Positions 1 through 64,000 of a stretch of DNA of 64,000 bases are shown in pieces. How positions within the stretch are numbered: the first letter of the stretch is position 1; the number at the start of each line of letters is the position of its first letter. Source of the DNA: a virus; the IMG/VR virus record IMGVR_UViG_3300008110_010000, positions 8,199-72,198 of that record; one strand, written 5' to 3'. The translations under genes were made by a program, and so were the position numbers. Below the pieces are notes generated by a model, which did not search any database, had not been told where the DNA came from, and saw only the letters and a program-made list of their open reading frames with translations.

Positions 1-181
1 TTTTCTTCTTCAAAATTTTTTATGAACCTGTCAAATATCAATTTATTAAATCCTAAATCGGAAATTCTTTTACAATCCCAAACCTCGGATGGATTATAAT
101 TAAATTTTTTACCCACCCTATCTGCATATTCAATAATTGAATTACATTCCTCACCTCCAAAGAAATTGTTTATCGAATAGT

Positions 182-817
182 TCATAATATTTTTTTATCC
201 TTTATATCCTCCACAAATTCTACAACGGGTTCTTCTATTTCTAATAATCCATGAATTATTTTATACATTTCGTAACATCCTTTAGGTCCTGGATGAAAAT
301 CTATTTTTTCTCCAACTCCTTCTTCCCAATTGGAAGTTACCTTAATAAGTGTTACAAAGTCAGAGGTAGGAATGGCGAATTGTTCACTCCATGTAATAAA
401 CACTGGATTATATATTTTTAACCATTTTTGGAGATTTTTTAAAAATTTAATGTCATTTTCCCTAACACCGTTTATCCAATTATTACCTTCAGTGAGTCTT
501 AAATCATCTAATTTTTCGGCAAATTTACTATCCTTATAATATTGTGGCGATCTGTACTGGTTATTTAAATATAGTTCTTTTTTATCCCCATAATACCTTC
601 CGGGTAACCTTCCAGGGTCAGTAAATACAATAACAATTCTATCTCCCTCCATATATTCATCTAAATTACCTAATTGAAAAATTATTGAGGAGTTATCAGC
701 CCCAAGTTTACCATGTTTATAAACTTCGTAGTGTTTTGATAAATAATATCTCCAATGGTATTTTGGTATGTGCCAATCAACAAAAGAATCCCCAAAGCAA
801 AATAATCTCGGTTTCAT
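182..817 (-). CDS. SGNH/GDSL-like hydrolase (paralog family member)
   Basis: N-terminal FCFGDSF block resembles the GDS(L) catalytic Ser motif of SGNH esterases. Family is recurrent in this island. Confidence 0.4.
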   Translation of the reverse strand: MKPRLFCFGDSFVDWHIPKYHWRYYLSKHYEVYKHGKLGADNSSIIFQLGNLDEYMEGDRIVIVFTDPGRLPGRYYGDKKELYLNNQYRSPQYYKDSKFAEKLDDLRLTEGNNWINGVRENDIKFLKNLQKWLKIYNPVFITWSEQFAIPTSDFVTLIKVTSNWEEGVGEKIDFHPGPKGCYEMYKIIHGLLEIEEPVVEFVEDIKDKKIL

Positions 818-1320
818 TAAATTAAAGACGTTCTTTTTTTATTAAACATTATAACTAAAACCCTCCTTTGTCCAGATTCTAACTGTGTAACTTGGTGAAC
901 CTGGTTGTTTCCCTCGAAATTAACATACTGTCCAATTTCTGTAAAATTTACATCCTCTCCATCAATTATTAATCTTCCTCCCACAAATTCATTCGATAAC
1001 AAAATTAACGTGGTCTGTAAAACAAAATACTTATCTCTGTGAGGTTTTGTTAAGTTTCCTTTATCATATATTAATTCATAGAAAAAATCTATTTCATATT
1101 CAGGTTTGCCAAATTTTTCAACAATAAATGAATTAAACTTGCTATCGTGCATCCCATAATATTTCATTGATGTCAGGATTAGTGCATCCTCGCCTTTGAT
1201 AACTATATAGGGATGCTTATATTTTAAATTTTCATATTCTAAAGGATTCATTCCCCCATTTTCCGAAAGTGCTTGATTGATGTAATCGATCTCTTCGCTA
1301 TTTAAACAACCAATATCCAT
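817..1320 (-). CDS. hypothetical protein
   Basis: 167-aa ORF tightly packed with neighbours (its start overlaps the upstream gene's stop). No recognisable motif. Confidence 0.3.
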   Translation of the reverse strand: MDIGCLNSEEIDYINQALSENGGMNPLEYENLKYKHPYIVIKGEDALILTSMKYYGMHDSKFNSFIVEKFGKPEYEIDFFYELIYDKGNLTKPHRDKYFVLQTTLILLSNEFVGGRLIIDGEDVNFTEIGQYVNFEGNNQVHQVTQLESGQRRVLVIMFNKKRTSLI

Positions 1321-1322
1321 AG

Positions 1323-2141
1323 TTATATCAAGATGTTAATTTTTCCTTTAGTCTTTTCCGATATGATTTTATTTTCTCCAATAAAACGGTATATTTCATC
1401 GGAAATTAGTTCATATCCAAGCTTATTTGGATGTACACCAACAAGGTTAATTGGGTTTTTAAAATTCTCCCAAATACTTTTTTTATCAAAACTGGTTAAA
1501 AAGTCCCTAAATGTTTCTTTGCGGAATCCCCAATAGTGCCTAGTGTCGATCAAATCGGTTTTATCAATTTCCCCTATAATATTTTTTGGCAACATCATAT
1601 CGAATCCATCGCAAAACAAATATCTAATACCCAAATTTTTAAACATATATTGCAAATACAATAAATAACCCTGGTTGACTATGTTATAATAATTTTCGTT
1701 GTATAAATTAACCGTGTACCATTCCTTATAGTCGATTTTTAATTTATTATAAATTTTATTTTCCCCATTTGAGCTCAGTATATGATCGTATATGTATTTT
1801 TTGTCTAGATGTCTTTTACTCCATGAATGCCATTCATTATCTGGCGGAAAAAATGGCAATTCTTCCCTTAAGGGGGAAGACCACATTATAATCACTAGAT
1901 CATTCTCTTTAATCCTACCAGTATCTATACATTTACAAACGCAATTAAATATGAATCGATTATCTGATCCACCTACTCCGTAATTTTGGAGGTCTATTTT
2001 TAATTTTTCTGCTAATTGTTTTGGCCAAGAATATTTGCTCCGAATTTTTGTTTTTTCCTCTAAACTACTTACCGCATTCTCTTCTGCTAAATCTCCACCA
2101 ACACCCTCCGTCCAGCTATCCCCGAATGTATATAATTTCAT
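1323..2141 (-). CDS. SGNH/GDSL-like hydrolase
   Basis: N-terminal MKLYTFGDSWTEGVGG (GDS-x-x-G) typical of SGNH esterase block I. Confidence 0.45.
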   Translation of the reverse strand: MKLYTFGDSWTEGVGGDLAEENAVSSLEEKTKIRSKYSWPKQLAEKLKIDLQNYGVGGSDNRFIFNCVCKCIDTGRIKENDLVIIMWSSPLREELPFFPPDNEWHSWSKRHLDKKYIYDHILSSNGENKIYNKLKIDYKEWYTVNLYNENYYNIVNQGYLLYLQYMFKNLGIRYLFCDGFDMMLPKNIIGEIDKTDLIDTRHYWGFRKETFRDFLTSFDKKSIWENFKNPINLVGVHPNKLGYELISDEIYRFIGENKIISEKTKGKINILI

Positions 2142-2803
2142 AACAGGTTTTTTTTAAACATCTTATTGATTTCTCTTTCTCTTACCCAAATAACTAAAAT
2201 ATATTTTACACCATCCACAATTGGTAAACCAGCATGTAATGATTTTTTATTTAGTGTTCTATCCGGGTTTAAATTATTCCACACCAGCAAATCCCCCTGA
2301 TTTCCTTTTATTTTAATTTTTTTCAAAGGAAATTCAGTTTCTCCCCCGATATAATCATCATTTAAATAAAATATTCCGGTTATTAATCGATCACCGCTTT
2401 CCCCATTAGGTATATTCTTTGGGTCTCCGTAGCAGTCATAATGTGGCTTGTATTCTCCCCCAATTCCATATCTTATAAAGGATACCGGGGTTTCTTGCTG
2501 ATTAATGGTTGTTTTTGTTTTTTCTGAGAATATTTTACGAACTTTTTTTAGTAATTCGGATTCATTTCCATATACAGCAATTTCAGCTTTTCTATATTTT
2601 ATATCTGATTCCACATCCCCATTAATTGTTCTCGCAGTTTTAAATTCGTTAAATTCTTTTATTAATTTTTCACAATCCATTTTATCTAATACTTCTGCAT
2701 GTAATTGATATAAAAGGTTATTATTTTCAAAGTATCTCATATAATAGTTTTTAATTTTCCCCAGTTCTTTATGTCCCCGTATCTTATATAAAATAACGCA
2801 CAA
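2138..2803 (-). CDS. 2OG-Fe(II) oxygenase, prolyl-4-hydroxylase-like
   Basis: HYDCYGDP (H-x-D) ... GGETEFP ... LHAGLPIVDGVKYILVIW (distal His plus basic 2OG-binding residue) matches the P4H-type 2OG oxygenase motif order. Confidence 0.55.
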   Translation of the reverse strand: MCVILYKIRGHKELGKIKNYYMRYFENNNLLYQLHAEVLDKMDCEKLIKEFNEFKTARTINGDVESDIKYRKAEIAVYGNESELLKKVRKIFSEKTKTTINQQETPVSFIRYGIGGEYKPHYDCYGDPKNIPNGESGDRLITGIFYLNDDYIGGETEFPLKKIKIKGNQGDLLVWNNLNPDRTLNKKSLHAGLPIVDGVKYILVIWVREREINKMFKKNLL

Positions 2804-3228
2804 TATCTAACCCCTCTTTTTACTTTTTTCACTTCGTGATATTCGCTTGATTTATAATGATATATTTCACCCATCGGTTTCAAGTATGGTTTATCGTTTA
2901 AATAAAACTCCCCACCTTCATAATCATCATTTAATAATATATTAATATTATAAATAAAATCTCTACTGAGTGAATTAGTGGCGGACCCCGAATCTATATG
3001 TTTTTGAATTAGGTCACCCTCAATGTATTTTAATATACCTACATTAATTGTACTAATGTCCAAATTTAAATACTCACTACAATATTGAATAATTAAATTT
3101 TTAATTTCACCGTCTTCGACTTCAAATAAAGTGGAATAGTATGAACCACCAGTCTTCACCCTTTTCCATAAATTTTTTGATTCTGATAACTCAATCAAAT
3201 ACCTACAATGACTATTTGAGATTTTCAT
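2737..3228 (-). CDS. 2OG-Fe(II) oxygenase-like protein
   Basis: HIDSG (H-x-D), GGEFY and a distal HEVKKVKRGVRY segment in P4H-like order. Weaker match than the neighbouring gene. Confidence 0.4.
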   Translation of the reverse strand: MKISNSHCRYLIELSESKNLWKRVKTGGSYYSTLFEVEDGEIKNLIIQYCSEYLNLDISTINVGILKYIEGDLIQKHIDSGSATNSLSRDFIYNINILLNDDYEGGEFYLNDKPYLKPMGEIYHYKSSEYHEVKKVKRGVRYCALFYIRYGDIKNWGKLKTII

Positions 3229-3231
3229 TAT

Positions 3232-3741
3232 TTAAATTAAATTTTTATAGATTTTAATCTGATCTATTTCATTTGTCAATGATCCATAAATTCCAATTCT
3301 TTCTGGGGTTGAAAATTCGTCACATAAAAAATCCTCTGTTTTAAAAATTAATAGATCTCCGTCTTCCAATACTATTTCTTTTATTTCATTTTTTAATCTT
3401 AATGATATCTTACTTTTAAAGGATTTTATAAAAAGAATGAATGAATATTTTGATTTTGGATTTATCCCTCTTTTTAACTGCTTATCGAATTTTATTTCTT
3501 GGTCCAATTCCTGTTCCTGTATATAAGCGAAGGTGTTTTTGACATATACTTGAAAATCCTCTAGAGTTTCTTTTTCTAGGTTTTGTAATATGATTTCAAT
3601 TATTTTTAAAGTTGTGTCCGATTCTAACCACAGGATTCTCTTATTAAATTCGGATTTTACGTGATGTGAATTCAGTATAATATCATATTTTAATAGTTCC
3701 AAATTAATTTTTGGCTTAACGATTTTATAAAACATGATCAA
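3232..3741 (-). CDS. hypothetical protein
   Basis: 169-aa ORF in an operon-like array. No motif recognised. Confidence 0.3.
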   Translation of the reverse strand: MIMFYKIVKPKINLELLKYDIILNSHHVKSEFNKRILWLESDTTLKIIEIILQNLEKETLEDFQVYVKNTFAYIQEQELDQEIKFDKQLKRGINPKSKYSFILFIKSFKSKISLRLKNEIKEIVLEDGDLLIFKTEDFLCDEFSTPERIGIYGSLTNEIDQIKIYKNLI

Positions 3742-4451
3742 GAATTTATATGATTTTTGAAGACGATCCTTCTATTTGTTTCCCTAATAGAATTAAAATC
3801 ATAATTAATATTCGTTGTGTATACTATTCTATCAGATTCTGAACCTAATGTAAGGGTTGGCATATGTTGTAAATCACCAGGAAAAAATAGAATATCGCTT
3901 TCTTTTGGAGTGAATGAATGTAATTTTTCGTCTTCTGTTTTAAAAATAAGATCCCCTTCTCCATCTTTAAGATCCGAAGGAATTTGTATATAAAAAACAT
4001 AGGTCCATTGCGTTTTCAAATTTGTTCTATTCGATGATTCTATCCAGTCATGGGTGTGCATCCATTCCATTTTAAAACCCGGAACTTGTATGTATATCCA
4101 ACTGGATTTTATAAATCTGTCTATTTTGCAAGACAATTTTTTCCTTAAAAAATCCAATGCCTGATTATCTACAGATCTAAATTCATCGCATCCAATATGG
4201 ACGTCCAATGAATTTTGTACCCTGTATGTCTCGTTTTGGTATAAGGATTCGTTTTGATATATTCTAGTTAAAAATTCTTTTTTCGAAAACTGATTATCGT
4301 ACCTTGTCTTGTAGATTGTGTATTTTTCTGACAGCTTATATTGTTCTGAAAAGTTTATTTTTTTCATATTTCCCATATTTAGTAAACAGTTCATTTCCAC
4401 GATATATTTTTTTCGTGGCAATCGATAAATTTCTATCAATATTCGGTTCAC
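3738..4451 (-). CDS. hypothetical protein, possible cupin/2OG-oxygenase fold
   Basis: HTHDW ... GDLIF ... HMPT pattern is suggestive only. The 5' end overlaps the next ORF, so the true start is probably internal. Confidence 0.3.
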   Translation of the reverse strand: MNRILIEIYRLPRKKYIVEMNCLLNMGNMKKINFSEQYKLSEKYTIYKTRYDNQFSKKEFLTRIYQNESLYQNETYRVQNSLDVHIGCDEFRSVDNQALDFLRKKLSCKIDRFIKSSWIYIQVPGFKMEWMHTHDWIESSNRTNLKTQWTYVFYIQIPSDLKDGEGDLIFKTEDEKLHSFTPKESDILFFPGDLQHMPTLTLGSESDRIVYTTNINYDFNSIRETNRRIVFKNHINS

Positions 4452-4770
4452 TATCCCAAGAACAGCTGTTTACCCAGTGCATGGGTGTTTTAAATATCCA
4501 ATGACAATTTTTTTCTAGATTGACATTAAACGTCCATTCGTCACCAATCTTAGAAAATTCGTACATATCATAAACATGGATCTTAACGTTATAATCAAGG
4601 GAATTTAATTCTGATTCAGTTAATTGGTAAATCCCTGAATCCCCCTTCCAGTTAACGAATATTTCTTCCCCCTCATCGATATCTCTAAGAGCAAAAATAC
4701 CTACTCCGTGTATATTGCTCGGCGACATTTTAACGTTCACATGATTTTTGATGTATTCATATGCAGTCAT
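4336..4770 (-). CDS. SET-domain protein (putative protein lysine methyltransferase), paralog A
   Basis: GVGIFALRDIDEGEEIF plus a C-terminal GNELFTKYG block resemble the SET N- and C-motifs of minimal viral SET proteins. Clear paralog of the adjacent gene. Confidence 0.5.
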   Translation of the reverse strand: MTAYEYIKNHVNVKMSPSNIHGVGIFALRDIDEGEEIFVNWKGDSGIYQLTESELNSLDYNVKIHVYDMYEFSKIGDEWTFNVNLEKNCHWIFKTPMHWVNSCSWDSEPNIDRNLSIATKKIYRGNELFTKYGKYEKNKLFRTI

Positions 4771-5243
4771 TATATGAAATTTTTTGGTGTGGTTCTGAAT
4801 TGAGATCCATAGTTTCCTAATATCTCTTCACCTTCTTTTATCTTTCTAATTGCAACAGGTGCCACATTATTATTGCTATCCACGTTACAGTTTTTCAATC
4901 CACTGTTCATAAACATTTTTGGCCAAATGTATATCCAGTGATAACCTCGCTCTAAGGGGAAAAATATTTTTCCATATTCCTTAGGTATGATTTGTTCGAC
5001 CCCATTTTTATCAACAAACCACATTTTATTGTCAAAGGTTTCGTATAAATTTTTTTGGAGCTTATCAGGGAGTGTGAATAATTCTTCCTGTGTAATTGAA
5101 TATATCCCACTCTCCCCATGCCAAAGATCAAAAACAGATTCACCTGCTTCAATATCTCTAATGGCAAAAAATCCAACGCCCTCTACAGAACTCGGCTTAA
5201 GTATTGCTGTGACCTTTTGCTGAAGATATTCTAAAGGAGTCAT
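4770..5243 (-). CDS. SET-domain protein, paralog B
   Basis: GVGFFAIRDIEAGESVF ... GEEILGNYG. Tandem duplicate of 4336..4770 with a conserved HGESGIY block. Confidence 0.5.
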   Translation of the reverse strand: MTPLEYLQQKVTAILKPSSVEGVGFFAIRDIEAGESVFDLWHGESGIYSITQEELFTLPDKLQKNLYETFDNKMWFVDKNGVEQIIPKEYGKIFFPLERGYHWIYIWPKMFMNSGLKNCNVDSNNNVAPVAIRKIKEGEEILGNYGSQFRTTPKNFI

Positions 5244-5407
5244 AAATATCCACAGAATTTAAGAATGTTTTAACTTAATCAGTTCTACAAGTTTTGACAA
5301 TATAGTGAAGGTTTTCTGTTTTTTATCCTCGCTGATCGATGAAGCTTGTCTTAATTTAAGATCAACAGTATTAATTGACTTATATTTTGTTGGTTTTATC
5401 ATGATCT

Positions 5408-7282
5408 TTATATTTTTGGTATTCCTCTGTTATGTGCTAAAATTCCATTAGCAAAAAAGTTATGATTATTTTTAATATCCTGTAAATTATAAACTAGAGT
5501 GGTTTCTTCTATCATGTTTATGTTCACAATTTTTGAGCTCCCCTTTAATAACTTTAAACAGTCTCCAATCTCTATCTTACCGATTTTAGATTCTATAGTA
5601 TACAGTTTATTAGATAGATTATTATCGAATGAAGACCATCCTTTATCTTCAACATATACTGGGTGATCTATGGTACATTTTAAAAATTCACCATTCTCTA
5701 ATTCATACTCAACAATTCGGTCCACTTTTTTACTATAAACAGCATTTACTGTATTGGCCTCAATATTATTTGATAGCATGTTAAGTGTCAGTACAGAATC
5801 ACCAGCAATAATATCCTCTATATTTTTTGTAACACCTTCCGAGATGGTTATTTTCGTGCCTGCAACGAAACATGGTGCATTGTGTGTTACGAATGAATTG
5901 ACAGGAGTTGATCCTGCTATTATGTAGGTGTCAGTATCCTCAACATCAATTTCAACTAAGCTGAAATTGTTTTCATTAATTATTAATATTTCAGAATTTG
6001 TGACCTGCGCTAATGATCCATCATAATCTACTAAGTAATCTGTCGTTGTTTTTATGTTTACAGATTGTTTCCATACGATCGAGTCCATTCCCTCGTCATA
6101 AACTAAGAAAGATTTATGAACCGACGTATAAATTGAATCCTCGTTATTATTTACTGTTATATTAGATAATGTTTTATTCAACAATTCTTTACTATTTTTA
6201 TATATAACAGTAGATGTCGTTAGATTAGATTCCGGTGGTAAGGTGTTTCCTGATATTTGCCAAGTTGGATATGTGAAGTCGTCTTCCGTTAAATCTGTTC
6301 CCCCTATATAATAAGATTTTATTTCTTCCCCGACAGAAATGTTCCCTATTTCTACCTCAGTATCATCAGATTTAATTATTAAATGCGTGTTTAAAATGCC
6401 ATCAATTATACCATCATATTTAATAAAATTTGTTGCAAACTCGTAATAATGTTTATTGTCTATCTTATTAATGTATTGGGCTTCATTATAAATTGATTCG
6501 ACAGGTAATTCAAATGCCGCACTTTCCTGAAATTGTCCTACGTGAATTAGGGACAGATCACCTCCGTAAATAATCGAGAAAGTTCTCACTGTGGAAACTT
6601 TATTATCTGAAACGGTTTGTGAACTTATGTGATATTTTTGTATTACGTTATTTTCTGTTGCCTTTTCGCTGATGAATACTCCCCATCGGCTTTGGTCTGT
6701 ATCTTCAGTGGATTCGCTGCCTATTTTATAAAAATCTATAAGGGAATGTTCCGCATCGCTTATGTTTTTTATTAAGCAATCTGGCAAATTTCCCGAATTA
6801 AAATCCCTAGAAATCGTATCGTATTGTCCGAGTGAGGATGAATGATAAAACTCCGCAACGCTATCCTGCTCATTATAATCACAGAATAGCCTAAGTGTGT
6901 TTAATGTTCCCTTAGCATACTCGCTATCAAAAATGGCTGATTCGTCATACGCCATTCTCAGAACGAATAAGTCTGAAGCATCCTCAACAGGAGTCGGGTA
7001 TATTCTGTTTGATTGCTCTTTTATCTCCTTAAATTCTGTGATAAATGGAGCGTTCGATGTCAATGATTCGGAAAGTTTATCGACTATATACTGATGTATG
7101 TTCGGCTTATGTACTACCGTTACTCTTGTGATGTTATTGCTCTCTAAAACCGAGATAAGGTCGTTAAAATCCAGATAGACTAAATTATTAGTCGAAATAG
7201 TTGTGTCTGTATTTACTTCCAATAGTCTTAAATTGCCAACGCTATCCTCAATAAAATCCGCGGAAAAAAAGGTTCCTTTCAT
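5408..7282 (-). CDS. large protein with C-terminal Hint (intein/BIL-like) autoprocessing domain
   Basis: C-terminal ~150 aa carry Hint blocks: APCFVAGTKI (block A Cys), TIDHPVYV (T-x-x-H), VYNLQDIKNNHNFFANGILAHN (blocks F/G ending HN). Only six residues (RGIPKI) follow HN and there is no +1 Cys/Ser/Thr, so it looks BIL/Hog-like rather than a canonical intein. Confidence 0.6.
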   Translation of the reverse strand: MKGTFFSADFIEDSVGNLRLLEVNTDTTISTNNLVYLDFNDLISVLESNNITRVTVVHKPNIHQYIVDKLSESLTSNAPFITEFKEIKEQSNRIYPTPVEDASDLFVLRMAYDESAIFDSEYAKGTLNTLRLFCDYNEQDSVAEFYHSSSLGQYDTISRDFNSGNLPDCLIKNISDAEHSLIDFYKIGSESTEDTDQSRWGVFISEKATENNVIQKYHISSQTVSDNKVSTVRTFSIIYGGDLSLIHVGQFQESAAFELPVESIYNEAQYINKIDNKHYYEFATNFIKYDGIIDGILNTHLIIKSDDTEVEIGNISVGEEIKSYYIGGTDLTEDDFTYPTWQISGNTLPPESNLTTSTVIYKNSKELLNKTLSNITVNNNEDSIYTSVHKSFLVYDEGMDSIVWKQSVNIKTTTDYLVDYDGSLAQVTNSEILIINENNFSLVEIDVEDTDTYIIAGSTPVNSFVTHNAPCFVAGTKITISEGVTKNIEDIIAGDSVLTLNMLSNNIEANTVNAVYSKKVDRIVEYELENGEFLKCTIDHPVYVEDKGWSSFDNNLSNKLYTIESKIGKIEIGDCLKLLKGSSKIVNINMIEETTLVYNLQDIKNNHNFFANGILAHNRGIPKI

Positions 7283-7500
7283 ACTTAATATTTTCTTTTA
7301 TATCCCAATATAACAAAATGCATCACTTTTTTAGACCATATTTTATATATCTATACCATACCCTCTCGTGTAAAAAATATAAGGCCATCTTGGTTATCAC
7401 CTCAAAGCCGCCAATGGCGATTCCTATTTTTATATTACCTGTTATGGCCCAGCTTAAAATAATCGTATCTAATGTTCCGACTATTCTCCATGTTATAGTT

Positions 7501-7872
7501 TTAGCTATGTGTCTCTTTACCTGAGGCATCAATTGTTCCCTCCCTTATTTTGGTACCGCTTATTAGCGCAATATTTTCTGGGGGCTCGTGGTAAATAACC
7601 TCATAACCTACCCCTCTCCCATAATTGATTGATTCAATGTCGGGAATTATCGAAAGAAGTATTCTGTCAGAATTTTTAACAAAAAACGATTCTTTGGAAA
7701 GATCTTCCAAAATTTGTTGTGCTTTTTTTGGATTATTGGCATCTTGATCTACGTCCCTGATAGCGACCCAAATGTTTTTTCCCTTCTCTAACTGTTGATT
7801 AATAAGCCATTCGTGTCCTTTGTGCCAGTTCTGCCATCTACCTATATAGAGAGCATATTTTTTACCTTCCAT
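7501..7872 (-). CDS. small nucleotidyltransferase (cytidylyltransferase-like, HxGH family)
   Basis: YIGRWQNWHKGHEWL fits the G-x-(F/W)-x-x-x-H-x-G-H signature of cytidylyl/adenylyltransferases. Confidence 0.5.
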   Translation of the reverse strand: MEGKKYALYIGRWQNWHKGHEWLINQQLEKGKNIWVAIRDVDQDANNPKKAQQILEDLSKESFFVKNSDRILLSIIPDIESINYGRGVGYEVIYHEPPENIALISGTKIREGTIDASGKETHS

Positions 7873-7878
7873 TAATAT

Positions 7879-8307
7879 TTATACGCGCAGAAGGAGACAA
7901 AGTTCCACGAAAGATCTTTCTATGCTGGATCCGTTTCGAAAAATTAAAAAGTTTTCCTCAGGACCTTCAAAATTTTTAACGTGTAACTTTTCCTTCCCTC
8001 CGTAATCGTTCCTGGAAAATAAAACCTCTACAACATCGTTATTTTGCTTTAGATCTTCCCTTATAGCACGATAAGGACAAACCATACTTATCACCACGTT
8101 ATGTCCTTTAACCGACATAAAACGAGCTATAGTGAAGGACCTTTCTATGTTCTTGATCCTGCCAGAATAAGAATAGTCAGTATTGGGGAATATTTCCCTC
8201 AGATCATCGCCATCTATCCATACAGTTCCCATTCCTAATCTTCTAACTAAGAGCTCTGCCATTGTAGTTTTACCCGATCCTGGCTGTCCTATTAATAGGT
8301 ATATCAT
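7879..8307 (-). CDS. P-loop kinase, adenylylsulfate (APS) kinase-like
   Basis: Walker A in IGQPGSGKTT plus VISMVCPYRAIRED, which resembles the APS-kinase ISPYR-x-x-R motif. Confidence 0.5.
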   Translation of the reverse strand: MIYLLIGQPGSGKTTMAELLVRRLGMGTVWIDGDDLREIFPNTDYSYSGRIKNIERSFTIARFMSVKGHNVVISMVCPYRAIREDLKQNNDVVEVLFSRNDYGGKEKLHVKNFEGPEENFLIFRNGSSIERSFVELCLLLRV

Positions 8308-8469
8308 AGTAAAGTAATATCTAGTGGTTATAAATAAATGGGTCTCTTTTTCTTAGTTCCTCCAGTTTTTTCTTAAATCTTTTTTTCCTTTTATAGTTGT
8401 CTATACTTTTCTTTATCCAACTGAAAAGAATCAATCCCCTTAAGAACACAAAGAATTTTCTAAAGTGCT

Positions 8470-8817
8470 TCATTTATAATTATTTTTAAATTCCTCTAAT
8501 CCCATGGCTTTATCGTCGATTAGGTAGTCATAATGCAATTTTCCCATTATCAGTCCATGGTGATTTATTCCCCATTCTTTTAAACTATCCAGGGTAAGAA
8601 CATAAAGACTGTTATAAACCTTAACCAGATCTCCATTGAACTGTCCCATTCCCCTAGCAGTGTAAATGTAAATGGTGTGACCCTCATCATAAAGTTTATT
8701 CGATTTATCAATCATGTGCTTTATGGGTACACAATGTTTATATTTATCTGGGCCAAGGTGTTCCAGATTTTTATCCCGGGTACATAATGTATCGTCTAAA
8801 TCAAATGCGTAAATCAT
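8470..8817 (-). CDS. HAD-superfamily hydrolase-like protein
   Basis: N-terminal MIYAFDLDDTLC carries the D-x-D-x-T HAD motif I. Confidence 0.5.
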   Translation of the reverse strand: MIYAFDLDDTLCTRDKNLEHLGPDKYKHCVPIKHMIDKSNKLYDEGHTIYIYTARGMGQFNGDLVKVYNSLYVLTLDSLKEWGINHHGLIMGKLHYDYLIDDKAMGLEEFKNNYK

Positions 8818-8918
8818 AGCGTTAGTTCTTTTAATATGTATTCTGATAATATAATATGGAATATCTCACCATAATGAAGATCTTCAACTTTTCCTTGGTG
8901 TCTCCAAAGACCCAAAGA

Positions 8919-9878
8919 TTATTGGACATAACTGAGCAGTCTTATTAATCTTTGCTTTATGTTATTTTTAATCGTTTCATCCATAGAATAATCCATTTTA
9001 ATAATATTATTTAATTTTTGATAGTTATAGTGACCGCAAACCATTATTAATTTTCTTTTATTCGAAAAATCAAAATTCAGATCTACCCACTTTTCCCATT
9101 TTTTAGAATCGTAGCATACCTCGTAAAACATGTCTATCTGATCCTTTTCCATAAAATCTATTATCGTTTCCGTTTCAATTTGTGCTATTTCTGGCCCAAT
9201 ATTCAAACTATTCAATCCTCTTTTAAATCTTACAACAATATCCGGCCAATCAAGATAATCGCCATTATGTTCCTTTGATTTCTTTCCATATGATTTGCAT
9301 ATTCCGATCATAGATTCTAAATCTTCTATATTGAATTTTCCTATATTTTTTTTATTAGCTATATCTAAACCCACCCCCGATTGAATACACACATATTCTA
9401 TTTTTTCAAATTCATCCCCGGTTAGACCAATTTGTAATTCTCTCAAAAAAAAATCCAGATCTTCAGTGGTAATTTTTTTGATTGCCTCTTCTGTCCCAAC
9501 TTCAAATAAGATGTTTGAATTTAATTTGTGAATGAATTTAATGTTTTCGATTGTTTCTTTTGTCCCAGATTCGATATCTTGGTATTTTTTCCATGGATCT
9601 ATGTGTACGATATCAAGATACTTGGAGTCATTAAAATAAGATTCATATTCGTCAGTGTCTCCTTGCCCTATTCCCCCATGATCCCTTTCTATTATTATTT
9701 CGGATCTTTCTTTGACATAATTCTTGAATGCTTCGGTTGTCCAATTATTAACATATCCTCCATTAAATTCTATCTGTCTTCTGCTTGGCAATAATCCTAT
9801 CTTTTTAGAGCCCAATTCTATGACTGCATCCACTATGTTTTTAGACATTGGACATATGAAATAATTTATTTCAGACAT
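8919..9878 (-). CDS. hypothetical protein
   Basis: 319-aa ORF with no motif recognised. Confidence 0.35.
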   Translation of the reverse strand: MSEINYFICPMSKNIVDAVIELGSKKIGLLPSRRQIEFNGGYVNNWTTEAFKNYVKERSEIIIERDHGGIGQGDTDEYESYFNDSKYLDIVHIDPWKKYQDIESGTKETIENIKFIHKLNSNILFEVGTEEAIKKITTEDLDFFLRELQIGLTGDEFEKIEYVCIQSGVGLDIANKKNIGKFNIEDLESMIGICKSYGKKSKEHNGDYLDWPDIVVRFKRGLNSLNIGPEIAQIETETIIDFMEKDQIDMFYEVCYDSKKWEKWVDLNFDFSNKRKLIMVCGHYNYQKLNNIIKMDYSMDETIKNNIKQRLIRLLSYVQ

Positions 9879-10527
9879 ATTCTATTCCCGTGTATATTTT
9901 AAACTGTTCGATAGCTTGATATCTTGACATTAATTTTCCGCTTTCGAATTCTGTTCTTGCTTCGATAATCCGACCGTTTGTGCAAACGTCCACTGGAGTT
10001 GCATTAAAAATCCACCCATCCAAACTTTCAATTTTGCTCCAGTTTTTCCTTTCTATTATTTCATACTCTATTCCCCGAATTCTACACACATATTGGACTG
10101 CTAGACTAAAACCTCCATTTCCCAGTATGGCTATTTTTTTAACTTCCCTTGGTAAATATTTATCTATGCCAATCCAGTCTGTGTTGTAACCGAGTAATTT
10201 GTTATCAACTATTTTAACAGTATTACACGAACCAATATCTGCGACGGAAGAATCACACCAATCTAAATAATCTAATATTTGCACTTTATACGGCATGCTA
10301 ATTGCAAATCCACCAAATTTTAAGTTCTTAGCGGATTCTACCGATAATTCTATATCGTCGCTATAAAATGATTTATAAATTGCATCAACTGAATACTTCT
10401 GAAAAGCACTATTGAAAAAATGACATCCATTATTTCCTGGGTTCTTTGAAAAAGATCCGAATATCTTAGTATCCTTGTTTATCAACACCTGCGACATTTT
10501 ATAGTGATAATAATATATTTTCAGCAA
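9871..10527 (-). CDS. shikimate/quinate dehydrogenase-like protein
   Basis: ISMPYK (substrate-binding x-x-PxK), LLGYNTDWIG (G-x-NTD-x-x-G) and glycine-rich AILGNGG in AroE order. Confidence 0.45.
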   Translation of the reverse strand: MLKIYYYHYKMSQVLINKDTKIFGSFSKNPGNNGCHFFNSAFQKYSVDAIYKSFYSDDIELSVESAKNLKFGGFAISMPYKVQILDYLDWCDSSVADIGSCNTVKIVDNKLLGYNTDWIGIDKYLPREVKKIAILGNGGFSLAVQYVCRIRGIEYEIIERKNWSKIESLDGWIFNATPVDVCTNGRIIEARTEFESGKLMSRYQAIEQFKIYTGIEYV

Positions 10528-11284
10528 TTATATACTGTCCAGTTTCGTTTGGGTGATGATCGTTAACTAATTCTTCCCAAAATTTTGTATCATAATTTTT
10601 ATATCTGTCAGAATATCTTAAGCATTCATTTGATGTAAACCTCTGAGCGTCGATATTAAATTCATCATCATCTAGCGGAAAGTAAATAATTCTGCTTGGA
10701 TGAGTAATTGTTTTAATGACATTTTCTTTCCTTTTTTGCGTGGAATTTACATCTTTAGGATGTATAGGGTTTAAAAACCAATATTTAACTGTCGCACCTA
10801 TTTTATTTTCCAAATAATCAAAAACAGGAAGTACGTTTTTAAATCCAAGAATTAATAATTCAATTCTAAAATCTAAAACGAAATCTACGTATTTTTTCAT
10901 TTTTTCTTCATCATAAAATTTTTCACTCCTGAAATAATCAATCTGATGCCAATCAAAATCTATCAATACGTCATTTATTTCAAATATGTCTTTACTAGAC
11001 CACGATTCTCTTACGTGGTTTTCGTTAACAAAAGGTACAGGGAACCTATCTGGGTATGTAAACTCGAAAACCACTAAATCCCCCTTCTTTATTTTTTCCA
11101 TCTGCCTGAACAGCTTTACCGTAGATTCAAAATTGGATTGACCACTAAACCCGTTATTTACAAAATTGAATCCAATTTTTTCGGCTAATATTTCTGGCCA
11201 AAATTTCAAGCCGTATTCTTTTTCGTGATGTGGAGAATGAGTCCAACTACATCCGTAAGCCCATAGTGTGTTTTTTGTAATCAT
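10499..11284 (-). CDS. hypothetical protein (possible distant SGNH-like)
   Basis: N-terminal LWAYGCSWTHS is reminiscent of the GDS(W) motif, but weak. Confidence 0.3.
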   Translation of the reverse strand: MITKNTLWAYGCSWTHSPHHEKEYGLKFWPEILAEKIGFNFVNNGFSGQSNFESTVKLFRQMEKIKKGDLVVFEFTYPDRFPVPFVNENHVRESWSSKDIFEINDVLIDFDWHQIDYFRSEKFYDEEKMKKYVDFVLDFRIELLILGFKNVLPVFDYLENKIGATVKYWFLNPIHPKDVNSTQKRKENVIKTITHPSRIIYFPLDDDEFNIDAQRFTSNECLRYSDRYKNYDTKFWEELVNDHHPNETGQYIIAENILLSL

Positions 11285-13178
11285 CTAGAATTTCTATAGA
11301 TTTGAACCATAACATTTTACCAAATTTTCCATCGTGTAATGGAGACATATTTAGAAATATCAGGCCTGTTATAAATTTAATCTTATCGAGATCGAATCCG
11401 TTTTTCCTGATCCATCCCTCATATTCAGATCTAAACTTAATTAGATTCTTTGAGATATGATATTCATATTTAATAGAATAAGATCCTTCAAAGTATGTGA
11501 TATTACTGTCATCTTTCATTAAATTGTATGGGATTATTAATCCGCCATAAAACTTAGAAAGATCGTAATAAATGTCTCCAGATTCTACATTTTCTCCAAA
11601 GCAGTCTCTCCAGTCTATGTAATAGTATTCGCCATCTTCCGATAATATCATATTATCAAAGTGGAGATCACCATGAAAATTAGAATAGAAAGGATTCTCG
11701 TAAAGACAGTCAAATATTTTTTCATCAGATAATATAAGATCCAAAGATGGTCTTTTAATTTCGTTTATTTCATGATCAGAAACAAAATAACTTTCTCCAT
11801 ATTTAGCAAGAAATGATTCTAGTCTTTTATGGGTTTTGTCGACATAAAACTTTTTAAGATCTTCTATGTTTGCAGGGATTGTCTCCTTGGTGAGGAATTC
11901 CAGCTTTGTCAAAAACCTACTAAAATCCCCCAGTTCCCCGCGATCGTATAAAGTTTTACCTTCTATCCAATCGTAATAAAGAAAATTCCCAGCAACATTG
12001 AAATTTGGGGGAACCAAGCCTCTTAAAATTTCTCCTCTAATTTTCCTTCTTTCTAGCAGATCTCTATCTTGTGTAAACTTTAAAAATTTACCCCCGTCCT
12101 TATAGGTTATTTCTCCTATGTCTTTTTTCAAAGATAGCGGTTTATCATTAAAGTACTGTCTAGCTTTATCTAGATCGTCTAGATTTCCGGTATCTAGCCA
12201 TTTTAACTTTTTTGCCTTTAGACTTGTATAGACTTGAGGTGATTCAAATGCAGAAACTAATTCACCGCTTTTAATATTTTCTTTAAGCTCTTTCCAGAAA
12301 GTGGAGTAATCTGATATTCCTCCGAAACCAACAAATGCTAGATCGTATCCGTCAGTACTTTTGTTAACGAAAGATGTTATATTTTCTTTATCGTCCATCT
12401 TCACCGTGGAGTATTTTTCTGGATATGATGTTGAATGAACCCCTAACCAGTTACCGTTTATTCCAGGGATCGGAGAATCTATGATACAATCTCCCATTAT
12501 AAAATAAAAAGGTCTTTGAAGATGCTCGGAGCACAACAGAGCGCTTGTACCTGGCCCAGTTTGCGAAGGATCATAATTCTCGACATTTACGAATGTAAAT
12601 TTGTGATCTGGATAAACTAGATTACAATACTCTTTGACGGAATCTCCCTTGTATCCAATAGCTATGATAAAGTCATATTCCTTAGGGAATTTTTCTATTA
12701 TGTAGGATATGATAGCCCGATTGTTTACCGGCAATAAAGTTTTATTTATGTTGTCTGTTAATTTTTTTAGACGGCTACCTAAGCCTGCACATAATATTAA
12801 AACCGCGGGAGTTTTATGCTCGCTTTCGATCTTTCCATCAGGTCTATTTGTATCATCCTCCACTCGTATTACATCGTCGACCTCCGGGGTAGAAACTTCT
12901 TGCATTATCAGGTCGGTCAAAGCAATTACCCTGTGTTTTTTAGGAGGAATTACGTTATAGTATTGACCTGGGCCGTACACCTCCTTAACAATTTCACCTT
13001 GATCATTCTCCAGCCAAATTTCTGCTTGTCCCGATATGATATAGTTAGTTTCTTTTTTAAAGTTGTGATACTGTAAAGATGTTTTATATCCCTCGTTTAT
13101 ATAGATTCTTTTATAACAATAAGAATCATTAAGTTCTATCCATTCTTCTTTACCCCACGGTTTATAAATTGTTTTCAT
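11247..13178 (-). CDS. trifunctional fusion: cupin (PMI-type) domain + sugar-phosphate nucleotidyltransferase + APH/choline-kinase-like kinase
   Basis: N-terminal KPWGKEEWI ... QYHNFKKETNYIISGQAEIW (cupin_2). Middle LILCAGLGSRLKKLT ... LLPV (G-x-G-x-R NTP-transferase motif). C-terminal HGDLHFDNMIL ... IDWRDC (Brenner H-G-D-x-x-x-x-N and D-x-x kinase motifs of APH/ChoK family). Confidence 0.6.
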   Translation of the reverse strand: MKTIYKPWGKEEWIELNDSYCYKRIYINEGYKTSLQYHNFKKETNYIISGQAEIWLENDQGEIVKEVYGPGQYYNVIPPKKHRVIALTDLIMQEVSTPEVDDVIRVEDDTNRPDGKIESEHKTPAVLILCAGLGSRLKKLTDNINKTLLPVNNRAIISYIIEKFPKEYDFIIAIGYKGDSVKEYCNLVYPDHKFTFVNVENYDPSQTGPGTSALLCSEHLQRPFYFIMGDCIIDSPIPGINGNWLGVHSTSYPEKYSTVKMDDKENITSFVNKSTDGYDLAFVGFGGISDYSTFWKELKENIKSGELVSAFESPQVYTSLKAKKLKWLDTGNLDDLDKARQYFNDKPLSLKKDIGEITYKDGGKFLKFTQDRDLLERRKIRGEILRGLVPPNFNVAGNFLYYDWIEGKTLYDRGELGDFSRFLTKLEFLTKETIPANIEDLKKFYVDKTHKRLESFLAKYGESYFVSDHEINEIKRPSLDLILSDEKIFDCLYENPFYSNFHGDLHFDNMILSEDGEYYYIDWRDCFGENVESGDIYYDLSKFYGGLIIPYNLMKDDSNITYFEGSYSIKYEYHISKNLIKFRSEYEGWIRKNGFDLDKIKFITGLIFLNMSPLHDGKFGKMLWFKSIEILDDYKKHTMGLRM

Positions 13179-13893
13179 GATATTGATCTTGATTATTTCC
13201 CCAATCCATCGTTTTTTGGAATATCGTATTTATAGATATCTCTTCTTTATTTAACTGTCTAGAGTTAGCCCTTACAGTAACGACAGATGTTCTTGGAATT
13301 TTTTTAATTTTTATTTCACTTAGTAAAATGTGTTTGGCTAAGTGATGATGCATGGAGCCGTTACATTCGTTTCCGTCTAATCTTTCCGGTATATTATCAA
13401 TTAATTTTTCGATTAGATCATATTTACCAAAGAAAAAAATATCCTGTATGAATAATTCTTCCCCGTTATTTCTAATCTCTTCTAACCCGTATACAGATCC
13501 CTCTCTTAAATCCTCATCCGAATTTATATTCTCAAAATCGAAATTAAAATCAAAATAATTATCAGGTCTTGTTAGCATGATATAATCATATTTTATACCG
13601 CTTTTTTTGATCATTTTAAGCCCGGATTTCCAGTGGAATATCATCTTTTCTGGATTGGTTAATTCAGAAAACACATCATCTAATATTAAAACATTTGCGT
13701 CTTTAATATGATCTAATATTCTTTTTTCTGTGACTTCCTCGTCGATTATGATGTCTAGTTTTTTATTTTTTTGCTTGGATCTAGACCATGTTGAAAAATA
13801 AACCTCGCAATCAAACTTGCTTAAAAAATTCCAAGAAGTAACAGCAATATCAAATTCCCTATACATCCCATAAACCAAAATTGCAATTTTCAT
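13162..13893 (-). CDS. hypothetical protein, paralogous to the repeated module of 14546..16327
   Basis: Starts MKIAILVYGMYREF, like the two MKIAIC-SGQ-R modules in the next-but-one gene. Confidence 0.35.
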   Translation of the reverse strand: MKIAILVYGMYREFDIAVTSWNFLSKFDCEVYFSTWSRSKQKNKKLDIIIDEEVTEKRILDHIKDANVLILDDVFSELTNPEKMIFHWKSGLKMIKKSGIKYDYIMLTRPDNYFDFNFDFENINSDEDLREGSVYGLEEIRNNGEELFIQDIFFFGKYDLIEKLIDNIPERLDGNECNGSMHHHLAKHILLSEIKIKKIPRTSVVTVRANSRQLNKEEISINTIFQKTMDWGNNQDQYHENNL

Positions 13894-14549
13894 ATGATTT
13901 TTACCTTTGATTTTATTTCATTTTCTATGTATTGGCAAAAATCCCTATGACCCTTGAATGACCAGTGATGGTTTACTATTTCTCCCTTTGTTGCATTGAC
14001 TATTAATTCAAATTTTTCCCAGAGACTTTCTACATCCCAGATATAGCAGAGATTTACTCCTCTATCTTTTAGTAGTCTTTCTCTCAAAAAATTCAGTCTA
14101 AAATCGTGTCTGATAGAATAAGCTTTCTGTGTTGCAAATTCTATTGAAAACATTTTTATGGTCTCTATCTGCTCGTTGGTAAATAATCCAACGGTTGCAT
14201 CTTCAAACCATTTTTGTACGTCTTTTTCCCCTCCCCTATAAACTATAGATTTGACTTCCGGTGAATCATTTTCTTTCGGAAAGTCAAATCTGTGTGACCA
14301 GGTTTTACCTATTATTACTATATCGTCCTTAGAAATATCCTCCCAGTTTTTTATTATAGTATCAATAATAGTATCGTTAGACACCCCAGGTAAACCTTTA
14401 TTTTGTAGAGCATAGTTTATTTTTCTGGATAATAATTTATTCCAAGAAAGGTCATCATCTTTTAACCTATATCTTTGATAATATAGATCATGATCTAATG
14501 TGCCGTCTCCGTATGTAAAAGAACATCCAAATGTCCAGATTTTATTCAT
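13890..14549 (-). CDS. SGNH/GDSL-like hydrolase
   Basis: MNKIWTFGCSFTYGDG block I motif. Confidence 0.4.
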   Translation of the reverse strand: MNKIWTFGCSFTYGDGTLDHDLYYQRYRLKDDDLSWNKLLSRKINYALQNKGLPGVSNDTIIDTIIKNWEDISKDDIVIIGKTWSHRFDFPKENDSPEVKSIVYRGGEKDVQKWFEDATVGLFTNEQIETIKMFSIEFATQKAYSIRHDFRLNFLRERLLKDRGVNLCYIWDVESLWEKFELIVNATKGEIVNHHWSFKGHRDFCQYIENEIKSKVKII

Positions 14550-16327
14550 ATTAATATTTTATCTATGACCTCTGTTTCACCTCCGGGGAACACCGCTATA
14601 TCTTCGAACAGAACCTCATTGTCCCCAAGTCCCCCTAATTTTAATTGTTTTTTGAGAGTTATAAAATTCCTAAATTTGCATATCTGAAAATTAAGAGGGG
14701 TAGTTTGATTCTTTACTCCAATCTCTTTTAAATAGTGATAAAAAACTAACTCAGGTATCAGGTGGTTTCTGCTTTCTTCAAACGTTCTAATGTCTATACT
14801 TGGTAGGTGCCTATAAAAATCGCAAATTTTATCGAACGTTAAAGAATCTGAAAACCAAAACACATCACCAATTGCAAAATGAGGGTAAACATCAATTTTT
14901 CTATTATGTATAGAAAATATAGTATTTGGTTTAACAGTTGATAAAATTTCGATTAAATCAAAAACCTGTCCCCATGGAACATATTGATCGTACCGTAATC
15001 TGATACAAACATCATATTCGAAATTATTTTCTATCTCGTATTGTCTTTTCAATTCGCACGATCTCATCACTGCATAAAACTGGTTTGCACACCAAGTAAT
15101 GGGCGGACCTTCATTTTCTGGATATCTCTCCTCTGCAATGTCAATAACATCCTGGTTTACTCTTTGATTTTTTTCAAAATCCTCAATTAGATATTTTTTC
15201 GGTTTGTATATTTTAATTATTTCATTTAATTTATCATCGTCGTACGGAGTTACTCTATTATTGGCGGTTACATCCAATATTGGTCTGGATTCGCTTTCAA
15301 AATTCCAAGCATGGCAGAAAAAGTCGACAGTGCTATTAGGATCACTTTCAACTTTATTTTTTAGCTTTATTATGTTGTGGTAGCATTTTTCATAAGTTCT
15401 GAATTGACCACTTAAGCAGATAGCAATTTTCATAGTTCTTAATTTTTTTAACACATTGGGTGAAAACCCGGTCTTTTCAAAAATTTCTTTTTTGAATTTC
15501 AAAAGTAGATTGTATCCGATGTGTTTGACGTTTGATAATTTTTGAAACTCGTGATTATATAATATTCTATTGATTTCAACACACTCCCTAAAATTATCCA
15601 CTGGATGATAACCCAGGGAGAATTCTCTAAAGATTGTCCACTTATACTCCATTTCATTTAGAAACTCTATAGATTCTATATTATTTTCCTTGAGATAATC
15701 ATCAAAAAACACGTGATAAAGATCTTTGCTTTTATCTGTTGTGATAATATAGTTATGAAACAATGAAGCCTTATCCATAACTGAGGAATTTGACATAAAT
15801 ACCACATCATGCAGCATTCTGCTTGAAGGATTCTCAAATTCTGTTATTGTGTCGACTAAAAAAATACCATTTTTGATAAAAGAAATGTTGTCGTGAATTA
15901 TATTTTTTAATTTAATCGACGGATCATATATGCAATCCATTCTCATTTTTATTACAACGTCGTATTGAAAATTGTTTTCCTCTTCGTATTTCTTTTTTAA
16001 ATTAACACTTTCATACCAGCTGTACCACATCGGGGAATTTGATGTCCCCTTTTTTAGAGACAAATCGTAATAGTCCTCGTAAATATCAACCTTAGTTTTT
16101 TTTGGTTTGTATATGTTATTAATTTTTATGTAATCATTTAGTTCTACCTTCTTGATATGGGTATATTCATGTTCGGGTCTTTCGTCCCCAAAAAATCTTT
16201 TACCGTCATTAATATCCCACGTGTGTATAAAATAGTCGGCCTCACATCCCTCAATAAAATTGAGTATGTTGATGGAAGAATCAACTGCCCTTCTTATTTG
16301 ACCACTAAAGCAAATCGCAATTTTCAT
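14546..16327 (-). CDS. protein with internally duplicated ~300-aa module of unknown function (possible sugar-modifying enzyme)
   Basis: Two tandem modules begin MKIAICFSGQIRR and MKIAICLSGQFRT. The conserved ...WDINDGKR.../...AWNFESESR... pattern indicates an intragenic duplication. Confidence 0.4.
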   Translation of the reverse strand: MKIAICFSGQIRRAVDSSINILNFIEGCEADYFIHTWDINDGKRFFGDERPEHEYTHIKKVELNDYIKINNIYKPKKTKVDIYEDYYDLSLKKGTSNSPMWYSWYESVNLKKKYEEENNFQYDVVIKMRMDCIYDPSIKLKNIIHDNISFIKNGIFLVDTITEFENPSSRMLHDVVFMSNSSVMDKASLFHNYIITTDKSKDLYHVFFDDYLKENNIESIEFLNEMEYKWTIFREFSLGYHPVDNFRECVEINRILYNHEFQKLSNVKHIGYNLLLKFKKEIFEKTGFSPNVLKKLRTMKIAICLSGQFRTYEKCYHNIIKLKNKVESDPNSTVDFFCHAWNFESESRPILDVTANNRVTPYDDDKLNEIIKIYKPKKYLIEDFEKNQRVNQDVIDIAEERYPENEGPPITWCANQFYAVMRSCELKRQYEIENNFEYDVCIRLRYDQYVPWGQVFDLIEILSTVKPNTIFSIHNRKIDVYPHFAIGDVFWFSDSLTFDKICDFYRHLPSIDIRTFEESRNHLIPELVFYHYLKEIGVKNQTTPLNFQICKFRNFITLKKQLKLGGLGDNEVLFEDIAVFPGGETEVIDKILI

Positions 16328-17474
16328 ACTCTAATAAATAATCTCCAATGTCTAGATTTCTTATAGAATCCATCATTTTTAAAAAATTGGAAGATTTTTT
16401 TTCTAAATTCCCATCTTTTTTATTTTCTATCTCGTACATAAATCTATTTCTGTCGCCATCTCCCAATTTGTAGATTTGCTCCATTGCAAGATCCTTCAGC
16501 TTTGGGTGTAAACAAGATATGTGTAAGTAATTGGGGCTATAGACAAAATTATATTCAATTTGTTCACCGGAAAAAAACTCTCTAAAATTCCACACATTAC
16601 AAACATTCAAAACACTTATTGTCTGGGTTATAGTAATTTGTAATTTTTCTTTTTTCAGTTTTAAAAAATTATCATACACAACTTCCCATTTTGAAGGATA
16701 TCTTATATAATCATTCCTATTTCCAACGTCGTCTATAGAAAGCTGTAGTTTTACCTCCCGAAATTCTCTTAACAGCTCTAAAAACCTGTCTGGTAAATTT
16801 GTACAGTTTATGTTATATACCAGCTTTATATTTTTTGATTTGTCTAGAGAAATCAACTTCTCCAAAAAGTAAAAATGCTCCTTTATCAACGTTGGTTCTC
16901 CCCCGTTGATGTAAATTTCCTCCAATTCGCTAGAATGCTTTAATAATTCATCATACCATTCTTTGTTTTTAAACCAATCGCTTTTATAATCTTCATAGTT
17001 GTAATGATCGTCTCCGAACGTGGACGGAAATCTTTTAACATCTTCTATCCACTTGCTACTTGACATCGGGTTGCATGTTAAACACTTTATGTTACAAACA
17101 TTACCGAGTCTTAATTCGATAAACTTAAGATGTATATTTGGGAGTTTTTCGCTTATACTTATTTTATTGAGATATTTAGCATTTTCTTCATCTCTTTTAC
17201 TCTTGAATCCGTTTTCTTCTATCCTGTAACAACCTATACATTCGATAGGTTTCTCATTATTCATCATCTTTCTTCTAATTTCTGTGAAAGAATCAGAATT
17301 CATAATGTCTTCTATGCTATCCTTACCTAGGGTTAATACTCTATTTTTAGTTTTGGAGAAACAAACCCCATTTTCAAAATTAGCAATACAACAAGGTGAC
17401 ACCAGCCCGTTAGGATGAGTTGCTAAATGCGTAAACGGTAACGAACATATAGTTTTTAAATTTGTGTCCACCAT
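16305..17474 (-). CDS. radical SAM enzyme (paralog 1)
   Basis: CNIKCLTC (C-x3-C-x2-C) radical SAM cluster motif. N-terminal Cys-rich CSLPFTHLATHP ... PCC region is shared with paralogs. Confidence 0.6.
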   Translation of the reverse strand: MVDTNLKTICSLPFTHLATHPNGLVSPCCIANFENGVCFSKTKNRVLTLGKDSIEDIMNSDSFTEIRRKMMNNEKPIECIGCYRIEENGFKSKRDEENAKYLNKISISEKLPNIHLKFIELRLGNVCNIKCLTCNPMSSSKWIEDVKRFPSTFGDDHYNYEDYKSDWFKNKEWYDELLKHSSELEEIYINGGEPTLIKEHFYFLEKLISLDKSKNIKLVYNINCTNLPDRFLELLREFREVKLQLSIDDVGNRNDYIRYPSKWEVVYDNFLKLKKEKLQITITQTISVLNVCNVWNFREFFSGEQIEYNFVYSPNYLHISCLHPKLKDLAMEQIYKLGDGDRNRFMYEIENKKDGNLEKKSSNFLKMMDSIRNLDIGDYLLEYENCDLL

Positions 17475-18793
17475 TCTAATAATTTTTTGTTTTGTCCTAG
17501 AATATTCTCAAATGTTAATGATCCATTTAAACCGTCCTTTCTGAACTCTGCTATTCTTATCATGTTTTCTTTCCCTCTCTTTCTGCCCTCTTTATAATCT
17601 GGATACGATTCTTCGAAAGTTTTTTTGGTTTTTAAATCTTCTAAAGCCTCCACATAAATTTGGGTTTTCGATGTAACCCTTGGCTTAATGTAATCTAGGG
17701 TATCGTCTATAATTTCTTCGAGGATGGACCTAGGTATTGACAATGGAGACATAAGAACAGAGGAATCGAAAGAAAAAGTTGTTTTTATATAGGTTACTAC
17801 ATTTAATTCCACTGCACGATCGAATAATTCTTTTATAGACAGTAGGCCTGGAAGAGTTATTGTAAGATCAAAAACCATTCCATGATCGCCGTATAAATCG
17901 TTTAGAAAAAGACCTCCCTTAAAATTATCTAGCCACTTTTCCCACACTATTCCAGTTCTGATAAATTCAACAATTTTTCCAGTTCCATCTATACTTGCAC
18001 ACAGATTTACCCTTTTAAAATGAGGCAGAAAATCATATAGATTCATTCCTTTATATGATACCCTGCTTAAATTTGTGTTGTATCTTATTATAACATTCTT
18101 GGATTGATTATTATCAACCAAATACTTCATGATATCCCAATGAATGTCCCACATCAATGGTTCACCACCTACCCAATATATTTCTTCTATTCTATTCTCT
18201 TTCACTGCTTCCCAAAGTTCGTTTTCAGTAACTTCTTTCTGGAATTTTTTAAATTTTTCTTGATTTTCTTTTTTATAAAATGGCTCGGTTTCTAAATTAA
18301 TGTTGCCCATTATTTTTCTTTCCGCCTCCCACTGTGAACTTAACAAGTCGCCACACATTCTACATTTAAAATTACACAGATTACTTATCCGATAGTCATA
18401 TGATATTGGTTTCATGTGAGTGTAACCATCATCTTCCGTTTTTTCGAATATCTCGTCTATTTTGTGGGGAAAAAGTGTATTGGTGAAATAACCTTTGTAT
18501 GTGTAAAGATTTAGAATTTGATCGTTACAAACCTGACATTGTGGAATTGACTCTCCGGACATTATTCTTTTTCTAATGTTTTTCATATAATCACTATTCC
18601 AATGATCCTCCAGCGAAACTGGTTTAAAATGTGAGTTATCGTCAGGATTTTCAGAATCTATGTACTGTTTAATATAGTTTGCCTTTTCCCTACTTGCACA
18701 ACATAATCTTCTTTCCCCCTGTGGGGAAAGATATGTGTGTGTCCACGGTGCTGTACAAAAAAATTCATTTCCATCCGAAGGTTTTATTCTCAT
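17456..18793 (-). CDS. radical SAM enzyme (paralog 2)
   Basis: CNFKCRMC motif. N-terminal FCTAPWTHTYLSPQGERRLCC is similar to paralog 1. Confidence 0.6.
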   Translation of the reverse strand: MRIKPSDGNEFFCTAPWTHTYLSPQGERRLCCASREKANYIKQYIDSENPDDNSHFKPVSLEDHWNSDYMKNIRKRIMSGESIPQCQVCNDQILNLYTYKGYFTNTLFPHKIDEIFEKTEDDGYTHMKPISYDYRISNLCNFKCRMCGDLLSSQWEAERKIMGNINLETEPFYKKENQEKFKKFQKEVTENELWEAVKENRIEEIYWVGGEPLMWDIHWDIMKYLVDNNQSKNVIIRYNTNLSRVSYKGMNLYDFLPHFKRVNLCASIDGTGKIVEFIRTGIVWEKWLDNFKGGLFLNDLYGDHGMVFDLTITLPGLLSIKELFDRAVELNVVTYIKTTFSFDSSVLMSPLSIPRSILEEIIDDTLDYIKPRVTSKTQIYVEALEDLKTKKTFEESYPDYKEGRKRGKENMIRIAEFRKDGLNGSLTFENILGQNKKLLEWWTQI

Positions 18794-19710
18794 ATTAATC
18801 TGCTAGATTTTATTATATTCTGCGTATAGAGATCACCCCTTCCGTTTGAAATCCATTCATACAACAATTCTGCCCATAATTTGTGCGATTTGGGTGTTGG
18901 ATGTACACCATATAATCTTTCCTCCAACGGTATCTGTTTTATATAATTTAAAAATGAATTTGATGGCTTGTCTTTCATCAGAAAATTGGATTCTGGTACA
19001 TGGTCCCATTTTAATTTACTCATACGGTATAGATCCTCCCCCCAAATACCTTCAACATATTTGAAAGAATCTATCCATTTCATAATATTTAAGTCTATAA
19101 ATTTTCTTTCCATTTTATAGATATGATGTTCCTCAGGTAAAGCATTGAACAAATAACATGGAATTCCGTACTTATCGCAAAACGTACGTATTTCAAAATT
19201 GTAGTTTATGAAATCGTACGCTCCTTCATAGTCATTTTGAACAACCGATAAATACCACTTAAAGAATTCCCTCATTCCATATTCCTCTTTATTGAAATCT
19301 CCGTTACTGTTTAGAGTTTTTCGGTATATTTTATTATGAGTATTGAAAAAAAATTCCTTTCTAACTATAGAGGTCCATCCAATGACTACAATGATGTCAT
19401 CTGGAGTTTTATTAGGGACAATGTAGTTTTCAAGTAGCCAGTTTAAAAGTGTTTCAAAAATCCATTTGTTACCTACTGCAGGCTTGGCTAAATTTATAAC
19501 CTCTTTTGCCCCTATTAATTCTTTTAAATATGTTGGCCAAATTCTTTCAATCCTATATTGATCGTTTTTTGCGTCAGTATCTTCTTCTATTATCCCGTTA
19601 AATTTATTTATTTGGTGAGGCTTTGATGGAGCTTCCAAAAACTGTGGGTCCACAATTTCACTACCATATGTAAAGCTATCTCCGCACACAACTAATTTCA
19701 TTTCACTCAT
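18790..19710 (-). CDS. SGNH/GDSL-like hydrolase
   Basis: LVVCGDSFTYGSE block I motif. Confidence 0.45.
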   Translation of the reverse strand: MSEMKLVVCGDSFTYGSEIVDPQFLEAPSKPHQINKFNGIIEEDTDAKNDQYRIERIWPTYLKELIGAKEVINLAKPAVGNKWIFETLLNWLLENYIVPNKTPDDIIVVIGWTSIVRKEFFFNTHNKIYRKTLNSNGDFNKEEYGMREFFKWYLSVVQNDYEGAYDFINYNFEIRTFCDKYGIPCYLFNALPEEHHIYKMERKFIDLNIMKWIDSFKYVEGIWGEDLYRMSKLKWDHVPESNFLMKDKPSNSFLNYIKQIPLEERLYGVHPTPKSHKLWAELLYEWISNGRGDLYTQNIIKSSRLI

Positions 19711-21262
19711 CTTTAATATATTTTAGCATTTCATCCTGGATATCGGGTTCGATGTAATCCTGAGATCCTGGATTGCTATTTTGAGGATCTAATACCCATC
19801 CCTCTTTTTTTGCGGTTTCTATCACATCGTCGACATATTTATTAGATTTAGCATCGTCACCATCAACCATTCCTATTTCAAGGGGCTCTATTTTTGTTTC
19901 AGGTATCGAATCGAACCATTCTGATAACATCGGGAATGATTCTTTAAAATTCCTATTTCTTCTTATGTCATATTGAATATAAAAAGATTTAAAATCTCTT
20001 TCTCTAGATTCAATAGATGATGTAAATCTATGCCCAGTTTCAACTTCTCTTATGTAAGCAATCATTCTGATTATTCCATCTCTCTCAATATCTAGTAAAT
20101 CAGAAATATTCTTACTTAGCCATCCCTCTATATGATTTGCTCGTTCAATTCTTATGTCTTGCGGTAGTGTAACTATAGACTGAAAGCTTGGAAACCTTAA
20201 TATATTAAAAGAACAAATCGGGAAATGCTTGCCAAATTTTTTCTTCATTTTAATTACCTCATCCATAAATTCAGTAAGACTAAACAGACACAAAGAATTT
20301 ATAGTCATCATTACGTTTAGGGATGCCAATTTACCTTCTTCACAAACCCTGTACATATTTTTAAGCCATTTTTCCCAGATTAATCCATATCTGATATACT
20401 CAGCTTGCTTCCCTGTTGCTTCGCATGATGTGTAGAGATGAAACGTTTTAAAGCTGTGTGTCGACTTAATAAGTTCTTCCAAGAGTTCGTCTTTCTGTCC
20501 TAGATTGGAGTTAACTGCAAATTCCACACTACAATCCTTATTGGTTTCCCACCATTTCATCAGTTTCCAGAAATCTTGAGACATTGTTGGTTCACCTCCT
20601 GTTACTCTCAATTCTCTTAAAGAATATTGAAGCTCTCCCTCCCACCATTTCCAAAATGCTTCGATGTATGGATTTCCGATATTTTTTTTACCGTATGGGA
20701 GAGAGTGCGAACCATCATGCTGGAAAGCAGCTGCACCATCACTTACTAAATTCTGATATGGGCCGAACTTTTTTATATCATTTTGCCAGGTTGTAGAAAA
20801 TGAAGAATTGCAGTAAGAGCATGCAAAGTTACAATTGGGATCGAATGCAATTTCTAATGTTTTTAGATCCACGTCTTGCTGCCATCCGAGTTTGTTCTTG
20901 GCATCTTTTAGTTCTTCATCGGTGTAAATAACAGATTTATAAACCCGATCAGAAACTTTGTCGCTTCCCATGTCCTCTATTTTCCAGCAATACTCGCATT
21001 CTTTAGGTCTTTCTCCCTCCAGCATTTGTTTTCTGACCAATTTTTTATAGCTAGTGTTGTGTATTGCTTTATAACTTTGCGCAACTTCTGCGAGGGGTAT
21101 TTTATGAGCTGGGGGGTGATGGCAACTAGCTGTAGTTCCGTTTCCTAACCAGATTGTTGCGTTATACCATTTAGCACCACAGAAGGAAGGGGAAACAGAG
21201 TTTATCGCTCTGTCCCTATATTCTTGGTAGCTCTCCTCTCCTTTTTTTGCAAATATTCCCAT
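19703..21262 (-). CDS. radical SAM enzyme (paralog 3)
   Basis: CNFACSYC motif. N-terminal FCGAKW ... SCHHPPAHKIPL is shared with paralog 4. Confidence 0.6.
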   Translation of the reverse strand: MGIFAKKGEESYQEYRDRAINSVSPSFCGAKWYNATIWLGNGTTASCHHPPAHKIPLAEVAQSYKAIHNTSYKKLVRKQMLEGERPKECEYCWKIEDMGSDKVSDRVYKSVIYTDEELKDAKNKLGWQQDVDLKTLEIAFDPNCNFACSYCNSSFSTTWQNDIKKFGPYQNLVSDGAAAFQHDGSHSLPYGKKNIGNPYIEAFWKWWEGELQYSLRELRVTGGEPTMSQDFWKLMKWWETNKDCSVEFAVNSNLGQKDELLEELIKSTHSFKTFHLYTSCEATGKQAEYIRYGLIWEKWLKNMYRVCEEGKLASLNVMMTINSLCLFSLTEFMDEVIKMKKKFGKHFPICSFNILRFPSFQSIVTLPQDIRIERANHIEGWLSKNISDLLDIERDGIIRMIAYIREVETGHRFTSSIESRERDFKSFYIQYDIRRNRNFKESFPMLSEWFDSIPETKIEPLEIGMVDGDDAKSNKYVDDVIETAKKEGWVLDPQNSNPGSQDYIEPDIQDEMLKYIKDE

Positions 21263-21263
21263 G

Positions 21264-21917
21264 TTAAATTATTTTGGCGCTAGGCGCTATTTTATTGAAT
21301 TCGTTGATCGAATGGCTAGAGTATTCTGGATCTTCAAATATAATTCCATGATTTCCGTTCCCACTTTTATCGAATGTTTTAAATTTTGAATTTCTTTCAA
21401 AATCAAAAAACGAGTACAGCTTTTTTGATTTCTCGTCAAAGGAATCGACGATTTCATCGAAAACTGCAATTTTATAAATATCCCCTTTGAACCAGCATTC
21501 ATAAGATCCACTGTATGGATTTATAGATCCTATAAAAATATTCTTGTCTGAATAAGATTCAATTGGACCGGTTTCTTTTTCACCTTTTAAAATTCCATCG
21601 ATGTATATTTTAACAGAATCTGAAACTGTCACCATGACTTCCATTCTTTTATGTATATCATCAACAGGTATCCAGATATCGTTATATTGATAGGGTTTAG
21701 TGTACCAAGAGAATTTAACACCATTTGGTTTCTGTAAAAATATTCCCATATGGTATCCTATCCTTCCTACAATCAACGACTCATCCTCTGCAAACTCAGA
21801 GAGTTGAAAATCCCCATAAAGAGAAAAATTCCCCTCCAGATTTTCAAAATTCTTTGTGTTCGTATTATTTTTAGAATTGTTTGGGATGTAATATGCTTTC
21901 TTTTCGAATCTCATCAA
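21264..21917 (-). CDS. hypothetical protein
   Basis: 217-aa ORF with no motif recognised. Confidence 0.3.
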   Translation of the reverse strand: MMRFEKKAYYIPNNSKNNTNTKNFENLEGNFSLYGDFQLSEFAEDESLIVGRIGYHMGIFLQKPNGVKFSWYTKPYQYNDIWIPVDDIHKRMEVMVTVSDSVKIYIDGILKGEKETGPIESYSDKNIFIGSINPYSGSYECWFKGDIYKIAVFDEIVDSFDEKSKKLYSFFDFERNSKFKTFDKSGNGNHGIIFEDPEYSSHSINEFNKIAPSAKII

Positions 21918-23296
21918 ATTATTTTTTTATAAAATTCCTCAAATTCTGGAAAAACCTTCAAAAAATTGGTGCCTCTTCTTTTATCGTGATTGTCTACAAA
22001 AATTCGGAAATCCCTCCTGTTCTGTAATAAGGTCTCTTCAGGTTCTTCCGTTACCATCCAATCATGAATTCTATTTAACTTATTGATTTCGATGTCGGTA
22101 TATCCAAATCCATCAAGACCAACTCTTATTTGTTCGTAGAAGTCCATTAGCTGAGCTTGCTCTTTTACTACTGCAGACCATTCCTTATCTAATATTTTCA
22201 CTGTCTGGTGTGGAGGCCACCTTAAATAGGACGAGTCTAACATAATAGAGGAGCCATAGTATCTGTGAGGGTTGTGATATTCTTCCTTAAGCTTTACCAC
22301 ATTTTCTATTAACTTTTCATAATTAGGAACGGAAAGTGCGTTATATGTGGACATTATTATTACGGTCAGAGGCTCAATTTCTTTCAATAGAAAATTAACT
22401 CTATCCCACCATTGGTTGAAGACCAAACCATGTCTAATGTATTCAGCTTGTTCTCCCCAGGTATCTGCACTGGTAAATAGTATCACCTCGTTTACCCTGT
22501 TCTCGTCTATCATTCTTTTTAATTTTTCTACCATTAGATTAAAAAGCTTATCTGGTGCTCCTAAATTCGTATTGAGAGAAAAATTTAAATTTCTGTTTGG
22601 GTTTTTTTCATCCAAGATATAATCAAAAACCTTAAAAGTGTCTTTAGACAGAAGAGGTTCCCCTCCCGTTATTCTAAAAGTATGAAGATCTCTGTATAAA
22701 TCAGGCCACCATTTCCAGAAAGCCTCAACGTATGGGTTCTCCTGATTATGCGGTCTTGGGATCATGTTCAGATCCTTCAAATATTCTAAATTGTTAAATC
22801 TAAAGCTGGTAGGATATGGTCCATGCTGCTCTATTTCTTGAACCCATTGGGAAGAGAACGACGGTCCACAATACGAGCATTTAAAATTACAGTGATTACT
22901 AAAAGCTACCTCAACATACTTAGGATTGTAATTTTCTTTCCACCCTAAATCTTTTATTTCATTAAAATATGGGGCAGACCAGGGTTCAGAAGATTTATAA
23001 ATTCTATCGGAAAATGCATTTGATGTATCTTCTATATTCCAGCAATAATCGCATTCATCTGGTCTTTTACCATGAAGCATTTTTCTTCTCTGCTGCTTTT
23101 TATAAACTGTATTATGTAGAGCAGATGGGTTTTTTTCTAACTCTGATAGTGGGATATGATGCGTGCCTGGATGGTGACACGAATGTGTTTGTCCCATTTG
23201 TAAATGAAGTGTTACTTGAGTCCATTTTGCTAAACAAAAGCCACATCCAACATCGTTTAATTTATTTCTAGTTTTGTCGAAAAATTCGTTTAGCAT
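21914..23296 (-). CDS. radical SAM enzyme (paralog 4)
   Basis: CNFKCSYC motif. N-terminal FCLAKW ... SCHHPGTHHIPL is clearly paralogous to 19703..21262. Confidence 0.6.
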   Translation of the reverse strand: MLNEFFDKTRNKLNDVGCGFCLAKWTQVTLHLQMGQTHSCHHPGTHHIPLSELEKNPSALHNTVYKKQQRRKMLHGKRPDECDYCWNIEDTSNAFSDRIYKSSEPWSAPYFNEIKDLGWKENYNPKYVEVAFSNHCNFKCSYCGPSFSSQWVQEIEQHGPYPTSFRFNNLEYLKDLNMIPRPHNQENPYVEAFWKWWPDLYRDLHTFRITGGEPLLSKDTFKVFDYILDEKNPNRNLNFSLNTNLGAPDKLFNLMVEKLKRMIDENRVNEVILFTSADTWGEQAEYIRHGLVFNQWWDRVNFLLKEIEPLTVIIMSTYNALSVPNYEKLIENVVKLKEEYHNPHRYYGSSIMLDSSYLRWPPHQTVKILDKEWSAVVKEQAQLMDFYEQIRVGLDGFGYTDIEINKLNRIHDWMVTEEPEETLLQNRRDFRIFVDNHDKRRGTNFLKVFPEFEEFYKKII

Positions 23297-24603
23297 TATA
23301 GTAATCTTTTTTTAATTATCGGATTGAGACTCTCCAAACAAATTAGATCGTTTGGTAAATTTCTGTGTTTTGAATTATTTGCAATCATTAAATCGTGTCT
23401 TTCTTTATGATTTACCCATGGATTATCTCCAAATAATCTTATATGTTCATTTATACTCGATATAAATATCTTCGATTCAAAGTCGTCGTTATCTAAAATA
23501 AACTCTGGAAGATGATACGAATTAACAAACGGAACAATGTAATCATAATTTCTCCTGAGAATTGATTCAAAGCTATTTTTTATATTCGCTCCGTCAAGTA
23601 ATATACATCCATTCTTGACGTAGAATATTATATTCTTTTTACTATCCTTTAAAATATTTAAAATTATTTGGGATTCTAAATCTTCCGATGATGTGTCCAA
23701 GAAAACATATTCATATTCAAAATGATCAGTAATCATGCTTCTGAGCGTCTCCTTGCTGTTTTTTTCGATCACAAAATATCTAAGATTTTTAAATTTATTT
23801 TTATAAAAGTTTAGGGTAGTTTCCAAAACCCCTCCATAATTTTCTTCAGTTCCATCTACCGAAACAAAAGCACAGACCTCAGTAGAGATGCACGGTATGT
23901 CTTCATATGGTGGATAATGATTGTCTCTAAAATTTACTAGCTGTTTATAAAGAGAATTTGATATGGTTGAAGGAAATTCGCAGTTTGATAACGCAAGGCC
24001 AAAAACAGCTCCCTCTCCTCTTAAATCATCATCAGCCTCCTTCGCTACCTTTTTTCTAAGCATCGAATAAAATTCATAGGTTTCAAACAATTTGTCTATC
24101 TTTTCTTCGTCAATACCCTCGAAATTAAAATACATTAAATCTTCCCATGGAGTAACTGTATTTCTAAATTCAACATTATTTTTTATCAGCTCATCTTTAA
24201 ATTTTCCAAGTTTTGGATTCGTTTCTAATAAGGCTTTGAAATGTATGCTTGTAAATCTGTTGTATGAAAATCCTGGATTAAAATTCTTAGAAATAATATC
24301 ATTTATGAATTCTTCAGAATTTATCAATATCAGATCAGAATCCATATAAAGTATTTTATTATACCCCCTTTTTCTTACCTGGTTAATGAATATAAATTTG
24401 CTATGAAAATCAAAGGTTGTGGAAAAATCGTGCTTTATTATTTCAACCCCTTCCATGTCTTTGAATTCTGACACATTATCGGTGTAAACAAATATTTTAA
24501 AAGATCCACTATCAGTGAAATTCTTTATTAAAAATTTGCAGCAGGTATAATAATACTCAGTATTAGAAGCAATTGTCGCTATTGCTATTTTATTTTCCAT
24601 CAT
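23296..24603 (-). CDS. hypothetical protein
   Basis: 435-aa ORF in the glycosylation array. No motif recognised. Confidence 0.35.
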   Translation of the reverse strand: MMENKIAIATIASNTEYYYTCCKFLIKNFTDSGSFKIFVYTDNVSEFKDMEGVEIIKHDFSTTFDFHSKFIFINQVRKRGYNKILYMDSDLILINSEEFINDIISKNFNPGFSYNRFTSIHFKALLETNPKLGKFKDELIKNNVEFRNTVTPWEDLMYFNFEGIDEEKIDKLFETYEFYSMLRKKVAKEADDDLRGEGAVFGLALSNCEFPSTISNSLYKQLVNFRDNHYPPYEDIPCISTEVCAFVSVDGTEENYGGVLETTLNFYKNKFKNLRYFVIEKNSKETLRSMITDHFEYEYVFLDTSSEDLESQIILNILKDSKKNIIFYVKNGCILLDGANIKNSFESILRRNYDYIVPFVNSYHLPEFILDNDDFESKIFISSINEHIRLFGDNPWVNHKERHDLMIANNSKHRNLPNDLICLESLNPIIKKRLL

Positions 24604-26046
24604 TTATGCTTTGCAATTAATCAGAAGGGTATTGTTGAATACCTCTTTAGTAGAGACTAACTCGTACTTCATACTGTTGAATCCCTCACTTTTATAGTTT
24701 ATACATTTCCTTTGCATTTCAGTTACGAACCTTTTTTCATTTCTTGCTGTTGTTTCCCCCTTTGCCCACTTATTATTTACTAGCCCTTCGTCAATGTGTG
24801 GTAAACACTCGAAAGATCCTTCTCTCCTATAAGGAATTGGCATGTCGCTAACCTCGATGGAATCTTCAACGATTTCTAAATTATAAGCCTTAGCTTTAAT
24901 TCCACTCATTACGTCTTCGATTTCTCCATTTTCTATCAAATCAAATTTAAAATGCAGAACTGGCTTATGTTTTAAATCGTGAAATTTAGTAACATCTCCT
25001 GGAATTTTTACTGCCTTATCAAAAATCATTAATTCTGCAATTTCACCTCTAAAAAATAATGGATTTTCCTCGTCGCCGTTATATCCCACGATAGATTTTT
25101 CTTTATCCCTATACTGAAATAAATCATTATTTATTATTGTAGATTTATTTTCTTTGATTCCTTTTTCGTTAGATCTTGCTAGTTCGTCATTTAGAAAAAA
25201 ATTAAAGTGACCACTTGAAGAATCATAAGATGTTGTTACCCAGGACCAAACACCATCATCCCTCTTGATCCAATTATAGATCTGGGATGATGAAAAATCT
25301 GAAATCATGCTAGTAACAGCTCTGGAGTTGTTAAAAGATATGCAGTACGGACTATATGATTGCTTTCGGAAAACCGGAAATTCTATGAATTTTTTGTCAT
25401 CCGTTCCTATTAGCCAATCTTTATATTTTTCAGGTTGTTGTTCTGCTTTAAATAAAGCACATACCGTATGATCTGATCCCAGTATTTTGTTTATGGATTT
25501 TATCCATGGGATTTCAACATATGAGTTGTCTCCATTAAATCTTGAAAATTTTCTTTTTTTATATTTTTTATAAATCCTTTTTTCAACATATCCTTCGAAA
25601 TAACATCGATAAAAAAGGTCGTCATCTTCCATACCCCAATCCCAATAATCATTAGAATATCCGTTAGTTTTTATAACTTGATCCTTAGTAAATAGAATTA
25701 CCCCACCGAAGTATTGTTCATAATTTAGTTTGAAATCGTACTTCGAAAGTTTTGTTGCTATATGAATTGGATATTTTTCCGGATATGAATAGTCACAATC
25801 ATCGGAGAATGGCACCATATCAACGTCATGCCATGCAATATAATCACATCCATCATCGAAGGCAAACTTGGCTGCTATGTTTTTCATTAGTCCCCTATTA
25901 AACAGCTTATTATCCACCTGATGGGCCACATAAAATTTATGATCTATTCCACGATTTTTTAGATACTCCCCCAGGTCTTCAGTTAGCTTCTGTAAGTGAT
26001 CGAATCTATTTCTGTAAGGTATGCAAATTCCCAGTTTATGACTCAT
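24604..26046 (-). CDS. GT7-family beta-1,4-galactosyltransferase-like glycosyltransferase with C-terminal extension
   Basis: LGICIPYRNRFDHL, FNRGLMKNIA, WHDVDMVPF, YFGGVILFTKDQVIKTNGYSNDYWDWGMEDDDLF: the full set of B4GALT/GT7 signature blocks. Confidence 0.65.
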   Translation of the reverse strand: MSHKLGICIPYRNRFDHLQKLTEDLGEYLKNRGIDHKFYVAHQVDNKLFNRGLMKNIAAKFAFDDGCDYIAWHDVDMVPFSDDCDYSYPEKYPIHIATKLSKYDFKLNYEQYFGGVILFTKDQVIKTNGYSNDYWDWGMEDDDLFYRCYFEGYVEKRIYKKYKKRKFSRFNGDNSYVEIPWIKSINKILGSDHTVCALFKAEQQPEKYKDWLIGTDDKKFIEFPVFRKQSYSPYCISFNNSRAVTSMISDFSSSQIYNWIKRDDGVWSWVTTSYDSSSGHFNFFLNDELARSNEKGIKENKSTIINNDLFQYRDKEKSIVGYNGDEENPLFFRGEIAELMIFDKAVKIPGDVTKFHDLKHKPVLHFKFDLIENGEIEDVMSGIKAKAYNLEIVEDSIEVSDMPIPYRREGSFECLPHIDEGLVNNKWAKGETTARNEKRFVTEMQRKCINYKSEGFNSMKYELVSTKEVFNNTLLINCKA

Positions 26047-27449
26047 ATTCCTACGTTAATTTCTGTTATATTTCCCTCTCTTTTTCTTCCGTGATCTGTG
26101 TACTTTAGATCCGATAATCCGTCTCCAAATAAAAGATTGCTGTTATTTCTTACCTCGTTATAGAATCTTAATTGATTCCATCTAGTTGCTTTATCCTTCC
26201 ATCTATTTTCGAAGAAACCATTTTGCTCATGTTTCATGGATTTAAAGATAGAATCCCTTCTGATCGGAAGGTCTATTTTTTTAAACCAAGGACCTTCCAT
26301 ATCAACAATTTCACATTTGAAAATACTAGCATCGTTTCCGTTTCCTGAAAGATCTACTAACTTATAATTTTCTATGTGCTCTGCATCATAGTGACAAAGA
26401 ATGGATCCGGATTTTTTATATTCCGAAAAGTCGTTTGTTGCTGAAACAGATTTAACTTCATTTTCACTTAAAATTCCTTCTAAGACTACCAAAGAATCTA
26501 TGTACCCCTTGAAAAAATTAGGATCTCCATTTCTTTTAGGATTTCCTGCACCGATAAAGAAATACTTTTCGTCTGAATAATCCTTTAATTCTCCCTCCCA
26601 ATTTGTTTTTCCTATATGTTCTCCGTCTTGATAGAAATTTATTTCTCTCAACGATTGATTTAATGTGATACAAATATTTGTTTGATAATTAGTAGTTATT
26701 TCTGTGTTTATGTATGATGCTTTTTCTTCGGAGTTGAATGTAACAAAATTGTATCTCTTGAATGAATTATAGGAAATTGCAGTGTCATACCCCGGAATGC
26801 TAAAAACCGTATAAACATCAAGATCCTTCGTTGAATCATAAACCAATTCATCGGGGAAAAAAGATGCAAATAATGTTAGATCCTTGTCTATGCAAAAATT
26901 ATTTTTTGCTCTCACAAAAGAATCCTGTCCGTTAAATTTTAGTGATTTATGGAAATTTCTTGTTTTTTTGATGTAATAAGGCTCTGTGCCTATGCTCTTG
27001 TTTTTGCATCTTAGGAAAAGGTCATCATCTTCAAATCCCCATCCCCAATACTTATTTGAATATCCGTTTATCTTTTTGAAATCTTTAATCGGAAACATAG
27101 TGACCCCGCCGAAGTATTCGTCGAATGGCTTTGATCTTTCCCCCGAGTCCTCGTCCTCTATTAGAGTTGCAAGATGAACTGGATGATCACAGTAAGAATA
27201 ATCAACATCCAATGGCAGCAAATCAACATCATGAAAAACCACATAATCACATCTTAAGTTTCTGGCACACTTAAATCCTATATTTAATAGCATCCCTCGA
27301 TTAAATTGCTTACCGTCGTCTTGATTTACGATGATAATTTCATGTGGTATTTTTTCCTCGTTTAGATATTTTACTATCTCCTTGAGAAAAAAATAAAGAT
27401 GTTCCCCTCTGTGGCGGAAAGGAACTATGACTCCTAGTTTTTTATCCAT
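26043..27449 (-). CDS. GT7-family beta-1,4-galactosyltransferase-like glycosyltransferase (paralog)
   Basis: LGVIVPFRHRGEHL, FNRGMLLNIG, FHDVDLLPL, YFGGVTMF ... INGYSNKYWGWGFEDDDLF. Confidence 0.65.
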   Translation of the reverse strand: MDKKLGVIVPFRHRGEHLYFFLKEIVKYLNEEKIPHEIIIVNQDDGKQFNRGMLLNIGFKCARNLRCDYVVFHDVDLLPLDVDYSYCDHPVHLATLIEDEDSGERSKPFDEYFGGVTMFPIKDFKKINGYSNKYWGWGFEDDDLFLRCKNKSIGTEPYYIKKTRNFHKSLKFNGQDSFVRAKNNFCIDKDLTLFASFFPDELVYDSTKDLDVYTVFSIPGYDTAISYNSFKRYNFVTFNSEEKASYINTEITTNYQTNICITLNQSLREINFYQDGEHIGKTNWEGELKDYSDEKYFFIGAGNPKRNGDPNFFKGYIDSLVVLEGILSENEVKSVSATNDFSEYKKSGSILCHYDAEHIENYKLVDLSGNGNDASIFKCEIVDMEGPWFKKIDLPIRRDSIFKSMKHEQNGFFENRWKDKATRWNQLRFYNEVRNNSNLLFGDGLSDLKYTDHGRKREGNITEINVGI

Positions 27450-27651
27450 CTATTGTAGGGTCCTTTGGTTTTATCGATTTATGAAATTCCGTCAGATAGT
27501 ACTGAATCCTGTTGCTCCAATCATCCTTATCAATATCTTCTATCCAAGCTGAAATGTCATCGAGGGAATCTGAGATTCTTTCGAGTGCTTTTACTTTTCT
27601 AAGTTCCAATTCTAAAAATTGATCCTCGTTTGATTTTTTAGCTGTTGCCAT
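27442..27651 (-). CDS. small hypothetical protein
   Basis: 69-aa acidic ORF. Coding status uncertain. Confidence 0.2.
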   Translation of the reverse strand: MATAKKSNEDQFLELELRKVKALERISDSLDDISAWIEDIDKDDWSNRIQYYLTEFHKSIKPKDPTIDG

Positions 27652-27652
27652 A

Positions 27653-28501
27653 TTAGATTGATATTATTTTTTTAATTAAAGAGCTCCATTCTTTATAATC
27701 TTCAAAATAGACGCATCCATATTCAAACATAAAATCAGAATTACTGAGGTCTATCCTAGATTTATTTCTCTTTATAGCATCATACATCACTTTATATTCG
27801 TCAGAATATGAATAATCCTGATTAATATCTGCGACATTTTTGATCCTTTCTAAGCATGTTGAATCCCATTTAAAATGGTGGACCTGGACGGAATATTTTT
27901 CTACTGGTGCAATTAGTGGATGGCTCCATCCTTGCCACCTCCAGGTAGTCTGCCCATTTATTTTTGCATAATGCTGCCCAGAAGTTATTTCAATTCCTCC
28001 TTTAACCAAGCAGATTTTGTTAGGGCATGCGTTACTCATGGGGTATCTGAAAAATCCGGCTATGGGAAACTGGTCAAAGATTGGTACATCTTCAAGTATC
28101 TTACAGAACTCCCCGTTGTTTCCTATCCTGTCTAGAAATCCTCCCCTAATTAATTCCCACCCCTGACTTTCACAATCACTAACCATATAATTAGGTGACT
28201 CAGGATAAACGTGAAATTCGTCTATATCAGCAATCATGTACCAGTTGCTTCTTGATTTTTTTATTTGTTCATTATATAGATCAGTAACCCTGTTCCAATC
28301 AAAGATCCTATCATAAACAGTTTTAACTATTTTTACTTTTTCCTTACCTCTGATGGAACTTCTTACCTCTCTCTTTAAATCTGGATGCAGATCAGATTCA
28401 TAGACCACAAAATTTATTTCATCTACCATGTTATAATAATGATTGATGAAGTGTGGTATTAGAGGAACCCCATGACCTATTATAGATATTAATTTTATCA
28501 A
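27653..28501 (-). CDS. hypothetical protein
   Basis: 282-aa ORF with no motif recognised. Confidence 0.35.
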   Translation of the reverse strand: MIKLISIIGHGVPLIPHFINHYYNMVDEINFVVYESDLHPDLKREVRSSIRGKEKVKIVKTVYDRIFDWNRVTDLYNEQIKKSRSNWYMIADIDEFHVYPESPNYMVSDCESQGWELIRGGFLDRIGNNGEFCKILEDVPIFDQFPIAGFFRYPMSNACPNKICLVKGGIEITSGQHYAKINGQTTWRWQGWSHPLIAPVEKYSVQVHHFKWDSTCLERIKNVADINQDYSYSDEYKVMYDAIKRNKSRIDLSNSDFMFEYGCVYFEDYKEWSSLIKKIISI

Positions 28502-29226
28502 ATCTCTTTTCTTTTAAATAGGGTTATTCCTGATGACGAAGGTTTATCTTTTAATGATCCGTAATTAAATAGACTGAATTTTTCCCATTCAGAGTCGTCA
28601 AAATCTTTTACAAATTGGGATGGACCAGAGAAATCGTGGAAATCTTTTTTCTGATCTTCAGATACTATGAAGCTGGAAGAAAATTTAGGATCTGTGTCAT
28701 GTATTGCTATGATGCCCTGATCGTTCAAAATGTTTTTGTATAACTTAAAATCCTTGTCTACTCCTTCATATGAATGATCTCCATCTATAAAAAGAAAGTC
28801 TATTTTAATATCTTGTAAAACGAAAAAATCATAATATGCTCTTTCTGAAGTTTCTTTAACAAATCTTGGATGGAATGTTTTTCTGTAAAAACTTTCTTCA
28901 TCACACATATTAGATTGTCCCCCTACACCATTACACGGATCTACCACATAAGTTGCTCCGATATTCCCCCAATTATAATCGGGATTTCCCGAGAAAGTTC
29001 CTATTGAATGCAGATCTATTCGGGCTTGTGTTAGAATTCGCGGAATATATCCGCCTCCACTTCCTATGCAAACACAATTTTTAAATCTGAAAAATTGCAC
29101 TAGAGAATAGATCAGAAGTCCATCCCCCATATCCAGATCAGTCGCTCCGTGGGAGTATCTGAACGGGACAGGATTGTCCAAATCGTTGGTTATTCTTTGT
29201 TTTATGTAATCAGTATTCAGAATCAT
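28498..29226 (-). CDS. class I SAM-dependent methyltransferase (TylF/Methyltransf_24-like)
   Basis: CIGSGGGYIPR glycine-rich SAM loop and FIDGDHSYEGV (D-x-D-H-x-Y-E) typical of TylF/MycF-type O-methyltransferases. Confidence 0.45.
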   Translation of the reverse strand: MILNTDYIKQRITNDLDNPVPFRYSHGATDLDMGDGLLIYSLVQFFRFKNCVCIGSGGGYIPRILTQARIDLHSIGTFSGNPDYNWGNIGATYVVDPCNGVGGQSNMCDEESFYRKTFHPRFVKETSERAYYDFFVLQDIKIDFLFIDGDHSYEGVDKDFKLYKNILNDQGIIAIHDTDPKFSSSFIVSEDQKKDFHDFSGPSQFVKDFDDSEWEKFSLFNYGSLKDKPSSSGITLFKRKEI

Positions 29227-29249
29227 CCTTACATTTTACCCTATTTTCT

Positions 29250-29287
29250 ATGAAAATTTCATGCAAAGATTGTCTATGAAATAGACA
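29250..29287. promoter_or_regulatory. two palindromes in divergent intergenic region (candidate operator/promoter elements)
   Basis: ATGAAAATTTCAT (29250-29262) and TGTCTATgaaATAGACA (29271-29287) lie between a minus-strand operon end and the first plus-strand gene. Confidence 0.3.
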
Positions 29288-29334
29288 AGGTTGCATTTTA
29301 TTTAACCGGGGATTATTTTTACATTTACGACATC

Positions 29335-30123
29335 ATGGAAAAGAAGCAAAAAATATTGACTATAGGGGACATTCACGGGAGGGATTACTGGAAATTCATT
29401 ACCCATGGTAGTAGTTACGAATTTGAGCAGTGGGTAACCATGGTGAATGCTGGGGCTAATCCCATGGACGATTTGTTTAAAGAGGATTATCCTTATTTTT
29501 CCGCAGACAAGATAGTTTTTGTTGGTGATTACGTTGACAGTTTCACAATTAGTAATGTTGAGATCAAGAAAAATCTTGAGGATATCATTTTCTTTAAAAA
29601 GACACTACCAAATAAGGTAGTGCTTCTCTGGGGAAATCACGATGTTCAGTATTTTATTCCCAATCAAATCTGTAGCGGATATCGTCCAGAGGCAAGATGG
29701 GATCTACAGATTCTTTTTGAGAGCAATAAAGATCTTTTCCAGATGGCATATCACGAGGGTGATTATCTTTGGACTCATGCTGGTTTATTAAAGCCAGTAT
29801 TAAGTGATCTTTTAAAACATCATCCGGATCTAAAGGAACTTGGTAATGAGGCAGCTATTTTAAACGAGGCATTTAAAATGGAACTCCCCCAAATTTTTCA
29901 GGTGGACGGTGCCAGTGGGGGATGGAGCATGTACGGGGGACCGCTCTGGGTTAGGCCAAATCAGCTTCAAGAATATGGAGTAGACCTGCATCAGATAGTA
30001 GGACACACCCCGGTTTCAGAATTGAAGAATTTAAAAAATAAAAGAGACTATAACATCTGGCTCACAGATTATTTAGAATATAGCTTGGGCGAAGGACTTG
30101 ATCCCTTAACTTTAGAAATATGA
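29335..30123 (+). CDS. calcineurin-like metallophosphatase (Ser/Thr-phosphatase / ApaH-like)
   Basis: LTIGDIHGR, VFVGDYVDS and LWGNHD match metallophosphoesterase motifs I-III. Confidence 0.65.
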   Translation: MEKKQKILTIGDIHGRDYWKFITHGSSYEFEQWVTMVNAGANPMDDLFKEDYPYFSADKIVFVGDYVDSFTISNVEIKKNLEDIIFFKKTLPNKVVLLWGNHDVQYFIPNQICSGYRPEARWDLQILFESNKDLFQMAYHEGDYLWTHAGLLKPVLSDLLKHHPDLKELGNEAAILNEAFKMELPQIFQVDGASGGWSMYGGPLWVRPNQLQEYGVDLHQIVGHTPVSELKNLKNKRDYNIWLTDYLEYSLGEGLDPLTLEI

Positions 30124-30404
30124 TATCGAAAAAAACGAAAGAAAGGGCAAAACAAATTATGAATGGAACATATGTACCTCCAGAGCCAGAAAAGATAGCG
30201 GTTACTTTTGAGGTCACTGAAAAACAATATAAAAAATACAAAAGGTGGAGAAATGCTAAGAAGAAAAAAGAAGGGGAGCTTTACGTCGGAGCAATCGGAG
30301 GAGCATACACTTTTTGTTTTACTGCAACAGGAATAGGTGAAATAGTAACTGTGAAAGCAGCAGACGGAGATGAGTTAGATTTAACAGATTATAATACTTG
30401 GTAA
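30120..30404 (+). CDS. hypothetical protein
   Basis: 94-aa basic ORF whose start (ATGA) overlaps the upstream gene's stop. Confidence 0.3.
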   Translation: MISKKTKERAKQIMNGTYVPPEPEKIAVTFEVTEKQYKKYKRWRNAKKKKEGELYVGAIGGAYTFCFTATGIGEIVTVKAADGDELDLTDYNTW

Positions 30405-30405
30405 T

Positions 30406-31011
30406 ATGAAAGTGATATTTTTAGACAATGACGGAGTAATTTGCCTTTCCAATAATTGGGGATCACGACACAAGAAGCAAAAAAAATGGGGTGGTAGGAA
30501 ACTATCTATGACTACTCGTGAAATGCCCCTTGAATATAGATTTGATAATTTTGATAAAAAAGCAATTAAAATCTTAAATGAAATTCTAGAACAAACTGGA
30601 GCTGAAATTGTAGTGAGCTCCGATTGGAGATTGTATGCGGATTTAGAGGAGTTGGGGAAATACTACACATCCCAGGGTATTATCAAAAATCCTATAGGAG
30701 TAACTGAAATATTTCACCATAAAAATTGGGTAGAAGAAGGTAGAATACCCCCAGATTTTGATTGGTACAGAATCGAAGATAGGGAGCAAGAAAGGCACTT
30801 CGAAATTCTGGAATGGCTAAAGAAGAATCCGGAGGTTACTCAATGGGTAGCTGTGGATGATTTACACATGGGGATTCACGTCGAAGCAAGTTCTTATGGA
30901 GCATTCGATAGAGATTGGGGATTGAAAAATTTTGTATGGACTCCCAGAGCCTGGGAAGGAATTAAACAGTCAGGAATCAAAAAAAAGATTTTAAAATTTT
31001 TAAACAACTAA
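30406..31011 (+). CDS. HAD-like phosphatase
   Basis: MKVIFLDNDGVI carries the D-x-D-G-(T/V) HAD motif I. Confidence 0.4.
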   Translation: MKVIFLDNDGVICLSNNWGSRHKKQKKWGGRKLSMTTREMPLEYRFDNFDKKAIKILNEILEQTGAEIVVSSDWRLYADLEELGKYYTSQGIIKNPIGVTEIFHHKNWVEEGRIPPDFDWYRIEDREQERHFEILEWLKKNPEVTQWVAVDDLHMGIHVEASSYGAFDRDWGLKNFVWTPRAWEGIKQSGIKKKILKFLNN

Positions 31012-31014
31012 AAA

Positions 31015-31224
31015 ATGGAATACGTAATCGCAATTGGAATAAGCTTCGGACTTGCTGCTATCATAGCATTTTTCTGGGTAAGAGGAATTGATAATATGCA
31101 GAAGAATTATCCAGACTATAAAGGGGAAGACTTCCTAAATTGGAACGAGAAGGAAATAGACGATGAATTTAGCAGACAATCCAAACAAAATAACAAAAAA
31201 CAAAATCATGAAGGAGATCTTTAG
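31015..31224 (+). CDS. small membrane protein
   Basis: One hydrophobic helix (IAIGISFGLAAIIAFFWV). Confidence 0.25.
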   Translation: MEYVIAIGISFGLAAIIAFFWVRGIDNMQKNYPDYKGEDFLNWNEKEIDDEFSRQSKQNNKKQNHEGDL

Positions 31225-31555
31225 AAAAGCATTTAGTGTTAAATCATTAGAACCTTTTGTTGTGGGTATTAGTGTAATTCTATTATTAGAATTTGCAATT
31301 TTTCCCGCTCTTACAATTGCCAACACTTTTTTGAATCTATTAGGAGGAGGATTAGGTGTGGGACTTGTGATATTTCTTTACGAATATGTAAAGAAAAAAA
31401 TTCATAATGTTATACCTGATGAACTGCCAGAAGGGGAAACTGAATTGGATTATGTCAACCCAGAGGAACTAAAGCCTAAGAGAAAAAGAAATCCTAAGCA
31501 GTTTCCCGAGGTAAAAAGCGAAGGACCTTTTATAAAAACTAGAAAAAATAAATAA
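31163..31555 (+). CDS. small membrane protein
   Basis: Two hydrophobic segments. The 5' end overlaps the previous ORF, so the true start may be internal. Confidence 0.3.
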   Translation: MNLADNPNKITKNKIMKEIFRKAFSVKSLEPFVVGISVILLLEFAIFPALTIANTFLNLLGGGLGVGLVIFLYEYVKKKIHNVIPDELPEGETELDYVNPEELKPKRKRNPKQFPEVKSEGPFIKTRKNK

Positions 31556-31556
31556 T

Positions 31557-32468
31557 ATGGGACTTTATGATAACGATTATCAGGCTCTAAGACAAAAAGA
31601 GCGTGAAGAAGAAAAATTAAAACAACAATTAAAAATTAAAAAAATGATTAAAACAATCGGAGTTGCAGTTGCAGGATTTTTTCTGCTAGTATTTTTATTC
31701 ATGTCTTGCGAAAGAATTGATGCTGGACATGTTGGGGTGAAAGTTAATCTTTACGGAGACAATAAAGGGGTAGATGATGTTGTGGAAGTTACTGGGATGG
31801 TTTTTTATAATCCATTAACCCACAACATTTACGAATTTCCTACATACGTCCAGCACAAAGAATACGTTGGGGATAATTCATTTATAGTTAACTCTAAAGA
31901 TGGTTCAGAATTTCACGTGAGCCCGATTATTAACTATTCAGTTAAAAGAGAGATGGTACCAAAGATTTTTTCTAAGTATAGAAGAAATCTAGAAAGTATC
32001 GAAGAAGGATTTTTGAAGACCGCAGTATTTGATGCCTTTAGATTAGCAACAAACGTATACACTGCAGATGAGTTAATAGGCAACAGACAGAAATTTGAAG
32101 TAGAGGTCAGAAGAATTCTCGAAGATCAACTAAATAAAGAGGGATTCTACATTCAGCAATTTACGTCAAACCTAGTTTATCCTGAAACATTCAAGAAAGC
32201 TATCGAGGCAAAGAACAATGCTGTTCAATCAGCTTTAATGGCAGAAAATAAAGTTAAACAAGCTGAAGCAGAGGCTAAAATCAAAGTAGCTACTGCGGAC
32301 GGTAACGCTCAAGCGATGTTAACATCAGCTAAAGCTGAAGCTGAAGCCAATAGACTGAAGCAGCAAACAATCACCCCGATGTTATTACAATTGGAATGGA
32401 TTAATAAGTGGGACGGAAAGCTACCAGTATATGGACAAGCACCTATGCTTTATAAACCAGTACAATAA
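31557..32468 (+). CDS. SPFH/band-7 (prohibitin/stomatin-like) membrane protein
   Basis: N-terminal TM helix, then an SPFH-like core and an Ala/Glu-rich coiled coil (QAEAEAKIKVATADGNAQA) typical of band-7 proteins. Confidence 0.5.
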   Translation: MGLYDNDYQALRQKEREEEKLKQQLKIKKMIKTIGVAVAGFFLLVFLFMSCERIDAGHVGVKVNLYGDNKGVDDVVEVTGMVFYNPLTHNIYEFPTYVQHKEYVGDNSFIVNSKDGSEFHVSPIINYSVKREMVPKIFSKYRRNLESIEEGFLKTAVFDAFRLATNVYTADELIGNRQKFEVEVRRILEDQLNKEGFYIQQFTSNLVYPETFKKAIEAKNNAVQSALMAENKVKQAEAEAKIKVATADGNAQAMLTSAKAEAEANRLKQQTITPMLLQLEWINKWDGKLPVYGQAPMLYKPVQ

Positions 32469-32482
32469 ACTAAAATAAAAAA

Positions 32483-33553
32483 ATGAGTATCGCCTTAACT
32501 TATGATGACATCCAATTAGTTCCTGCTTACTCTGAAGTTGTTTCCAGGAGTACAATCAATCTTAACACTTTGGTGACACGAAGATACGGATTAATTAGAC
32601 CCCTGGTGGCTTCCCCGATGGATACGGTGTGTGAACTTGACATGGCCTATAGAATTTTTCTATTCGGAGGAGTTGGATGTATCCATCGTTTCATGCCTAT
32701 TGAAAATCAATCCCGGATGATTGAGATGCTAAGATATAAAATATATGGAGACGGATTTGGTGGTCCTTTCGAGGATTGGGGAATCATGTATGACGATTGG
32801 CATTCTGAGATCAAGCAGATACCTATTATGGCAGCTGTTGGAGCTAATGGCGATTATTTGGATAGAGCAAAAAGTCTAATAAAGAATGGAGCAAATATCA
32901 TCCTCATAGACGTAGCTCATGGACATCATAAAAATGTCAAAGATGCAATCGAATCTATAAAATCTATTAGTCCCGAAATTGATGTGATAGCAGGAAATAT
33001 TGCAACACCAGAAGCTGCTCAAGATTTAGAATCGTGGGGAGCGGACGGATTAAGAGTTGGTATTGGAGGTGGATCCCTTTGTACAACTAGAGTTAAAACT
33101 GGATTTGGTATTCCTAACGTAACTTGTATAGAAGAGATATCAAAAATTGCCACAGTTCCTGTTATGGCAGATGGAGGTATTCGAACTAGTGGAGATATTG
33201 CTAAGGCTTTAGCACTTGGGGCAAGCAGTGTGATGCTAGGATCATTGCTTGCAGGGACAGAAGAATCCCCTGGACAGATAGTTGAAAAATCAACGGGTCT
33301 ATATAAAAGATACAGGGGTGCAGCATCATTAGAAACCAAAACGGTTCACGGACAAGCACAGAGAAATGTAGAGGGGGAATCTACAATTATTCCATATAAA
33401 GGAGGAGCTAAATTTGTTTTAGAGGGATTACTTGACGGGGTTAAATCTGCTCTTTCATATGCAGGTGCGGTTTGTTTGAAAACATATCACCCAAAATATG
33501 TTCAAATTACCAACGCTGGTATGAACGAAGCAAAGCCGCATCTGATAAATTAA
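32483..33553 (+). CDS. IMP dehydrogenase/GMP reductase family enzyme (no CBS insert; GMP-reductase-like)
   Basis: GADGLRVGIGGGSLCTTR (catalytic Cys loop) and ADGGIRTSGDIAKALALGASSVMLGSLLAGTEESPG are hallmark IMPDH/GuaC motifs. The 356-aa length, without a CBS pair, favours GuaC-type. Confidence 0.75.
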   Translation: MSIALTYDDIQLVPAYSEVVSRSTINLNTLVTRRYGLIRPLVASPMDTVCELDMAYRIFLFGGVGCIHRFMPIENQSRMIEMLRYKIYGDGFGGPFEDWGIMYDDWHSEIKQIPIMAAVGANGDYLDRAKSLIKNGANIILIDVAHGHHKNVKDAIESIKSISPEIDVIAGNIATPEAAQDLESWGADGLRVGIGGGSLCTTRVKTGFGIPNVTCIEEISKIATVPVMADGGIRTSGDIAKALALGASSVMLGSLLAGTEESPGQIVEKSTGLYKRYRGAASLETKTVHGQAQRNVEGESTIIPYKGGAKFVLEGLLDGVKSALSYAGAVCLKTYHPKYVQITNAGMNEAKPHLIN

Positions 33554-33603
33554 TTCGGTTCGCACGAAACAAACTTCTTAAAAGATATATAAATTTCATC
33601 ATT

Positions 33604-33985
33604 GGGGGTGTATTTGGCACTTGACAGACATTGGTAGTTCTTTGAGATGATGCAGGCCGAGTTAGTATTGGAAACTCGTTAATCACCTATGCAAACAATA
33701 AACGACGTAGAATTATCTACAATGACCTTCGAAGACGCTATGTCTTTCGTTGGTGCTGATTACGCAATAGCTGCCTAATCCCTCCCGCACACATCGTGGG
33801 GCTTAAAATAGAATGTGAACCCAGGTGGAATATGACTGAACCCGAAATCGAGTCATCTGAATTTGGTAGTTTAATCAGCCAACTATAAACTACATATTTT
33901 GTTTGTAAAGAAAAACAAGCTAAGCCTGTGAATGAGTTTCTTTTAACAGATGGACTGGACACCGGTTCGATTCCGGTCACCTCCA
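33604..33985 (+). ncRNA. ssrA: tmRNA (SsrA-like)
   Basis: 5' GGGGGTG pairs with 3' CACCTCC through a G3:U70 wobble, followed by discriminator A. The tRNA-like T-arm is GGTTCGATTCCGG. An internal tag frame ends ...GADYAIAA-TAA (33764-33778), like bacterial ...YALAA tags. The 3' CCA is not encoded. Confidence 0.7.
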
Positions 33986-34001
33986 CAAAAATTAATTTAA
34001 T

Positions 34002-34634
34002 ATGCAAGACAGAAAAGAATTCCCGTCGTTATTGAAATCGATGGGATTGACCAACAAGGGAGTTGAGGTTGGATCTTTTAAGGGTGACTTTGCTAAAGAA
34101 ATTCTTGAGCAGTGGCCAGGAATATTATATTTAGTGGATCCTTGGCGAGAAATGAAGGAAGAGGAGTATGACGATATTTCAAACATGAAACACCAGGGAA
34201 AAGTTTATGAAAAAACTTTTGAAAACCTAACAGGATTTGAAGAGCGAGCATTAATGATGAGAATGACATCAGATCAGGCTGCTGAATTATTTCCCGACAG
34301 GTCTTTGGATTTTGTTTATATTGACGCAAACCACACTTATGAGCATGTGAAAAATGATATCATGCTTTGGTATCCCAAAGTTAAAATAGGAGGAATTCTT
34401 GCAGGACATGATTTTTTAAAACTAGAATGCTTCAACAAAGAATCTTACGCTAATGGACAAAAGAACCACCCGATTTGGATGTGGTTAGATGGGGATTACA
34501 ATAATAGATTCTATGCTGGAATGTTTGGAGTGAATCCAGCAGTGGAAGAATTTTTGGAATATAATGGTTACGATCTTCATGTCACTAATGAGTTCACAGG
34601 AACTTGGTGGATAGTCAAAAAAAGCAATCTATGA
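34002..34634 (+). CDS. class I SAM-dependent methyltransferase (TylF/Methyltransf_24-like)
   Basis: YIDANHTYEHV and GGILAGHDF motifs. Paralogous in type to 28498..29226. Confidence 0.5.
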   Translation: MQDRKEFPSLLKSMGLTNKGVEVGSFKGDFAKEILEQWPGILYLVDPWREMKEEEYDDISNMKHQGKVYEKTFENLTGFEERALMMRMTSDQAAELFPDRSLDFVYIDANHTYEHVKNDIMLWYPKVKIGGILAGHDFLKLECFNKESYANGQKNHPIWMWLDGDYNNRFYAGMFGVNPAVEEFLEYNGYDLHVTNEFTGTWWIVKKSNL

Positions 34635-35572
34635 AAACCGCCTTTCTAAATCTCAGAAATCACAGGAAGGCTTATCTTATTTGTTCAGTTGGTCAAAGGT
34701 ATATTGATATGGTTGAAGAACTGGTCCGCCAGTTAGACAAATATTCATCATTTCCTGTTTTTTTATACTATTCGGATGGCCAGGTTAATTTTGATTTTCC
34801 CAATCTAATAAAACAGAAGTTTGAAATTGATTCCTCGATAAAGTATGAAATCGAAGGAATAAATCCAGAGAGTGTTAAAACACTAATGCTTACCACAGTT
34901 AAACCCAGGGCTTGCAAGCTTTTATTGGAAAACTATGAGGTAGATGAATTTGTCTTTCTTGATTCCGATGTTTTGGTTACACCTGCTATAGATTCTGTTT
35001 TTCTAAACTATGGCGATTCTATTTCTAACTTTCCTATTTTTCTAAGATATTCATGGGACTGGGTAACCACCAACGGAAAGCAGCATGTTGCAGATATTAT
35101 CTTAGAGAGAATTGGAATTTCTAGGGCTCCAACAGTAACCTCACTTTGTACCTGTCTTTTTATTGCAAACAGAAATTGTAAATCTTTCTTATCTGATTGG
35201 GAAAAATATTGTTCAGATCCTGAAATAATTAAGTTTGCTTTAAGTCCGGAGGGATACGGAGGATTTACCGATGAATCTGTTGCTAACGCAGTCGCTTGGC
35301 TTTATAGATGTAATATTTCCATTCCAACTAATCTTTGTTGGGCTTGGAAATATGAACCAGTGAAATATGTCTTTGATTTTTATGACGGGATAATTTCAGA
35401 TCTAGAAAGACACACTTCACAGCCGACCCATTATAAATTGAGTGGAGAAAATGAAGTACCTTTTGGTCTTTCTGTTATTCCCGAAAGAAAAAATAATTTT
35501 TTAGGATTTCATTTCATCAAAGATCTAGAGACAATTAAAAAAGTTGCAGAAGAAATAGAAAAAAGGTTCTAA
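34604..35572 (+). CDS. putative nucleotide-sugar glycosyltransferase (DxD)
   Basis: FVFLDSDVLV resembles the DxD motif of GT-A fold transferases. The assignment is weak. Confidence 0.35.
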   Translation: MVDSQKKQSMKTAFLNLRNHRKAYLICSVGQRYIDMVEELVRQLDKYSSFPVFLYYSDGQVNFDFPNLIKQKFEIDSSIKYEIEGINPESVKTLMLTTVKPRACKLLLENYEVDEFVFLDSDVLVTPAIDSVFLNYGDSISNFPIFLRYSWDWVTTNGKQHVADIILERIGISRAPTVTSLCTCLFIANRNCKSFLSDWEKYCSDPEIIKFALSPEGYGGFTDESVANAVAWLYRCNISIPTNLCWAWKYEPVKYVFDFYDGIISDLERHTSQPTHYKLSGENEVPFGLSVIPERKNNFLGFHFIKDLETIKKVAEEIEKRF

Positions 35573-35649
35573 TTTCTGAAAATTTTTCTTTTTATCTTCT
35601 ATAATCTAAAACAAAAGGAATATATAAAAATTCCTAGATCTTTAAACAT

Positions 35650-35724
35650 TGCGGGGTAGAGCAGTGGTAGCTCGCTGGGCTCATAACCCAGAAGTCGTGG
35701 GTTCGAATCCCACCCCCGCTACCA
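35650..35724 (+). tRNA. tRNA-Met(CAT), initiator-like, CCA encoded
   Basis: Cloverleaf with anticodon CAT in loop CTCATAA. The anticodon stem has three consecutive G:C pairs (CTGGG/CCCAG) and an unpaired 1:72 (T:T), both initiator features. The 3' ACCA is encoded. Confidence 0.8.
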
Positions 35725-35726
35725 AA

Positions 35727-35850
35727 AAGAAGTTGGTAGCAAACTTGTGTATGATACGTTCCGGCTTCGATTGATAATCGAAGGTATCAAAAAGGAAGAC
35801 GTCTCCGAGGTCTAATTCCCGCAAGTCCCTGCTACCTTTTTTATTGTAAC
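35727..35850 (+). terminator. long structured RNA / compound terminator downstream of tRNA-fMet
   Basis: GGTAGCA ... TGCTACC clamp around an internal perfect hairpin CTTCGATT-gat-AATCGAAG, ending in TTTTTTATT. Confidence 0.3.
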
Positions 35851-35878
35851 CATTTCGTTATTCAATCGTATAATATGC

Positions 35879-36652
35879 ATGAGCAAAAATTTGGTAATTT
35901 ATTTAAATGTCTTTGATGACATATCAAAGACAGCACAAAGTGTAGAATCGATTAGAAGAGCATGTCATCGATGGGGTGCTAATTTTTACGAGGTGACAAA
36001 CGTTCAGTATCCAAATGCACCTTATCCCTTTCTCTGGGAAACCCTTGCAGCTTTTGAAGAGTTCAATCACTATGATAAAATTTTAAATTTGGATCATGAT
36101 ATCATCATAAATTCTAATGCTCCAAACATATTTGAGGAATTAACAGATGAATATGATTTTTGTGCTGTTAGAGACGGGAATCCGGGAGGAAGATTTCCTC
36201 ATAATGATGGATTTCTAAGAGATTCTATTATAAAAACAATTAGTCACGATCAAAATTGCTTTGATCTTTTTCATAGTGTTTTAAAGAATTTTAATTATGA
36301 AAAATACTGGCAAAATTATTTTAATTTAGGTGTCTATCTATTTAACCCCAAAAAATACAATCGATTGATTAAAGAAATCAAGCAATTGGCTTTTGATGAC
36401 AAAAGAGTTTATCAAATGCTTATGGGACAGGGATTTCCTTGGCACGCATTACAGAATTTTTTTAATGCTTACATATCTTCCTCCGATCTTAAAATTAAAT
36501 TAATTGACAATACTTGGAATTGGATTATGCCAGATATATCCGAGGAATATCACGATGATTTTTATCTGGGAAAAATGAAACCAAACATCTATCATTTCTG
36601 TGGAACCCCAACATCAAAGGAGGACCTTCCTTTTTATGACAGATGGAAATAA
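35879..36652 (+). CDS. putative glycosyltransferase (DxD-type)
   Basis: ILNLDHDIIINSN contains a DxD-like motif. The assignment is weak. Confidence 0.3.
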   Translation: MSKNLVIYLNVFDDISKTAQSVESIRRACHRWGANFYEVTNVQYPNAPYPFLWETLAAFEEFNHYDKILNLDHDIIINSNAPNIFEELTDEYDFCAVRDGNPGGRFPHNDGFLRDSIIKTISHDQNCFDLFHSVLKNFNYEKYWQNYFNLGVYLFNPKKYNRLIKEIKQLAFDDKRVYQMLMGQGFPWHALQNFFNAYISSSDLKIKLIDNTWNWIMPDISEEYHDDFYLGKMKPNIYHFCGTPTSKEDLPFYDRWK

Positions 36653-36667
36653 TTAAAATGAATCGAT

Positions 36668-37315
36668 ATGGCAAATGGAGTATACAAAATTACAGAAGAA
36701 TTTGAAAAATCACTCGAAAGCTATACAGGAGCTCCACATGTTGTAACTTTAGACAATCAGAGTAACGGACTTTTTCTTTCCCTATATTATGAAAATTACG
36801 TTAAAAAGAGCATAGAAAAAGGAAGTATAAAAATTCCAAGTCGAACTTATCCTTCAGTTCCTTGCGAGATTATTCATGCTGGCCTTAAAGTAGAGTTTGA
36901 GCATGTGAAAGGTAAGACGATTAAAGGTGCATACCAACTAAAAGGGAGCAAGGTTTGGGATTCTGCATTGTGTTTTACCTATAATATGTATAAGAAAAAT
37001 ACCCATATGTGCGTTTCTTTTACTGGACCATTTAAGCATTTTAAGTTGTCTAAAGGTGGAGCAATATTAACAGATGATCATGAAGCATATCTTTGGTTTA
37101 AAAGAGCTAGATATAGTGGCAGAAGAGAATGTTCTTATCATGACGATCACTTTGATATGCTGGGATGGAATTTTTATATGATGCCAGAATTAGCAGCAAG
37201 GGGTTTACTCATGATGGGACAATTTTATGATCCTACAACGGGAAAACCTAAAAACAATCCAGATCTGGAACTACCATATCCAGATTTATCAAAATTTGAT
37301 ATTTATAAAAAATGA
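36668..37315 (+). CDS. hypothetical protein
   Basis: 215-aa ORF with no motif recognised. Confidence 0.3.
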   Translation: MANGVYKITEEFEKSLESYTGAPHVVTLDNQSNGLFLSLYYENYVKKSIEKGSIKIPSRTYPSVPCEIIHAGLKVEFEHVKGKTIKGAYQLKGSKVWDSALCFTYNMYKKNTHMCVSFTGPFKHFKLSKGGAILTDDHEAYLWFKRARYSGRRECSYHDDHFDMLGWNFYMMPELAARGLLMMGQFYDPTTGKPKNNPDLELPYPDLSKFDIYKK

Positions 37316-39495
37316 GTAAAAAATTATCTATAATAATTCCCTCACTAAACAGGGAAAAATTACTTATAAGTTCTATCAATAGCATAGTAGAAATTTTTAA
37401 TTCATTCAACTTTCAAGATTATGATGTACATGCTATAGTAAATGGGTCAAACAAAAATACAACAGAAAAAATTAGAGAGAATATTTTTTTACATCATCAT
37501 GAAAAAAAATTGAATCCTGGAATAGCGAGAAATATAGGAATTGAAAAAAGCGACTCTGAGTGGATTTGGTTTATTGACGACGACGATGAAATAGTAGGTG
37601 AAAACATATCAAAAGTAATAGATTTTTTATACGACAAAAATGGTAATCATGGATTCGATTTAATAGCTCATTCTTTAAAAAATAAATACATTCCGGAAGA
37701 TAATAAGAGATCTCTATTGGAAAATGTTTGTTTTTTTAAAGAAAAACAGGAGGCATTCAATTACATTTTCAAAAGAGATTTAATAAAAAAGCATAATATA
37801 TTATTTTCCGACGGATTACACGAGGATATCAGATACGTAACAGAACTGATAATAAATTCCTCCATCATTAAAATATTTGATTTTTTCCTGTATAAAAAAA
37901 TTAACCGGGATGATTCGATAACTAAAAATCTCAATCCATCTAGAATAGATGGATATTTACTAGCAATCAGCGAGATTCAATCACTAGATAGCGATGAAAT
38001 TTCTTCGATGTCTAATGGAATAGTGACACAGTGTCTAGGAACTATCCTATATCTAATAAACAAATCCCAAAATAAGTTGGAGCTACTAGAATATCTGGAC
38101 AGCAAATTCACATTTTATCTAAGATCAAAAATAACCGAAACGTATAGTGAAAAAGATACTAATTTCAAATACGCTGTTTCTCTTTACATTAATAAGAAAG
38201 ACAATCTAGTATTTCTTGAAAGATTAAACGAATGCTTTTCTAGCTATCTCTCTTGTAGAGATCTAAAAAACTCAATATTTCTTGGTCCGAAAGAAATAAT
38301 AGGATGCTGTAAAAGATTCTTTTATAATGGTAAGATGAAGGGTGACATCGTTTTAATGTCGGAATCAATAGATGTTAATTTAGATTCTATACTTAAAAGA
38401 AAGGCTGAGGTTGAAGATGGGATAAATTCACAGACATATGAACCTTGTGAGGGGTGCCCTTATATAGAAAGATATAGTAGATTAGAAAATAAAAAAATAA
38501 ACTACATAAGCTTAGAAAATTTCACTTATTGCAACATGCGTTGTACTTATTGTTCTCCTAAATATTATGGGGGTAAAGAAGCAGTATACAACACTCATGA
38601 TATAATTAGTCAATTAATAGATGGTGAATATCTTGACGATAAAGTACACGTTGTTTGGGGAGGGGGAGAGCCAACATTACAAAGGGAATTTGGGGAAATA
38701 ACAGAGAAACTAATAAACATAGAAAATGTCTATAAGATAAGAGTTCTTACAAACAGTCTAAGATTTTCAAACGATCTTTATAACCTAGCATCGAATGATA
38801 AAATAAGGATAGTTACTAGTATAGATGCAGGAACTCAAGATGTATTTAAAAATATCAGGGGAAAAGGAGAAATTTTAACAGTTTTAGAGAACCTAAAAAA
38901 ATATACAGAGCAAACCAAGGATCCAGAGAATCTAACTTTAAAATACATTCTAACTGAACAAAACTATCATTCCAATCAGTTAGAACAATTTGTAAAAACT
39001 ATAAAAGAATTTGGATTTGAAAACAATTTTGTCCAAATAAGTTGTAATTTTTTATATGATCATCTGGGTGATGAGATAATATTTTCAATATACGAATTAG
39101 CAGCTAGACTATTAAATAATGGATTTAAGTTTGTTTATTTTGATGATTTAATCCGTGACAGATTAGCTATAAGTGAGGATATTGCGGATAAAGTAATCAA
39201 TTATTTGTCGGAAAAATACCTCTATCACGATGATATAATTTCTTATAAGAGTAATAAACGGGTAGTTCTTTGGGGAGATGGATACCAATCTAGATGGATA
39301 AAAAACAGCACAACCTTTGGAAAATCTAATAAAATAAGGGGAATCGTTTCCGATATAAATGGATTTAACAATTTGAATTTAAATGTGGGTTTTACAGTAT
39401 CCCCTGCCGCAATCCAACAATTACCAGACATATTTAAGGAAATTAAGAAGGAAAAAGATGTCTATAATAAATTGAAATTCCACATATTTCTATAA
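37312..39495 (+). CDS. fusion protein: N-terminal GT2-family glycosyltransferase + C-terminal radical SAM domain
   Basis: LSIIIPSLNREKLL and FIDDDDE (GT2 DxD) in the first ~250 aa. C-terminal half has FTYCNMRCTYC (C-x3-C-x2-C) and a VVWGGGEPTL glycine-rich SAM motif. Confidence 0.6.
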   Translation: MSKKLSIIIPSLNREKLLISSINSIVEIFNSFNFQDYDVHAIVNGSNKNTTEKIRENIFLHHHEKKLNPGIARNIGIEKSDSEWIWFIDDDDEIVGENISKVIDFLYDKNGNHGFDLIAHSLKNKYIPEDNKRSLLENVCFFKEKQEAFNYIFKRDLIKKHNILFSDGLHEDIRYVTELIINSSIIKIFDFFLYKKINRDDSITKNLNPSRIDGYLLAISEIQSLDSDEISSMSNGIVTQCLGTILYLINKSQNKLELLEYLDSKFTFYLRSKITETYSEKDTNFKYAVSLYINKKDNLVFLERLNECFSSYLSCRDLKNSIFLGPKEIIGCCKRFFYNGKMKGDIVLMSESIDVNLDSILKRKAEVEDGINSQTYEPCEGCPYIERYSRLENKKINYISLENFTYCNMRCTYCSPKYYGGKEAVYNTHDIISQLIDGEYLDDKVHVVWGGGEPTLQREFGEITEKLINIENVYKIRVLTNSLRFSNDLYNLASNDKIRIVTSIDAGTQDVFKNIRGKGEILTVLENLKKYTEQTKDPENLTLKYILTEQNYHSNQLEQFVKTIKEFGFENNFVQISCNFLYDHLGDEIIFSIYELAARLLNNGFKFVYFDDLIRDRLAISEDIADKVINYLSEKYLYHDDIISYKSNKRVVLWGDGYQSRWIKNSTTFGKSNKIRGIVSDINGFNNLNLNVGFTVSPAAIQQLPDIFKEIKKEKDVYNKLKFHIFL

Positions 39496-39521
39496 TAGAA
39501 TATTTTTAAAGAGAATTATAA

Positions 39522-40622
39522 ATGAAAAATAAAAAATTAAAAGTTTCTGTCATAGGAGGGGGTATAAATTCTGCAGTGGGATACGCACACTATTCTGCTA
39601 TTAAGCTTTCAAACAAGTTCGAGATAACCTGCGGAAATTTTAGCAGAAATTCAAAGACTAATAGGGAAAGCGCTGAAATATATGGAGTGAATAAAGTTTA
39701 TAGCGACTATAGGACTATGCTGTTGGAAGAAAAAAATAATATAGATGCAGTTGTAATATTAACCCCTACGGATCAGCATTATGATCAGTTAGACCTTGCA
39801 ATAAGCTTAGGAATCCCTATTGTTTGTGAGAAATGCTTGATCGCTAATAATTTGGAATTAGAAAAACTGAAGGAGAAACAATCTAATAATTTCATAGCAG
39901 TTGTTTTCAATTATCTCTGTTATCCTATGTTGAAGGAATTAAAAAGCATAATTGATTCGGGTGGAATTGGAAAAATTTTACAGATTCAAATCGAGATGCC
40001 GCAAGAAGGATTTCTTAGGCACATGAACGGATTACCACTTAAACCACAAAAATGGAGATTAGTGGATGGAAGAGTTCCCACCCTTTCTCTTGATCTAGCA
40101 ACGCACACATATTCTATAGTAAGATTTTTAACATCACAAAATCCTTTAGAGGTTATTGCAGTCGAAAGTAGTTTTGGAAATTTTCCTGGAATAGTTGATG
40201 ATATAAATTGCATAATTAAATACACGAATGATATAATTTGTAATATGTGGTATAGTAAAACCGCATTAGGGAATAGAAATGGATTAAGGGTTAGAATATT
40301 TGGGTCTGATGGAAGTGCAGAATGGTACCAATTAGAACCAGAAGTAATTCACATGTCAGATAAAAGTGGAAAGATATCTTTGCTAGATAGGGGATCTGAA
40401 GGATTATTAACAGCTAATGAATTCAAATATAATAGATTCAAAGTTGGGCATCCTGTAGGATTTATTGAATCCCTCGCTAATTTTTATGAGGACGTCTATG
40501 ATGATTTTAAAAAAAGTCATGATGATCGCGTTACATATGGTCTAGAGCAATCAGAGGAGTGTATTAAACTGCTAGAGGCAATATCTAAGTCATCCGAAGA
40601 AAAATCTTGGCAATCCTTATGA
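39522..40622 (+). CDS. Gfo/Idh/MocA-family NAD(P)-dependent oxidoreductase
   Basis: N-terminal Rossmann KVSVIGGGINSAVGYAH with Gfo/Idh/MocA-like architecture. Confidence 0.5.
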   Translation: MKNKKLKVSVIGGGINSAVGYAHYSAIKLSNKFEITCGNFSRNSKTNRESAEIYGVNKVYSDYRTMLLEEKNNIDAVVILTPTDQHYDQLDLAISLGIPIVCEKCLIANNLELEKLKEKQSNNFIAVVFNYLCYPMLKELKSIIDSGGIGKILQIQIEMPQEGFLRHMNGLPLKPQKWRLVDGRVPTLSLDLATHTYSIVRFLTSQNPLEVIAVESSFGNFPGIVDDINCIIKYTNDIICNMWYSKTALGNRNGLRVRIFGSDGSAEWYQLEPEVIHMSDKSGKISLLDRGSEGLLTANEFKYNRFKVGHPVGFIESLANFYEDVYDDFKKSHDDRVTYGLEQSEECIKLLEAISKSSEEKSWQSL

Positions 40623-41782
40623 AAAAAATTTTACTGCTCGATACTAACGTTTCATCGTTTCCTATTTATAATTTTTTGGTTAACGAGGGATATGAAGTTT
40701 ATGTTGCTGGATCAAAAGAAAATGATTGTCTGGCAAAATGCTCTACTAATTATATTTTTTTAGACTATTCCAGAATAGAAGAATTAAACAAAATAATTGA
40801 AGATTATAAATTTGATTATATTGTTCCAGGGTGTAACGACATGTCTTATGCTTGTGTTACTAAAATAAATAAATCTAGAAAATTTCCTGGATTAGATCCG
40901 ACTGAAATTTGCGAAACTATTAATAATAAATCGATGTTTAGAGATTTTGCAATTTCGAATGGATTAAATGTTCCCAAGGTTTATTCTTTAAAAGATGCTT
41001 ATTGTGTTAATGTTCCACTAATAATAAAACCAGTTGATGCTTATAGCGGGAGAGGGATTTCTATAGTAAACGAACCAAACAAGATGTTACTAGATTTGGC
41101 TGTTGAAAATGCTATAAAATTTTCAAAAGACAAAAAATATGTAATAGAAGAATACAAAACAGGTCAGCTATACAGTCATTCTGCATTTATAGAAAACAAA
41201 AAGATAGTAAAAGATTTTATAGTTGTAGAAAATTGTACTGCCAATCCTTTTACTGTGGATTCTAGTTATGTTGTACATGATGACTTTCCTGTTAATTTGC
41301 TAGAATCAATAAGGAAAGATATAGAGATAATAGCAAAAATTTTAAAATTAGAGGATGGTCTTATTCATACGCAATTTATAAGGTCTGGAGATTCTTTTTA
41401 TATAATAGAGGTTACCAGAAGATGTCCGGGGGATTTGTATAGCTTGCTGATTGAAAAATCTACAAATTTTAAATATTCACAAAATTATGTTAGACCTTTT
41501 ATTGGGAAAAAAATAATACAATCCACATCAGAAGAAATTAAAAAATACATTTTTAGACACACTATATCTAGCGATGCAGACCTTTTTTCGATTGGAATTG
41601 AATTTAAAAACGAATTGGATATAGATTTATACATTTCTCTTTCTGTTACTGGGGATGAAATGAAAAAATCACCATTCAGTAGATTTGGTCTGGTCTTCAT
41701 TAAATGTAACGATCAGAAGGATCTTGAGAATAAATACGGCCTAGCTTTGAGGAGAGAACTATATTATTATAAGAGTATATAG
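40607..41782 (+). CDS. ATP-grasp family ligase
   Basis: PLIIKPVDAYSGRGISIV is an ATP-grasp phosphate-binding loop. N-terminal pre-ATP-grasp domain. Confidence 0.5.
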   Translation: MAILMKKILLLDTNVSSFPIYNFLVNEGYEVYVAGSKENDCLAKCSTNYIFLDYSRIEELNKIIEDYKFDYIVPGCNDMSYACVTKINKSRKFPGLDPTEICETINNKSMFRDFAISNGLNVPKVYSLKDAYCVNVPLIIKPVDAYSGRGISIVNEPNKMLLDLAVENAIKFSKDKKYVIEEYKTGQLYSHSAFIENKKIVKDFIVVENCTANPFTVDSSYVVHDDFPVNLLESIRKDIEIIAKILKLEDGLIHTQFIRSGDSFYIIEVTRRCPGDLYSLLIEKSTNFKYSQNYVRPFIGKKIIQSTSEEIKKYIFRHTISSDADLFSIGIEFKNELDIDLYISLSVTGDEMKKSPFSRFGLVFIKCNDQKDLENKYGLALRRELYYYKSI

Positions 41783-41798
41783 AGATATTTTTATAGAA

Positions 41799-42122
41799 AT
41801 GATTACAGTAACTGAAAAAGCAGCACAAAGAATTAAATACCTAATAGAAGAAGCAGAAGATTCTAAGTTTTATCTAAGAGTATCTGTTAAAGGGGGAGGA
41901 TGTAGCGGACTTTCATATGATTTATCATTTGATGACGAGATGAACGAAAAAGACACTCTTTATGAAGATAAAGCAGTTAAAATATTAGTGGATAATAAAT
42001 CCATTCTTTATCTGTTTGGAACTGAACTAGACTTCTCTGACGGACTTAACGGTAAGGGATTTCAGTTCGTAAATCCTAATGCCTCCCGCACATGTGGATG
42101 TGGAGAAAGCTTTGCTGTGTAG
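41799..42122 (+). CDS. A-type iron-sulfur cluster carrier (IscA/HesB/ErpA family)
   Basis: 107 aa with a GGGCSG block and C-terminal RTCGCGESF: the three conserved Cys of HesB/IscA. Confidence 0.75.
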   Translation: MITVTEKAAQRIKYLIEEAEDSKFYLRVSVKGGGCSGLSYDLSFDDEMNEKDTLYEDKAVKILVDNKSILYLFGTELDFSDGLNGKGFQFVNPNASRTCGCGESFAV

Positions 42123-42138
42123 CTTGATATATAGCTAC

Positions 42139-42831
42139 ATGATAAAGGGGTTTTCTGAATACATTAACGAAGCTTATAGCAATCCTAAAAATTATACGGA
42201 TTTAAAATACGGAAATCCACAAAAGTGGCAAAAAGAAGCCATGGACAGAGGATCTAACCTTTTAAAATCTGTCAAAGAATCAAATCTTTGGGAAAAATGG
42301 ACTTCTAGTTTACCTCCCAATCAAGATTCAGAGGAGGTAAAATCCGATTTACAAAATTTAATTCTCATGGGAAATTCTTTAACCGAGGAGGAAAAAGAGT
42401 TTGTAAAGGATTCAGAAAATGATATGCTAGGAATCTTTGAGAAATTTTTAAAGTTAAATGGGGTTGATTCTATTAAGAAAGAAGATTTGGAATCGGTAAC
42501 AGATGAATTGGATCCGATCACTTTTATTTTAAAATATCAGTTTAACTATCCTAGACCACTTCAACTGGCTCTTGTCCACGACATACCCCTTTATCCAGAG
42601 CAGCCAACTAACGCTTGCAGTCCCGCTTATCCTTCCGGACACTCAATAGATGCTTTTGTGATTGCTGGATTGATTGCTAAAAAATACCCTCAACTTGCCG
42701 ATGATGTTTCTAAGCTTTCTGAAAGAGTTTCTATGACTAGAAACCTGGGAGGAATACATTTCACGTTTGATTCATCCTTTGGTAAAGAAATAGCAGAAGA
42801 TATACTTTCTTTGGATCTTTTATCCCTTTAG
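42139..42831 (+). CDS. PAP2-superfamily phosphatase (acid phosphatase/haloperoxidase-like)
   Basis: NYPRP, YPSGHS and SRVSMTRNLGGIHFTFD match the K-x6-RP / PSGH / SR-x5-H-x3-D PAP2 motifs. Start moved to the internal ATG at 42139 to avoid overlap with the IscA-like gene. Confidence 0.55.
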   Translation: MIKGFSEYINEAYSNPKNYTDLKYGNPQKWQKEAMDRGSNLLKSVKESNLWEKWTSSLPPNQDSEEVKSDLQNLILMGNSLTEEEKEFVKDSENDMLGIFEKFLKLNGVDSIKKEDLESVTDELDPITFILKYQFNYPRPLQLALVHDIPLYPEQPTNACSPAYPSGHSIDAFVIAGLIAKKYPQLADDVSKLSERVSMTRNLGGIHFTFDSSFGKEIAEDILSLDLLSL

Positions 42832-42948
42832 AAAAATAGTTTAACCGATTAAACTTTCCCGTTTGTTTTATTGAATATATAAATTGGGCTTGATAAAAGG
42901 ATATCTCATTGATACACTAATCATGCTGGAGAAATTGTATGAATTATT

Positions 42949-45900
42949 ATGGCAAATTATAGAATTTTAGGACAAGAAACTGTTAACAATTCGGTAAGTC
43001 CGGGACCTACCCTTGTAACACTTTATACGGTTCCTCAAAATGCTTCCATTCTAATCAATGCAATAACCGGATATAATGAGGGATTTAATAGTGGATATCT
43101 TACCGTTGCAGTAAAAAGGAACGGGGACGAGGACTATTCTCCAGATCAAATTGTTATAAATACTCCCTTAGCACCCGGTGCTTCAATACAAATTTCTCCT
43201 CAATTTTCTCCTGTTGGTTTAACTGCCGGCGACGTAATACTTTTAGTTGGTAATTATTCTCCTGCCCCTACAACAGTAGCGGTAACCTTATTCGGTGAAG
43301 ACGGGGCTTCTAGCGGTGGATCCGGCAATGCAGGAACATCCGGAACTTCAGGAAACAGTGGGGGCTCAAGTACTTCAGGAAGTAATGGTACTAGCGGGAC
43401 TTCGGGAACTAATGGATCTACAGGAACTGGTGGTACTAGTGGTACCTCTGGAATGAACGGATCTATCGGAACTAATGGTACGAGTGGAACCTCAGGTGAA
43501 ACCTTCGGAACTAGTGGAACGTCAGGGGCAGCTGGTGCTCCTGGAGCAGCGGGATCTTCTGGAACATCTGGGGTTTCCGGAGCATCTGGTTCTTCTGGAA
43601 CCTCTGGGGTTTCCGGAGCATCCGGTTCTTCCGGAACATCGGGAAATTCAGGTTCTTCTGGAACATCTGGGATTTCCGGGGCATCTGGTTCTTCCGGAAC
43701 ATCAGGAAATTCGGGATCCTCTGGTACATCAGGAAATTCGGGAACCTCTGGTACTTCGGGAGAATCTGGTTCTGCTGGTACATCCGGATCATCTGGAACA
43801 TCAGGAAACTCCGGGTCATCCGGTACATCAGGAAACTCCGGGTCCTCCGGTACATCAGGAAATTCGGGAACCTCTGGTACTTCTGGGGAATCTGGCTCTT
43901 CTGGAACATCAGGATTCTCTGGGTCCTCCGGAACATCAGGAAACTCCGGGTCATCCGGTACATCAGGATCCTCTGGAGAACCCGGTTCTGCCGGAACATC
44001 GGGATCCTCAGGTACATCTGGTACATCAGGAAACTCCGGGTCATCCGGTACATCAGGGTCATCCGGTACATCAGGGTCCTCTGGTACATCTGGTGCTGAT
44101 GGTACATCCGGTTCTTCCGGAACCTCGGGAAACCCTGGATCATCAGGGACCTCTGGAACATCAGGAAACTCTGGATCATCGGGGACCTCCGGATCCGCTG
44201 GAACTTCTGGTTTAAGCGGAATATCTGCAGGACAGATTTATTATTTTAACCAATCTCAGTCTTCTGACATTTCTCCATATAAAGTCCTTAGTGTTTACCC
44301 ATCAGGAGCTGCTGAACAAACAGTTCCTATGGTATTAACGGGCGGGCAATTGAATGTTCTGGTAAGTCAATTCCTGACCCCCGAATTGGGATTTGCTGTA
44401 ATTCCACCAGGCACTCAGAGATTTCATCTGCATTTTTTAAAACAACAGTTTAATGATGACATAGATGGCTATGTTACCATAGAACTTGCAAATTCGTCAG
44501 GTGTAGGATATGGCACTATTATTCAATCAAACAAAGCTTTAATTGGATGGGTGAGTGTTTCTCAATCTTATGAGCTGTTGGTTGATATTGTTTTACCTTC
44601 AGTATACATAAACACCACAGACAGAATGATTGTCAAGGTTTACGTTGACAATAATGAAGCAACCGTCAGAAATTTAACTTGGTACACAGAGGGGGCTCAA
44701 AACTATTCATATGTAATCACATCGGTTGGAGCAATTGTAGCAAGCTCTGGAACGTCAGGGAGTTCTGGAACTAGTGGATCAAGCGGAACTTCGGGATCCG
44801 GGGGTTCATCAGGAACTAGCGGATCTAGTGGATCGGAGGGAACTTCAGGTAGCTCTGGTACTTCCGGCAGTTCTGGAACCTCTGGAGAAGATGGAACTTC
44901 AGGTAGCTCTGGTACTTCCGGCAGTTCTGGAACCTCTGGAGAAGATGGAACTTCGGGATCTGGGGGTTCATCAGGAACTAGCGGATCTAGTGGATCGGAG
45001 GGAACTTCAGGTAGCTCTGGTACTTCGGGAACCTCTGGAGAAGATGGAACTTCAGGTAGCTCTGGTACTTCGGGAACCTCTGGAGAAGATGGAACTAGTG
45101 GATCTTCAGGTACATCAGGAACCTCGGGGGTGTGCGAGTGTCCACACAGCTACACTATCACGGCTCCAACGGATATCACGTGTTACTCTTTAACAAATGA
45201 CGGAGATCCCGACAACGTAAATAGTACAAACTATCTCGATTGTAACGGGAATCCTGCGGTCATTTACAATAAAATTTTTCTCACACCAGCTACTTATTTC
45301 TGTGCTCAGACCGGATCTGTTACAACTGATTCGGGGCTCACTGTAATATCAGTACCTGATGATCCTGGATCTTGCGACGGATGTTGCGATGGATATGCTT
45401 ATTCTTATACCGACGAAACAGATACTATCATAAGTGGAATCATATATGACGGAGAATCTCTAACTTTCTGTGCGATCCCAGGATCTGTAGTTTGGTCCCA
45501 TACAATAGTAGACAATGGGCATTGTGTAGGAAGTTCAGGTACTTCCGGCAGTTCTGGTTCGAATGGTACGTCAGGTAGCTCTGGTACTTCCGGCAGTTCT
45601 GGATCTTCTGGGACATCAGGAACTGATGGTTCCTCCGGTAGTACAGGTACTTCTGGTTCTTCCGGCAGTTCTGGATCTTCTGGGACATCAGGAACTGATG
45701 GTTCCTCCGGTAGTACAGGTACTTCTGGATCCTCAGGGTCATCTGGAACTTCCGGAACTGATGGATCTTCAGGTACATCAGGTAACTCTGGTTCTTCTGG
45801 AACCTCAGGATCAGCAGGTACATCAGGAAATGAGGGTCCCCCTGGATCTTCGGGAACGTCAGGAATTGATGGAACCAACGGATCGACAGGTTCTTCTGGA

Positions 45901-47580
45901 ACCTCAGGAAACTCTGGTTCTTCAGGTACTTCAGGTACTTCAGGTAGTTCTGGTTCAACTGGTACTTCAGGTAGTTCTGGTTCTTCTGGAACCTCTGGTT
46001 CTTCTGGTTCAACTGGTACTTCAGGTACTTCAGGTACTTCCGGTAGTTCTGGTTCAACTGGTACTTCAGGTAGTTCTGGTTCTTCTGGAACCTCAGGAAA
46101 CTCTGGATCTTCTGGAACCTCTGGAGCATCAGGATCTTCTGGAACCTCAGGAAACTCTGGTTCTTCTGGAACCTCTGGAGCATCAGGTAGTTCTGGTTCT
46201 TCTGGAACCTCTGGAGCATCAGGATCTTCTGGAACCTCAGGAAACTCTGGATCTTCTGGAACCTCAGGAAACTCTGGATCTTCTGGAACCTCTGGAGCAT
46301 CAGGATCTTCTGGAACCTCAGGAAACTCTGGATCTTCTGGAACCTCTGGAGCATCAGGATCTTCTGGAACCTCTGGAGCATCGGGAGCTAATGGATCTTC
46401 TGGAACCTCTGGAGCATCAGGATCTTCTGGAACCTCTGGAGCATCAGGAGCTAATGGATCTTCTGGAACCTCTGGAGCATCAGGAGCTAATGGATCTTCT
46501 GGAACCTCAGGAAACTCTGGTTCTTCTGGAACCTCTGGAGCATCAGGAGCTAATGGATCTTCTGGAACCTCAGGATCTTCTGGAACCCGAGGTTCCTCAG
46601 GAACTTCAGGAGCTTCCGGTGGAAACGGAACATCCGGAACTTCAGGAGCTTCCGGGGGAAGCGGAACATCCGGAACTTCGGGAGCTTCTAGTTCAGCAAT
46701 ATCTAGTAATAACATCGACAACTATGTTGTTACCATGACTGGAAACAATTCCACGCCTTTCCAAGGGGAGCCTAACTTAACATTCGATAATACGAGACTT
46801 TTTGTAACTGGGAAAGTAAGGGTTTATCAAAATCCATTAAGCATAAGTTCAGGAAGTCTTTCTTGGCCTTTAAGATCTGGAGCAAATGCAACAGTTACTT
46901 TAAATCAAAATGTAACTACGTTTACACTTAGCGAATTTGAAGCTGGAGATACTGGGGTATTAATAGTAAAACAAGATGCTACTGGAGGTAGAACAATGGT
47001 ACTTCCCTCTAGTTCACAAGTAGTTGGAGGAGGATCTTATACCCCAACATCCGCTGCAAACTCACAAGACGTTCTTGGAGTTTACTACGACGGAACAACA
47101 TATTTCTGGACCATTGGGCTCGCTAGTGTTACAGGTAACTTACTTACAATAAACAATAATGCAGATCACAGAATATTGACTGCAACTGGTAGTGCTACTT
47201 CGATAGACGGAGAAACAGGATTGACTTATAACAGCAGTACATTAGCAGTAACTGGAGCAATCACAGCAACAGGAGATATCACTGCTTATTCATCTTCGGA
47301 TGAAAGATTAAAGGATAATATTTCGGTTATTCAGGATGCTTTGGAAAAGGTCTCTAGCATAAGAGGAGTGGAATTTGATTGGAACGACAAGGCTCATGAA
47401 GTTAATAGAGGTCACGATCTTGGAGTAATTGCTCAAGAGCTGATTAAAGTTCTTCCTGATGCAGTTAAAGAAAGAGAAGATGGATATTATGGGGTAAGAT
47501 ATGACAGAATTATACCTCTTCTCATAGAGGCTATAAAAGACTTAAGAAAAGAAATAGAAGAACTTAAAAGAGAAAAATAA
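42949..47580 (+). CDS. collagen-like (G-S/T-S/T repeat) fibre protein with Cys-rich insert and C-terminal intramolecular-chaperone (peptidase S74) domain; putative tail fibre
   Basis: Three long Gly-X-Y blocks (GTSGSSGTSGNSG...) where X and Y are almost only Ser/Thr/Asn/Ala. A Cys-rich non-repeat segment (CECPHSYTITAP...CDGCCDGYAY...) interrupts them. The C-terminal SSSDERLKDNISVIQDALEKV...GVEFDW matches the S-D-x-R-L-K-x-N-I autoproteolytic chaperone motif of phage tail fibres/endosialidases. Confidence 0.7.
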   Translation: MANYRILGQETVNNSVSPGPTLVTLYTVPQNASILINAITGYNEGFNSGYLTVAVKRNGDEDYSPDQIVINTPLAPGASIQISPQFSPVGLTAGDVILLVGNYSPAPTTVAVTLFGEDGASSGGSGNAGTSGTSGNSGGSSTSGSNGTSGTSGTNGSTGTGGTSGTSGMNGSIGTNGTSGTSGETFGTSGTSGAAGAPGAAGSSGTSGVSGASGSSGTSGVSGASGSSGTSGNSGSSGTSGISGASGSSGTSGNSGSSGTSGNSGTSGTSGESGSAGTSGSSGTSGNSGSSGTSGNSGSSGTSGNSGTSGTSGESGSSGTSGFSGSSGTSGNSGSSGTSGSSGEPGSAGTSGSSGTSGTSGNSGSSGTSGSSGTSGSSGTSGADGTSGSSGTSGNPGSSGTSGTSGNSGSSGTSGSAGTSGLSGISAGQIYYFNQSQSSDISPYKVLSVYPSGAAEQTVPMVLTGGQLNVLVSQFLTPELGFAVIPPGTQRFHLHFLKQQFNDDIDGYVTIELANSSGVGYGTIIQSNKALIGWVSVSQSYELLVDIVLPSVYINTTDRMIVKVYVDNNEATVRNLTWYTEGAQNYSYVITSVGAIVASSGTSGSSGTSGSSGTSGSGGSSGTSGSSGSEGTSGSSGTSGSSGTSGEDGTSGSSGTSGSSGTSGEDGTSGSGGSSGTSGSSGSEGTSGSSGTSGTSGEDGTSGSSGTSGTSGEDGTSGSSGTSGTSGVCECPHSYTITAPTDITCYSLTNDGDPDNVNSTNYLDCNGNPAVIYNKIFLTPATYFCAQTGSVTTDSGLTVISVPDDPGSCDGCCDGYAYSYTDETDTIISGIIYDGESLTFCAIPGSVVWSHTIVDNGHCVGSSGTSGSSGSNGTSGSSGTSGSSGSSGTSGTDGSSGSTGTSGSSGSSGSSGTSGTDGSSGSTGTSGSSGSSGTSGTDGSSGTSGNSGSSGTSGSAGTSGNEGPPGSSGTSGIDGTNGSTGSSGTSGNSGSSGTSGTSGSSGSTGTSGSSGSSGTSGSSGSTGTSGTSGTSGSSGSTGTSGSSGSSGTSGNSGSSGTSGASGSSGTSGNSGSSGTSGASGSSGSSGTSGASGSSGTSGNSGSSGTSGNSGSSGTSGASGSSGTSGNSGSSGTSGASGSSGTSGASGANGSSGTSGASGSSGTSGASGANGSSGTSGASGANGSSGTSGNSGSSGTSGASGANGSSGTSGSSGTRGSSGTSGASGGNGTSGTSGASGGSGTSGTSGASSSAISSNNIDNYVVTMTGNNSTPFQGEPNLTFDNTRLFVTGKVRVYQNPLSISSGSLSWPLRSGANATVTLNQNVTTFTLSEFEAGDTGVLIVKQDATGGRTMVLPSSSQVVGGGSYTPTSAANSQDVLGVYYDGTTYFWTIGLASVTGNLLTINNNADHRILTATGSATSIDGETGLTYNSSTLAVTGAITATGDITAYSSSDERLKDNISVIQDALEKVSSIRGVEFDWNDKAHEVNRGHDLGVIAQELIKVLPDAVKEREDGYYGVRYDRIIPLLIEAIKDLRKEIEELKREK
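43309..46690 (+). repeat. coding tandem repeats (9-nt GGN-based collagen-like units with higher-order ~54-66 nt repeats)
   Basis: Blocks at ~43309-44210, 44764-45124 and 45541-46690. They create many spurious overlapping ORFs on both strands. Confidence 0.8.
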
Positions 47581-47933
47581 TGACACATTTAGAGCCAGTA
47601 ATAGTTCAAAATGAAATACCTCCATACTTTGATATTTACTTTGAAAACACCCTTCCAGAAGGTGAGGATGAATTTTCTTTTTCTTTTGGACCCCAACCGG
47701 GATACGATACTTGGGAGATAGAATTCGCTGAAGGATCAACTGATTGGGAGGTTAAACCTGATGGCTGGGTACAGATTGAAATAGGATGGGGTCAAGAAAC
47801 ATATTTAACCCCTTTCCATCATTTGAACCAAATAATACATTTAGAATTTAATAGAATCCATGTGATGAAACCCGGAACTCTAAAAACATTAAAATTAAGA
47901 GGTAGAAGAATAGCATTGAAAGATAAATCATGA
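47580..47933 (+). CDS. hypothetical protein
   Basis: 117-aa ORF whose start overlaps the fibre gene stop (TAATG). Confidence 0.3.
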   Translation: MTHLEPVIVQNEIPPYFDIYFENTLPEGEDEFSFSFGPQPGYDTWEIEFAEGSTDWEVKPDGWVQIEIGWGQETYLTPFHHLNQIIHLEFNRIHVMKPGTLKTLKLRGRRIALKDKS

Positions 47934-48634
47934 GCCAGAGATATTACATGACCAGCTTAGGAAGAAGGCCTACTGGACCATCTACTGCTATCATCGGTAG
48001 TGATGCCGATGTTCTGATGTTCAGATATGTTTGGCCAGGAACTTTGAATGGAGGTGATGCTGATACATTCACTGGCATTGAACCAGGAACTGGTACATCC
48101 TATGATGGTATAAAAAATGCTAGCGGGGCACCAACCCGTTATGTTGGATATGCTCCAGGGGGAGGAATGACATCTACTGTGGGCTCGACGACAGGCATAA
48201 ATACCTCAACAACACTCATTTATTGGGCTGGTGATAATACCTCAACTGCTGGACAGGAAGTTGTTTTAGTTAGACCCAAATCAATAGCTGCATTAGACAC
48301 CTCTATAACAAGATGGAAAATCGGAATATATCTCAATTGGTATGATACAGTAGGGGTTGGGTGTATGGACTTTATAATCAGGTGCTACAGTGGTTCAACT
48401 TTCTCGGATACCGGTACAGACATCAGTGCATCAGGGGGAACGCTTTTAAGAACTTACCTGTTTAATGCTAATACAAACAACCAAAATAATCCCTCTGGGA
48501 CTGGATACCCATCGAATGGTATCAATGGATATGCTCAAATCGGTATTTTTGAATTTTTTTCCAGTGGAGATGGGTTTTTTAGATATAATCTAACCTCTAT
48601 CGGGAGCTGCAGTACTGAGAATGATATGGCTTAA
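47930..48634 (+). CDS. hypothetical Gly/Thr/Ser-rich protein (possible fibre-associated)
   Basis: 234 aa, G/T/S-rich, co-oriented with the fibre gene and overlapping its neighbour's stop (ATGA). Confidence 0.3.
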   Translation: MSQRYYMTSLGRRPTGPSTAIIGSDADVLMFRYVWPGTLNGGDADTFTGIEPGTGTSYDGIKNASGAPTRYVGYAPGGGMTSTVGSTTGINTSTTLIYWAGDNTSTAGQEVVLVRPKSIAALDTSITRWKIGIYLNWYDTVGVGCMDFIIRCYSGSTFSDTGTDISASGGTLLRTYLFNANTNNQNNPSGTGYPSNGINGYAQIGIFEFFSSGDGFFRYNLTSIGSCSTENDMA

Positions 48635-48817
48635 TTTTTTTGTAACTTTTTTGTATATTTGTATAAAATAGATATTCAAACGATATATAGATCAATTAAC
48701 ATGAAAAAAGGTTTCAACATATTGCCCCTTCATAGTTCGTTATCATCTTCAACAAGAAGACCGATAACCCCTGTGGAGAATCTGGGCAATTAAGAAACTT
48801 AAATTCATTTTAGTTCT

Positions 48818-48860
48818 AAAAAACCCAGATCTCCTTCAAAAGAGGTCTGGGTTTTTATTT
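48818..48860. terminator. rho-independent-type terminator (bidirectional)
   Basis: AAAAACCCAGATCTC-cttcaaaa-GAGGTCTGGGTTTTTATTT forms an 11-bp stem flanked by an A-run and a T-run. Confidence 0.6.
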
Positions 48861-48890
48861 AGGGTTCTTTGACATTGTGGAAAATAACGG

Positions 48891-48975
48891 AGGCTTGGCA
48901 GAGCGGTCGAATGCGGCAGTCTTGAAAACTGCTTTACGGGTAACTGTAACCGGGGTTCGAATCCCTGAGCCTCCG
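48891..48975 (+). tRNA. tRNA-Ser(TGA)
   Basis: Acceptor GGAGGCT/AGCCTCC, anticodon stem GCAGT/ACTGC with loop CTTGAAA, long variable arm, T-loop TTCGAAT. Confidence 0.75.
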
Positions 48976-48980
48976 CAATT

Positions 48981-49053
48981 GCCTCCTTAGCTCAGCTGGT
49001 AGAGCGACGCACTTGTAATGCGTAGGTCATTGGTTCGATCCCGATAGGAGGCT
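48981..49053 (+). tRNA. tRNA-Thr(TGT)
   Basis: Acceptor GCCTCCT/AGGAGGC, D-arm GCTCAGCTGGTAGAGC, anticodon loop CTTGTAA, T-loop TTCGATC. Confidence 0.8.
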
Positions 49054-49124
49054 CGATACTAACGTAAAACTTGTACACTAACATAATCCTTGTTAGCGTA
49101 CAAAAAGTTCGTTAGCAGTCAAAT

Positions 49125-49211
49125 AGAGAGGTGTCCGAGAGGCTGATGGAGCACGCTTGGAAAGCGTGTTTACGAGCGATCGTAACAAGGGTTCGAATCC
49201 CTTTCTCTCTG
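49125..49211 (+). tRNA. tRNA-Ser(GGA)
   Basis: Acceptor AGAGAGG/TCTCTCT, anticodon stem CACGC/GCGTG with loop TTGGAAA, long variable arm, T-loop TTCGAAT. Confidence 0.7.
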
Positions 49212-49212
49212 C

Positions 49213-49324
49213 ACATGCCGGTGTGGCGGAATGATGACTTGGCCAGTCATAGACGTCCCTGATCTAGAGTGGGGGTGTAACCGAAAAGGACACCGTGAAG
49301 GTAAACAACCCTTCCACCGGCACC
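49213..49324 (+). ncRNA. non-canonical tRNA-like element (~112 nt)
   Basis: A perfect 7-bp terminal helix GCCGGTG...CACCGGC is followed by A-CC. It contains a perfect 5-bp hairpin ATGAC-TTGGCCA-GTCAT with anticodon-like loop (GGC). The D- and T-regions do not fit a standard cloverleaf and the T-loop-like loop has 8 nt. Confidence 0.3.
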
Positions 49325-49328
49325 TTTT

Positions 49329-49414
49329 GCCTGGGTGTTGGAATAGGTAGACAAGACAGACTTAAAATCTGTTGGACTGCAAAGTCCGTGCGGGTTCGAT
49401 TCCCGCCCCAGGTA
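49329..49414 (+). tRNA. tRNA-Leu(TAA)
   Basis: Acceptor GCCTGGG/CCCAGGT (G1:U72), anticodon stem ACAGA/TCTGT with loop CTTAAAA, long variable arm with GGACT/AGTCC hairpin, T-loop TTCGATT. Confidence 0.75.
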
Positions 49415-49511
49415 CAAACCAAAAACAGCGTCGAGCCACATTTTGCGTCGTTCTTGGTCTAGATCTTCTCAACGGGAGAGGTGGCCGCGACCCCGAGGAG
49501 ATCACCAAATT

Positions 49512-49585
<74 letters not shown>

Positions 49586-49594
49586 CATTAAAAT

Positions 49595-49668
49595 GTTGGA
49601 TGTAGCTCAGTTGGCAGAGCACTAGCTTGTGGCGCTAGATGTCGCCGGTTCGATCCCGGTCGTTCAAC
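49595..49668 (+). tRNA. tRNA-His(GTG) with encoded G-1
   Basis: An extra 5' G pairs with discriminator C. Anticodon stem CTAGC/GCTAG with loop TTGTGGC, T-loop TTCGATC. Confidence 0.75.
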
Positions 49669-49674
49669 CATTAT

Positions 49675-49751
49675 CGAGTAGTTCGGGAGTCAGGTTACCC
49701 GGCTTGGTTTGGGACCAAGACAACTCGCAAGTTCGAATCTTGCCTACTCGA
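49675..49751 (+). tRNA. tRNA-Pro(TGG)
   Basis: Acceptor CGAGTAG/CTACTCG (perfect), anticodon stem CTTGG/CCAAG with loop TTTGGGA, T-arm GCAAG-TTCGAAT-CTTGC. Confidence 0.8.
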
Positions 49752-49757
49752 CAAAAA

Positions 49758-49848
49758 GGAGAGGTGCCTGAGTGGCCGAAAGGGCCGGTTTGCTAAACCG
49801 TTGTACGGACTTAAATCTGTACCGAGGGTTCGAATCCCTCCCTCTCCG
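49758..49848 (+). tRNA. tRNA-Ser(GCT)
   Basis: Acceptor GGAGAGG/CCTCTCC, anticodon loop TTGCTAA, long variable hairpin GTACGG...CTGTAC, T-arm GAGGG-TTCGAAT-CCCTC. Confidence 0.7.
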
Positions 49849-49908
49849 CGTAGATTCTAAGCTAATTTTCTTTCCAGTAGGATATATAAATGGACATAAA
49901 AATAGGAA

Positions 49909-50604
49909 ATGGAAATTATCACTAGATTTTTAGACTTCGTTAACGAGTCCATGATTTTAGAGTATCGCCCCAAGTCAGAACAAACCGGGGCTTACTCTAT
50001 TTTTAAAATCACATTCTCCAATGGAGAAACACATTATGGACAACTAAGGGGTATTATCGACCCCGATGTTTATCTTAATACACTAAGATCCGGAGCTAAA
50101 AACGCAGCATCAAAAACGAGGTTGCAAGAAAGAATTCTTTTCGAAGAGCCAAATCCAGACACAGAACTAGTCTTTTTTTCAAAAGACGAGGGTGAGGTTG
50201 TTGAAAAAATGAAAGATCTAGTTAAGAATGATCCTGACAGCATAAATACCCTGAATATGATAGGGTTAAAAAGAAGACTCGGTGTCAAGAATAAAACCAT
50301 TTCAGTTCCGATTGATAAAACATATCTTTCTTCCGATGATCAAATTTTCATAGAAATGGATTATGCTATGAACGATCCGGAATTAAAATTAAGAGTTGAT
50401 CTAGGAAAGACAGCATATAATCCAATAAACAGGAAAAAGTATGTTAAATCGAAAAACAAGAATTATATTAAACTAATTTCATTGGAAAAACCCACAGAAT
50501 TTTCTGGCGAAACTGACTATCCCTATAAAGAATTAATACCCACAGAGGAAATGACAGCGGATTATATCAAGCAGTACTTTGGATTGGGTAAATACTCGAG
50601 ATAA
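49909..50604 (+). CDS. hypothetical protein
   Basis: 231-aa ORF between tRNA clusters. Confidence 0.35.
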   Translation: MEIITRFLDFVNESMILEYRPKSEQTGAYSIFKITFSNGETHYGQLRGIIDPDVYLNTLRSGAKNAASKTRLQERILFEEPNPDTELVFFSKDEGEVVEKMKDLVKNDPDSINTLNMIGLKRRLGVKNKTISVPIDKTYLSSDDQIFIEMDYAMNDPELKLRVDLGKTAYNPINRKKYVKSKNKNYIKLISLEKPTEFSGETDYPYKELIPTEEMTADYIKQYFGLGKYSR

Positions 50605-50644
50605 GTCCCTTAAATCACGCAACTTCTTAAAATTTAATAATATT

Positions 50645-50718
50645 GGACCTGTAGCTCAGTTGGTTAGAGCACCTGACTCATAATCAGTAGGTCCCTGGTT
50701 CGAGCCCAGGCTGGTCCA
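50645..50718 (+). tRNA. tRNA-Met(CAT) elongator-type (or Ile-lysidine)
   Basis: GGACCTG-TA-GCTCAGTTGGTTAGAGC, anticodon loop CTCATAA, T-arm CCTGG-TTCGAGC-CCAGG, acceptor 3' CTGGTCC. Lacks initiator features. Confidence 0.75.
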
Positions 50719-50726
50719 CGATATTT

Positions 50727-51665
50727 TTGTTATGTATGAAAACTATTTGGGTTTTAGAGGACATAAAAAAAGATGGAGAATTTTTCCTTCATGAGGTTGA
50801 GCTCGTTTGTCTGATTGCATCAGTTTCGAATTGGAAGGTGTTATATCCGGAATGTGAAACTGTAATTTATGTGTGTCCCTCAGTTTACAATTATCTAGAA
50901 AAAATTGGAATTTTAAATTTATGGGACAGTGTAGAAACTAATCCTTTATCAAAAAGTGATAATATTAATAGAAGAGCTTTCTGGACTGCTTCCAAGCTGA
51001 AGTGTATGAAAAACATAGAAGCTCCTTTCATAATGATGGATTGTGATTTATATTTCAAAAGAAAAACATTTGAAATCAAGGACTTATCCAAATACGATAT
51101 AATAGTTAATCAGATCGAAGAAGGAGTAAAGGTTTATCCCAGCATCAAAGACAAAATACTAAATCAGATAGTAAATGAATATCCGATTAAATTCGGATGG
51201 AAAAACACACATTCAACCAACGTTTCATTCCTTTATATAAATAATGAAGATTTTAGAATGGAATATGCTAACATCTCATTGGAATGGATGGAAATCCTTT
51301 CGCAAAGATTTTGGGACGATCCTGATTTGAACGGAAAATATATGGTTTTTTGTGAACAGAAGATTTTAAAAGAGCTTGGGGATTTAAGAGTTCAAAAGAT
51401 AGCAGCTCTTTCTCCACAATTCTTTTTCGGAGAAGAAAATACAATTCTGAATATCCCTGATGAATATGGAACTTTTTCAATGAATGACAGTCTAGATTAT
51501 TCTCATCTCCATGCGAATAAAAGATTTGTTCTCAAGGACAGGAGTCTTTTTTTAGATATAAGAAGCGATATTATAGAATCCATGGTAAATCTAAATAGTT
51601 TTACTATGAAACTTTTGCATCAGATATTACTTAAAAATAAAGAAATAATTGGCCCAGTGGCGTAA
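50727..51665 (+). CDS. hypothetical protein
   Basis: 312-aa ORF that ends 17 nt into the downstream tRNA-Leu (starts 51649). Confidence 0.35.
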   Translation: MLCMKTIWVLEDIKKDGEFFLHEVELVCLIASVSNWKVLYPECETVIYVCPSVYNYLEKIGILNLWDSVETNPLSKSDNINRRAFWTASKLKCMKNIEAPFIMMDCDLYFKRKTFEIKDLSKYDIIVNQIEEGVKVYPSIKDKILNQIVNEYPIKFGWKNTHSTNVSFLYINNEDFRMEYANISLEWMEILSQRFWDDPDLNGKYMVFCEQKILKELGDLRVQKIAALSPQFFFGEENTILNIPDEYGTFSMNDSLDYSHLHANKRFVLKDRSLFLDIRSDIIESMVNLNSFTMKLLHQILLKNKEIIGPVA

Positions 51666-51732
51666 TTGGTAGCCGCACTAGACTTAGGATCTAGTGTCGA
51701 AAGACGTGGGGGTTCGAGTCCCTCCTGGGTCA
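51649..51732 (+). tRNA. tRNA-Leu(TAG)
   Basis: Acceptor GGCCCAG/CTGGGTC, anticodon stem CTAGA/TCTAG with loop CTTAGGA, long variable arm, T-loop TTCGAGT. Confidence 0.75.
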
Positions 51733-51740
51733 CACAGAAA

Positions 51741-52358
51741 ATGATAGTTCACTTTATTTGGGTTGGGGATCGAAAAATTCCTCAGCATTTTTTGTCTAAT
51801 CTGGAAAAGTTTAAATCCTTAAATCCCTCTGAAGAAATTCTGGAGTGGGACGATGAGCATTTAATCCCATTAATTAAATCTTACGGCAGGGAAGAACTTT
51901 ATTTTTCTTCTGGTATTTTCCACAAGTTACAAATTGCTAGATACACTGTTTTAGATTACTATGGAGGAATTTACATAGACTATGATCTGAATTGGAAAGT
52001 CTCAGTCAAAGAAGGACTAGGATTAAGAACAGAAAGGGATCTGTGTTTAATTAAAAGAAGATCCCTATATTTCTACAAGAAAGAAGAATCAATCTTAAAG
52101 ATTGATCTATTAGACGATTATGTAATTTTTGCTAAGCCTGGAATTACAAACGGGTTTATAGATTATAGCCTGAACAGGTTCCTAGATAAATCTAGAATCA
52201 AAGAATGCCAAACTGAACCTTTCAGCGTGTATTCTTTGACTGAATGGGTTCACGATTCACAATTCGATTTTGATTGTTTCGATCATACTGAGATATATGA
52301 CAGCGGGGAATGTAAGCTAGCATATCATGATAACAAAAAAACCTGGGAGGGAAAATAA
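51741..52358 (+). CDS. glycosyltransferase with sugar-binding DXD region (Gly_transf_sug-like)
   Basis: MIVHFIWVGDRKIP and GGIYIDYDL match the HFIW(I/V)G ... GGIY-x-D-x-D signature. Start trimmed from 51666 to the ATG at 51741 because the upstream 25 codons are the tRNA-Leu. Confidence 0.5.
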   Translation: MIVHFIWVGDRKIPQHFLSNLEKFKSLNPSEEILEWDDEHLIPLIKSYGREELYFSSGIFHKLQIARYTVLDYYGGIYIDYDLNWKVSVKEGLGLRTERDLCLIKRRSLYFYKKEESILKIDLLDDYVIFAKPGITNGFIDYSLNRFLDKSRIKECQTEPFSVYSLTEWVHDSQFDFDCFDHTEIYDSGECKLAYHDNKKTWEGK

Positions 52359-52360
52359 GA

Positions 52361-52672
52361 ATGCCGACTAAAAAAATAAAAGAGATAGTTAAAGAGTATA
52401 AGGATGCAACCGCCTTTGAGATTTTTGAGGGAGTTAGAGATAATTTTCTCTTTGGATTTATTGGAGCAACTTTGGTAGTTTTCATTTCGACCCGGTTAGA
52501 TATAGGAGTTTTATTGGGTTATATTACATATTACTATTTTATGGGAAGAATTGTAAATCGTCCTAAATACGTGACCTCCTTAGGAAAATTAATAGTTTTC
52601 CCCATTCCCTCTGCACTTGGGGCTTTTGCAGGATACAAGTTAGCTTATTATCTACATCTGATAATTCAATAA
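52361..52672 (+). CDS. small membrane protein
   Basis: 103 aa with two hydrophobic helices. Confidence 0.3.
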   Translation: MPTKKIKEIVKEYKDATAFEIFEGVRDNFLFGFIGATLVVFISTRLDIGVLLGYITYYYFMGRIVNRPKYVTSLGKLIVFPIPSALGAFAGYKLAYYLHLIIQ

Positions 52673-52674
52673 CT

Positions 52675-52746
52675 ACACCCGTAGTTCAATGGATTAGAAC
52701 ACTTGACTACGGATCAAGAAATGTGGGTTCGACCCCTACCGGGTGT
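52675..52746 (+). tRNA. tRNA-Arg(ACG)
   Basis: Acceptor ACACCCG/CGGGTGT (perfect), anticodon stem CTTGA/TCAAG with loop CTACGGA, T-loop TTCGACC. Confidence 0.8.
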
Positions 52747-52799
52747 ACATTTTTTATTTTTAAAAAATCCTCGTAAATTTGATCCTAAATTAAAAAGCA

Positions 52800-53060
52800 A
52801 TGAAAAAGATTCTTCTATTCTTATTAGTTCTAGGATTTAGCTATTCCGTATTTGCTCAGGAACCTAAAACTGTTGAAGTTACAATTCAAAAATTTAGGGA
52901 AATTAAAAAAGATTTGGAAAAGAGGAAAATTGCCTACTATATAGATGCTGGCATTATCCACACAGAAAACTTCGGTAAAGAACCTAAAGAGATCTTGATT
53001 TATGTTTCCAAGGATGAAAACGGACTGAAACAGGTTTTAACTACTGGAAGTAGACCTTAA
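52800..53060 (+). CDS. small secreted protein
   Basis: Signal peptide MKKILLFLLVLGFSYSVFAQ with an A-Q cleavage context. Confidence 0.3.
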   Translation: MKKILLFLLVLGFSYSVFAQEPKTVEVTIQKFREIKKDLEKRKIAYYIDAGIIHTENFGKEPKEILIYVSKDENGLKQVLTTGSRP

Positions 53061-54262
53061 TTATCAACCTTACCAGATCCATGGGTGATTCCCCCCGTTC
53101 CTATTCCTCCTGTGGACTGTACAGCGGAACCTACCTCAACATTTGCAATCGCACTATTGTATGTTTTTGGCATTTCTCTTAAGATTCTATTTACTATTGC
53201 GTTAGAAAGCACGTTCCAGTATTTGGGTAAAAATTCATCAAATTCTGGGTAGTCCTTAAGTGTTTTTGGCTGGTAGATCTTTAGCATCTCCATGATTTGG
53301 GTTTTTATAGAGGTGGGATCGAAACTTTTGATGTCATTTGGCTGTGCACTTACAATTTTTTCAGCATATGGTTGGAGATCCACCTTATAAATTTTACTTA
53401 AATCCATCGGATAAAAATCCGATAAACCAGCAAGACAATATTGAAAAACAACAGCTAAATAGTACGCCGGCGGTTCTTTTGCGAAAACCTTCTTCATCTC
53501 GCTAAATCCGAAAAACGAGCTAAATTTAGAATTCCATTTAGCATTATTTCTTAAGAAATGAGCTGCTTTAATTCCATCAGCGATACTATCTCCTGAAACT
53601 ACTATTTGATCATTAGAGCTAGTTTGAATTTCGTCTGGTTTTTGATCTTGTGATAAAGCTTCTTTGAGTTGATTCTCGAATCTTTTCACAAGATCGGCAT
53701 ATCCAGTTGAGATCCTAACTCCATTTGCTTGATCATATTTTCCATTAACACTTAGACCCATTCCTTTTCTAGTGACCTCTCCAATTTTGATCATCATGAT
53801 TCCCTCAAATGGAAACTTATAATCAAACGAATTTTTAGTAACTGCAACATTCAAATAATGCAAAGCTCTTAATAAAGCTAATAATCCATTTCCCGAACCC
53901 TCGACTTCCAAAACTGTGGAATTATTGAACGGAATCTTGACGGAACCGGTTTCTGTCATTGTGTATTTTTTGCCATCAGCAGTTATTGTTAAATAATCCA
54001 TTCCTGCTTTGACTTTTTTCCCGCTCGTTACACTCTCGAATTTTTTTGCAGCCCCTATCTTTATCATCTCTTCTACTCCGCTTATTTTAAGCGAGGTTGT
54101 GGTATCCTGTTGAATACCTATAGGATTTGCAGCTCCCGCAAAAAGATTGTCAGTGTCTGTGGATCCTATAACGGCTATAAAACCTTTATCTGTTCCTTCC
54201 TGCTCTAAGATTGCATAGCTGTTTCTTTTTAAGAATTGATCGAACGTTTCTAGTATTTTCAT
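53057..54262 (-). CDS. hypothetical protein
   Basis: 401-aa ORF with no motif recognised. Confidence 0.35.
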   Translation of the reverse strand: MKILETFDQFLKRNSYAILEQEGTDKGFIAVIGSTDTDNLFAGAANPIGIQQDTTTSLKISGVEEMIKIGAAKKFESVTSGKKVKAGMDYLTITADGKKYTMTETGSVKIPFNNSTVLEVEGSGNGLLALLRALHYLNVAVTKNSFDYKFPFEGIMMIKIGEVTRKGMGLSVNGKYDQANGVRISTGYADLVKRFENQLKEALSQDQKPDEIQTSSNDQIVVSGDSIADGIKAAHFLRNNAKWNSKFSSFFGFSEMKKVFAKEPPAYYLAVVFQYCLAGLSDFYPMDLSKIYKVDLQPYAEKIVSAQPNDIKSFDPTSIKTQIMEMLKIYQPKTLKDYPEFDEFLPKYWNVLSNAIVNRILREMPKTYNSAIANVEVGSAVQSTGGIGTGGITHGSGKVDN

Positions 54263-54293
54263 AAAGATATATATCTTGTAAATATTCGTTTAT

Positions 54294-55088
54294 ATGAGAA
54301 AAATACAGTCATTTTCACAATTTGTCAGCGAAGCTCAATTTGCTATAAGTGATCCCTCAACAGCAGGAGAGAAATTAGCAGGTGTCCTAGTAGCTAATAA
54401 AGACGCAAAAGAAGAACCAAAGGGAAGTAATAAAGGACCGGAAGTAGACAAATATCTACAATCAGTAGGATTAGGCCCAGGTTTACCCTGGTGTGCAGCC
54501 TTTGTTTATTATATTTTTGACCAGCTTTCCAAGCAACTTGGAACTTCAAACCCACTTCCTAAGACTGGAGGGGTAATGAATCACTGGAATAAATCAGACC
54601 AGGATGCAAAGATTACCATAGATCAAGCTAGGATCAATCCAAATTTAGTTAGGCCAGGACAAGTATTTATAATGACCAGACCAGGTAAAGGATTGGGACA
54701 TACTGGTATAATAGTATCAGTAGATCCACAAAAGAAAACCATGACAACTATGGAGGGTAACACCAACGATCAGCTTTCTGGTGAAGGTAACAGAGTCGGA
54801 ACTAATGTGAGAAAATTGGATCAAGGAACCCTAGTAGGATTCTTGGATTATTTTAAAACAAGTAGAACACCAGAATTTGAAGCAGATCTTTCTAAAGCAA
54901 TAACAGGTCAAGCCACAGCATTACCTCCTCTTTCAGCTGACGATGTTCCAGGAGACGATGTAGTAGGTCCGGTTAAAACCGATGCTGGAGGACAATTAAT
55001 GGCTCAAGCTCTTGGTAATGTTGCAGCGGCAACTGCAAATATGGAAGCTCCTAGAACACCAGAAGAAGTTCCGGTGGAACTTAGATAA
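54294..55088 (+). CDS. CHAP-domain peptidase/amidase (peptidoglycan hydrolase-like)
   Basis: LPWCAAFVYY (catalytic Cys) ... GLGHTGIIVSV (His) ... MEGNTND has the order and spacing of CHAP domains. Confidence 0.6.
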   Translation: MRKIQSFSQFVSEAQFAISDPSTAGEKLAGVLVANKDAKEEPKGSNKGPEVDKYLQSVGLGPGLPWCAAFVYYIFDQLSKQLGTSNPLPKTGGVMNHWNKSDQDAKITIDQARINPNLVRPGQVFIMTRPGKGLGHTGIIVSVDPQKKTMTTMEGNTNDQLSGEGNRVGTNVRKLDQGTLVGFLDYFKTSRTPEFEADLSKAITGQATALPPLSADDVPGDDVVGPVKTDAGGQLMAQALGNVAAATANMEAPRTPEEVPVELR

Positions 55089-55123
55089 ATAGATTATTAA
55101 ATACAAAAATATAATAAGTAGAT

Positions 55124-55420
55124 ATGAAACATCTTAAAGGATATAACGAAATAAGCGAAAGTTTTTTCGATTTTAATTTTGGAAGGCCTACCGCTACAAA
55201 GGCAGCTAAAGACAGTCTAAGAGGAACTGGGGTTTCTGGATATTCAAGGGGAGATCAAAATTACGGAGAAGCTCCAGATCCTAAGAAAGAGGTAGTAATT
55301 TTTCAAGGAAGGGAATTCACGCAGGATCAAATAGAATATGCTGGTTATAACGATCTTGGAGAAATTCCAAGAATTGAAGGAGATAAATTAATTATTGCAA
55401 ATCCTGTTTGGGAAATGTAA
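55124..55420 (+). CDS. hypothetical protein
   Basis: 98-aa ORF. Confidence 0.3.
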   Translation: MKHLKGYNEISESFFDFNFGRPTATKAAKDSLRGTGVSGYSRGDQNYGEAPDPKKEVVIFQGREFTQDQIEYAGYNDLGEIPRIEGDKLIIANPVWEM

Positions 55421-55581
55421 TTTTTTTCTTAAATTTACACGAAACAAAAAATAACGTTTGATATATAACAAACATCTCATGAAGACTCAGTTCACATATA
55501 ATTGCAACCAAATGCCTGAACAAGGTAATAAGGGGGATTATATGGATACGGATCTGGGTTAACATGTCTAAAATATAAATT

Positions 55582-55615
55582 GAAAAACCCAGATCCAAAA
55601 GGTCTGGGTTTTTCT
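55582..55615. terminator. rho-independent-type terminator, same family as 48818..48860
   Basis: AACCCAGATC-caaaa-GGTCTGGGTT followed by TTTTCTTTT. Shares the ACCCAGA...TCTGGGT core. Confidence 0.55.
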
Positions 55616-55621
55616 TTTGAT

Positions 55622-55693
55622 GGCGATTTGGCCGAGTGGTTCAGGCAGGGGTCTGCAAAACCTCTTACTCCAGTTCGACTCTGGAAATCGCCT
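55622..55693 (+). tRNA. tRNA-Cys(GCA)
   Basis: Acceptor GGCGATT/AATCGCC (perfect), anticodon stem GGGGT/ACCTC with loop CTGCAAA, T-arm TCCAG-TTCGACT-CTGGA. Confidence 0.8.
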
Positions 55694-55701
55694 CAGAAAT
55701 T

Positions 55702-55773
55702 GGGGATATAGCTCAGCGGTAGAGCAAGCGACTGTTAATCGCTAGGTCATAGGTTCGAATCCTTTTATCCCCG
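55702..55773 (+). tRNA. tRNA-Asn(GTT)
   Basis: Acceptor GGGGATA/TATCCCC, D-arm GCTCAGCGGTAGAGC, anticodon stem AGCGA/TCGCT with loop CTGTTAA, T-loop TTCGAAT. Confidence 0.75.
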
Positions 55774-55803
55774 CAGATGGTTCTTTGACATATTGGAAAA
55801 CTT

Positions 55804-55875
55804 GGCCCCGTCGTCTAATGGTTAGGACGCCTCCCTTTCACGGAGGAAATTTCGGTTCGACTCCGTGCGGGGCTA
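55804..55875 (+). tRNA. tRNA-Glu(TTC)
   Basis: GGCCCCG-TC-GTCTAATGGTTAGGAC, anticodon stem CCTCC/GGAGG with loop CTTTCAC (same loop as E. coli tRNA-Glu). T-stem somewhat irregular. Confidence 0.65.
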
Positions 55876-55883
55876 CATTCGAG

Positions 55884-55956
55884 GATCTCTTAGCTCAATC
55901 GGTAGAGCACTACACTTTTAATGTAGGGGTTTTGGGTTCGAGTCCCAAAGGGATCA
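55884..55956 (+). tRNA. tRNA-Lys(TTT)
   Basis: Acceptor GATCTCT/AGGGATC, D-arm GCTCAATCGGTAGAGC, anticodon stem CTACA/TGTAG with loop CTTTTAA, T-arm TTGGG-TTCGAGT-CCCAA. Confidence 0.75.
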
Positions 55957-56045
55957 CATAATACCTTATTATAAGCTCATAGCTGAACTCTAATTTTTAA
56001 TCAGATTTAGATACTATAAGCTAAAATAATCTCTTTAAACAAAGC

Positions 56046-56127
56046 GGGAGCATCGCATAGCGGCAATTGCAAGGGACTGTAAATCCCTCCTCTTACGAGT
56101 TCGGTGGTTCGAGTCCACCTGCTCCCA
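56046..56127 (+). tRNA. tRNA-Tyr(GTA)
   Basis: Acceptor GGGAGCA/TGCTCCC (perfect), anticodon stem AGGGA/TCCCT with loop CTGTAAA, long variable arm (bacterial type), T-arm GGTGG-TTCGAGT-CCACC. Confidence 0.8.
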
Positions 56128-56212
56128 CAAATCAGAAGCGGTAAGAAGCGTTACTTCATCAAAATTGGATTTGACAACAACACACGCTGATTAAATATTC
56201 TCTGATTTTATT

Positions 56213-56282
56213 GCCCGATGGTGTAATGGCAGCACAAGTGGTTTTGGTCCACTTAGTCTAGGTTCGAATCCTAGTCGGGCAT
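56213..56282 (+). tRNA. tRNA-Gln(TTG)
   Basis: Acceptor TGCCCGA/TCGGGCA (perfect), anticodon stem AGTGG/CCACT with loop TTTTGGT, T-arm CTAGG-TTCGAAT-CCTAG. Confidence 0.75.
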
Positions 56283-56287
56283 CATTA

Positions 56288-56944
56288 TTACCAATAATAG
56301 GATTCCCATTTAAATTTTTCAATCGGAGTAAATACTGGTTCTTTTGTTCCGTATGATGCACGCTTCTCCACATCATCTTTAGGATTTTGAAGAATTTGGA
56401 GTGCATAATCTACAATTCTGGGTCCATGAGGTAAAACGTGAGTAACTTTATATCGGGATGCAAATTCTTTCACCCTGTTTATTATTTCAGGTAATATCTC
56501 ATAGTATTTTTCACTGTATCTTGATCCCCATGTTCTTTCAATTTTAAGATAATTTTCTGAATCCCATGATGCTCCGGGGGCGTAAACCTTTATAGGGGAG
56601 AATTGATAAACAGTATCTATATACATAGGATGATAATAGGAGATAAGACACTCAAGTTCTTCCAGCTTATTTCCTATGAACCCCTTTATATTTTTTTCCG
56701 CATGTTCTGCTCTTTTGATCTCGTCATTATTTAAGGTGAATCCCCCCCTCCACCCAAGATAACATGCATCAATTAATTTGGACTGATTTCTCTCGCTGAA
56801 AAGTTCCTCTATCTTTTCCTCGTTATAAATTGGCCCAGTTATTACTGTTCTATTATGGAGGATTTTTTTAAATTCCATCCCGAATAGATCTCTTCCTTTC
56901 TGAGAGATACCATAAAAACTCTCGTAAATTGTTAGATGTCTCAC
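56288..56944 (-). CDS. hypothetical protein
   Basis: 218-aa ORF with no motif recognised. Confidence 0.35.
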   Translation of the reverse strand: MRHLTIYESFYGISQKGRDLFGMEFKKILHNRTVITGPIYNEEKIEELFSERNQSKLIDACYLGWRGGFTLNNDEIKRAEHAEKNIKGFIGNKLEELECLISYYHPMYIDTVYQFSPIKVYAPGASWDSENYLKIERTWGSRYSEKYYEILPEIINRVKEFASRYKVTHVLPHGPRIVDYALQILQNPKDDVEKRASYGTKEPVFTPIEKFKWESYYW

Positions 56945-57017
56945 AAATCTATATATTCCGCATTTTTTATTAATAATCCTCTTTATTAAATTTGGGATAG
57001 ATAGGAAACACTTTTAT

Positions 57018-57512
57018 ATGAAAACGAAAAAAATATTAGTGCTAATTTTTCTTTTTTTAATTCCAGCTTGGGAATTTCAAAAAGAACCAGATTTTAAATT
57101 CTTCAAAATAATTCCGGAGGAGGTAGAAAAAATTTCTCATCAAAATCTTTATAATGAAATTATTGAAAGCGGAATAAAATTCCCCGAAATAGCTTTCGTA
57201 CAGGCAATTATAGAATCCGGGAATTTTACATCCGGGCTTTTTAAAAAGCATAACAATCTTTTTGGAATGAGATTTCCAGGAAGGAGAGAAACAACTTCTA
57301 TAGGTAGAAACAAAAGGGGATATGCAAGATACGAAGATTGGGACGATAGCGTAAAGGATTATTTTCATTGGCAATCCTTTTTTATGAGAAGGAGAGACAT
57401 CAACACCAAAGAAGAGTATCTAGATCTTTTAGATGATGTGTATGCTGAAGATAAATCTTATGTTACTGTTATTAGAAAGAATATAAAGCAATACAAACAC
57501 ATTTTTGATTAA
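57018..57512 (+). CDS. secreted glucosaminidase-domain protein (FlgJ/muramidase-like peptidoglycan hydrolase)
   Basis: N-terminal signal/TM segment, then AFVQAIIESGNFTSGLFKKHNNLFGMRF ... YARYEDWDDSVKDY, which resembles the glucosaminidase (AQAALESGWG ... NNLFGIK) domain. Confidence 0.55.
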   Translation: MKTKKILVLIFLFLIPAWEFQKEPDFKFFKIIPEEVEKISHQNLYNEIIESGIKFPEIAFVQAIIESGNFTSGLFKKHNNLFGMRFPGRRETTSIGRNKRGYARYEDWDDSVKDYFHWQSFFMRRRDINTKEEYLDLLDDVYAEDKSYVTVIRKNIKQYKHIFD

Positions 57513-57513
57513 T

Positions 57514-57587
57514 GGACCGGTAGTTCAGCTGGTTAGAATGCCGCCCTGTCACGGCGGAGGTCGCGGGTTCGAGTCCCGTCCGGTCCG
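57514..57587 (+). tRNA. tRNA-Asp(GTC)
   Basis: Acceptor GGACCGG/CCGGTCC (perfect), anticodon stem CCGCC/GGCGG with loop CTGTCAC, T-loop TTCGAGT. Confidence 0.8.
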
Positions 57588-57592
57588 CAAAT

Positions 57593-57632
57593 GGTCAAAA
57601 TTTGAGTAGTAAAACGGTCAAAATTTGAGTAG
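57593..57632. repeat. 17-bp direct repeat x2 (GGTCAAAATTTGAGTAG) between tRNA genes
   Basis: Copies at 57593-57609 and 57616-57632, separated by TAAAAC. Confidence 0.7.
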
Positions 57633-57685
57633 CAAATAATTACTAGGAACTTTTAAAATTTTTTAGCATATAATTTCGGATACTA

Positions 57686-57758
57686 GCAGCGGTGGTGTTC
57701 AATGGTAGCACGCCAGCCTTCCAAGCTGGACGAGAGGGTTCGAATCCCTTTCGCTGCT
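57686..57758 (+). tRNA. tRNA-Gly(TCC)
   Basis: Acceptor GCAGCGG/TCGCTGC, anticodon stem CCAGC/GCTGG with loop CTTCCAA, T-arm GAGGG-TTCGAAT-CCCTT. Confidence 0.75.
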
Positions 57759-57766
57759 CAATATAA

Positions 57767-57805
57767 TAAACCAGATTCTGTCTAATAATCACATCTGGTT
57801 TATTT
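57767..57805. terminator. hairpin terminator-like element between the two tRNA-Gly genes
   Basis: AAACCAGAT-(16 nt loop)-ATCTGGTTT followed by ATTT. Related to the ACCCAGAT terminator family. Confidence 0.35.
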
Positions 57806-57825
57806 AGTAAAAACAGGTTTAGTAA

Positions 57826-57898
<73 letters not shown>

Positions 57899-57933
57899 CA
57901 AAATATAAAAACAAGTATTTTTATAAATAGAAC

Positions 57934-59022
57934 ATGACTGATTATCTAATAGTTGGAGCTGGACTTTACGGATCTATTGTTGCAAACGAATTAAAAAAAT
58001 CAGGTAAGTCAGTTATTGTAATAGATCAGAGAGATCATATTGGAGGAAACTGTTTCACACAAAGCATAGATGGTATTAATGTTCATAAATATGGGCCCCA
58101 TATATTTCACACAGATAATCTAAGTGTTTGGAATTACATTCAAAAATTCTGCGATTTTAATCATTTTAGCTACAGACCAAGGGTTAACTATAAAGGAAAA
58201 ATATATTCCTTTCCGATCAACTTACTAACTTTTCAACAAGTATATGGTATCAGTTCTCCTGCTGAAGTCCAGAAATTACTGGAAGAGATAAGGATTTTTC
58301 ACGAGGATCCAAAAAACATGGAAGAATGGATGCTAGATCAAATTGGACCAGATCTTTATAAAATTTTTATAGAAGGGTATACTACAAAACAGTGGGGAAG
58401 ATCTCCGAAGGAACTTCCTGCTTCCATAGTAAAAAGAATTCCAATACGTCTAACTTTTGATGATAATTACTATAATCATCCATACCAAGGAATCCCAGTT
58501 GGCGGGTACACACAGATTTTTGAAAAACTTCTTAATGGTATAGACGTCAGATTAAATCACAATTATTTTGATAATAAAGAATTTTTTGACTCTCTAGCAA
58601 AGAATGTAATTTACACCGGTCCGATAGACAGATTCTATAATTATGAATTTGGAAAATTAGAATATAGATCCTTAGATTTTAAAACAGAACTTTTAGATAT
58701 TCCGGATTTTCAGGGGGTAGCTGGGGTTAATTATACAGATTTAGATGTACCATATACAAGAATAGTAGAACACAAACATTTTGAATTTGGAAAACAAAAC
58801 CACACGATCATCACAAAAGAATATTCAAAATCGTTAGGTGATCCCTACTATCCAATAAATGACGGAAGAAATCAAAAGATTTATGAAGTGTATAGATCCA
58901 AGTCCGTGGAAAATCCGAAGTTTAATTTTGGCGGAAGATTAGCAGAGTATAAGTATTATGACATGCATCAAATAATCTCGCAAGCCCTTGATTTCTCTTC
59001 GAAAATTAGAATCAAAAATTAA
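57934..59022 (+). CDS. glf: UDP-galactopyranose mutase
   Basis: DYLIVGAGLYGSIVANEL (FAD Rossmann), VIVIDQRDHIGGNCFT and GPHIFHT are the characteristic UGM N-terminal motifs. Length 362 aa is consistent with Glf. Confidence 0.75.
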   Translation: MTDYLIVGAGLYGSIVANELKKSGKSVIVIDQRDHIGGNCFTQSIDGINVHKYGPHIFHTDNLSVWNYIQKFCDFNHFSYRPRVNYKGKIYSFPINLLTFQQVYGISSPAEVQKLLEEIRIFHEDPKNMEEWMLDQIGPDLYKIFIEGYTTKQWGRSPKELPASIVKRIPIRLTFDDNYYNHPYQGIPVGGYTQIFEKLLNGIDVRLNHNYFDNKEFFDSLAKNVIYTGPIDRFYNYEFGKLEYRSLDFKTELLDIPDFQGVAGVNYTDLDVPYTRIVEHKHFEFGKQNHTIITKEYSKSLGDPYYPINDGRNQKIYEVYRSKSVENPKFNFGGRLAEYKYYDMHQIISQALDFSSKIRIKN

Positions 59023-59624
59023 TTTTTGTGATCCTTGTCTTCGCAAAGCATTTCTAATTGTTCCCAGCTAAATTTTGGCTTTTCATTTAAAAAAACAAAG
59101 CATCTCCACTTTTTTTGAGACTCAAAGTAGATATGCTTTTGTAGGTGGGAGGGAATGGCAGCATTTGTCTCAACTCTTTTAACGGGATTGTCAAAAAATA
59201 TTTTAATTAATACAGTGATATTTTCTTTATCGTCCCATTTTCTGATCTGCTCCTCCAATAATCTCCATTCACCCCTATTCAGATACTGATTTTGCATAAT
59301 GCAATTAAGGTAAGAAAATGTTTGCTTTAGGTTTTCCATGTTGTCAGAAAATGTAGCAGCAGGTGCTCCATGTCCTTTATCATACACATTTTTTACATAA
59401 TCATCAGCATCCGAAGTTTTGACTGATTTTTCTGTGTAAAAATCCATTGATCCCCTATTAACATTAGTAGGTCTGTTGGTTGATCTATATTTGATCCATA
59501 AAGGCTGCTCTAATTTCTGCGAATATAAAACTTCAAACACTTGATTTTTAATTCTTACTGTGTCTTGGGCTTTTAATACTACTGATAGTGATAAAAATAG
59601 AAGTACTGATAAAATTCTTTTCAT
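59019..59624 (-). CDS. secreted DNA/RNA non-specific endonuclease (Serratia-nuclease family-like)
   Basis: Signal peptide MKRILSVLLFLSLSVVLKAQD. DKGHGAPAA resembles the D-R-G-H active-site motif, followed by N ... NQ ... GEW ... LEEQ segments in Endonuclease_NS order. Confidence 0.5.
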   Translation of the reverse strand: MKRILSVLLFLSLSVVLKAQDTVRIKNQVFEVLYSQKLEQPLWIKYRSTNRPTNVNRGSMDFYTEKSVKTSDADDYVKNVYDKGHGAPAATFSDNMENLKQTFSYLNCIMQNQYLNRGEWRLLEEQIRKWDDKENITVLIKIFFDNPVKRVETNAAIPSHLQKHIYFESQKKWRCFVFLNEKPKFSWEQLEMLCEDKDHKN

Positions 59625-59626
59625 GT

Positions 59627-60445
59627 TTATTTTTTTCTTTTTAACTCTTTCATCGGAACATTTACATGTTTACCGAACGGCATTTGTTTACTGCTTATCA
59701 TTGCCCAAATAATTTTTTTGTGCCATTTTGGTTTTTCAGGGTCGTGAGCACCACCGTCAGTAAAGTATATGAGGCAGGCAAGATCTTTTCCTTTTTTTAG
59801 AATGTTATCTTCTGCCCATTTTATAGGCGGGTCAAATCCAAGTTCGTTACCACCCGTAGATCCCTGTTTAGAAGGATCTAATTTTTGAGTTGGGTATTTT
59901 AAATAATCTATACCATCTATGTCATCACTGCAATAGATTATCCAAATTTCTTCAGGAGAAAAAGCTTTAAGTATACTTCTAGCTTCTGTCAAGAAAGTAT
60001 TATATTCTTCGGATCCTATACTTCCGGAGGTATCAACTGCAATTACAACTGATCCAAATCCCTCTTCCTTTCCTCTTAGACCAGGAAGGTAAATGCCTTG
60101 ACTAGCATATCTTCTGTTTGGTATTTTATACATTGTAGGTTCCTCGTTGGCAGTCGAAACGTATCTTTGTAATATTTTTCTCCAATTAATCTGTGGATTA
60201 GCTAATCTTTCAACGAATTTTCTAAGAGCCCCTGATCCTCCTCCACTGCCCATTCCTCTGTTTGCAGCATTGTTTACTATTTCTTTTACCTTGTCTTTTA
60301 CAGATTTTCTTTCCTTCTGTATTGGTTTTTCTTTCTGTGGATTCCAATCCCCCTTCTCTTGATCTGGCTTATCTGGATCCCCATCTTTCCATTCGCTTTC
60401 TTTTTCGTCAGAAATGATTTTGTATTTTCCTTTTTGTACGTACAT
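59627..60445 (-). CDS. VWA-like domain protein (DUF2201-type)
   Basis: VVIAVDTSGSIGSEEY resembles a MIDAS-like D-x-S-x-S start of a VWA fold. Lies in an operon with the AAA+ ATPase. Confidence 0.45.
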   Translation of the reverse strand: MYVQKGKYKIISDEKESEWKDGDPDKPDQEKGDWNPQKEKPIQKERKSVKDKVKEIVNNAANRGMGSGGGSGALRKFVERLANPQINWRKILQRYVSTANEEPTMYKIPNRRYASQGIYLPGLRGKEEGFGSVVIAVDTSGSIGSEEYNTFLTEARSILKAFSPEEIWIIYCSDDIDGIDYLKYPTQKLDPSKQGSTGGNELGFDPPIKWAEDNILKKGKDLACLIYFTDGGAHDPEKPKWHKKIIWAMISSKQMPFGKHVNVPMKELKRKK

Positions 60446-60446
60446 A

Positions 60447-61418
60447 TTAAACTTCTATATCTCCGTTTTTATAAACCTTCTTTATAGTTTTAATAGCTCC
60501 GCTATCTAATCTTACTTTTTGTCCGGTTTTAGGTAACTCCAATTCTCCGGATCCTCCCTCGGCATTTCCTGATCCTCCTTCACCTTCACCTTCTCCTTCA
60601 CCTTCACCTTCTCCCTCGCCTTCTCCTTCACCTTCTCCCTCGCCTTCTCCCTCGCCTTCTCCCTCGCCTTCTCCTTCGCCTTCTCCTTCGCCTTCTCCCT
60701 CGCCTTCTCCTTCGCCTTCTCCCTCGCCTTCTCCCTCGCCTTCTCCCTCGCCTTCTCCCTCTCCTTCACCTTCTCCCGGTTGGTTATCATCAATTTCGGG
60801 GGTTTCCTCTTGGGGTTCTTCCGCATCCTTAGTGATTGAATCTTTCTCCCCAAGAACAGTTTCAGTAACTTGATCATGATCTATAGCTCCCGGCTCAAAA
60901 ACGTCACAATATGATTTAAAGAAAGGGTCTATTTTTAATCTACCAGATTTTATCTGGTCATAGATTTCTTCAGCAGAGAGATCCTGGAATTTTGAAGATT
61001 GCATGGTAGTAGGAAGCTTTGATTTTCCAATACCATCTAAAAAAGCTTCAGCTGCCATGTCACATGCTGCGTTCCAGATATTAGTATCTTTACTTCCGAT
61101 CCTATCATAGTGATCTAAAGCAAGATGAGAAATTCCTTGGCTAATAGCCCAGATTATTTCGTCTTCAGAAAGATCTATAACATTTTTAGGATTAAATATG
61201 AATATGGTGCCATCAGTTGAAAAATATTCGCATTCATCAGAAACTCCTACTGGGATTTCAGCAAGAACCCTCCCGAATAATCCCTCTTTCATTAAGATTT
61301 TTGAAACCGATCTTCTAACTCGCATGACTGCTCTTTCATAGTCCTGCTCACTAATTCCGTAACTTGATGAATTTTCTAACAGAATACCATATTCTGCAAA
61401 GTTTCTAATTTTTCTCAT
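60447..61418 (-). CDS. putative metallopeptidase-like (DUF2201_N-type) protein with long poly(Gly-Glu) tract
   Basis: N-terminal half has a His/Asp-rich segment (ISQGISHLALDHYDRIG). C-terminal tract of about 45 uninterrupted GE dipeptides, then a short tail. Confidence 0.4.
   Translation of the reverse strand: MRKIRNFAEYGILLENSSSYGISEQDYERAVMRVRRSVSKILMKEGLFGRVLAEIPVGVSDECEYFSTDGTIFIFNPKNVIDLSEDEIIWAISQGISHLALDHYDRIGSKDTNIWNAACDMAAEAFLDGIGKSKLPTTMQSSKFQDLSAEEIYDQIKSGRLKIDPFFKSYCDVFEPGAIDHDQVTETVLGEKDSITKDAEEPQEETPEIDDNQPGEGEGEGEGEGEGEGEGEGEGEGEGEGEGEGEGEGEGEGEGEGEGEGEGEGEGEGEGEGEGEGEGEGGSGNAEGGSGELELPKTGQKVRLDSGAIKTIKKVYKNGDIEV
60570..60780. repeat. coding hexanucleotide/12-mer tandem repeat (GE)n
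   Basis: ccttctccctcg / ccttcaccttct units repeated about 18 times. Generates a spurious opposite-strand KAREKA ORF. Confidence 0.8.
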
Positions 61419-61419
61419 T

Positions 61420-62988
61420 CTAGATTTCTTTCATTAAAGATCTATATCTGTTCACAAATGGTGTTACATATTGTTCTAGAGAGGTATCACCCAAATAGTT
61501 TTTGATTTCCGGATGAGTTCTTTTTGCCATGTTTAATGCACTCATAGCTAATTCTCCTGTGTTTAAATCTGTTAGATATGTTATAAAATTAGTGAATTCA
61601 TCTTTTGTTAACTGTTGTCCGTTTTTGTATTTGGATGCTAAGTACATGATGCTATAGCCTTTTCTCAGATCAACTCTTCCAGTATTAGAACTCATTGGAA
61701 GTTTTACTGTTTCATCGCTAGGATCCGTAAATATCTTTTCTATTCTATTAACTGGCCAAACCTTCATCGTTTCAAGGAAATCTGTAATAATTGATGATAC
61801 TTTTTTACCAATGTGTTTATCGAAGATAAGTCTGGTAGTTTCTGCTGAGATATCCCCTCCTTTTTCTTTTTGTGCGTCTCTCCTTTCTTTATATTCTCTA
61901 GCAGCATATTCCCATGCTCTTGGTGTAACACCCATTGTAGTTTCAATATCTCCTCCAACTAATCCGCTAGGTAAAACATAGAAATAATCCTGCATAAGTT
62001 CTACAAATGCTATAACCTCGTCGCTTAGATCTGCTTCTTTTCTTCCCCTTGCCCATTTTGTCCAAGATACAGGATCGGAAATAAAATTGACTTGAGCAAA
62101 TCTATTGGCTAGTGCGAAGCTCATTGGTTTAATCATAGATCCTGGTTCATCCTCCGGTCTATTTGCTGCAGCTAGAATTAGCCATTTGCTAGGAATTTTA
62201 TAATTAGCACTTGTGATTTCTCTGTCCAAAACAACTTTGAGCATTGCCGCTTGAACCGATGGGTGTGCTCTGTTAATCTCGTCTAAGAATATAATTCCAC
62301 CCTTCCCCTCGATTTTTTCTATAGTGCCATCTTCCCTCTTGATTTCTCGGTCTCCGTTATCTAAAGGCCAAATCATTGGTAAATAATTTACTGATCTTTT
62401 TACGTCGTAATCTACATCCTTTTCAGCACCAGGTAATCCGGCAACATCCGTCGGTTCCATTAAACTTAGAATTACCTCGATAACAGGAACACCCATTCCC
62501 TTAGTCCCAAAAGATTTTACCACGGAGGTTTTACCAATTCCTGGTGCTCCCCAAATTAATAATGGTCTACCAGTTTCTGGTTTCTGGAAGTGATATGATA
62601 GTTCCCCCGTTAACTGATCAGCATCAACGTCAGTTATTTGAGAGTCTTGGGTCTTTTGAGCAGTTTTCCAAGATGGATCATCAGATTCTTTAATTGAAGA
62701 AATCGATCCGGATCTAAAGTTATACGAACTGCCAGCATCACCCTCTGGAAGGTAAACCTTTACAACACTCCGTGCTTTTGCTATATTACCATTTGCGTCT
62801 TTGAATTGTTCGAACCTTCCAGTCTCCGGATTGTATTTTTTGTCTCTAACTGGAATTTCCCCTTCCTTTTCTGCACGGATTAAATTCATTAGCCAGTTTC
62901 CTGCTTTTTTTAGTAATTCTGCTCCCCTGGAAAATATCCCAGCTTCATTAAGTCTATTAAACTCTTGAAATCCTTTGATTCTTTTCAT
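61420..62988 (-). CDS. MoxR-like AAA+ ATPase
   Basis: LLIWGAPGIGKTSVV Walker A, GIIFLDEINRA Walker B and ILAAANRPE sensor region in MoxR/RavA order. C-terminal extension. Confidence 0.6.
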   Translation of the reverse strand: MKRIKGFQEFNRLNEAGIFSRGAELLKKAGNWLMNLIRAEKEGEIPVRDKKYNPETGRFEQFKDANGNIAKARSVVKVYLPEGDAGSSYNFRSGSISSIKESDDPSWKTAQKTQDSQITDVDADQLTGELSYHFQKPETGRPLLIWGAPGIGKTSVVKSFGTKGMGVPVIEVILSLMEPTDVAGLPGAEKDVDYDVKRSVNYLPMIWPLDNGDREIKREDGTIEKIEGKGGIIFLDEINRAHPSVQAAMLKVVLDREITSANYKIPSKWLILAAANRPEDEPGSMIKPMSFALANRFAQVNFISDPVSWTKWARGRKEADLSDEVIAFVELMQDYFYVLPSGLVGGDIETTMGVTPRAWEYAAREYKERRDAQKEKGGDISAETTRLIFDKHIGKKVSSIITDFLETMKVWPVNRIEKIFTDPSDETVKLPMSSNTGRVDLRKGYSIMYLASKYKNGQQLTKDEFTNFITYLTDLNTGELAMSALNMAKRTHPEIKNYLGDTSLEQYVTPFVNRYRSLMKEI

Positions 62989-63002
62989 TTTTTTATTTTT
63001 TT

Positions 63003-63854
63003 TTAATCCTCGAAAAATCCTGCTGATTTGAGATCGCCAAGATTGTCTATAGTTTGTGCTACGTTTTCTGTTCCTTTTTCTTTTGCAAGATTTGAAATCA
63101 TATCAAAAACACCTTCTGAGAAATTTAATGCAACAAAGTCTCCGGGCTTTTGATTAAAGAGATCTAATAATTCCTGAGTTACATCAAATTCCGGTTCCTG
63201 CATCTCTTTGGGATTTGCAAATTTTAAACCGATGTCCTCGGAAGATGCCGCAAAAAGTTTTTTAATTGTTTCTATCTGGAAATCCATTCCTCCATAAAAT
63301 GAGAATTGTAAAGCCTTGTTAGTTTCGAATCCGTTTGCAATTTTTTTTCTGATGTTCTTTACTACTTCTTCGTCCCATCCTTGTTTTTTCATTAGAATTT
63401 CAAGTATCAATGCGTTACCAGATTTAAAATAAAAAGCAACATTTTGACCAAATCCAGGGATCTCAGAAAAAATTGAAGCCTTTCCTGTTAGTGATCCCGA
63501 CACCATATCAGCTGGAGAATTCATTACCGTATATCCATCCTGATTTGCGCTTCTACTATATGAAATACCTCCCTTAACTTCTGGAGTTTCTGATTTAAAA
63601 TGCGGGCTATTAATAAATTGGGAGGTTTCCACAGTACATGGAACCAATACATATCCAGCTACCCCGCCAGTTCCTAAAAGTTCCGAAGGAAATTTGGTAT
63701 CGGAGGTTGATAGATTTTTATCCACTGATTTGAAGTTTTTATCAACAGGAACAAATATAAAAGCGGAATGCGTTCCTATAAATCCTTCGTTGATAAACCC
63801 AGTAAAGTCTAAGATTCTTTTCATTTTTTTATATATCAAAAAAATAAAGCCCAC
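63003..63854 (-). CDS. hypothetical protein
   Basis: 283-aa ORF upstream of the ATPase operon. Confidence 0.3.
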   Translation of the reverse strand: MGFIFLIYKKMKRILDFTGFINEGFIGTHSAFIFVPVDKNFKSVDKNLSTSDTKFPSELLGTGGVAGYVLVPCTVETSQFINSPHFKSETPEVKGGISYSRSANQDGYTVMNSPADMVSGSLTGKASIFSEIPGFGQNVAFYFKSGNALILEILMKKQGWDEEVVKNIRKKIANGFETNKALQFSFYGGMDFQIETIKKLFAASSEDIGLKFANPKEMQEPEFDVTQELLDLFNQKPGDFVALNFSEGVFDMISNLAKEKGTENVAQTIDNLGDLKSAGFFED

Positions 63855-64000
63855 ATCTGAAATATTTTTGGAAATTTCTCATAAAATGATCATATAAACA
63901 CGATAATGAAGACTTTCGGGAAATTTAGCGCTGCAATTGATTGGACAAAATCTAAAATGTCTGATTATTGCTATGAGGTTCACACAGAAAAGTGGCAAGG

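Follow-up and report, generated by a model that had tools for sequence, protein, structure and literature searches.

The window analysed here, 64,000 nucleotides of the virus record IMGVR_UViG_3300008110_010000, contains what we read, at a probability of roughly 55%, as a portable four-gene glycan-tailoring module that was inserted together with a GT8 gene and whose product most likely decorates a surface or virion protein. The conserved unit (36,668-41,782) comprises a shortened DegT-like gene (mini-DegT), a fusion of a GT2 glycosyltransferase with a radical-SAM domain, a Gfo/Idh/MocA oxidoreductase and an ATP-grasp ligase (Table 1). The initial annotation had proposed a self-contained pathway running from the fusion through oxidoreductase, ligase, IscA and PAP2 to just upstream of a fibre gene. 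All six ORFs are present on the plus strand in that order, and a co-linear sugar-modifying set does exist, but its boundaries lie elsewhere.

Table 1. Features of the module and its surroundings, in window coordinates
Feature	Position	Strand	Basis
tmRNA, backbone landmark	33604..33988	+	Rfam RF00023 79.5 bits; ARAGORN
Second insertion relative to L048, between tmRNA and tRNA-Met	33993..35643	+	blastn borders
Methyltransf_24 gene in second insertion	34002-34634	+	PF13578 at 61.6 bits
322-aa protein of unknown family in second insertion	34604-35572	+	
tRNA-Met (CAT), backbone landmark separating the two insertions	35650..35724	+	
Inserted segment relative to L048: GT8, mini-DegT, GT2-radical-SAM, Gfo/Idh/MocA, ATP-grasp	35843..41798	+	blastn
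GT8-family retaining glycosyltransferase (257 aa)	35879..36652	+	Glyco_transf_8 37.1 bits vs 24.3
Mini-DegT (shortened DegT/DnrJ/EryC1-like PLP protein, 215 aa)	36668..37315	+	first gene of conserved core
GT2-radical-SAM fusion	37312..39495	+	single uninterrupted 727-aa ORF
Fusion: GT-A (GT2) catalytic domain, residues 1-230	37312..38001	+	invariant residues
Fusion: helical linker, residues 231-310	38002..38241	+	AF2 secondary structure
Fusion: Cys-rich beta-hairpin region, residues 311-385	38242..38466	+	alignment A1 invariant columns, AF2
Fusion: radical-SAM core, residues 386-620	38467..39171	+	motifs
Fusion: C-terminal small alpha/beta (Rossmann-like) domain, residues 640-727	39229..39495	+	
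Gfo/Idh/MocA NAD(P)-dependent sugar oxidoreductase (366 aa)	39522..40622	+	3 Pfam domains above cut-off
ATP-grasp carboxylate-amine ligase (387 aa)	40619..41782	+	ATP-grasp_4 (PF13535) 34.3 bits vs 27
A-type Fe-S carrier IscA/ErpA, backbone gene	41799..42122	+	NCBIfam
Soluble PAP2-family phosphatase (230 aa), backbone gene	42139..42831	+	Pfam, motifs
Collagen-like fibre with C-terminal S74 intramolecular chaperone domain (1543 aa)	42949..47580	+	Pfam

The fusion lies in DNA of 29% GC, and its ATG overlaps the stop codon of mini-DegT (ATGA). Both domains initially assigned to it exceed their Pfam cut-offs (Glycos_transf_2, residues 6-110, 65.2 bits versus 23.3; Radical_SAM, residues 405-540, 66.2 bits versus 29.5), and no stop or frameshift divides the ORF. 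Gene calls on at least 21 independent metagenome contigs give exactly this protein, and it aligns from end to end with more than 100 full-length homologues (715-810 aa), so it is not a frameshift or assembly artefact. The catalytic motifs of both halves are kept across 32 homologues of 33-73% identity, and the full-length AF2 model is confident (pLDDT 91.7, pTM 0.84). In the GT-A domain, D89, D91 and D92 (DXD), H120 and E171-D172 are invariant; the closest structures to this half are TarP, RmlT and TarS, and the helical linker runs on from the TarP/TarS-like module, with 267 residues aligning to TarP. However, these GT-A, GT2-type wall-teichoic-acid glycosyltransferases share only 16-21% sequence identity with the fusion and have no radical-SAM domain. 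The second half is a canonical partial barrel with a CX3CX2C motif (C407-C411-C414), an invariant GGGEP at 450-454 and an invariant C578, and the C-terminal domain carries an invariant WGxGxQ motif. The fold does not fix the substrate class, since the structural neighbours of the radical-SAM half modify peptides or proteins (PFL-AE, SkfB, anSME) as well as sugars (BlsE, DesII).

Between the two halves, residues 311-350 are modelled as strands (pLDDT >86), and five cysteines of the hairpin region (C315, C332, C333, C379 and C382) are invariant in alignment A1, which makes this region a candidate auxiliary Fe-S site. Sugar-modifying radical-SAM enzymes with auxiliary clusters (BtrN, DesII, BlsE and AprD4) have a C-terminal twitch/SPASM, whereas the extra cysteines of the fusion lie mostly N-terminal to the core; to our knowledge, none of the four is fused to a glycosyltransferase. 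The window also encodes, on the other strand, four true members of the N_Twi_rSAM family NF033640 (306-331 bits). The fusion core aligns weakly to this model (45.7 bits versus a cut-off of 170, model positions 100-311 only), and membership was rejected, the score being under the cut-off and the N-terminal twitch part unmatched. Its best NCBIfam match is MoaA, at 56 bits versus a cut-off of 284, and the NCBIfam search gave no family-level HMM match.

Is the fusion, then, peculiar to this phage? The architecture is as uncommon as the initial annotation had supposed, with 159 clusters at E<=1e-30 among 1.84 billion representatives, yet it is a conserved family rather than a one-off, found in Proteobacteria, Planctomycetota, Campylobacterota and phages. 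Five SAR11/Prochlorococcus loci have the family as two adjacent genes, one for a GT2 of 312 aa and one for a radical-SAM protein of ~430 aa, which argues that the two halves work together. A search of 50,697 phage records gave no full-length sequence match to the fusion, the viral structure models of BFVD no full-length match (TMq <=0.30), and full-text literature searches turned up no account of the family or its gene set.

A database search for the gene order recovered mini-DegT, fusion, oxidoreductase and ATP-grasp in five other phage loci (L013, L014/L019, L017, L018 and L020). There mini-DegT is 62-80% identical to ours; in four of the five it immediately precedes the fusion, and in L017 it stands ~1.4 kb upstream. 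Beyond the four genes, these loci share with the window only IscA, a kinase-like ORF (42% identical) and a short methyltransferase match. A census of 32 non-redundant loci carrying the fusion family found a Gfo gene in 24, ATP-grasp in 17, an RmlB-like gene in 13 and RmlA in 8. DegT occurs full-length in 19 and as mini-DegT in 5 or 6, and an AMP-binding ligase is present in 11, nine of them without ATP-grasp. The bacterial version has a full-length DegT, often with RmlA/RmlB and a methyltransferase.

Mini-DegT matches PF01041 over its N-terminal part only (39 bits versus 19.8); in alignment A2 it keeps D98, S117 and the PLP lysine K123, and lacks ~30 residues at the N-terminus, an internal stretch of 42 aa and the C-terminal domain. 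Judged by this truncation, the phage protein may be inactive as an aminotransferase. Orthologues of the oxidoreductase (40-47% identical) adjoin the fusion in Aquabacterium, Rhizobium, Sulfurimonas, Helicobacter, Planctomycetaceae and Hyphomonadaceae. The Gfo proteins that occur with the fusion fall into two distinct subfamilies, and the oxidoreductase reaction may therefore vary from locus to locus. The ATG of the ATP-grasp gene overlaps the Gfo stop, an alternative TTG start at 40,607 giving 391 aa; among solved structures, an L-amino-acid ligase and a PurD-like protein come closest to its product. With the ATP-grasp proteins next to the fusion, the ligase shares 32-43% full-length identity in the closer bacterial loci, and 27% in Helicobacter and Planctomycetaceae. 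The GT8 gene is inside the insertion but outside the conserved core; no homologue of it stands beside the module in other phages.

In bacteria the module sits in surface-glycan loci, repeatedly linked to flagellar genes and TPR-type flagellin O-glycosyltransferases. The viosamine-type islands of Pseudomonas and Burkholderia are flagellin O-glycosylation islands. In Neptuniibacter the homologous module lies between FliS and FleQ, in the order FlaG-FliD-FliS-TPR/GT41-RmlB-RmlA-DegT-Gfo-ATPgrasp-fusion-MT24-FleQ, and TPR/GT41 or FliD/FliS genes also occur near the fusion in Burkholderiales, Aquabacterium, Pseudoalteromonas and Hyphomonadaceae, in several genera with RmlA, RmlB and DegT; proteins that combine TPR and GT in this way, such as FlmG (PMC7591256), act as flagellin O-glycosyltransferases. 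Our literature search found no described flagellin island reported with a GT-radical-SAM fusion. The phage differs from these islands in lacking flagellar genes and any TPR/GT41 homologue, and no TPR/GT41-type protein O-glycosyltransferase was found in the window.

These bacterial settings, the likeness of the GT half to decorators of cell-wall polymers, and the nature of the module as an accessory indel, as expected of host-interaction genes, would also fit a module that remodels a host surface glycan (flagellin, LPS or capsule) during infection rather than the virion, possibly blocking superinfection or keeping progeny from adsorbing to debris. We consider this credible though unlikely, as sugar-activation enzymes and many glycosyltransferases are also encoded within the island itself, and no membrane flippase or Wzx/Wzy-type genes were found among the scanned ORFs of the region. 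The rest of the window is indeed a glycan island, with the four N_Twi_rSAM genes, two GT7-LamininG genes, a sugar kinase/nucleotidyltransferase fusion, glf and further glycosyltransferases. For a module acting on the virion, the adjacent fibre (Collagen 333 bits, Peptidase_S74 58.7 bits), Ser/Thr-rich with 60% Ser+Gly+Thr, is plausibly the prime candidate target. The link is a weak one: among module-carrying phages only the one studied here has the module next to a collagen-like fibre, making a tie to glycosylation of the fibre no more than suggestive, and two relatives with a similar fibre (L048 and L049) have no module at the corresponding site.

The borders of the insertion were set by blastn against L048, a syntenic phage contig in which positions 8,406-8,603 match window 35,644-35,842 (89%) and 8,631-9,692 match 41,799-42,830 (68.5%), with nothing between these segments. 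Since L048 runs tmRNA, tRNA-Met, IscA, PAP2, the module and GT8 are an insertion, whereas IscA and PAP2 are backbone. The phage is a large freshwater one rich in tRNAs, and the insertion lies in its glycosylation island, with tRNA-Met on one side and iscA on the other; a second insertion separates tmRNA and tRNA-Met, which are adjacent in L048. IscA scores above both of its thresholds (TIGR00049, 127.7 bits versus 58.8; ErpA equivalog, 126.9 versus 117) and plausibly serves Fe-S clusters to all five radical-SAM enzymes of the region, not to the module in particular. PAP2, marginal by Pfam score (28.2 versus 27.2), has all three catalytic motifs (KX6RP, PSGH and (S/T)RX5HX3D) as read from its sequence; its 71 homologues are 230 aa long, which places the start at 42,139, not 42,079.

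The backbone origin of these two genes bears on a larger pathway along the lines first proposed, in which six genes, from fusion to PAP2, would glycosylate the downstream fibre, IscA loading the clusters of the fusion and PAP2 stripping phosphate from an intermediate or lipid carrier. In its favour, the genes follow one another closely and co-linearly on a single strand, with no terminator-like site on the plus strand between 35,879 and 42,949; IscA would be a sensible helper for an Fe-S enzyme, and in Campylobacter capsule amidation an aminotransferase, an ATP-grasp ligase and a phosphatase act together. The proposal is nevertheless improbable: in L048 both genes follow directly after tmRNA and tRNA-Met, with PAP2 ahead of the fibre genes, in L049 PAP2 again precedes collagen-like genes, in both cases without the module, and none of ~30 other fusion-carrying loci has a PAP2 homologue. 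In L014, IscA lies 5.4 kb beyond the module end, beside NifU, and promoter and terminator counts in our sequence are no higher than in shuffled sequence.

Could the product be a free small molecule, such as an aminocyclitol/aminoglycoside-like compound or a glycosylated RiPP? The enzyme classes (read as inositol dehydrogenase, DegT aminotransferase, BtrN-type radical-SAM dehydrogenase, glycosyltransferase and ATP-grasp) parallel the 2-deoxystreptamine and butirosin pathways, the best NCBIfam match of the oxidoreductase is inositol 2-dehydrogenase (68.5 bits, far under cut-off), and SunS and SkfB are among the structural and sequence neighbours. We find this very improbable, as none of the loci examined has a cyclitol synthase, a precursor peptide, an exporter or a resistance gene, and the RmlA/RmlB and TPR-GT41 genes often found nearby speak for nucleotide-sugar and protein glycosylation. 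Phage glycosyltransferases, PLP enzymes and radical-SAM enzymes also serve DNA (thymidine) hypermodification. That the module evades restriction by attaching an unusual sugar or amino-acid adduct to phage DNA (on such phage enzymes, Pyle et al., 2024, as cited in PMC12619734) is hardly credible, given that homologous modules stand on bacterial chromosomes among RmlA/RmlB, methyltransferase and flagellar genes, and that no hydroxymethylase, DNA kinase or aGPT-Pplase genes adjoin ours.

We return to glycan tailoring of a surface or virion protein. The chemistry we infer for the module is synthesis of an N-acylated amino sugar, together with its transfer and its tailoring in a radical step. The oxidoreductase would convert a hydroxyl of a nucleotide-sugar to a ketone, which the DegT-type PLP protein would transaminate; the ATP-grasp ligase would then join the amine to a carboxylic or amino acid as an amide, a role that an AMP-forming ligase with a hexapeptide acyltransferase may fill in other lineages. 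The TarP/TarS-like, inverting GT-A half of the fusion would transfer the sugar to the growing glycan, and the radical-SAM half, with a single SAM cluster and probably a further, auxiliary one bound by five or six invariant cysteines, would abstract hydrogen from the same sugar for oxidation, deamination, epimerisation or C-C formation.

Chloroviruses and mimivirus have glycan pathways of their own. We liken the module to such virus-encoded systems, in which viral glycosyltransferases and sugar-nucleotide enzymes decorate the virus's own virions. Virion glycosylation in mycobacteriophages is the subject of Freeman et al. (2023), as cited in PMC12619734. In Bacillus anthracis, the collagen-like, Thr-rich surface filament BclA bears an O-linked oligosaccharide whose capping residue is a 4-amino-4,6-dideoxy sugar, N-acylated and O-methylated, that a DegT-type aminotransferase helps to make (PMC6222408, PMC7793302). 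The BclA-anthrose system offers a precedent for glycosylating a collagen-like fibre, by analogy only. Its ant operon presumably has neither a radical-SAM nor an ATP-grasp gene, unlike the phage module. The product of the module would most likely be carried by a surface protein, which in the phage would be a virion protein, with the fibre as the prime candidate.

What kind of protein is the GT2-radical-SAM fusion, and with which genes does it form a unit? On the plus strand between 34002 and 47580, which is densely packed with ORFs, it occupies one frame of 727 codons in DNA of 29% G+C, and its ATG overlaps the stop codon of the preceding gene (ATGA). The frame contains neither a hidden stop nor a frameshift, and 21 or more contigs of independent freshwater metagenomes encode the identical protein; the fusion proposed in the initial annotation is thus a real, single gene. 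In Pfam, residues 6-110 match Glycos_transf_2 (65.2 bits, cut-off 23.3) and residues 405-540 match Radical_SAM (PF04055), where the radical-SAM motifs read from the sequence pass the HMM gathering threshold (66.2 bits against 29.5). In an alignment of 32 fusion homologues (A1; 33-73% identity), conservation spans the entire length, beyond the two Pfam domains. Invariant in the glycosyltransferase half are D89, D91 and D92 (the DXD motif), H120 and E171-D172, and the acidic catalytic base probably lies among these acidic residues, E171-D172 included. The SAM-cluster motif CX3CX2C (C407, C411, C414) and the GGE-type SAM-binding motif (G450-G451-G452-E453-P454) are likewise invariant in all 32 sequences, as is a WGxGxQ motif in the C-terminal region. 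An AlphaFold2 model built on this alignment is confident (pLDDT 91.7, pTM 0.84) and comprises, as its four parts, a GT-A domain extended by helices, Cys-rich hairpins, a partial-barrel radical-SAM core and a small alpha/beta domain. HMM score, GT-A fold and the DXD and acidic residues agree in assigning the first half to GT2 (GT-A, inverting), and the core is predicted as a partial (beta/alpha)6 barrel, as is characteristic of the Radical SAM superfamily. Five invariant cysteines (C315, C332, C333, C379, C382) are located in the beta-hairpin region immediately N-terminal to the core, a sixth, C578, follows it, and PF13186 (SPASM) gave no match in the fusion.

Membership in the N_Twi_rSAM family (NF033640) was rejected at 45.7 bits against 170, over model positions 100-311 only and thus outside the N-terminal twitch part, and identity with the GTP 3',8-cyclase MoaA (TIGR02666) at 56-58 bits against an equivalog cut-off of 284, in the core only. 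A role as RiPP or glycocin maturase was rejected because precursor and exporter genes are absent from the loci examined and the neighbours are sugar-nucleotide genes.

The architecture is as uncommon as the initial annotation had supposed. When 1.84 billion representatives were scanned exhaustively with phmmer, only 159 clusters were retrieved at E<=1e-30, about 100 of them full-length fusions and about 40 stand-alone proteins of ~430 aa matching residues 310-690. Most of the 177 matches obtained from 5.8 billion clustered proteins are full-length (715-770 aa) and contain both domains. In 50,697 deposited phage records, megablast with the region and tblastn with the fusion gave only weak matches to the radical-SAM part, and structural matches in BFVD cover single domains, none the full length. 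The architecture is therefore rare, yet it represents a real and conserved family. A pattern scan with one genome per species located it in 22 bacterial species, including Neptuniibacter, Aquabacterium, Azospirillum, Rhizobium, Vibrio, Pseudoalteromonas, Helicobacter and Sulfurimonas as well as Hyphomonadaceae, Planctomycetaceae, SAR11 and Prochlorococcus. In five SAR11/Prochlorococcus loci, a 312-aa GT2 gene lies directly upstream of the stand-alone radical-SAM gene; this pair represents the fusion in split form, and the adjacency of the split genes argues that both halves act together. Phage-encoded glycan pathways and sugar-tailoring radical-SAM enzymes are already known kinds; within an incomplete full-text literature collection, no description was found of the fusion and its gene set, shared by flagellin-type islands and jumbo phages.

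The Gfo/Idh/MocA oxidoreductase has both the N-terminal Rossmann and the C-terminal alpha/beta domains above thresholds (PF01408, 47.6 bits vs 24; PF02894, 54.3 vs 22.9; PF22725, 60.6 vs 27) and stays below every equivalog cut-off; the Gfo proteins that accompany the fusion fall into two subfamilies. The ATP-grasp ligase scores 34.3 bits against 27 for PF13535, and its assignment to the sugar-transfer-associated subfamily PF14397 was rejected (24.9 bits against 31.4). Over its full length, the phage ATP-grasp protein is 32-43% identical to those of the closer bacterial loci and 27% to those of Helicobacter and Planctomycetaceae. In the mini-DegT protein, K123 (the PLP lysine), D98 and S117 align with bacterial DegT proteins. 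The protein falls short of the complete fold-type-I architecture (~370 aa with a C-terminal small domain): it lacks ~30 aa at the N-terminus, an internal segment of 42 aa and the C-terminal domain, ~150 residues of the normal fold. Six phage loci share this conserved short form (209-215 aa), with the PLP lysine and the Asp retained, namely the window and L013, L014, L017, L018 and L020.

Features of the window and their correspondence to L048, a syntenic phage relative that does not carry the module
Feature	Window position	Strand	Length or content	Basis
Hint protein	5408-7282	-	624 aa; C-terminal Hint/intein-like domain	AXH, Intein_splicing, PT-HINT
Triple-domain protein	11247-13178	-	Cupin, nucleotidyltransferase, kinase	
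N_Twi_rSAM genes	16305-17474, 17456-18793, 19703-21262, 21914-23296	-	Four tandem genes	NF033640, 306-331 bits vs 170
GT7-LamininG block	24604-29226	-	Two GT7-Laminin_G_3 proteins, GT2_4-like protein, Methyltransf_24	
IMPDH/GMP reductase	32483-33553		Absent from L048	327 bits
tmRNA	33604-33988			Rfam, 79.5 bits
First insertion	33993-35643		Methyltransf_24, 322-aa protein	vs L048
tRNA genes	within 35650-57899		21 in window	
Second insertion	35843-41798		GT8, four-gene module	vs L048
GT8	35879-36652			
Mini-DegT	36668-37315		215 aa	DegT/DnrJ/EryC1 HMM, 39 bits vs 19.8
Fusion	37312-39495	+	727 aa	Pfam
Gfo/Idh/MocA	39522-40622	+		Pfam
ATP-grasp ligase	40619-41782 from ATG	+		PF13535
IscA/ErpA	41799-42122	+	A-type Fe-S carrier	NCBIfam
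PAP2 phosphatase	42139-42831	+	230 aa	
Fibre	42949-47580		1543 aa; collagen repeats, S74 chaperone domain	
glf	57934-59022		UDP-galactopyranose mutase	phrog_9677, 419 bits
L048 8023-8411	33604-33992			blastn
L048 8406-8603	35644-35842			blastn
L048 8631-9692	41799-42830			blastn

How far does the unit extend? The order mini-DegT, fusion, Gfo/Idh/MocA and ATP-grasp is exact in five phage-like loci (L013, L014/L019, L017, L018, L020), with module identities of 53-80% to the window. Essentially just these four genes are common to the loci and the whole 64-kb window, the further matches being IscA and one kinase-like ORF in L014 and a short methyltransferase match in L020, which argues for a portable unit. 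The initial annotation had drawn the pathway differently, running from the fusion through oxidoreductase, ATP-grasp ligase, A-type Fe-S carrier and PAP2 phosphatase, all upstream of the fibre gene. These genes are present in that order, as judged from Pfam, NCBIfam and motifs. The Fe-S carrier scores 127.7 bits against 58.8 for TIGR00049 and 126.9 against 117 for the ErpA equivalog NF010147, and the three conserved cysteines of its CSG and CGCG motifs can be read in the translation. The PAP2 match is marginal (28.2 bits vs 27.2), with all three catalytic motifs (KX6RP, PSGH, SRX5HX3D) intact as KYQFNYPRP, PSGH and TRNLGGIHFTFD, and among solved structures its closest relatives are class A acid phosphatases (E=2.7e-5). 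A pattern scan of IMG/VR found no PAP2 relatives, but a protein search yielded 71 homologues, several on contigs of 100-233 kb; nearly all are 230 aa long, which sets the start of the gene at its table position.

Synteny, however, places PAP2 and IscA outside the pathway. L048, one of these PAP2-bearing contigs, follows the gene order of window positions 24604-32468 and continues with tmRNA, tRNA-Met, IscA, PAP2 and collagen-like genes, and in L049, a more distant relative, PAP2 precedes collagen-like fibre genes and the module is absent. PAP2 and fibre genes adjoin in the window and are separated by one ORF in L048 (PAP2 at 9001-9693) and L049 (9001-9696). A PAP2 homologue is absent from all other fusion-carrying loci examined, and in L014 the IscA gene lies 5.4 kb beyond the module end, adjoining NifU. 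Thus, IscA and PAP2 are backbone genes; of the proposed self-contained pathway, the fusion, oxidoreductase and ATP-grasp ligase stand, joined by mini-DegT, and the gene order found in the five phage-like loci does not continue into IscA and PAP2. IscA is plausibly still useful to the phage, as the window encodes five radical-SAM proteins, the fusion and the four N_Twi_rSAM paralogues of the opposite strand. The soluble 230-aa PAP2 protein has no evident signal peptide and is consistently encoded just upstream of collagen-like fibre genes.

At the insertion borders, a search for direct repeats gave only AT-rich chance matches. An 18-nt GC-rich direct repeat, CCTAAT[C/G]CCTCCCGCACA, occurs at 33774-33791 and 42075-42092 (17/18 identical), inside the tmRNA and at the iscA 3' end; its copies bracket both insertions away from their borders, and it is confined to contigs of the window's phage, with no exact copy in L048. 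The IMPDH/GMP-reductase family gene, located between Band_7 and the tmRNA, is one more accessory insertion. Promoter and terminator counts equal those of shuffled sequence, so that operon structure is not established.

The neighbourhood of the family was characterized by clustering the neighbour genes of 32 non-redundant loci. Gfo/Idh/MocA is present in 24 of these, full-length DegT in 19, mini-DegT in 5-6, ATP-grasp in 17, an RmlB-like dehydratase in 13, and RmlA and a long Methyltransf_24 in 8 each. An AMP-forming ligase, often with a hexapeptide acyltransferase, occurs in 11; in a bacterial variant of the module, this pair replaces ATP-grasp (L016/L027, L022-L025, L032, L035, L042-L044). 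The AMP-forming ligase is found without ATP-grasp in 9/32 loci, which supports a carboxylate-activation step. A KdsA/DAHP-synthase-like gene is additionally present in L010 and L037. In Neptuniibacter, the gene set lies between FlaG-FliD-FliS-TPR/GT41 and FleQ, and TPR/GT41 or FliD/FliS genes are again found nearby in Burkholderiales, Aquabacterium, Pseudoalteromonas and Hyphomonadaceae; proteins that combine TPR and GT parts in this way are flagellin O-glycosyltransferases (PMC7591256). The linkage of flagellar and O-glycosyltransferase genes that marks a flagellin glycosylation island is a feature of the bacterial homologues, whereas homologues of FliD, FliS and TPR/GT41 were not found in the window, which therefore does not qualify as such an island. 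The fusion and its partners are intact, with conserved motifs, and co-inherited as a unit, and the bacterial gene sets lie within nucleotide-sugar and protein-glycosylation loci.

The window is that of a phage, as seen from PHROG matches, an endolysin and the S74 fibre, and much of it is a glycan island, with two GT7-LamininG proteins, further glycosyltransferases, methyltransferases, a cupin/nucleotidyltransferase/kinase fusion and a UDP-galactopyranose mutase. The module adds to this already large toolkit. The GT7 proteins are paralogous and beta-1,4-galactosyltransferase-like, and their block is conserved in L048 and thus belongs to the backbone glycan island. The triple-domain protein combines a cupin of the mannose-6-P isomerase C-terminal type with a sugar-1-phosphate nucleotidyltransferase and an APH-like kinase and looks like a one-protein sugar-activation route; glf is ~50% identical to the glf annotated in Streptococcus suis phages. 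The four minus-strand radical-SAM genes are genuine N_Twi_rSAM members, the first two with N-terminal SPASM matches, and are interleaved with genes for a DUF6071 and a LamininG-like protein.

What chemistry could the module perform? Based on established family chemistry, the Gfo/Idh/MocA enzyme would oxidise a sugar hydroxyl, the DegT enzyme would transaminate the resulting keto-sugar, and the ATP-grasp ligase would form an amide via an acyl-phosphate; the GT-A half of the fusion would transfer the sugar, and the radical-SAM half would add a step initiated by hydrogen abstraction on this sugar. We consider it possible, with a probability of roughly one in five, that the fusion family is a new class of bifunctional enzymes that pair glycosyl transfer with the radical functionalisation of a C-H bond in the same sugar and so yield an as yet undescribed sugar structure, and that jumbo phages captured the module to decorate their own virion with a non-canonical glycan, here on the Ser/Thr-rich collagen-like fibre. 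A serious rival is that the module remodels the host surface. Hypermodification of DNA and synthesis of a small molecule are both unlikely because of the bacterial contexts of the homologous modules.

A virion protein, above all the fibre, is a candidate target of the phage module. Three arguments favour the fibre: 60% of its residues are Ser, Gly or Thr; O-glycosylation of BclA, a collagen-like filament of B. anthracis, involves an N-acylated amino-deoxy sugar (PMC6222408, PMC7793302); and the bacterial homologues would serve a surface filament protein. Three oppose it: module and fibre adjoin only in the window's phage, relatives with a similar collagen-like fibre have no module at this site, and no protein O-glycosyltransferase was identified in the window, where the TPR/GT41 type was sought. 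Among the otherwise near-identical contigs of the window, L001 and L004, fibre length differs (1543, 1552 and 1570 aa), which implies copy-number variation of the collagen repeats; long antisense or out-of-frame ORFs within the gene are artefacts of these repeats. The three tRNA-Ser genes and the tRNA-Thr gene follow the fibre gene at a distance of 1.3-2.3 kb and the two tRNA-Gly genes at ~10 kb, and these may supply tRNAs for the fibre.

To our knowledge, radical-SAM enzymes that tailor sugars form a small group, every member of which has brought new chemistry to light. A conserved radical-SAM-glycosyltransferase family accompanied by an oxidoreductase, a PLP enzyme and a carboxylate-amine ligase offers a well-defined starting point for finding a new sugar modification. 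As the same module is present in cultivable bacteria, such as Neptuniibacter pectenicola (strain LFT 1.8; locus on NZ_LUTS01000004.1, 56.8-79.1 kb), where it lies inside the flagellar regulon region, its chemistry can be tested without the uncultured phage. Whole glycan-tailoring modules are exchanged between large freshwater phages and the surface-glycosylation islands of bacteria, and the phages insert them at tRNA/tmRNA-flanked hot spots adjoining receptor-binding fibre genes, an exchange that bears on host range and on the evasion of immunity and defence. If the module does decorate the virion, its product would be the first virion glycan to depend on a radical-SAM enzyme.

Follow-up and report, generated by a model that had tools for sequence, protein, structure and literature searches.

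A nearly proline-free collagen-like fibre with a C-terminal S74 chaperone, encoded in the sugar-enzyme island of an uncultured phage

A gene in a 64-kb window, the whole stretch of DNA that was analysed, was found to encode a collagen-like protein in which Ser/Thr-rich G-X-Y tracts alternate with globular domains and which ends in a Peptidase_S74 intramolecular chaperone. In our judgement the product is probably a virion fibre made of three identical chains, and most likely serves a large, uncultured tailed phage as its host-recognition (tail) fibre. Phage fibres that combine collagen-like repeats with an S74 chaperone were known before, so the gene class is not new. The gene and its many metagenomic relatives raise two questions: whether a triple helix can be formed with essentially no Pro, from Ser and Thr alone, which concerns both the principles of collagen stability and the development of recombinant collagen materials, and whether aquatic phages use their sugar-enzyme islands to decorate their own virions and not the host.

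The source was taken to be a bacteriophage because the genome carries a tmRNA, 21 tRNAs and lysis-type genes for CHAP and glucosaminidase proteins. The tmRNA, CHAP and glucosaminidase genes, along with the homologies to phage tail fibres, ruled out a giant eukaryotic virus as the origin. Megablast of 5 kb against INPHARED returned tRNA matches only, thus the phage is absent from the deposited phages. In the metagenomes ERZ272479xx and JGI 3300027816, 3300042691 and 3300008262 it is abundant.

Results and Discussion

Composition of the fibre

The features of the gene and of its surroundings are collected in Table 1. Long open reading frames also occur in the alternative frames and on the complementary strand (43475-44215, 45405-46721 and others); these are artefacts of the repetitive sequence.

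Table 1. Coordinates of the fibre gene, its parts and the neighbouring genes in the window
Feature	Position	Strand	Remarks
Two GT7 (beta4GalT-like)+Laminin_G_3 fusions, GT2-like gene, methyltransferase	24604..29226	-	candidate modification genes
GT8, DegT-like, GT2+radical-SAM fusion, GFO/IDH/MocA oxidoreductase, ATP-grasp, IscA-like, soluble PAP2	35879..42831	+	upstream, co-directional
Fibre gene	42949..47580	+	1543 aa plus stop, ATG start; sole uninterrupted frame with conserved domains
N-terminal globular domain, aa 1-122	42949..43314	+	presumed virion-attachment end, from position only
Collagen-like tract 1, aa 123-426	43315..44226	+	100 triplets, ~87 nm if triple-helical
Insert 1, M domain, aa 427-600	44227..44748	+	CBM-like / galactose-binding-like jelly roll (model)
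Collagen-like tract 2, aa 601-729	44749..45135	+	43 triplets, ~37 nm if triple-helical; Cys729 at end
Insert 2, Cys-rich, aa 730-860	45136..45528	+	C-E-C at collagen boundary, 6-Cys module aa ~743-813
Collagen-like tract 3, aa 861-1247	45529..46689	+	129 triplets, ~111 nm if triple-helical
Distal non-collagen region, aa 1248-1449	46690..47295	+	stalk motif, beta-sandwich (~aa 1295-1395), stalk motif
Peptidase_S74 intramolecular chaperone, aa 1450-1543	47296..47577	+	Pfam; predicted cleavage before S1450
S1450/K1455 dyad	47296-47313	+	motif S1450-D-E-R-L-K1455
Two ORFs, 117 aa and 234 aa	47580..48634	+	starts overlap preceding stops; possible fibre accessory proteins
DUF6734 protein and DXD-type glycosyltransferase (Gly_transf_sug)	50727..52358	+	downstream of fibre

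The original prediction had described a collagen-like fibre with repeats of Ser, Thr, Asn and Ala, and this description proved correct. Counting in the sequence gave 272 G-X-Y triplets in three tracts, with mainly Thr, Ser, Ala or Asn in the X and mainly Ser in the Y position, and Ser and Thr together occupy 440 of the 544 X/Y positions (81%). The Pfam Collagen profile (PF01391) matched with E=1e-101. The longest run comprises 129 triplets; tract 1 contains two small breaks, at aa 141-143 and 186. The occurrence of Gly at every third residue across runs of 80-129 triplets cannot be chance. The repeats had also been said to contain no Pro, which is nearly but not strictly so, as five Pro are present (aa 198, 345, 396, 964 and 965), i.e. 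0.9% of the 544 X/Y positions. This is below the imino acid content typical of characterised collagens; in bacterial collagens about 19-31% of the X positions are Pro (PMC8968730).

The G+C content of the fibre region is high (42-47% vs ~32%), which is due to the Gly, Ser and Thr codons: with a GC3 of 0.24 vs 0.29, the codon usage of the gene does not stand out from that of the genome. Horizontal acquisition as the source of the high G+C was ruled out, since both the GC3 and the synonymous codon use match the genome. A T4-type late promoter, TATAAAT, at 42878, 65 nt upstream of the fibre start, was uninformative (56 such motifs in the window against ~40 expected), and scans for sigma-70 promoters and terminators gave chance-level results. 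A tRNA cluster tailored to the fibre was likewise discarded: the Ser, Thr and Gly codons of the fibre are indeed read by phage tRNAs, but the 21 tRNAs together serve most amino acids.

On the composition and the size of the fibre the original prediction was overstated. Of 36 homologue clusters 24 are likewise free of Pro, and IMG/VR contains a fibre as long as 3989 aa, with 1026 triplets. Collagen-like fibres that are built of Ser and Thr and lack Pro occur commonly among uncultured phages, and the fibre is unexceptional in both respects. An allele of 1552 aa in another metagenome differs almost solely by in-frame triplet indels and one A-to-N substitution; such variation, almost wholly in whole triplets, favours a virion fibre.

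The conformation of the collagen-like tracts

Host-guest peptide scales assign Ser and Thr only a moderate triple-helix propensity, and since the imino acid content of the fibre is only 0.9%, its triple helix is a prediction only. To our knowledge no collagen with imino acids as low as 0.9% has been studied experimentally. The tracts might alternatively be flexible, mucin-like Ser/Thr/Gly spacers between independently folded domains, with no triple helix. The low Pro content would suit such spacers, as would the low confidence given by AF2 to the G-X-Y residues flanking the folded parts in the monomer models, a result that is expected of any monomer. A strict Gly periodicity over 272 triplets, and over 1026 in the homologue, would however be needless in a disordered linker, and the S74 C-terminal domain acts as a trimer in the known proteins. 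The tracts around the M domain point in the same direction: in other phages this domain is flanked by canonical, Pro-containing collagen. Among the homologues its flanks are either Pro-free Ser/Thr tracts or Pro/Gln collagen (e.g. 24.5% Pro in P0014, 14.8% in P0026), and the Gly periodicity is retained in every one, whichever the type of the tract. Since either type can flank the M domain and the periodicity is constant, the Ser/Thr tracts are argued to be structurally equivalent to a triple helix. We consider the spacer interpretation quite improbable and describe the tracts below as predicted triple helices.

N-terminal domain and inserts

The original prediction had left out three parts of the protein: the first 122 aa, which make up the N-terminal domain, a further insert at aa 427-600 and the distal beta-sandwich (~aa 1295-1395). 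The N-terminal domain had no match in Pfam, PHROG or PDB, and no homologue was returned by the word-indexed search even at E<=1, which weighs against the proposed fibre, as no homologue ties this end to an attachment site on the virion.

The M domain, which separates tracts 1 and 2, is according to its confidently predicted model a CBM-like jelly roll. It is present in at least 191 IMG/VR loci; in tblastn searches against cultured phages neither the M domain nor the Cys domain gave a match. As a node in the rod, a domain with this modelled fold suggests lateral glycan binding.

The interruption of the repeats by a Cys-rich insert had been foreseen and was confirmed, ten Cys (729, 731, 745, 765, 785, 809, 812, 813, 841 and 859) being located between two collagen tracts. 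Part of this insert belongs to an unnamed family of 6-Cys modules, which occurs in other phage structural proteins as well, and from its sequence the stretch of aa ~814-859 looks like a shorter, degenerate second copy of the module. The collagen-embedded M domain and the 6-Cys module are two unnamed families that have now been delineated; they could enter the domain databases and may be used for recognising phage fibre genes.

The distal region, the S74 chaperone and the proposed folding

The C-terminal 296 aa matched 40 PHROG families (best E=4.7e-46), and among the best 25 of these 40 there were 21 families of the tail category and 4 of unknown function. Tail fibre, long-tail-fibre distal subunit and baseplate wedge families are represented. 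In tblastn aa 1278-1528 matched annotated cyanophage tail fibres. For truncated copies of the fibre a precomputed match to PF26209 (Phage_phiTE_241_C) exists, and the distal region resembles the C-terminus of P0007.

An S74 chaperone had been predicted at the C-terminus, and a comparison with the Peptidase_S74 profile had been proposed as a check. PF13884 matched the complete fibre with E=7e-16 and 58.7 bits (cutoff 22), profile positions 1-58 being aligned to aa 1450-1507, and the C-terminal fragment alone with E=7.4e-17 and 61.8 bits, which, together with the S1450-x4-K1455 motif and the fibre matches in PDB and PHROG, verifies the assignment. The domain constitutes the last 94 aa and lies behind tail-fibre stalk motifs. 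In sequence comparison with the PDB the SDERLK of the fibre was aligned to the SDERLK of 8jov and to the SDRRIK of S16 gp37 (6f45); weaker matches were MYRF and phi29 gp12. On the basis of the work on endosialidase and MYRF we take S1450 and K1455 to be the catalytic dyad, and we infer from the motif that the fibre is cleaved by itself before S1450.

From the proximal to the distal end, the fibre would consist of an orphan N-terminal attachment domain and three essentially Pro-free Ser/Thr collagen rods (~87, 37 and 111 nm, computed from a rise of 0.286 nm per residue with a triple helix assumed), with two globular nodes, the CBM-like jelly roll and the Cys-rich double module, between the rods. 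The stalk/beta-sandwich/stalk that follows probably touches the host, and the S74 chaperone stands last. Structure prediction was performed on monomers; the geometry of the trimer is a proposal, as is the topology of the inserts. We suggest that three S74 domains associate and set the chains in register, and that they then template the preceding trimeric stalk. Nucleated by the same domains, the collagen would fold like a zipper from the C-terminus, and the globular nodes may act as points of re-registration. Each chaperone would subsequently cut itself before Ser1450 by means of the Ser1450/Lys1455 dyad, so that the mature fibre would have 1449 aa and a fragment of 94 aa would be set free. 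Finally, the helices may be stapled after lysis by disulfides between the chains, for which Cys729 and Cys731, where tract 2 ends, and Cys859, just ahead of tract 3, are candidates.

Possible location of the fibre on the virion

No baseplate, tail or capsid genes were found within the 64-kb window, and the position of the gene outside any tail or baseplate module there speaks against a tail fibre. The protein could be carried by the virion elsewhere, on the head or neck or as a whisker-type appendage, and let the phage adhere reversibly to particles, mucus or cell surfaces. S74 domains terminate neck appendages as well (phi29 gp12). The genes around the M-domain fibres in IMG/VR, which encode capsid, portal and protease proteins and further collagen and S74 proteins, support a virion fibre in general; some loci, in which the fibre gene directly follows the major capsid gene Gp23 or has portal/protease genes nearby, would suit an appendage of this kind. 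A homologue of the Cys module (P0040) is encoded near a prohead protease gene. The lateral glycan binding suggested by the CBM-like node would fit such an appendage, and so would the estimated length of the rod, 235+ nm, which exceeds that of the T4 long tail fibre (~145 nm). The strongest matches of the distal region, however, are the long-tail-fibre distal subunit and tail-fibre families, and the gene of P0010, a homologue with collagen, M and S74 domains, adjoins the baseplate gene gp25. We hold a non-tail appendage to be unlikely and retain the host-recognition tail fibre as the preferred assignment.

The sugar-enzyme island and its possible target

The fibre gene lies within an island of 45 kb that encodes sugar enzymes, and the surrounding glycosyltransferases mentioned in the original prediction do flank it, together with other sugar enzymes (Table 1). 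Glycosyltransferases of the island are encoded at 24604-27449, 27653-28501, 35879-36652, 37312-39495 and 51666-52358. The neighbours of the fibre gene are sugar-related and auxiliary genes; tRNA genes follow downstream, and replication genes are located past the window. The 117-aa and 234-aa ORFs are kept with the 3' end of the fibre in 6 metagenome contigs, and in the PHROG search their sole match was phrog_24956, of unknown function.

The fibre had further been proposed as the target of this island. Its Ser/Thr rods would then be O-glycosylated by the soluble glycosyltransferases of the phage (GT8, GT2, the GT7-lectin fusions and the DXD-type enzyme) with the help of the sugar-nucleotide enzymes of the island, and the glycans would stabilise or hydrate the imino-acid-free triple helix or shield it from proteases. 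This is compatible with the virion fibre proposed above but no part of that proposal, and we regard it as quite possible but fall short of calling it likely. Besides the location of the gene, the synteny in relatives is in its favour: in L100, L103, L108, L113, L114 and L118 a Ser/Thr-collagen and S74 fibre lies 2-6 kb upstream of, and co-directional with, the orthologous MT24-GT2-GT7-GT7-rSAM array, with solely further sugar enzymes or lectin-domain ORFs in between, and the orthologous GT7 array is directly 3' of such fibres in L100, L119 and L133 among others. This synteny is shared by descent, hence these cases are not independent. Among 14 collagen ORFs near GT7-LamG genes 12 have more than 90% Ser/Thr at X/Y. 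The GT7 domain has its closest counterparts in two animal enzymes that work on protein-linked glycans, beta4GalT7 and beta4GalT1. In the window itself the GT7 array is 14 kb from the fibre and on the opposite strand, which weakens the proposal, and no homologue of a proven protein-O-glycosyltransferase was found among the island enzymes. Nearest solved structures were not found for the GT8 and the DXD-type glycosyltransferase. As for precedents, Mimivirus collagen and mycobacteriophage virions are glycosylated. The collagen-like filaments of BclA carry glycans as well (PMC8968730).

A general association of such fibres with glycosyltransferases was not seen. Around the M-domain collagen fibres of 16 unrelated phages, which are located in head/tail modules, only 2-4 of 143 flanking ORFs matched glycosyltransferase families, and a general co-occurrence of the two was rejected on this ground. 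That the collagen fibres of the family usually stand without adjacent glycosyltransferases supports another interpretation, in which the island remodels the host envelope (O-antigen, capsule or LPS) against superinfection, or supplies modified sugars otherwise, and the fibre is unglycosylated and merely shares a hypervariable "host recognition cluster". The comparable hypervariable island of pelagimyophages and cyanomyophages, with tail fibres, glycosyltransferases (GT8 being the commonest) and radical-SAM cassettes, was ascribed by its authors to modification of the host O-chain (PMC7029224), which weighs for the host envelope and against the fibre as the target. The locus is, from the sequences compared, clearly modular, which also fits a recognition cluster: in the relative L010 the PAP2 gene is directly upstream of the fibre, as here, but the fibre at this position has a different N-terminus, insert and C-terminus. 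On the other hand, no membrane spans were predicted in the island enzymes, no ORF of the window shows the numerous hydrophobic spans that a flippase, polymerase or ligase would be expected to have, and no membrane-embedded protein of the Gtr, Wzx, Wzy or WaaL type was found in it. These findings are more readily reconciled with O-glycosylation of the fibre, as is the tight, co-directional packing of fibre and glycosyltransferase array in the relatives, which suggests co-expression with a late structural gene. Remodelling of the host envelope is a serious candidate, although we would not put it forward as the probable one.

Together, the genes for the fibre, the methyltransferase, GT2, the two GT7-lectin fusions and the radical-SAM enzymes form a conserved array, a concrete candidate operon for phage-encoded protein glycosylation. 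A bolder extension, which we find rather doubtful, is that in a lineage of large aquatic phages the imino-acid-free Ser/Thr collagen folds only by dense cytoplasmic O-glycosylation through a phage-encoded pathway (animal-type, beta4GalT-like GT7-lectin fusions, GT8, GT2, sugar-modifying radical-SAM enzymes and galactofuranose supply). The collagen-MT-GT2-GT7-GT7-rSAM array would be the biosynthetic operon of such a viral "glyco-collagen", and if true, this would be the phage counterpart of glycosylated BclA or of the cuticle collagen of Riftia.

Comparison with known systems

The S74 fibres and spikes, such as the K1F endosialidase, T5 pb1, S16 gp37 (6f45), phi29 gp12 (3gud) and 8jov, have in common a C-terminal S74 core of ~60 aa, the Ser-x4-Lys motif and a trimeric stalk before it. 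In the fibre the core is inside the 94-aa terminal fragment, and the sequences align directly with those proteins. In these known proteins, however, S74 folds beta-helical or beta-prism shafts, whereas in the fibre it is located ~200 aa beyond more than 800 aa of collagen repeats.

The closest counterparts are the "Collagen triple helix repeat" proteins of uncultured Caudovirales (UniProt A0A6J5SWS4, A0A6J5N627 and A0A6J5NH96; IMG/VR L015-L093), which carry the same M domain inside G-X-Y tracts, with 49-62% identity to that of the fibre in BFVD entries and 51-67% in IMG/VR loci. Their tracts are mostly Pro-free and Ser/Thr-rich, and some have S74 ends. None has the N-terminal domain or the Cys-rich insert of the fibre; they were annotated automatically and none has been studied. 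The collagen-like proteins of E. coli O157:H7 prophages are reportedly trimeric and located in tail fibres, but are said to be short, to contain Pro and to lack the inserts of the fibre. Collagen-like sequences encoded by these prophages are described in PMC3368898.

Among the bacterial collagens, Scl1/Scl2 and others are also free of hydroxyproline, and their triple helices depend on hydration, on polar residues and on a trimerisation domain next to them (PMC8968730). These collagens differ by their appreciable Pro and many charged residues, the fibre having neither; the NCBIfam Scl/Lcl models match it below their cutoffs. In the case of BclA the sugar genes adjoin the structural gene, and the C-terminal globular domain is a trimerising one. 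BclA of Bacillus and Clostridioides forms O-glycosylated G-X-Y filaments rich in hydroxy amino acids (PMC8968730), while glycosylation of the fibre is a proposal only. The repeats of BclA are mainly GPT and thus contain Pro, its C-terminus is C1q/TNF-like, with no S74, and it belongs to a spore structure and not to a virus.

With regard to the island, the host recognition cluster of pelagimyophages and cyanomyophages (PMC7029224) also combines tail fibres, collagen-repeat proteins, many glycosyltransferases (GT8) and radical-SAM cassettes in low-GC aquatic myophages. That cluster lies between VrlC and gp14 in the structural module, whereas the island described here has no flanking structural genes, and the phage of the fibre, unlike those phages, possesses 21 tRNAs, a tmRNA and GT7-lectin fusions.

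Architecture of the fibre protein

The ORF 42949-47580 on the plus strand, as called and translated, encodes 1543 residues, in which repeat mapping located 272 Gly-X-Y triplets in three tracts. Pfam matches to Collagen (E=1e-101) and Peptidase_S74 (residues 1450-1507, E=7e-16) confirmed the collagen-like ORF and the S74 C-terminus of the original prediction, and its Cys-rich insert was recovered as ten Cys clustered between tracts 2 and 3. The predicted absence of Pro was nearly exact, but five Pro residues, and only five, lie within the tracts. The X positions are chiefly Thr, Ser, Ala and Asn and the Y positions overwhelmingly Ser; Ser and Thr together occupy 440 of the 544 X/Y positions. 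A 1552-aa allele differs from the fibre almost exclusively by whole-triplet indels, plus one substitution. The long ORFs in other frames and on the opposite strand of this stretch are repeat-derived. The raised G+C of the fibre gene (42-47%) stems from its Gly, Ser and Thr codons; a foreign origin was ruled out as the cause, since codon usage is native (GC3 0.24 vs. 0.29 in the other genes).

The N-terminal domain, the M domain and the distal region had been overlooked. No homologue of the globular N-terminal domain (residues 1-122) was detectable. Homologues of the M domain (residues 427-600), the first insert, form 36 clusters at 45-65% identity, and at least 191 IMG/VR loci carry the domain; tblastn found it in none of the deposited phages, and it falls outside every Pfam and PHROG family. 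All complete copies start directly after ...G-I-S-(A/S)-G and are followed by further G-X-Y. The AF2 model, with the homologue alignment as input, has an all-beta fold (pLDDT 90.2), and Foldseek against viral models placed the domain in collagen-repeat and S74-bearing proteins of 'uncultured Caudovirales phage'.

The Cys insert (residues 730-860) opens with C-E-C right behind the final triplet of tract 2 and closes with H-C-V directly ahead of tract 3. An exhaustive HMMER search gave 12 matches, in nine of which the matched part was a six-Cys module of about 75 residues (CxCYxYTNDGDP...YLDC...YFCA..GSV...CGGC). Eight of the nine hosts are multidomain proteins rich in Pro/Thr linkers, while P0042 has no such linkers. 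No Pfam family was found for the module in the eight homologues scanned; it defines an unnamed domain family (P0037-P0047; locus L013, 553-2841). The latter half of the insert may, by eye, be a truncated second copy of the module. With a prohead protease gene 3 kb away, one homologue is a phage structural protein too. A Laminin_G_3 domain is present in one member of the family.

Residues 1248-1449 hold two tail-fibre stalk motifs (N..D.R.LT.TG....E.NLTFD...L.VTG) on either side of a beta-sandwich, which resembles the C-terminus of the homologous protein P0007 and has a precomputed Phage_phiTE_241_C match on truncated copies. PHROG tail-fibre matches to residues 1248-1449 plus the S74 domain reach E=4.7e-46. 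The S74 domain starts exactly at S1450, and its S-D-E-R-L-K aligns with the same motif of PDB 8jov and S16 gp37 (6f45). In profile, motif and position the fibre agrees with the S74-terminated phage fibre class, of which it is, judged by sequence, a member; it would work likewise, with cleavage predicted. Since there are no tail genes nearby, a tail location is no firmer than likely.

Features of the window and of related IMG/VR loci (L-numbers)
Feature	Position	Strand	Details
Collagen tract 1	aa 123-426		100 triplets; Gly-to-Ser break at 141-143, one-residue insertion at 186
Collagen tract 2	aa 601-729		43 triplets
Collagen tract 3	aa 861-1247		129 triplets
Hint-type ORF	5408-7282	-	624 aa; C-terminal ~150 aa match Hint/intein-splicing/pretoxin-HINT domains
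Radical-SAM ORFs	16305-23296	-	run of ORFs; SPASM N-terminal to the core (usual order reversed) in 16305-17474 and 17456-18793
GT7+Laminin_G_3 fusions	24604-26046, 26043-27449	-	paralogous; Glyco_transf_7N/7C, lectin-like Laminin_G_3
130-aa ORF, then SPFH/Band 7	31163-32468	+	two predicted membrane spans in the 130-aa ORF
tmRNA	33604-33988	+	Rfam RF00023, 79.5 bits; 24-residue tag predicted by ARAGORN
tRNA genes	within 35650-57899		21 in three clusters, one beginning 250 nt past the fibre operon
GT2+radical-SAM fusion	37312-39495	+	727 aa; GT2 aa 6-110, radical-SAM aa 405-540
IscA/HesB-type protein	41799-42122	+	Fe-S cluster assembly type, within the sugar island
PAP2-family gene	42079-42831	+	no membrane span predicted (hydropathy scan); KxxxxxxRP, PSGH and (S/T)RxxxxxHxxxD phosphatase/haloperoxidase motifs intact by eye; directly upstream of the fibre gene
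PAP2, L010	7246-7938		directly upstream of collagen fibre gene
PAP2, L008	13405-14136		near another M-domain collagen gene
117-aa and 234-aa ORFs	47580-47933, 47930-48634	+	start/stop overlap with the fibre gene and each other; kept in all related contigs; sole family match phrog_24956, function unknown
UDP-galactopyranose mutase	57934-59022	+	Pfam GLF, E=3e-76
M-domain collagen-like, L084	2148-14114		3989 aa, 1026 triplets
M-domain collagen-like, L027	5802-12092		2097 aa, 561 triplets, 0% Pro, 90% Ser/Thr
M-domain collagen-like, L031	788-9322		2845 aa, 513 triplets; Cys-rich Gly-rich C-terminal repeat region

Nature of the Gly-X-Y tracts

Gly periodicity is strictly maintained over hundreds of triplets, both in the fibre and in its homologues, the longest of which has 1026. 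The M domain is flanked by Ser/Thr-type tracts in some phages and by ordinary Pro-/Gln-containing collagen (Pro up to 24.5%) in others, and S74-type terminal domains work as trimers. The periodicity, the exchange of flanks and the trimer-type C-terminus argue for a structural triple helix over a disordered Ser/Thr linker. No characterised collagen is as Pro-poor as these tracts (PMC8968730), which counts against the triple helix. Since the tracts match the collagen profile yet fall short of the imino-acid content that all characterised collagens have in common, we label the fibre collagen-like only.

A Pro-free fibre of this length is not very unusual: in 24 of the 36 homologue clusters the X/Y positions contain <2% Pro, with Ser/Thr at 60-98%, and IMG/VR includes longer M-domain fibres (see table). 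The combination of this N-terminal domain with the Cys insert was absent from the IMG/VR M-domain loci checked. In the relative L010, the PAP2 gene is followed at the same site by a Ser/Thr-collagen fibre which has the M domain and differs in its N-terminus, its first insert and its non-S74 C-terminus; thus the locus is modular and fast-changing. With its two unnamed insert domains as beads on a long Pro-free Ser/Thr collagen string, the fibre is a variant within a known class. We found no experimental studies of the large uncultured-phage fibre group to which it belongs. The fibre is ordinary for its environment, and its class poses a clean biophysical question.

Phage identity

The window is bacteriophage DNA, as indicated by the tRNAs and tmRNA, a CHAP gene, a glucosaminidase (precomputed Pfam match; same gene in related contigs), 2OG-Fe(II) oxygenase genes and the fibre C-terminal region, which matches cyanophage tail fibres. 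Against the deposited-phage collection nothing except the tRNAs matched. Exact protein matches were found in more than 40 metagenome blocks, on contigs reaching 153 kb and also in a single block of 0.2-1 Mb; the replication genes DnaB, RecA-like and RNase H lie to the right of the window.

Possible glycosylation of the fibre by the island

Upstream of the fibre on the same strand lie GT8, DegT-like, GT2+radical-SAM, oxidoreductase, ATP-grasp, IscA-like and PAP2 genes, and downstream DUF6734, a DXD-type GT and UDP-galactopyranose mutase, an enzyme that points to galactofuranose supply by the phage. The minus strand carries a methyltransferase, a GT2-like gene, the two GT7 fusions, five radical-SAM proteins and a mannose-phosphate isomerase/nucleotidyltransferase. 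The many glycosyltransferases originally noticed around the gene are real (GT8, GT2, GT7 and DXD-type). Plausible clients of the IscA/HesB protein are the six radical-SAM enzymes. Among solved structures, the GT7 domain is closest to animal beta4GalT7 and beta4GalT1 (E about 1e-32 to 1e-30; best 9e-33), and the fusion has 246 IMG/VR relatives on phage contigs of up to 334 kb.

The proposal that the fibre is the target of this island was upheld in part. No general link between M-domain fibres and glycosyltransferases was seen in the 143 ORFs within 6 kb of such fibres at 16 distinct IMG/VR loci: only 2-4 proteins matched GT families. Another 12 collagen proteins and 5 S74 proteins were among these ORFs, along with genes for capsid, portal and protease. 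The GT7 array itself, however, is linked to Ser/Thr-collagen/S74 genes in relatives. Of 61 distinct loci of the GT7 fusion, 14 have a collagen ORF no more than 10 kb away; 12 of these 14 ORFs have >90% Ser/Thr in X/Y and at most 0.9% Pro. At the ten such loci whose gene order was mapped, a tightly packed array begins with the collagen gene and runs in its direction. In L100, L119 and L133 this array (methyltransferase-GT2-GT7-GT7-rSAM; blastp against the window) is orthologous to the minus-strand cluster at 44-62% identity. In these three loci the orthologous radical-SAM genes come after the GT7 pair. An S74 domain homologous to that of the fibre closes six of the collagen proteins, and the L100 protein has an M-like domain as well. 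Between collagen gene and array lie Anp1-like GT, NAD-dependent epimerase/dehydratase or lectin-domain proteins. The conservation of this neighbourhood is real, though owed to common descent.

In the hydropathy scan none of the island enzymes shows a membrane span, and no ORF in the window has the many hydrophobic spans expected for a flippase, polymerase or ligase. Six hydrophobic segments were flagged: three in the 130-aa ORF and SPFH/Band 7 protein, one in a small unassigned ORF (52361-52672), and two in IMPDH-family and GFO/IDH/MocA enzymes, where they are probably buried rather than membrane spans. Span-free enzymes fit cytoplasmic protein glycosylation and also the cytoplasmic steps of envelope-glycan synthesis. 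Comparable pelagimyophage islands have been interpreted as modifying the host O-chain (PMC7029224). Glycosylation of the fibre by the island is a tentative reading, about level with modification of the host envelope. Together, the fibre class and the conserved GT7/radical-SAM array provide a case in which phage-encoded virion glycosylation can be tested.

A different set of genes was observed in L007 (10001-21734, a 171-kb phage contig), where a collagen+M+S74 fibre with Pro/Gln-type repeats adjoins the baseplate gene gp25. Behind this fibre come three 2OG-Fe(II) oxygenases (one prolyl-hydroxylase-like), a sulfotransferase, two GT2 genes and another collagen gene; the set may be a different collagen-modification cassette.

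Proposed assembly and comparison with known fibres

The endosialidase, T5 pb1 and S16 gp37 literature is the model for the folding sequence proposed here. By analogy, three C-terminal chaperone domains would associate and set the chain register, then template the trimeric stalk, and finally cleave themselves off at Ser1450, with Lys1455 as base. The collagen triple helices would fold zipper-like from a nucleation point; with a C-terminal trimeriser and internal globular nodes, 820 residues of weak imino-acid-free helix would be folded in three shorter steps, a sensible arrangement. If triple-helical (0.286 nm per residue), the tracts would measure about 87, 37 and 111 nm, giving a two-bead fibre at least about 235 nm long. 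The CBM-like node formed by the M domain may provide lateral, low-affinity glycan binding. On either side of the Cys insert, where it meets collagen, paired Cys could hold the helices together once the cell has lysed or, alternatively, bind metal. Collagen III and FACIT collagens have interchain cystine knots, and the paired Cys of the fibre are placed like these.

What the first reader, a model, noticed from the sequence alone, without database searches (positions are those of the whole stretch)
49213..49324. Non-canonical ~112-nt tRNA-like element inside the tRNA array
A perfect 7-bp terminal helix (GCCGGTG/CACCGGC) with A-CC tail encloses a perfect anticodon-like hairpin (ATGAC-TTGGCCA-GTCAT, GGC in the anticodon position). 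The intervening regions do not fold as standard D- or T-arms, and the candidate T-loop has 8 nt. It could be an aberrant tRNA (an Ala-like anticodon, and Ala is missing from the array), a tRNA with an insertion, or a distinct structured RNA.
Basis: seen in the sequence. Interest (0 to 1): 0.55.

Follow-up and report, generated by a model that had tools for sequence, protein, structure and literature searches.

The report
Self-pairing tRNA-like RNA in phages
A 108-base gene among a large uncultured phage's tRNA genes is a remodelled leucine-tRNA copy that has lost a working anticodon arm and instead shows a self-complementary loop, so it probably binds copies of itself rather than reading codons.

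Summary
Window 49217-49324 has a perfect 7-bp terminal helix, an A-CC tail and the ATGAC/TTGGCCA/GTCAT hairpin, 4 nt from a tRNA on each side.

It is not an Ala tRNA. I collected 47 distinct homologues, all from uncultured-phage or metagenome contigs and all inside tRNA arrays on the tRNA strand. They share one covariation-supported fold: 95% of cells paired, slid controls about 45%.

A covariance model of the family matches whole class-II tRNA-Leu genes in three unrelated phages at 22-31 bits. The family is therefore a tRNA-Leu derivative.

Two members lack it.
- The real anticodon arm is reduced to two G-C pairs around an open loop.
- The T-loop lacks UUC.
- ARAGORN and Rfam never call the element.

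The open loop carries a hexamer that changes but stays a perfect palindrome (UCUAGA, UUCGAA, ACUAGU, CCUAGG, UCCGGA). Adjacent central bases covary, which cannot be intramolecular. This points to symmetric RNA-RNA kissing (dimer or oligomer), as in ROOL, GOLLD and manA RNAs. Function is unknown. I found no sign of stop-codon recoding.

It is a new family and a new variant of a known kind.

The parts
49213..49216 (+). 4-nt leader ACAT between tRNA-Ser(gga) and the element. Relatives nearly always have AUAU here, whatever the upstream neighbour.
49217..49223 (+). P1 5' strand GCCGGUG (acceptor-stem equivalent). It pairs with 49315-49321.
   Evidence: 100% paired in 47 sequences. Two pairs covary (U-A/A-U in 11 sequences, G-C/U-A in 2).
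49224..49233 (+). U8, G9, D-stem 5' strand G10 C11 G12 (49226-28), then G A A U G (A14 and A15 equivalents). The UG-GCGG-AAU string is typical of tRNA-Leu.
   Evidence: Invariant in the alignment. Aligned to the tRNA-Leu D arm by the covariance model.
49234..49250 (+). The loop UUGGCCA contains the palindrome UGGCCA.
   Evidence: 8 of its 9 pairs covary. Loop classes are listed. P2 is absent in L273 and L279.
49251..49257 (+). A G A, then the D-stem 3' strand C G U (49254-56), then position 26 (49257, variable C/U/A/G in relatives).
49258..49272 (+). Degenerate anticodon-arm equivalent: CC (49258-59) and GG (49271-72) close an open 11-nt loop.
   Evidence: No stable stem in any variant. CC/GG is 100% paired.
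49263..49268 (+). Self-complementary hexamer UCUAGA in the open loop; the proposed kissing (self-pairing) site.
   Evidence: The palindrome is kept through five different hexamers, and the adjacent central bases covary.
49274..49294 (+). Variable-arm equivalent: GGUGU/ACACC stem, AA bulge, CC-GAAAA-GG tip (a GNRA-like loop).
   Evidence: The basal stem covaries (GC, GU, AU and CG pair types). The tip CCGAAAUGG was present in all 9 true hits of a search that did not require it.
49295..49314 (+). G U (U48 equivalent), then the T-arm equivalent GAAGG / UAAACAAC / CCUUC. The loop is 8 nt and has no UUC.
   Evidence: All 5 pairs covary. The loop consensus is UARNCARN, or UGAAAAU in some members.
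49315..49324 (+). P1 3' strand CACCGGC, discriminator-like A (49322) and CC (49323-24).
   Evidence: ACC is invariant in the 26 sequences found without requiring it.

Best explanation
The element is a gene for a small stable RNA (93-123 nt in the family, 108 nt here) that arose from a phage class-II tRNA-Leu gene and no longer works as a decoder.

Shown:
- It keeps the tRNA frame. This comprises a 7-bp acceptor helix stacked on a 5-bp T-like helix, U8, a 3-bp D stem with the GCGG-AAU...AGA-CGU signature of tRNA-Leu, a long variable arm, a GU before the T stem, and a discriminator A.
- Three parts are remodelled. G18G19 are replaced by a variable hairpin (P2). The T-loop has lost UUC. The anticodon stem is cut down to two G-C pairs around an open 11-15-nt loop.
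- That loop carries a hexamer that differs between relatives but remains a perfect palindrome.

Inferred:
- It is transcribed with the array and cut out by the tRNA-processing enzymes (RNase P at G1, 3' trimming at or after ACC).
- Two molecules then pair loop-to-loop through the palindrome (a 6-10 bp symmetric kissing complex).
- In most subfamilies the P2 loop carries a second, different palindrome, and the variable-arm tip is a GNRA-like loop. These could add further homotypic contacts and give assemblies larger than a dimer.
- What the assembly does is unknown. By analogy with other phage tRNA-island RNAs (ROOL, GOLLD, manA) it may scaffold or sequester a component of translation or tRNA metabolism.
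For: Family and fold
- 47 distinct sequences, one copy per locus, always inside a tRNA array on the tRNA strand, often 4-10 nt from its neighbours. The neighbours differ between phages: Ser/Leu, Ala/Met, Arg/Met, Thr/Ser.
- 95% of cells are paired, 17 pairs show double changes, 0/500 shuffles reach this, and slid controls give 35-55%. The unfitted alignment agrees.
- With P2 removed, the core is 83-99% identical to the window copy across related arrays. Real tRNAs in the same arrays are 63-100% identical.

tRNA-Leu origin
- Family model R1 aligns end to end with tRNA-Leu(UAA) next door (31.4 bits, E about 1e-6).
- The next-best matches in the window are Leu(UAG) at 20.5 bits and Ser(GCU) at 15.9 bits; all others are below 10 bits.
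- R1 also matches cyanophage S-SSM7 tRNA-Leu (28 bits) and T4 tRNA-Leu (22.5 bits).

Not a decoder
- No stable anticodon stem forms in any variant.
- The hexamer sits 3, 4 or 5 nt from the closing CC in different subfamilies, so no fixed anticodon register exists.
- ARAGORN does not call it even with P2 deleted or replaced by UGG.
- The window shows no in-frame TAG joins and no gain from reading TAG as sense.

Self-pairing
- Hexamer counts are UCUAGA 32, UUCGAA 6, ACUAGU 4, CCUAGG 2 and UCCGGA 1. Only two sequences depart from a palindrome (ACUAGG, ACUAGA).
- The two central, adjacent bases covary UA to CG and the next pair covaries CG to UA: 100% complementary, 7 double-change cells, 0/500 shuffles.
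- 19 of 21 distinct loops hold a palindrome of 6 nt or more, against a mean of 3.5 (maximum 9) in shuffles.
- The hexamer switches within single P2 classes.
- Kretsch et al. used the same argument, covariation of adjacent loop bases between palindromes, to support the kissing loops seen by cryo-EM in OLE and GOLLD (PMC12286853).
- P2 loops carry UGGCCA, UGUACA or AUUCGAAU, each offset from the stem axis. Among the sequences, the P2 palindrome is never the same as the hexamer in the same molecule.
Against: - No experiment or RNA-seq data: transcription, processing and oligomerisation are all inferred.
- The palindrome switches are few independent events, perhaps five or six.
- Two members have only a CUAG core.
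- One P2 class (loop GACG) is not palindromic and two members lack P2, so a second interface cannot be universal.
- The AU-rich 6-bp duplexes are weak on paper (-5.5 to -10 kcal/mol).
- A palindrome could also be a DNA-level site for a dimeric protein.
- The D stem and the CC/GG pairs barely vary, so they rest on homology to tRNA-Leu, not on covariation.
- Part of the family was fetched with patterns that required CCGAAA or CCGGCACC, so conservation of those strings is partly built in.
Confidence: 0.6

Rival explanations
1. It is an unusual but working tRNA. Candidates are an amber suppressor (U-CUA-G-A read as U33, anticodon CUA, G37), a Leu tRNA reading CUN with anticodon UAG, or a four-base decoder (UCUA reading UAGA). 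It would be charged by LeuRS, which does not read the anticodon.
For: - Leu-like body with discriminator A.
- In one subfamily the loop can be drawn as a 7-nt UUCUAGA closed by UA/UA pairs.
- Phages with recoded stop codons carry suppressor tRNAs (bioRxiv 10.1101/2021.08.26.457843; only its title and abstract were seen, in the listing).
Against: - The hexamer changes to UUCGAA, UCCGGA, CCUAGG and ACUAGU, so no anticodon is conserved.
- Its register relative to the stems shifts by 1-2 nt between subfamilies, and no 5-bp stem exists.
- G18G19 and the UUC of the T-loop are missing.
- ARAGORN rejects it even after repair of the D-loop.
- The window has 88% coding coverage with the standard code. 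No TAG-joined ORF pairs were found, and TAG ends 6 of 64 long ORFs.
Confidence: 0.04
2. It is a monomeric tRNA mimic. It would act as a decoy or sponge for a protein that binds the tRNA body. Examples are a host anticodon nuclease or other tRNA-targeting defence, an RNA-repair enzyme, a synthetase or a processing enzyme. The open loop would then be a protein-binding site.
For: - tRNA-shaped core with a disabled anticodon arm.
- The phage carries a near-complete tRNA set, a tmRNA and an RNA-repair-type HAD domain. This fits a conflict over tRNAs.
- Jumbo phages are known to carry RNA-repair systems, some with tRNA-like partners (PMC7824862).
Against: - A protein site would not be expected to change all six bases while staying palindromic.
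- No Ro/TROVE protein, RNA ligase or nuclease partner was found in the ORFs of the window that were scanned.
- There is no Rfam YrlA match to the element.
- This role is compatible with a dimer, so it is not fully exclusive of the main explanation.
Confidence: 0.15
3. It is a distant, shortened member of the manA RNA family (RF01745). It would then be either a cis-regulatory element or, as recently shown for manA, a cage-forming RNA.
For: - The Rfam manA model aligns weakly to both ends: P1, 'UG', GAAU...hairpin...UA-G, and a last hairpin GGUA..A..CC abutting P1, followed by an aCcuu tail.
- Some manA RNAs lie next to tRNAs.
- manA forms 8-, 10- and 60-mers through kissing loops and a GNRA contact.
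Against: - The score is 7.7 bits against a gathering score of 55.2, with E = 6.3 in a 131-nt search.
- There are no manA hits on 11 other members' loci.
- The family model R1 does not find the bona fide manA of P-SSM4, which scores 184 bits with Rfam, at E<=10 with filters off. It does find tRNA-Leu.
- The element often lies between tRNAs, not upstream of a gene.
Confidence: 0.06
4. It is a decaying tRNA-Leu pseudogene, or merely a processing spacer or DNA-level palindromic site with no RNA function of its own.
For: - It lies next to tRNA-Leu(UAA) in the window.
- It has lost the features needed for decoding.
- The hexamers are all restriction-site-like DNA palindromes.
Against: - Compensatory changes occur in five helices.
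- Conservation equals that of working tRNAs across phages whose neighbouring protein is only 58-65% identical.
- It is retained in arrays with quite different gene orders.
- TCTAGA is not unusual elsewhere in the window: 28 sites found, about 22 expected from base composition by my own estimate.
Confidence: 0.05

Closest known systems
Class-II bacterial/phage tRNA-Leu (Rfam RF00005 tRNA)
   Same: - 7-bp acceptor helix continuous with a 5-bp T-type helix.
- U8, and a UG-GCGG-AAU...AGA-CGU D arm.
- Long variable arm followed by GU.
- Discriminator A.
- Location and spacing inside tRNA arrays.
- Significant covariance-model match over the full length.
   Different: - A hairpin replaces G18G19.
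- The T-loop is UARNCARN or UGAAAAU, not UUCRANY.
- The anticodon stem is reduced to 2 bp around an open loop with a palindrome.
- It is not found by ARAGORN or by the Rfam tRNA model.
Phage T4 RNA C and RNA D (species 1 and 2 RNAs)
   Same: Small stable RNAs of unknown role encoded in a phage tRNA cluster on the tRNA strand, 119-139 nt (PMC3014915). RNA C has a tRNA-type T arm and terminal helix (sequence).
   Different: No sequence or structure similarity: R1 gives no match to either RNA with filters off. T4 RNA C keeps a canonical GGUUCGAAUCC T arm, and this family does not.
ROOL and GOLLD RNAs (phage/prophage tRNA-island RNAs that form RNA-only cages)
   Same: Encoded by phages near tRNA islands. 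Symmetric kissing loops, with palindromic loop sequences that covary at adjacent bases (PMC12286853; PMC12990946).
   Different: Those RNAs are about 600-800+ nt, have unrelated folds and are not tRNA-derived. Their oligomers have been seen by cryo-EM; here oligomerisation is only inferred.
manA RNA motif (RF01745)
   Same: - Under 200 nt, with a multi-hairpin junction closed by a terminal helix.
- Found in phages, sometimes beside tRNAs.
- Forms homo-oligomers through kissing loops and a GNRA contact.
- Weak resemblance at both ends.
   Different: Fails the family model in both directions. The middle of the molecule is different. manA kissing loops are between different loops (L5-L7', L8-L9'), not self-complementary ones.
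HIV-1 dimerisation initiation site and phi29 prohead RNA (from my own knowledge)
   Same: A 6-nt palindrome in a hairpin loop, flanked by unpaired purines, drives a symmetric kissing dimer (DIS). A ~120-nt phage RNA multimerises by loop-loop pairing supported by covariation (pRNA; mentioned in PMC12990946).
   Different: Unrelated folds and contexts. pRNA uses two mutually complementary loops and binds the packaging motor. No such link is known here.
YrlA / bacterial Y RNAs
   Same: Roughly 110-nt RNAs with a tRNA-mimicking module, also found in some phages (PMC7824862).
   Different: No YrlA model match on the element. YrlA keeps canonical T and D loops and needs a Ro protein. No Ro/TROVE gene was found among the ORFs scanned in the window.

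Membership tests
tRNA (functional, decoding; Rfam RF00005) | 7-bp acceptor stem stacked on a 5-bp T stem, with a single-stranded discriminator end | tested here: met
   P1 is 7 bp and 100% paired. The T-like stem is 5 bp, directly adjacent, and covaries at all pairs. A and CC follow.
tRNA (functional, decoding; Rfam RF00005) | D arm with G18G19 in the loop | tested here: not met
   The D stem (GCG/CGU) and A14/A15-type bases are present. G18G19 are replaced by hairpin P2, or by UUU in L273 and L279.
tRNA (functional, decoding; Rfam RF00005) | 5-bp anticodon stem with a 7-nt loop holding a conserved anticodon in a fixed register | tested here: not met
   Only the CC/GG pairs are conserved. The loop is 11-15 nt with no stable stem. 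The central hexamer varies and its register shifts.
tRNA (functional, decoding; Rfam RF00005) | T-loop UUCRANY (T54-Psi55-C56) | tested here: not met
   The loop is UARNCARN (8 nt) or UGAAAAU (7 nt).
tRNA (functional, decoding; Rfam RF00005) | Recognised by tRNA gene finders or the Rfam model | tested here: not met
   - ARAGORN gives no call on the window or on any locus.
- It gives none after P2 is deleted or replaced.
- Rfam gives no tRNA match at E<=10.
tRNA (functional, decoding; Rfam RF00005) | Aminoacylation and use on the ribosome | not testable with these tools
   Needs acid-gel northern blots or charging assays. The only indirect test is that the window shows no sign of TAG recoding.
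tRNA-Leu descent (homology, not function) | Full-length structural alignment to tRNA-Leu that scores better than to other tRNAs | tested here: met
   R1 scores in the window: Leu(UAA) 31.4, Leu(UAG) 20.5, Ser(GCU) 15.9, all others below 10 bits. S-SSM7 tRNA-Leu scores 28. T4 tRNA-Leu scores 22.5.
manA RNA (RF01745) | Score at or above the Rfam gathering threshold (55.2 bits) | tested here: not met
   7.7 bits, E = 6.3. No match on 11 other loci. The reverse search with R1 misses a 184-bit manA.
T4 RNA C / RNA D | Sequence or structure homology to T4 rnaC or rnaD | tested here: not met
   R1 with filters off gives no match on L228:1409-1672.
YrlA / Y RNA | YrlA model match and a neighbouring Ro (TROVE) gene | tested here: not met
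   No YrlA hit on the element. No TROVE domain in the 49 window ORFs scanned. The rest of the phage genome was not examined.
Homo-oligomeric phage tRNA-island RNAs (ROOL/GOLLD type) | Encoded by phages within or beside tRNA arrays | tested here: met
   All 47 distinct members have a tRNA within 1.5 kb, on contigs of up to 251 kb.
Homo-oligomeric phage tRNA-island RNAs (ROOL/GOLLD type) | Self-complementary loop whose adjacent central bases covary | tested here: met
   The core is CUAG, UCGA or CCGG, and the flanking pair is U-A, A-U or C-G. 100% complementary, 0/500 shuffles.
Homo-oligomeric phage tRNA-island RNAs (ROOL/GOLLD type) | Oligomer observed physically | not testable with these tools
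   Needs native PAGE, SEC-MALS, mass photometry or cryo-EM.

The most novel reading that the evidence does not exclude
This is a roughly 110-nt descendant of a tRNA that has become a self-assembling building block.

- Two orthogonal palindromic kissing loops (the anticodon-position loop and the P2 loop), plus a GNRA-like variable-arm tip, would link L-shaped monomers into closed rings or cages.
- It would be the smallest known member of the phage tRNA-island 'RNA-only assembly' class.
- It would be the only member with a traceable evolutionary origin from tRNA-Leu.
- The neighbouring pseudoknotted RNA at 49421-49507 may be a second component.
Probability: 0.25. Interest if true: 0.85.

Novelty: new variant of a known kind. 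Interest (0 to 1): 0.66.

Why it matters
- It adds an undescribed RNA family to phage tRNA arrays. It has no Rfam 15 match. No GenBank phage matched one long-hairpin family member, and a full-text search for strings from the window copy found only unrelated papers.
- The family shows step by step how a tRNA gene can be rebuilt into something else. Members without the D-loop hairpin, with three kinds of hairpin, and with five kinds of palindrome are all available for comparison.
- If the self-pairing inference holds, it links two lines of work. One is the long-standing puzzle of non-tRNA stable RNAs in phage tRNA clusters (T4 RNA C and D, with roles still unknown). The other is the recent discovery that phage tRNA-island RNAs (ROOL, GOLLD, manA) form RNA-only assemblies.
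- At 108 nt it is short enough for easy synthesis, mutagenesis and structure work.
- Practically, it is a class of tRNA-derived gene that standard tRNA finders miss.

Tried and rejected
- **Ala tRNA with anticodon GGC.** Rejected. The loop is not conserved, and tRNA-Ala sits next to the element in other phages.
- **Box C/D or K-turn reading of AUGAUGA...CUGA** (SNORD52 hit, E = 5). Rejected. Neither string is conserved in relatives.
- **Hammerhead-like CUGAUGA/GAAA.** Not conserved, and no Rfam ribozyme hit.
- **First 14-nt pattern scan of IMG/VR**. It gave only chance hits.
- **Neighbour-protein scans of IMG/VR**. They found almost nothing, and L119 has no tRNAs.
- **Diverged neighbour proteins P0024, P0027 and P0017.** Their contigs had no tRNA array or no DNA available.
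- **GTDB genome scan.** All 12 hits lacked the 5' GCCGGUGUGGC and the rest of the element. The scan was limited to one exact pattern.
- **GUCC/GGAC long-range helix.** Rejected because L198 has GGCC there.
- **Fourth D-stem pair G9-C26**, predicted by RNAalifold. Dropped because the partner varies C/U/A/G.
- **TCTAGA as a repeated genomic signal.** The 28 sites show no common context.
- **Pairing between the hexamer and the UCUAGA in the neighbouring RNA at 49458.** That copy is not conserved.
- **T-loop/P2-loop complementarity (CCAA/UUGG).** It holds only in some members, and not in the window itself.
- **manA and T4 RNA C/D homology.** Tested and not supported.
- **Fremin et al. 2023 catalogue of viral structured RNAs.** It could contain this family unnamed, but no supplement is held.

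Full report
**What is in the sequence**

Window 49217-49324 (+) lies 4 nt after tRNA-Ser(gga) (49125-49212) and 4 nt before tRNA-Leu(taa) (49329-49415). Together with a further tRNA-Met at 35650, the array holds 21 tRNAs, and the window also carries a tmRNA at 33604-33988.

- ARAGORN and Rfam do not call the element, even at E<=10. The only Rfam matches are noise: SNORD52 at E = 5 and manA at 7.7 bits, E = 6.3.
- On its own the sequence folds only modestly better than shuffles (z = -2.4).

**Where the window comes from**

The window is AT-rich (about 30-35% GC outside the tail-fibre gene and tRNA region).

- It encodes a collagen-repeat tail fibre, glycosyltransferases, CHAP and glucosaminidase lysins, radical-SAM proteins, GMP reductase and an RNA-repair-type HAD domain.
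- The protein just upstream of the array occurs unchanged on metagenome contigs of up to 219 kb.
- No cultured phage in GenBank is close.
- I therefore read it as a large uncultured phage. The environment was not verified.

**Finding relatives**

- Contigs carrying homologues of the upstream protein (58-88% identity) gave near-identical copies and one diverged copy.
The stem is kept, and the loop and GGC are not.
- Pattern scans built from invariant strings then found members in IMG/VR and JGI metagenomes. A scan anchored only on the 3' half brought in 21 more diverged sequences.
- Twelve hits in GTDB genomes were all chance.
- In total there are 47 distinct sequences of 93-123 nt, one per locus.

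**The fold**

A structure with seven helices was written on the plain MAFFT alignment of the first 26 sequences. It gave 95.3% paired cells and 17 pairs with changes on both sides. No shuffle out of 500 reached this, and slid controls gave 32-56%. RNAalifold independently found P1, the D-like stem, CC/GG, the variable-arm stem and the last hairpin. On all 47 sequences aligned to the model the figures are 95.0% paired, with 157 double-change cells against 48 in shuffles.

- P1, P2, the variable-arm stem and the T-like stem covary.
- The D stem and CC/GG barely vary.

**It is a tRNA-Leu derivative**

- The family model R1 matches the adjacent tRNA-Leu(UAA) over its whole length at 31.4 bits (E about 1e-6). 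P2 is treated as a 29-nt insertion where the tRNA has 3 nt.
- With filters off, the window's tRNAs rank Leu(UAA) 31.4, Leu(UAG) 20.5, Ser(GCU) 15.9, with all others below 10 bits.
- R1 also picks tRNA-Leu as its best match in cyanophage S-SSM7 (28 bits) and in T4 (22.5 bits, then Ser at 20.7).
- The shared frame is visible by eye: acceptor, U8, G9, GCG-G-AAU ... AGA-CGU, position 26, ..., U, variable arm, GU, T stem, acceptor, A.
- Position 26 varies C/U/A/G. The D stem is therefore 3 bp, as in tRNA-Leu (that comparison is from my own knowledge).
- Two members (L273, L279; 93 nt) have no P2, only GAAUUUAGA in the D-loop. This fits P2 being an insertion.

**It is not a working tRNA by any test available**

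- G18G19 and the UUC of the T-loop are absent.
- The segment between the D stem and the variable arm has no stable stem in any variant.
- ARAGORN rejects every member, intact or with P2 removed or replaced by UGG.
- The window shows no TAG recoding. Coding coverage is 88% with the standard code, no two long ORFs are joined by an in-frame TAG, and TAG is used as a stop.
- Related arrays usually also contain tRNA-Leu(taa) or tRNA-Ala(tgc), so the element does not fill a gap.

**It is not a pseudogene**

- Besides the covariation, its core is 83-99% identical between arrays. The working tRNAs in the same arrays are 63-100% identical.
- It is found between different tRNA pairs in different phages, usually preceded by AUAU.

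**The unexpected feature: a palindrome that changes but stays a palindrome**

In the first 26 sequences the open loop held an invariant UCUAGA. The more diverged members show it changing.

- Counts are UCUAGA 32, UUCGAA 6, ACUAGU 4, CCUAGG 2 and UCCGGA 1, all perfect palindromes. There are two exceptions, ACUAGG and ACUAGA.
- Some loops extend the palindrome to 8-10 nt, for example AUUCUAGAAU and AUACUAGUAU.
- In a MAFFT alignment of the 23 distinct segments, the two central adjacent columns are UA in 19 and CG in 4. The columns around them are C..G in 20 and U..A in 3. This is 100% complementary, with no shuffle out of 500 reaching it.
- Nineteen of 21 distinct loops contain a palindrome of 6 nt or more, against 3.5 on average (maximum 9) after shuffling.
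- Adjacent bases cannot pair within one chain, so this pattern indicates pairing between two copies. Kretsch et al. used exactly this reasoning for the symmetric kissing loops seen in OLE and GOLLD (PMC12286853).
- The hexamer differs within single P2 classes, so the switches happened several times.
- Nearest-neighbour energies of the self-duplexes are -5.5 to -10 kcal/mol.

**A possible second interface**

- P2 loops fall into classes UUGGCCA, (G)UGUACA or GUAC, GAAUUCGAAUA, GACG, or none.
- Three of these classes carry 6-8-nt palindromes that are offset from the stem's own symmetry axis. They are never the same as the hexamer in the same molecule.
- The GACG class and the P2-less members show this cannot be universal.
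- The variable-arm tip C-GAAA(U/A)-G is GNRA-like. Its conservation is partly imposed by my search patterns, though the 9 true hits found without that condition all had it.

**Comparison with known families**

- *T4 RNA C and D.* These are the classic non-tRNA stable RNAs of a phage tRNA cluster, and their roles are still unknown (PMC3014915; annotation). R1 does not match them.
- *manA.* It resembles the element weakly at both ends, sometimes lies by tRNAs, and was recently shown to form 8-, 10- and 60-mers via kissing loops (bioRxiv 10.64898/2026.07.01.735769). The family fails the manA model, and R1 misses a 184-bit manA. I record it as a resemblance, not membership.
- *ROOL and GOLLD.* These are phage tRNA-island RNAs that form cages, which makes them the closest in concept.
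- *Literature.* No paper in the library contains the element's characteristic strings. A catalogue of about 10,000 unnamed viral structured RNAs could include it, but could not be checked.

**Verdict**

- Shown: a new, conserved, covariation-supported RNA family in phage tRNA arrays. It is derived from tRNA-Leu and has a D-loop insertion, a disabled anticodon arm and a palindromic loop that is maintained through compensatory change.
- Inferred: processing by the tRNA machinery, loop-loop self-pairing and possibly higher-order assembly.
- Unknown: function.

Noticed in passing
window 49421-49507 (+), between tRNA-Leu(taa) and tRNA-Arg(tct): A second conserved non-tRNA structured RNA.
- It has two hairpins whose loops are joined by a pseudoknot helix.
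- Ten distinct homologues give 95.4% paired cells and 10 pairs with double changes; slid controls give 28-45%.
- There is no Rfam match at E<=10.
- In some phages it directly follows the main element.
   Followed up: partly
window 33604-33988 (+): A full-length tmRNA gene (79.5 bits) with an unusually long predicted tag, DVELSTMTFEDAMSFVGADYAIAA, carried by the phage.
   Followed up: no
window 29335-31011 (+): A calcineurin-like phosphoesterase (29335-30123) and a HAD domain of the 'Swiss Army Knife' RNA-repair type (30406-31011), close to the tmRNA. They may form an RNA-repair module.
   Followed up: no
window 17456-23296 (-) and 37312-39495 (+): Several radical-SAM-like proteins in a row, and a glycosyltransferase-radical SAM fusion, within a large block of sugar-modifying genes.
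   Followed up: no
window 5408-7282 (-): A 624-aa protein whose C-terminus matches Hint/intein-type domains.
   Followed up: no
window 49055-49124 (+): The 70-nt spacer between tRNA-Thr and tRNA-Ser(gga) holds a 14-bp inverted repeat. The scan flagged it as terminator-like on the minus strand.
   Followed up: no
L140, L160, L178, L199, L154: about 55 nt downstream of the element: Two tandem hairpins with the same stem (AUCGUU-GAAAGAA-ACGAU and AUCGUU-AGAUUAA-ACGAU) lie between the element and tRNA-Met in the Ala/Met-context phages.
   Followed up: no
window 50727-52358 (+): The DUF6734 ORF and the next glycosyltransferase ORF are in the same frame, separated by one TAA. tRNA-Leu(tag) (51651-51733) lies across the junction. 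Gene calls in relatives start the second gene after the tRNA, so this is probably not read-through.
   Followed up: partly
Weinberg 2010 manA alignment (supplement 79 of PMC2864571): Some manA RNAs are flanked by tRNA genes. Their consensus ends in 'aCcuu' after the closing helix, like the ACC-UU of this family. A tRNA-related origin for manA was not supported by my tests but was not examined in depth.
   Followed up: partly
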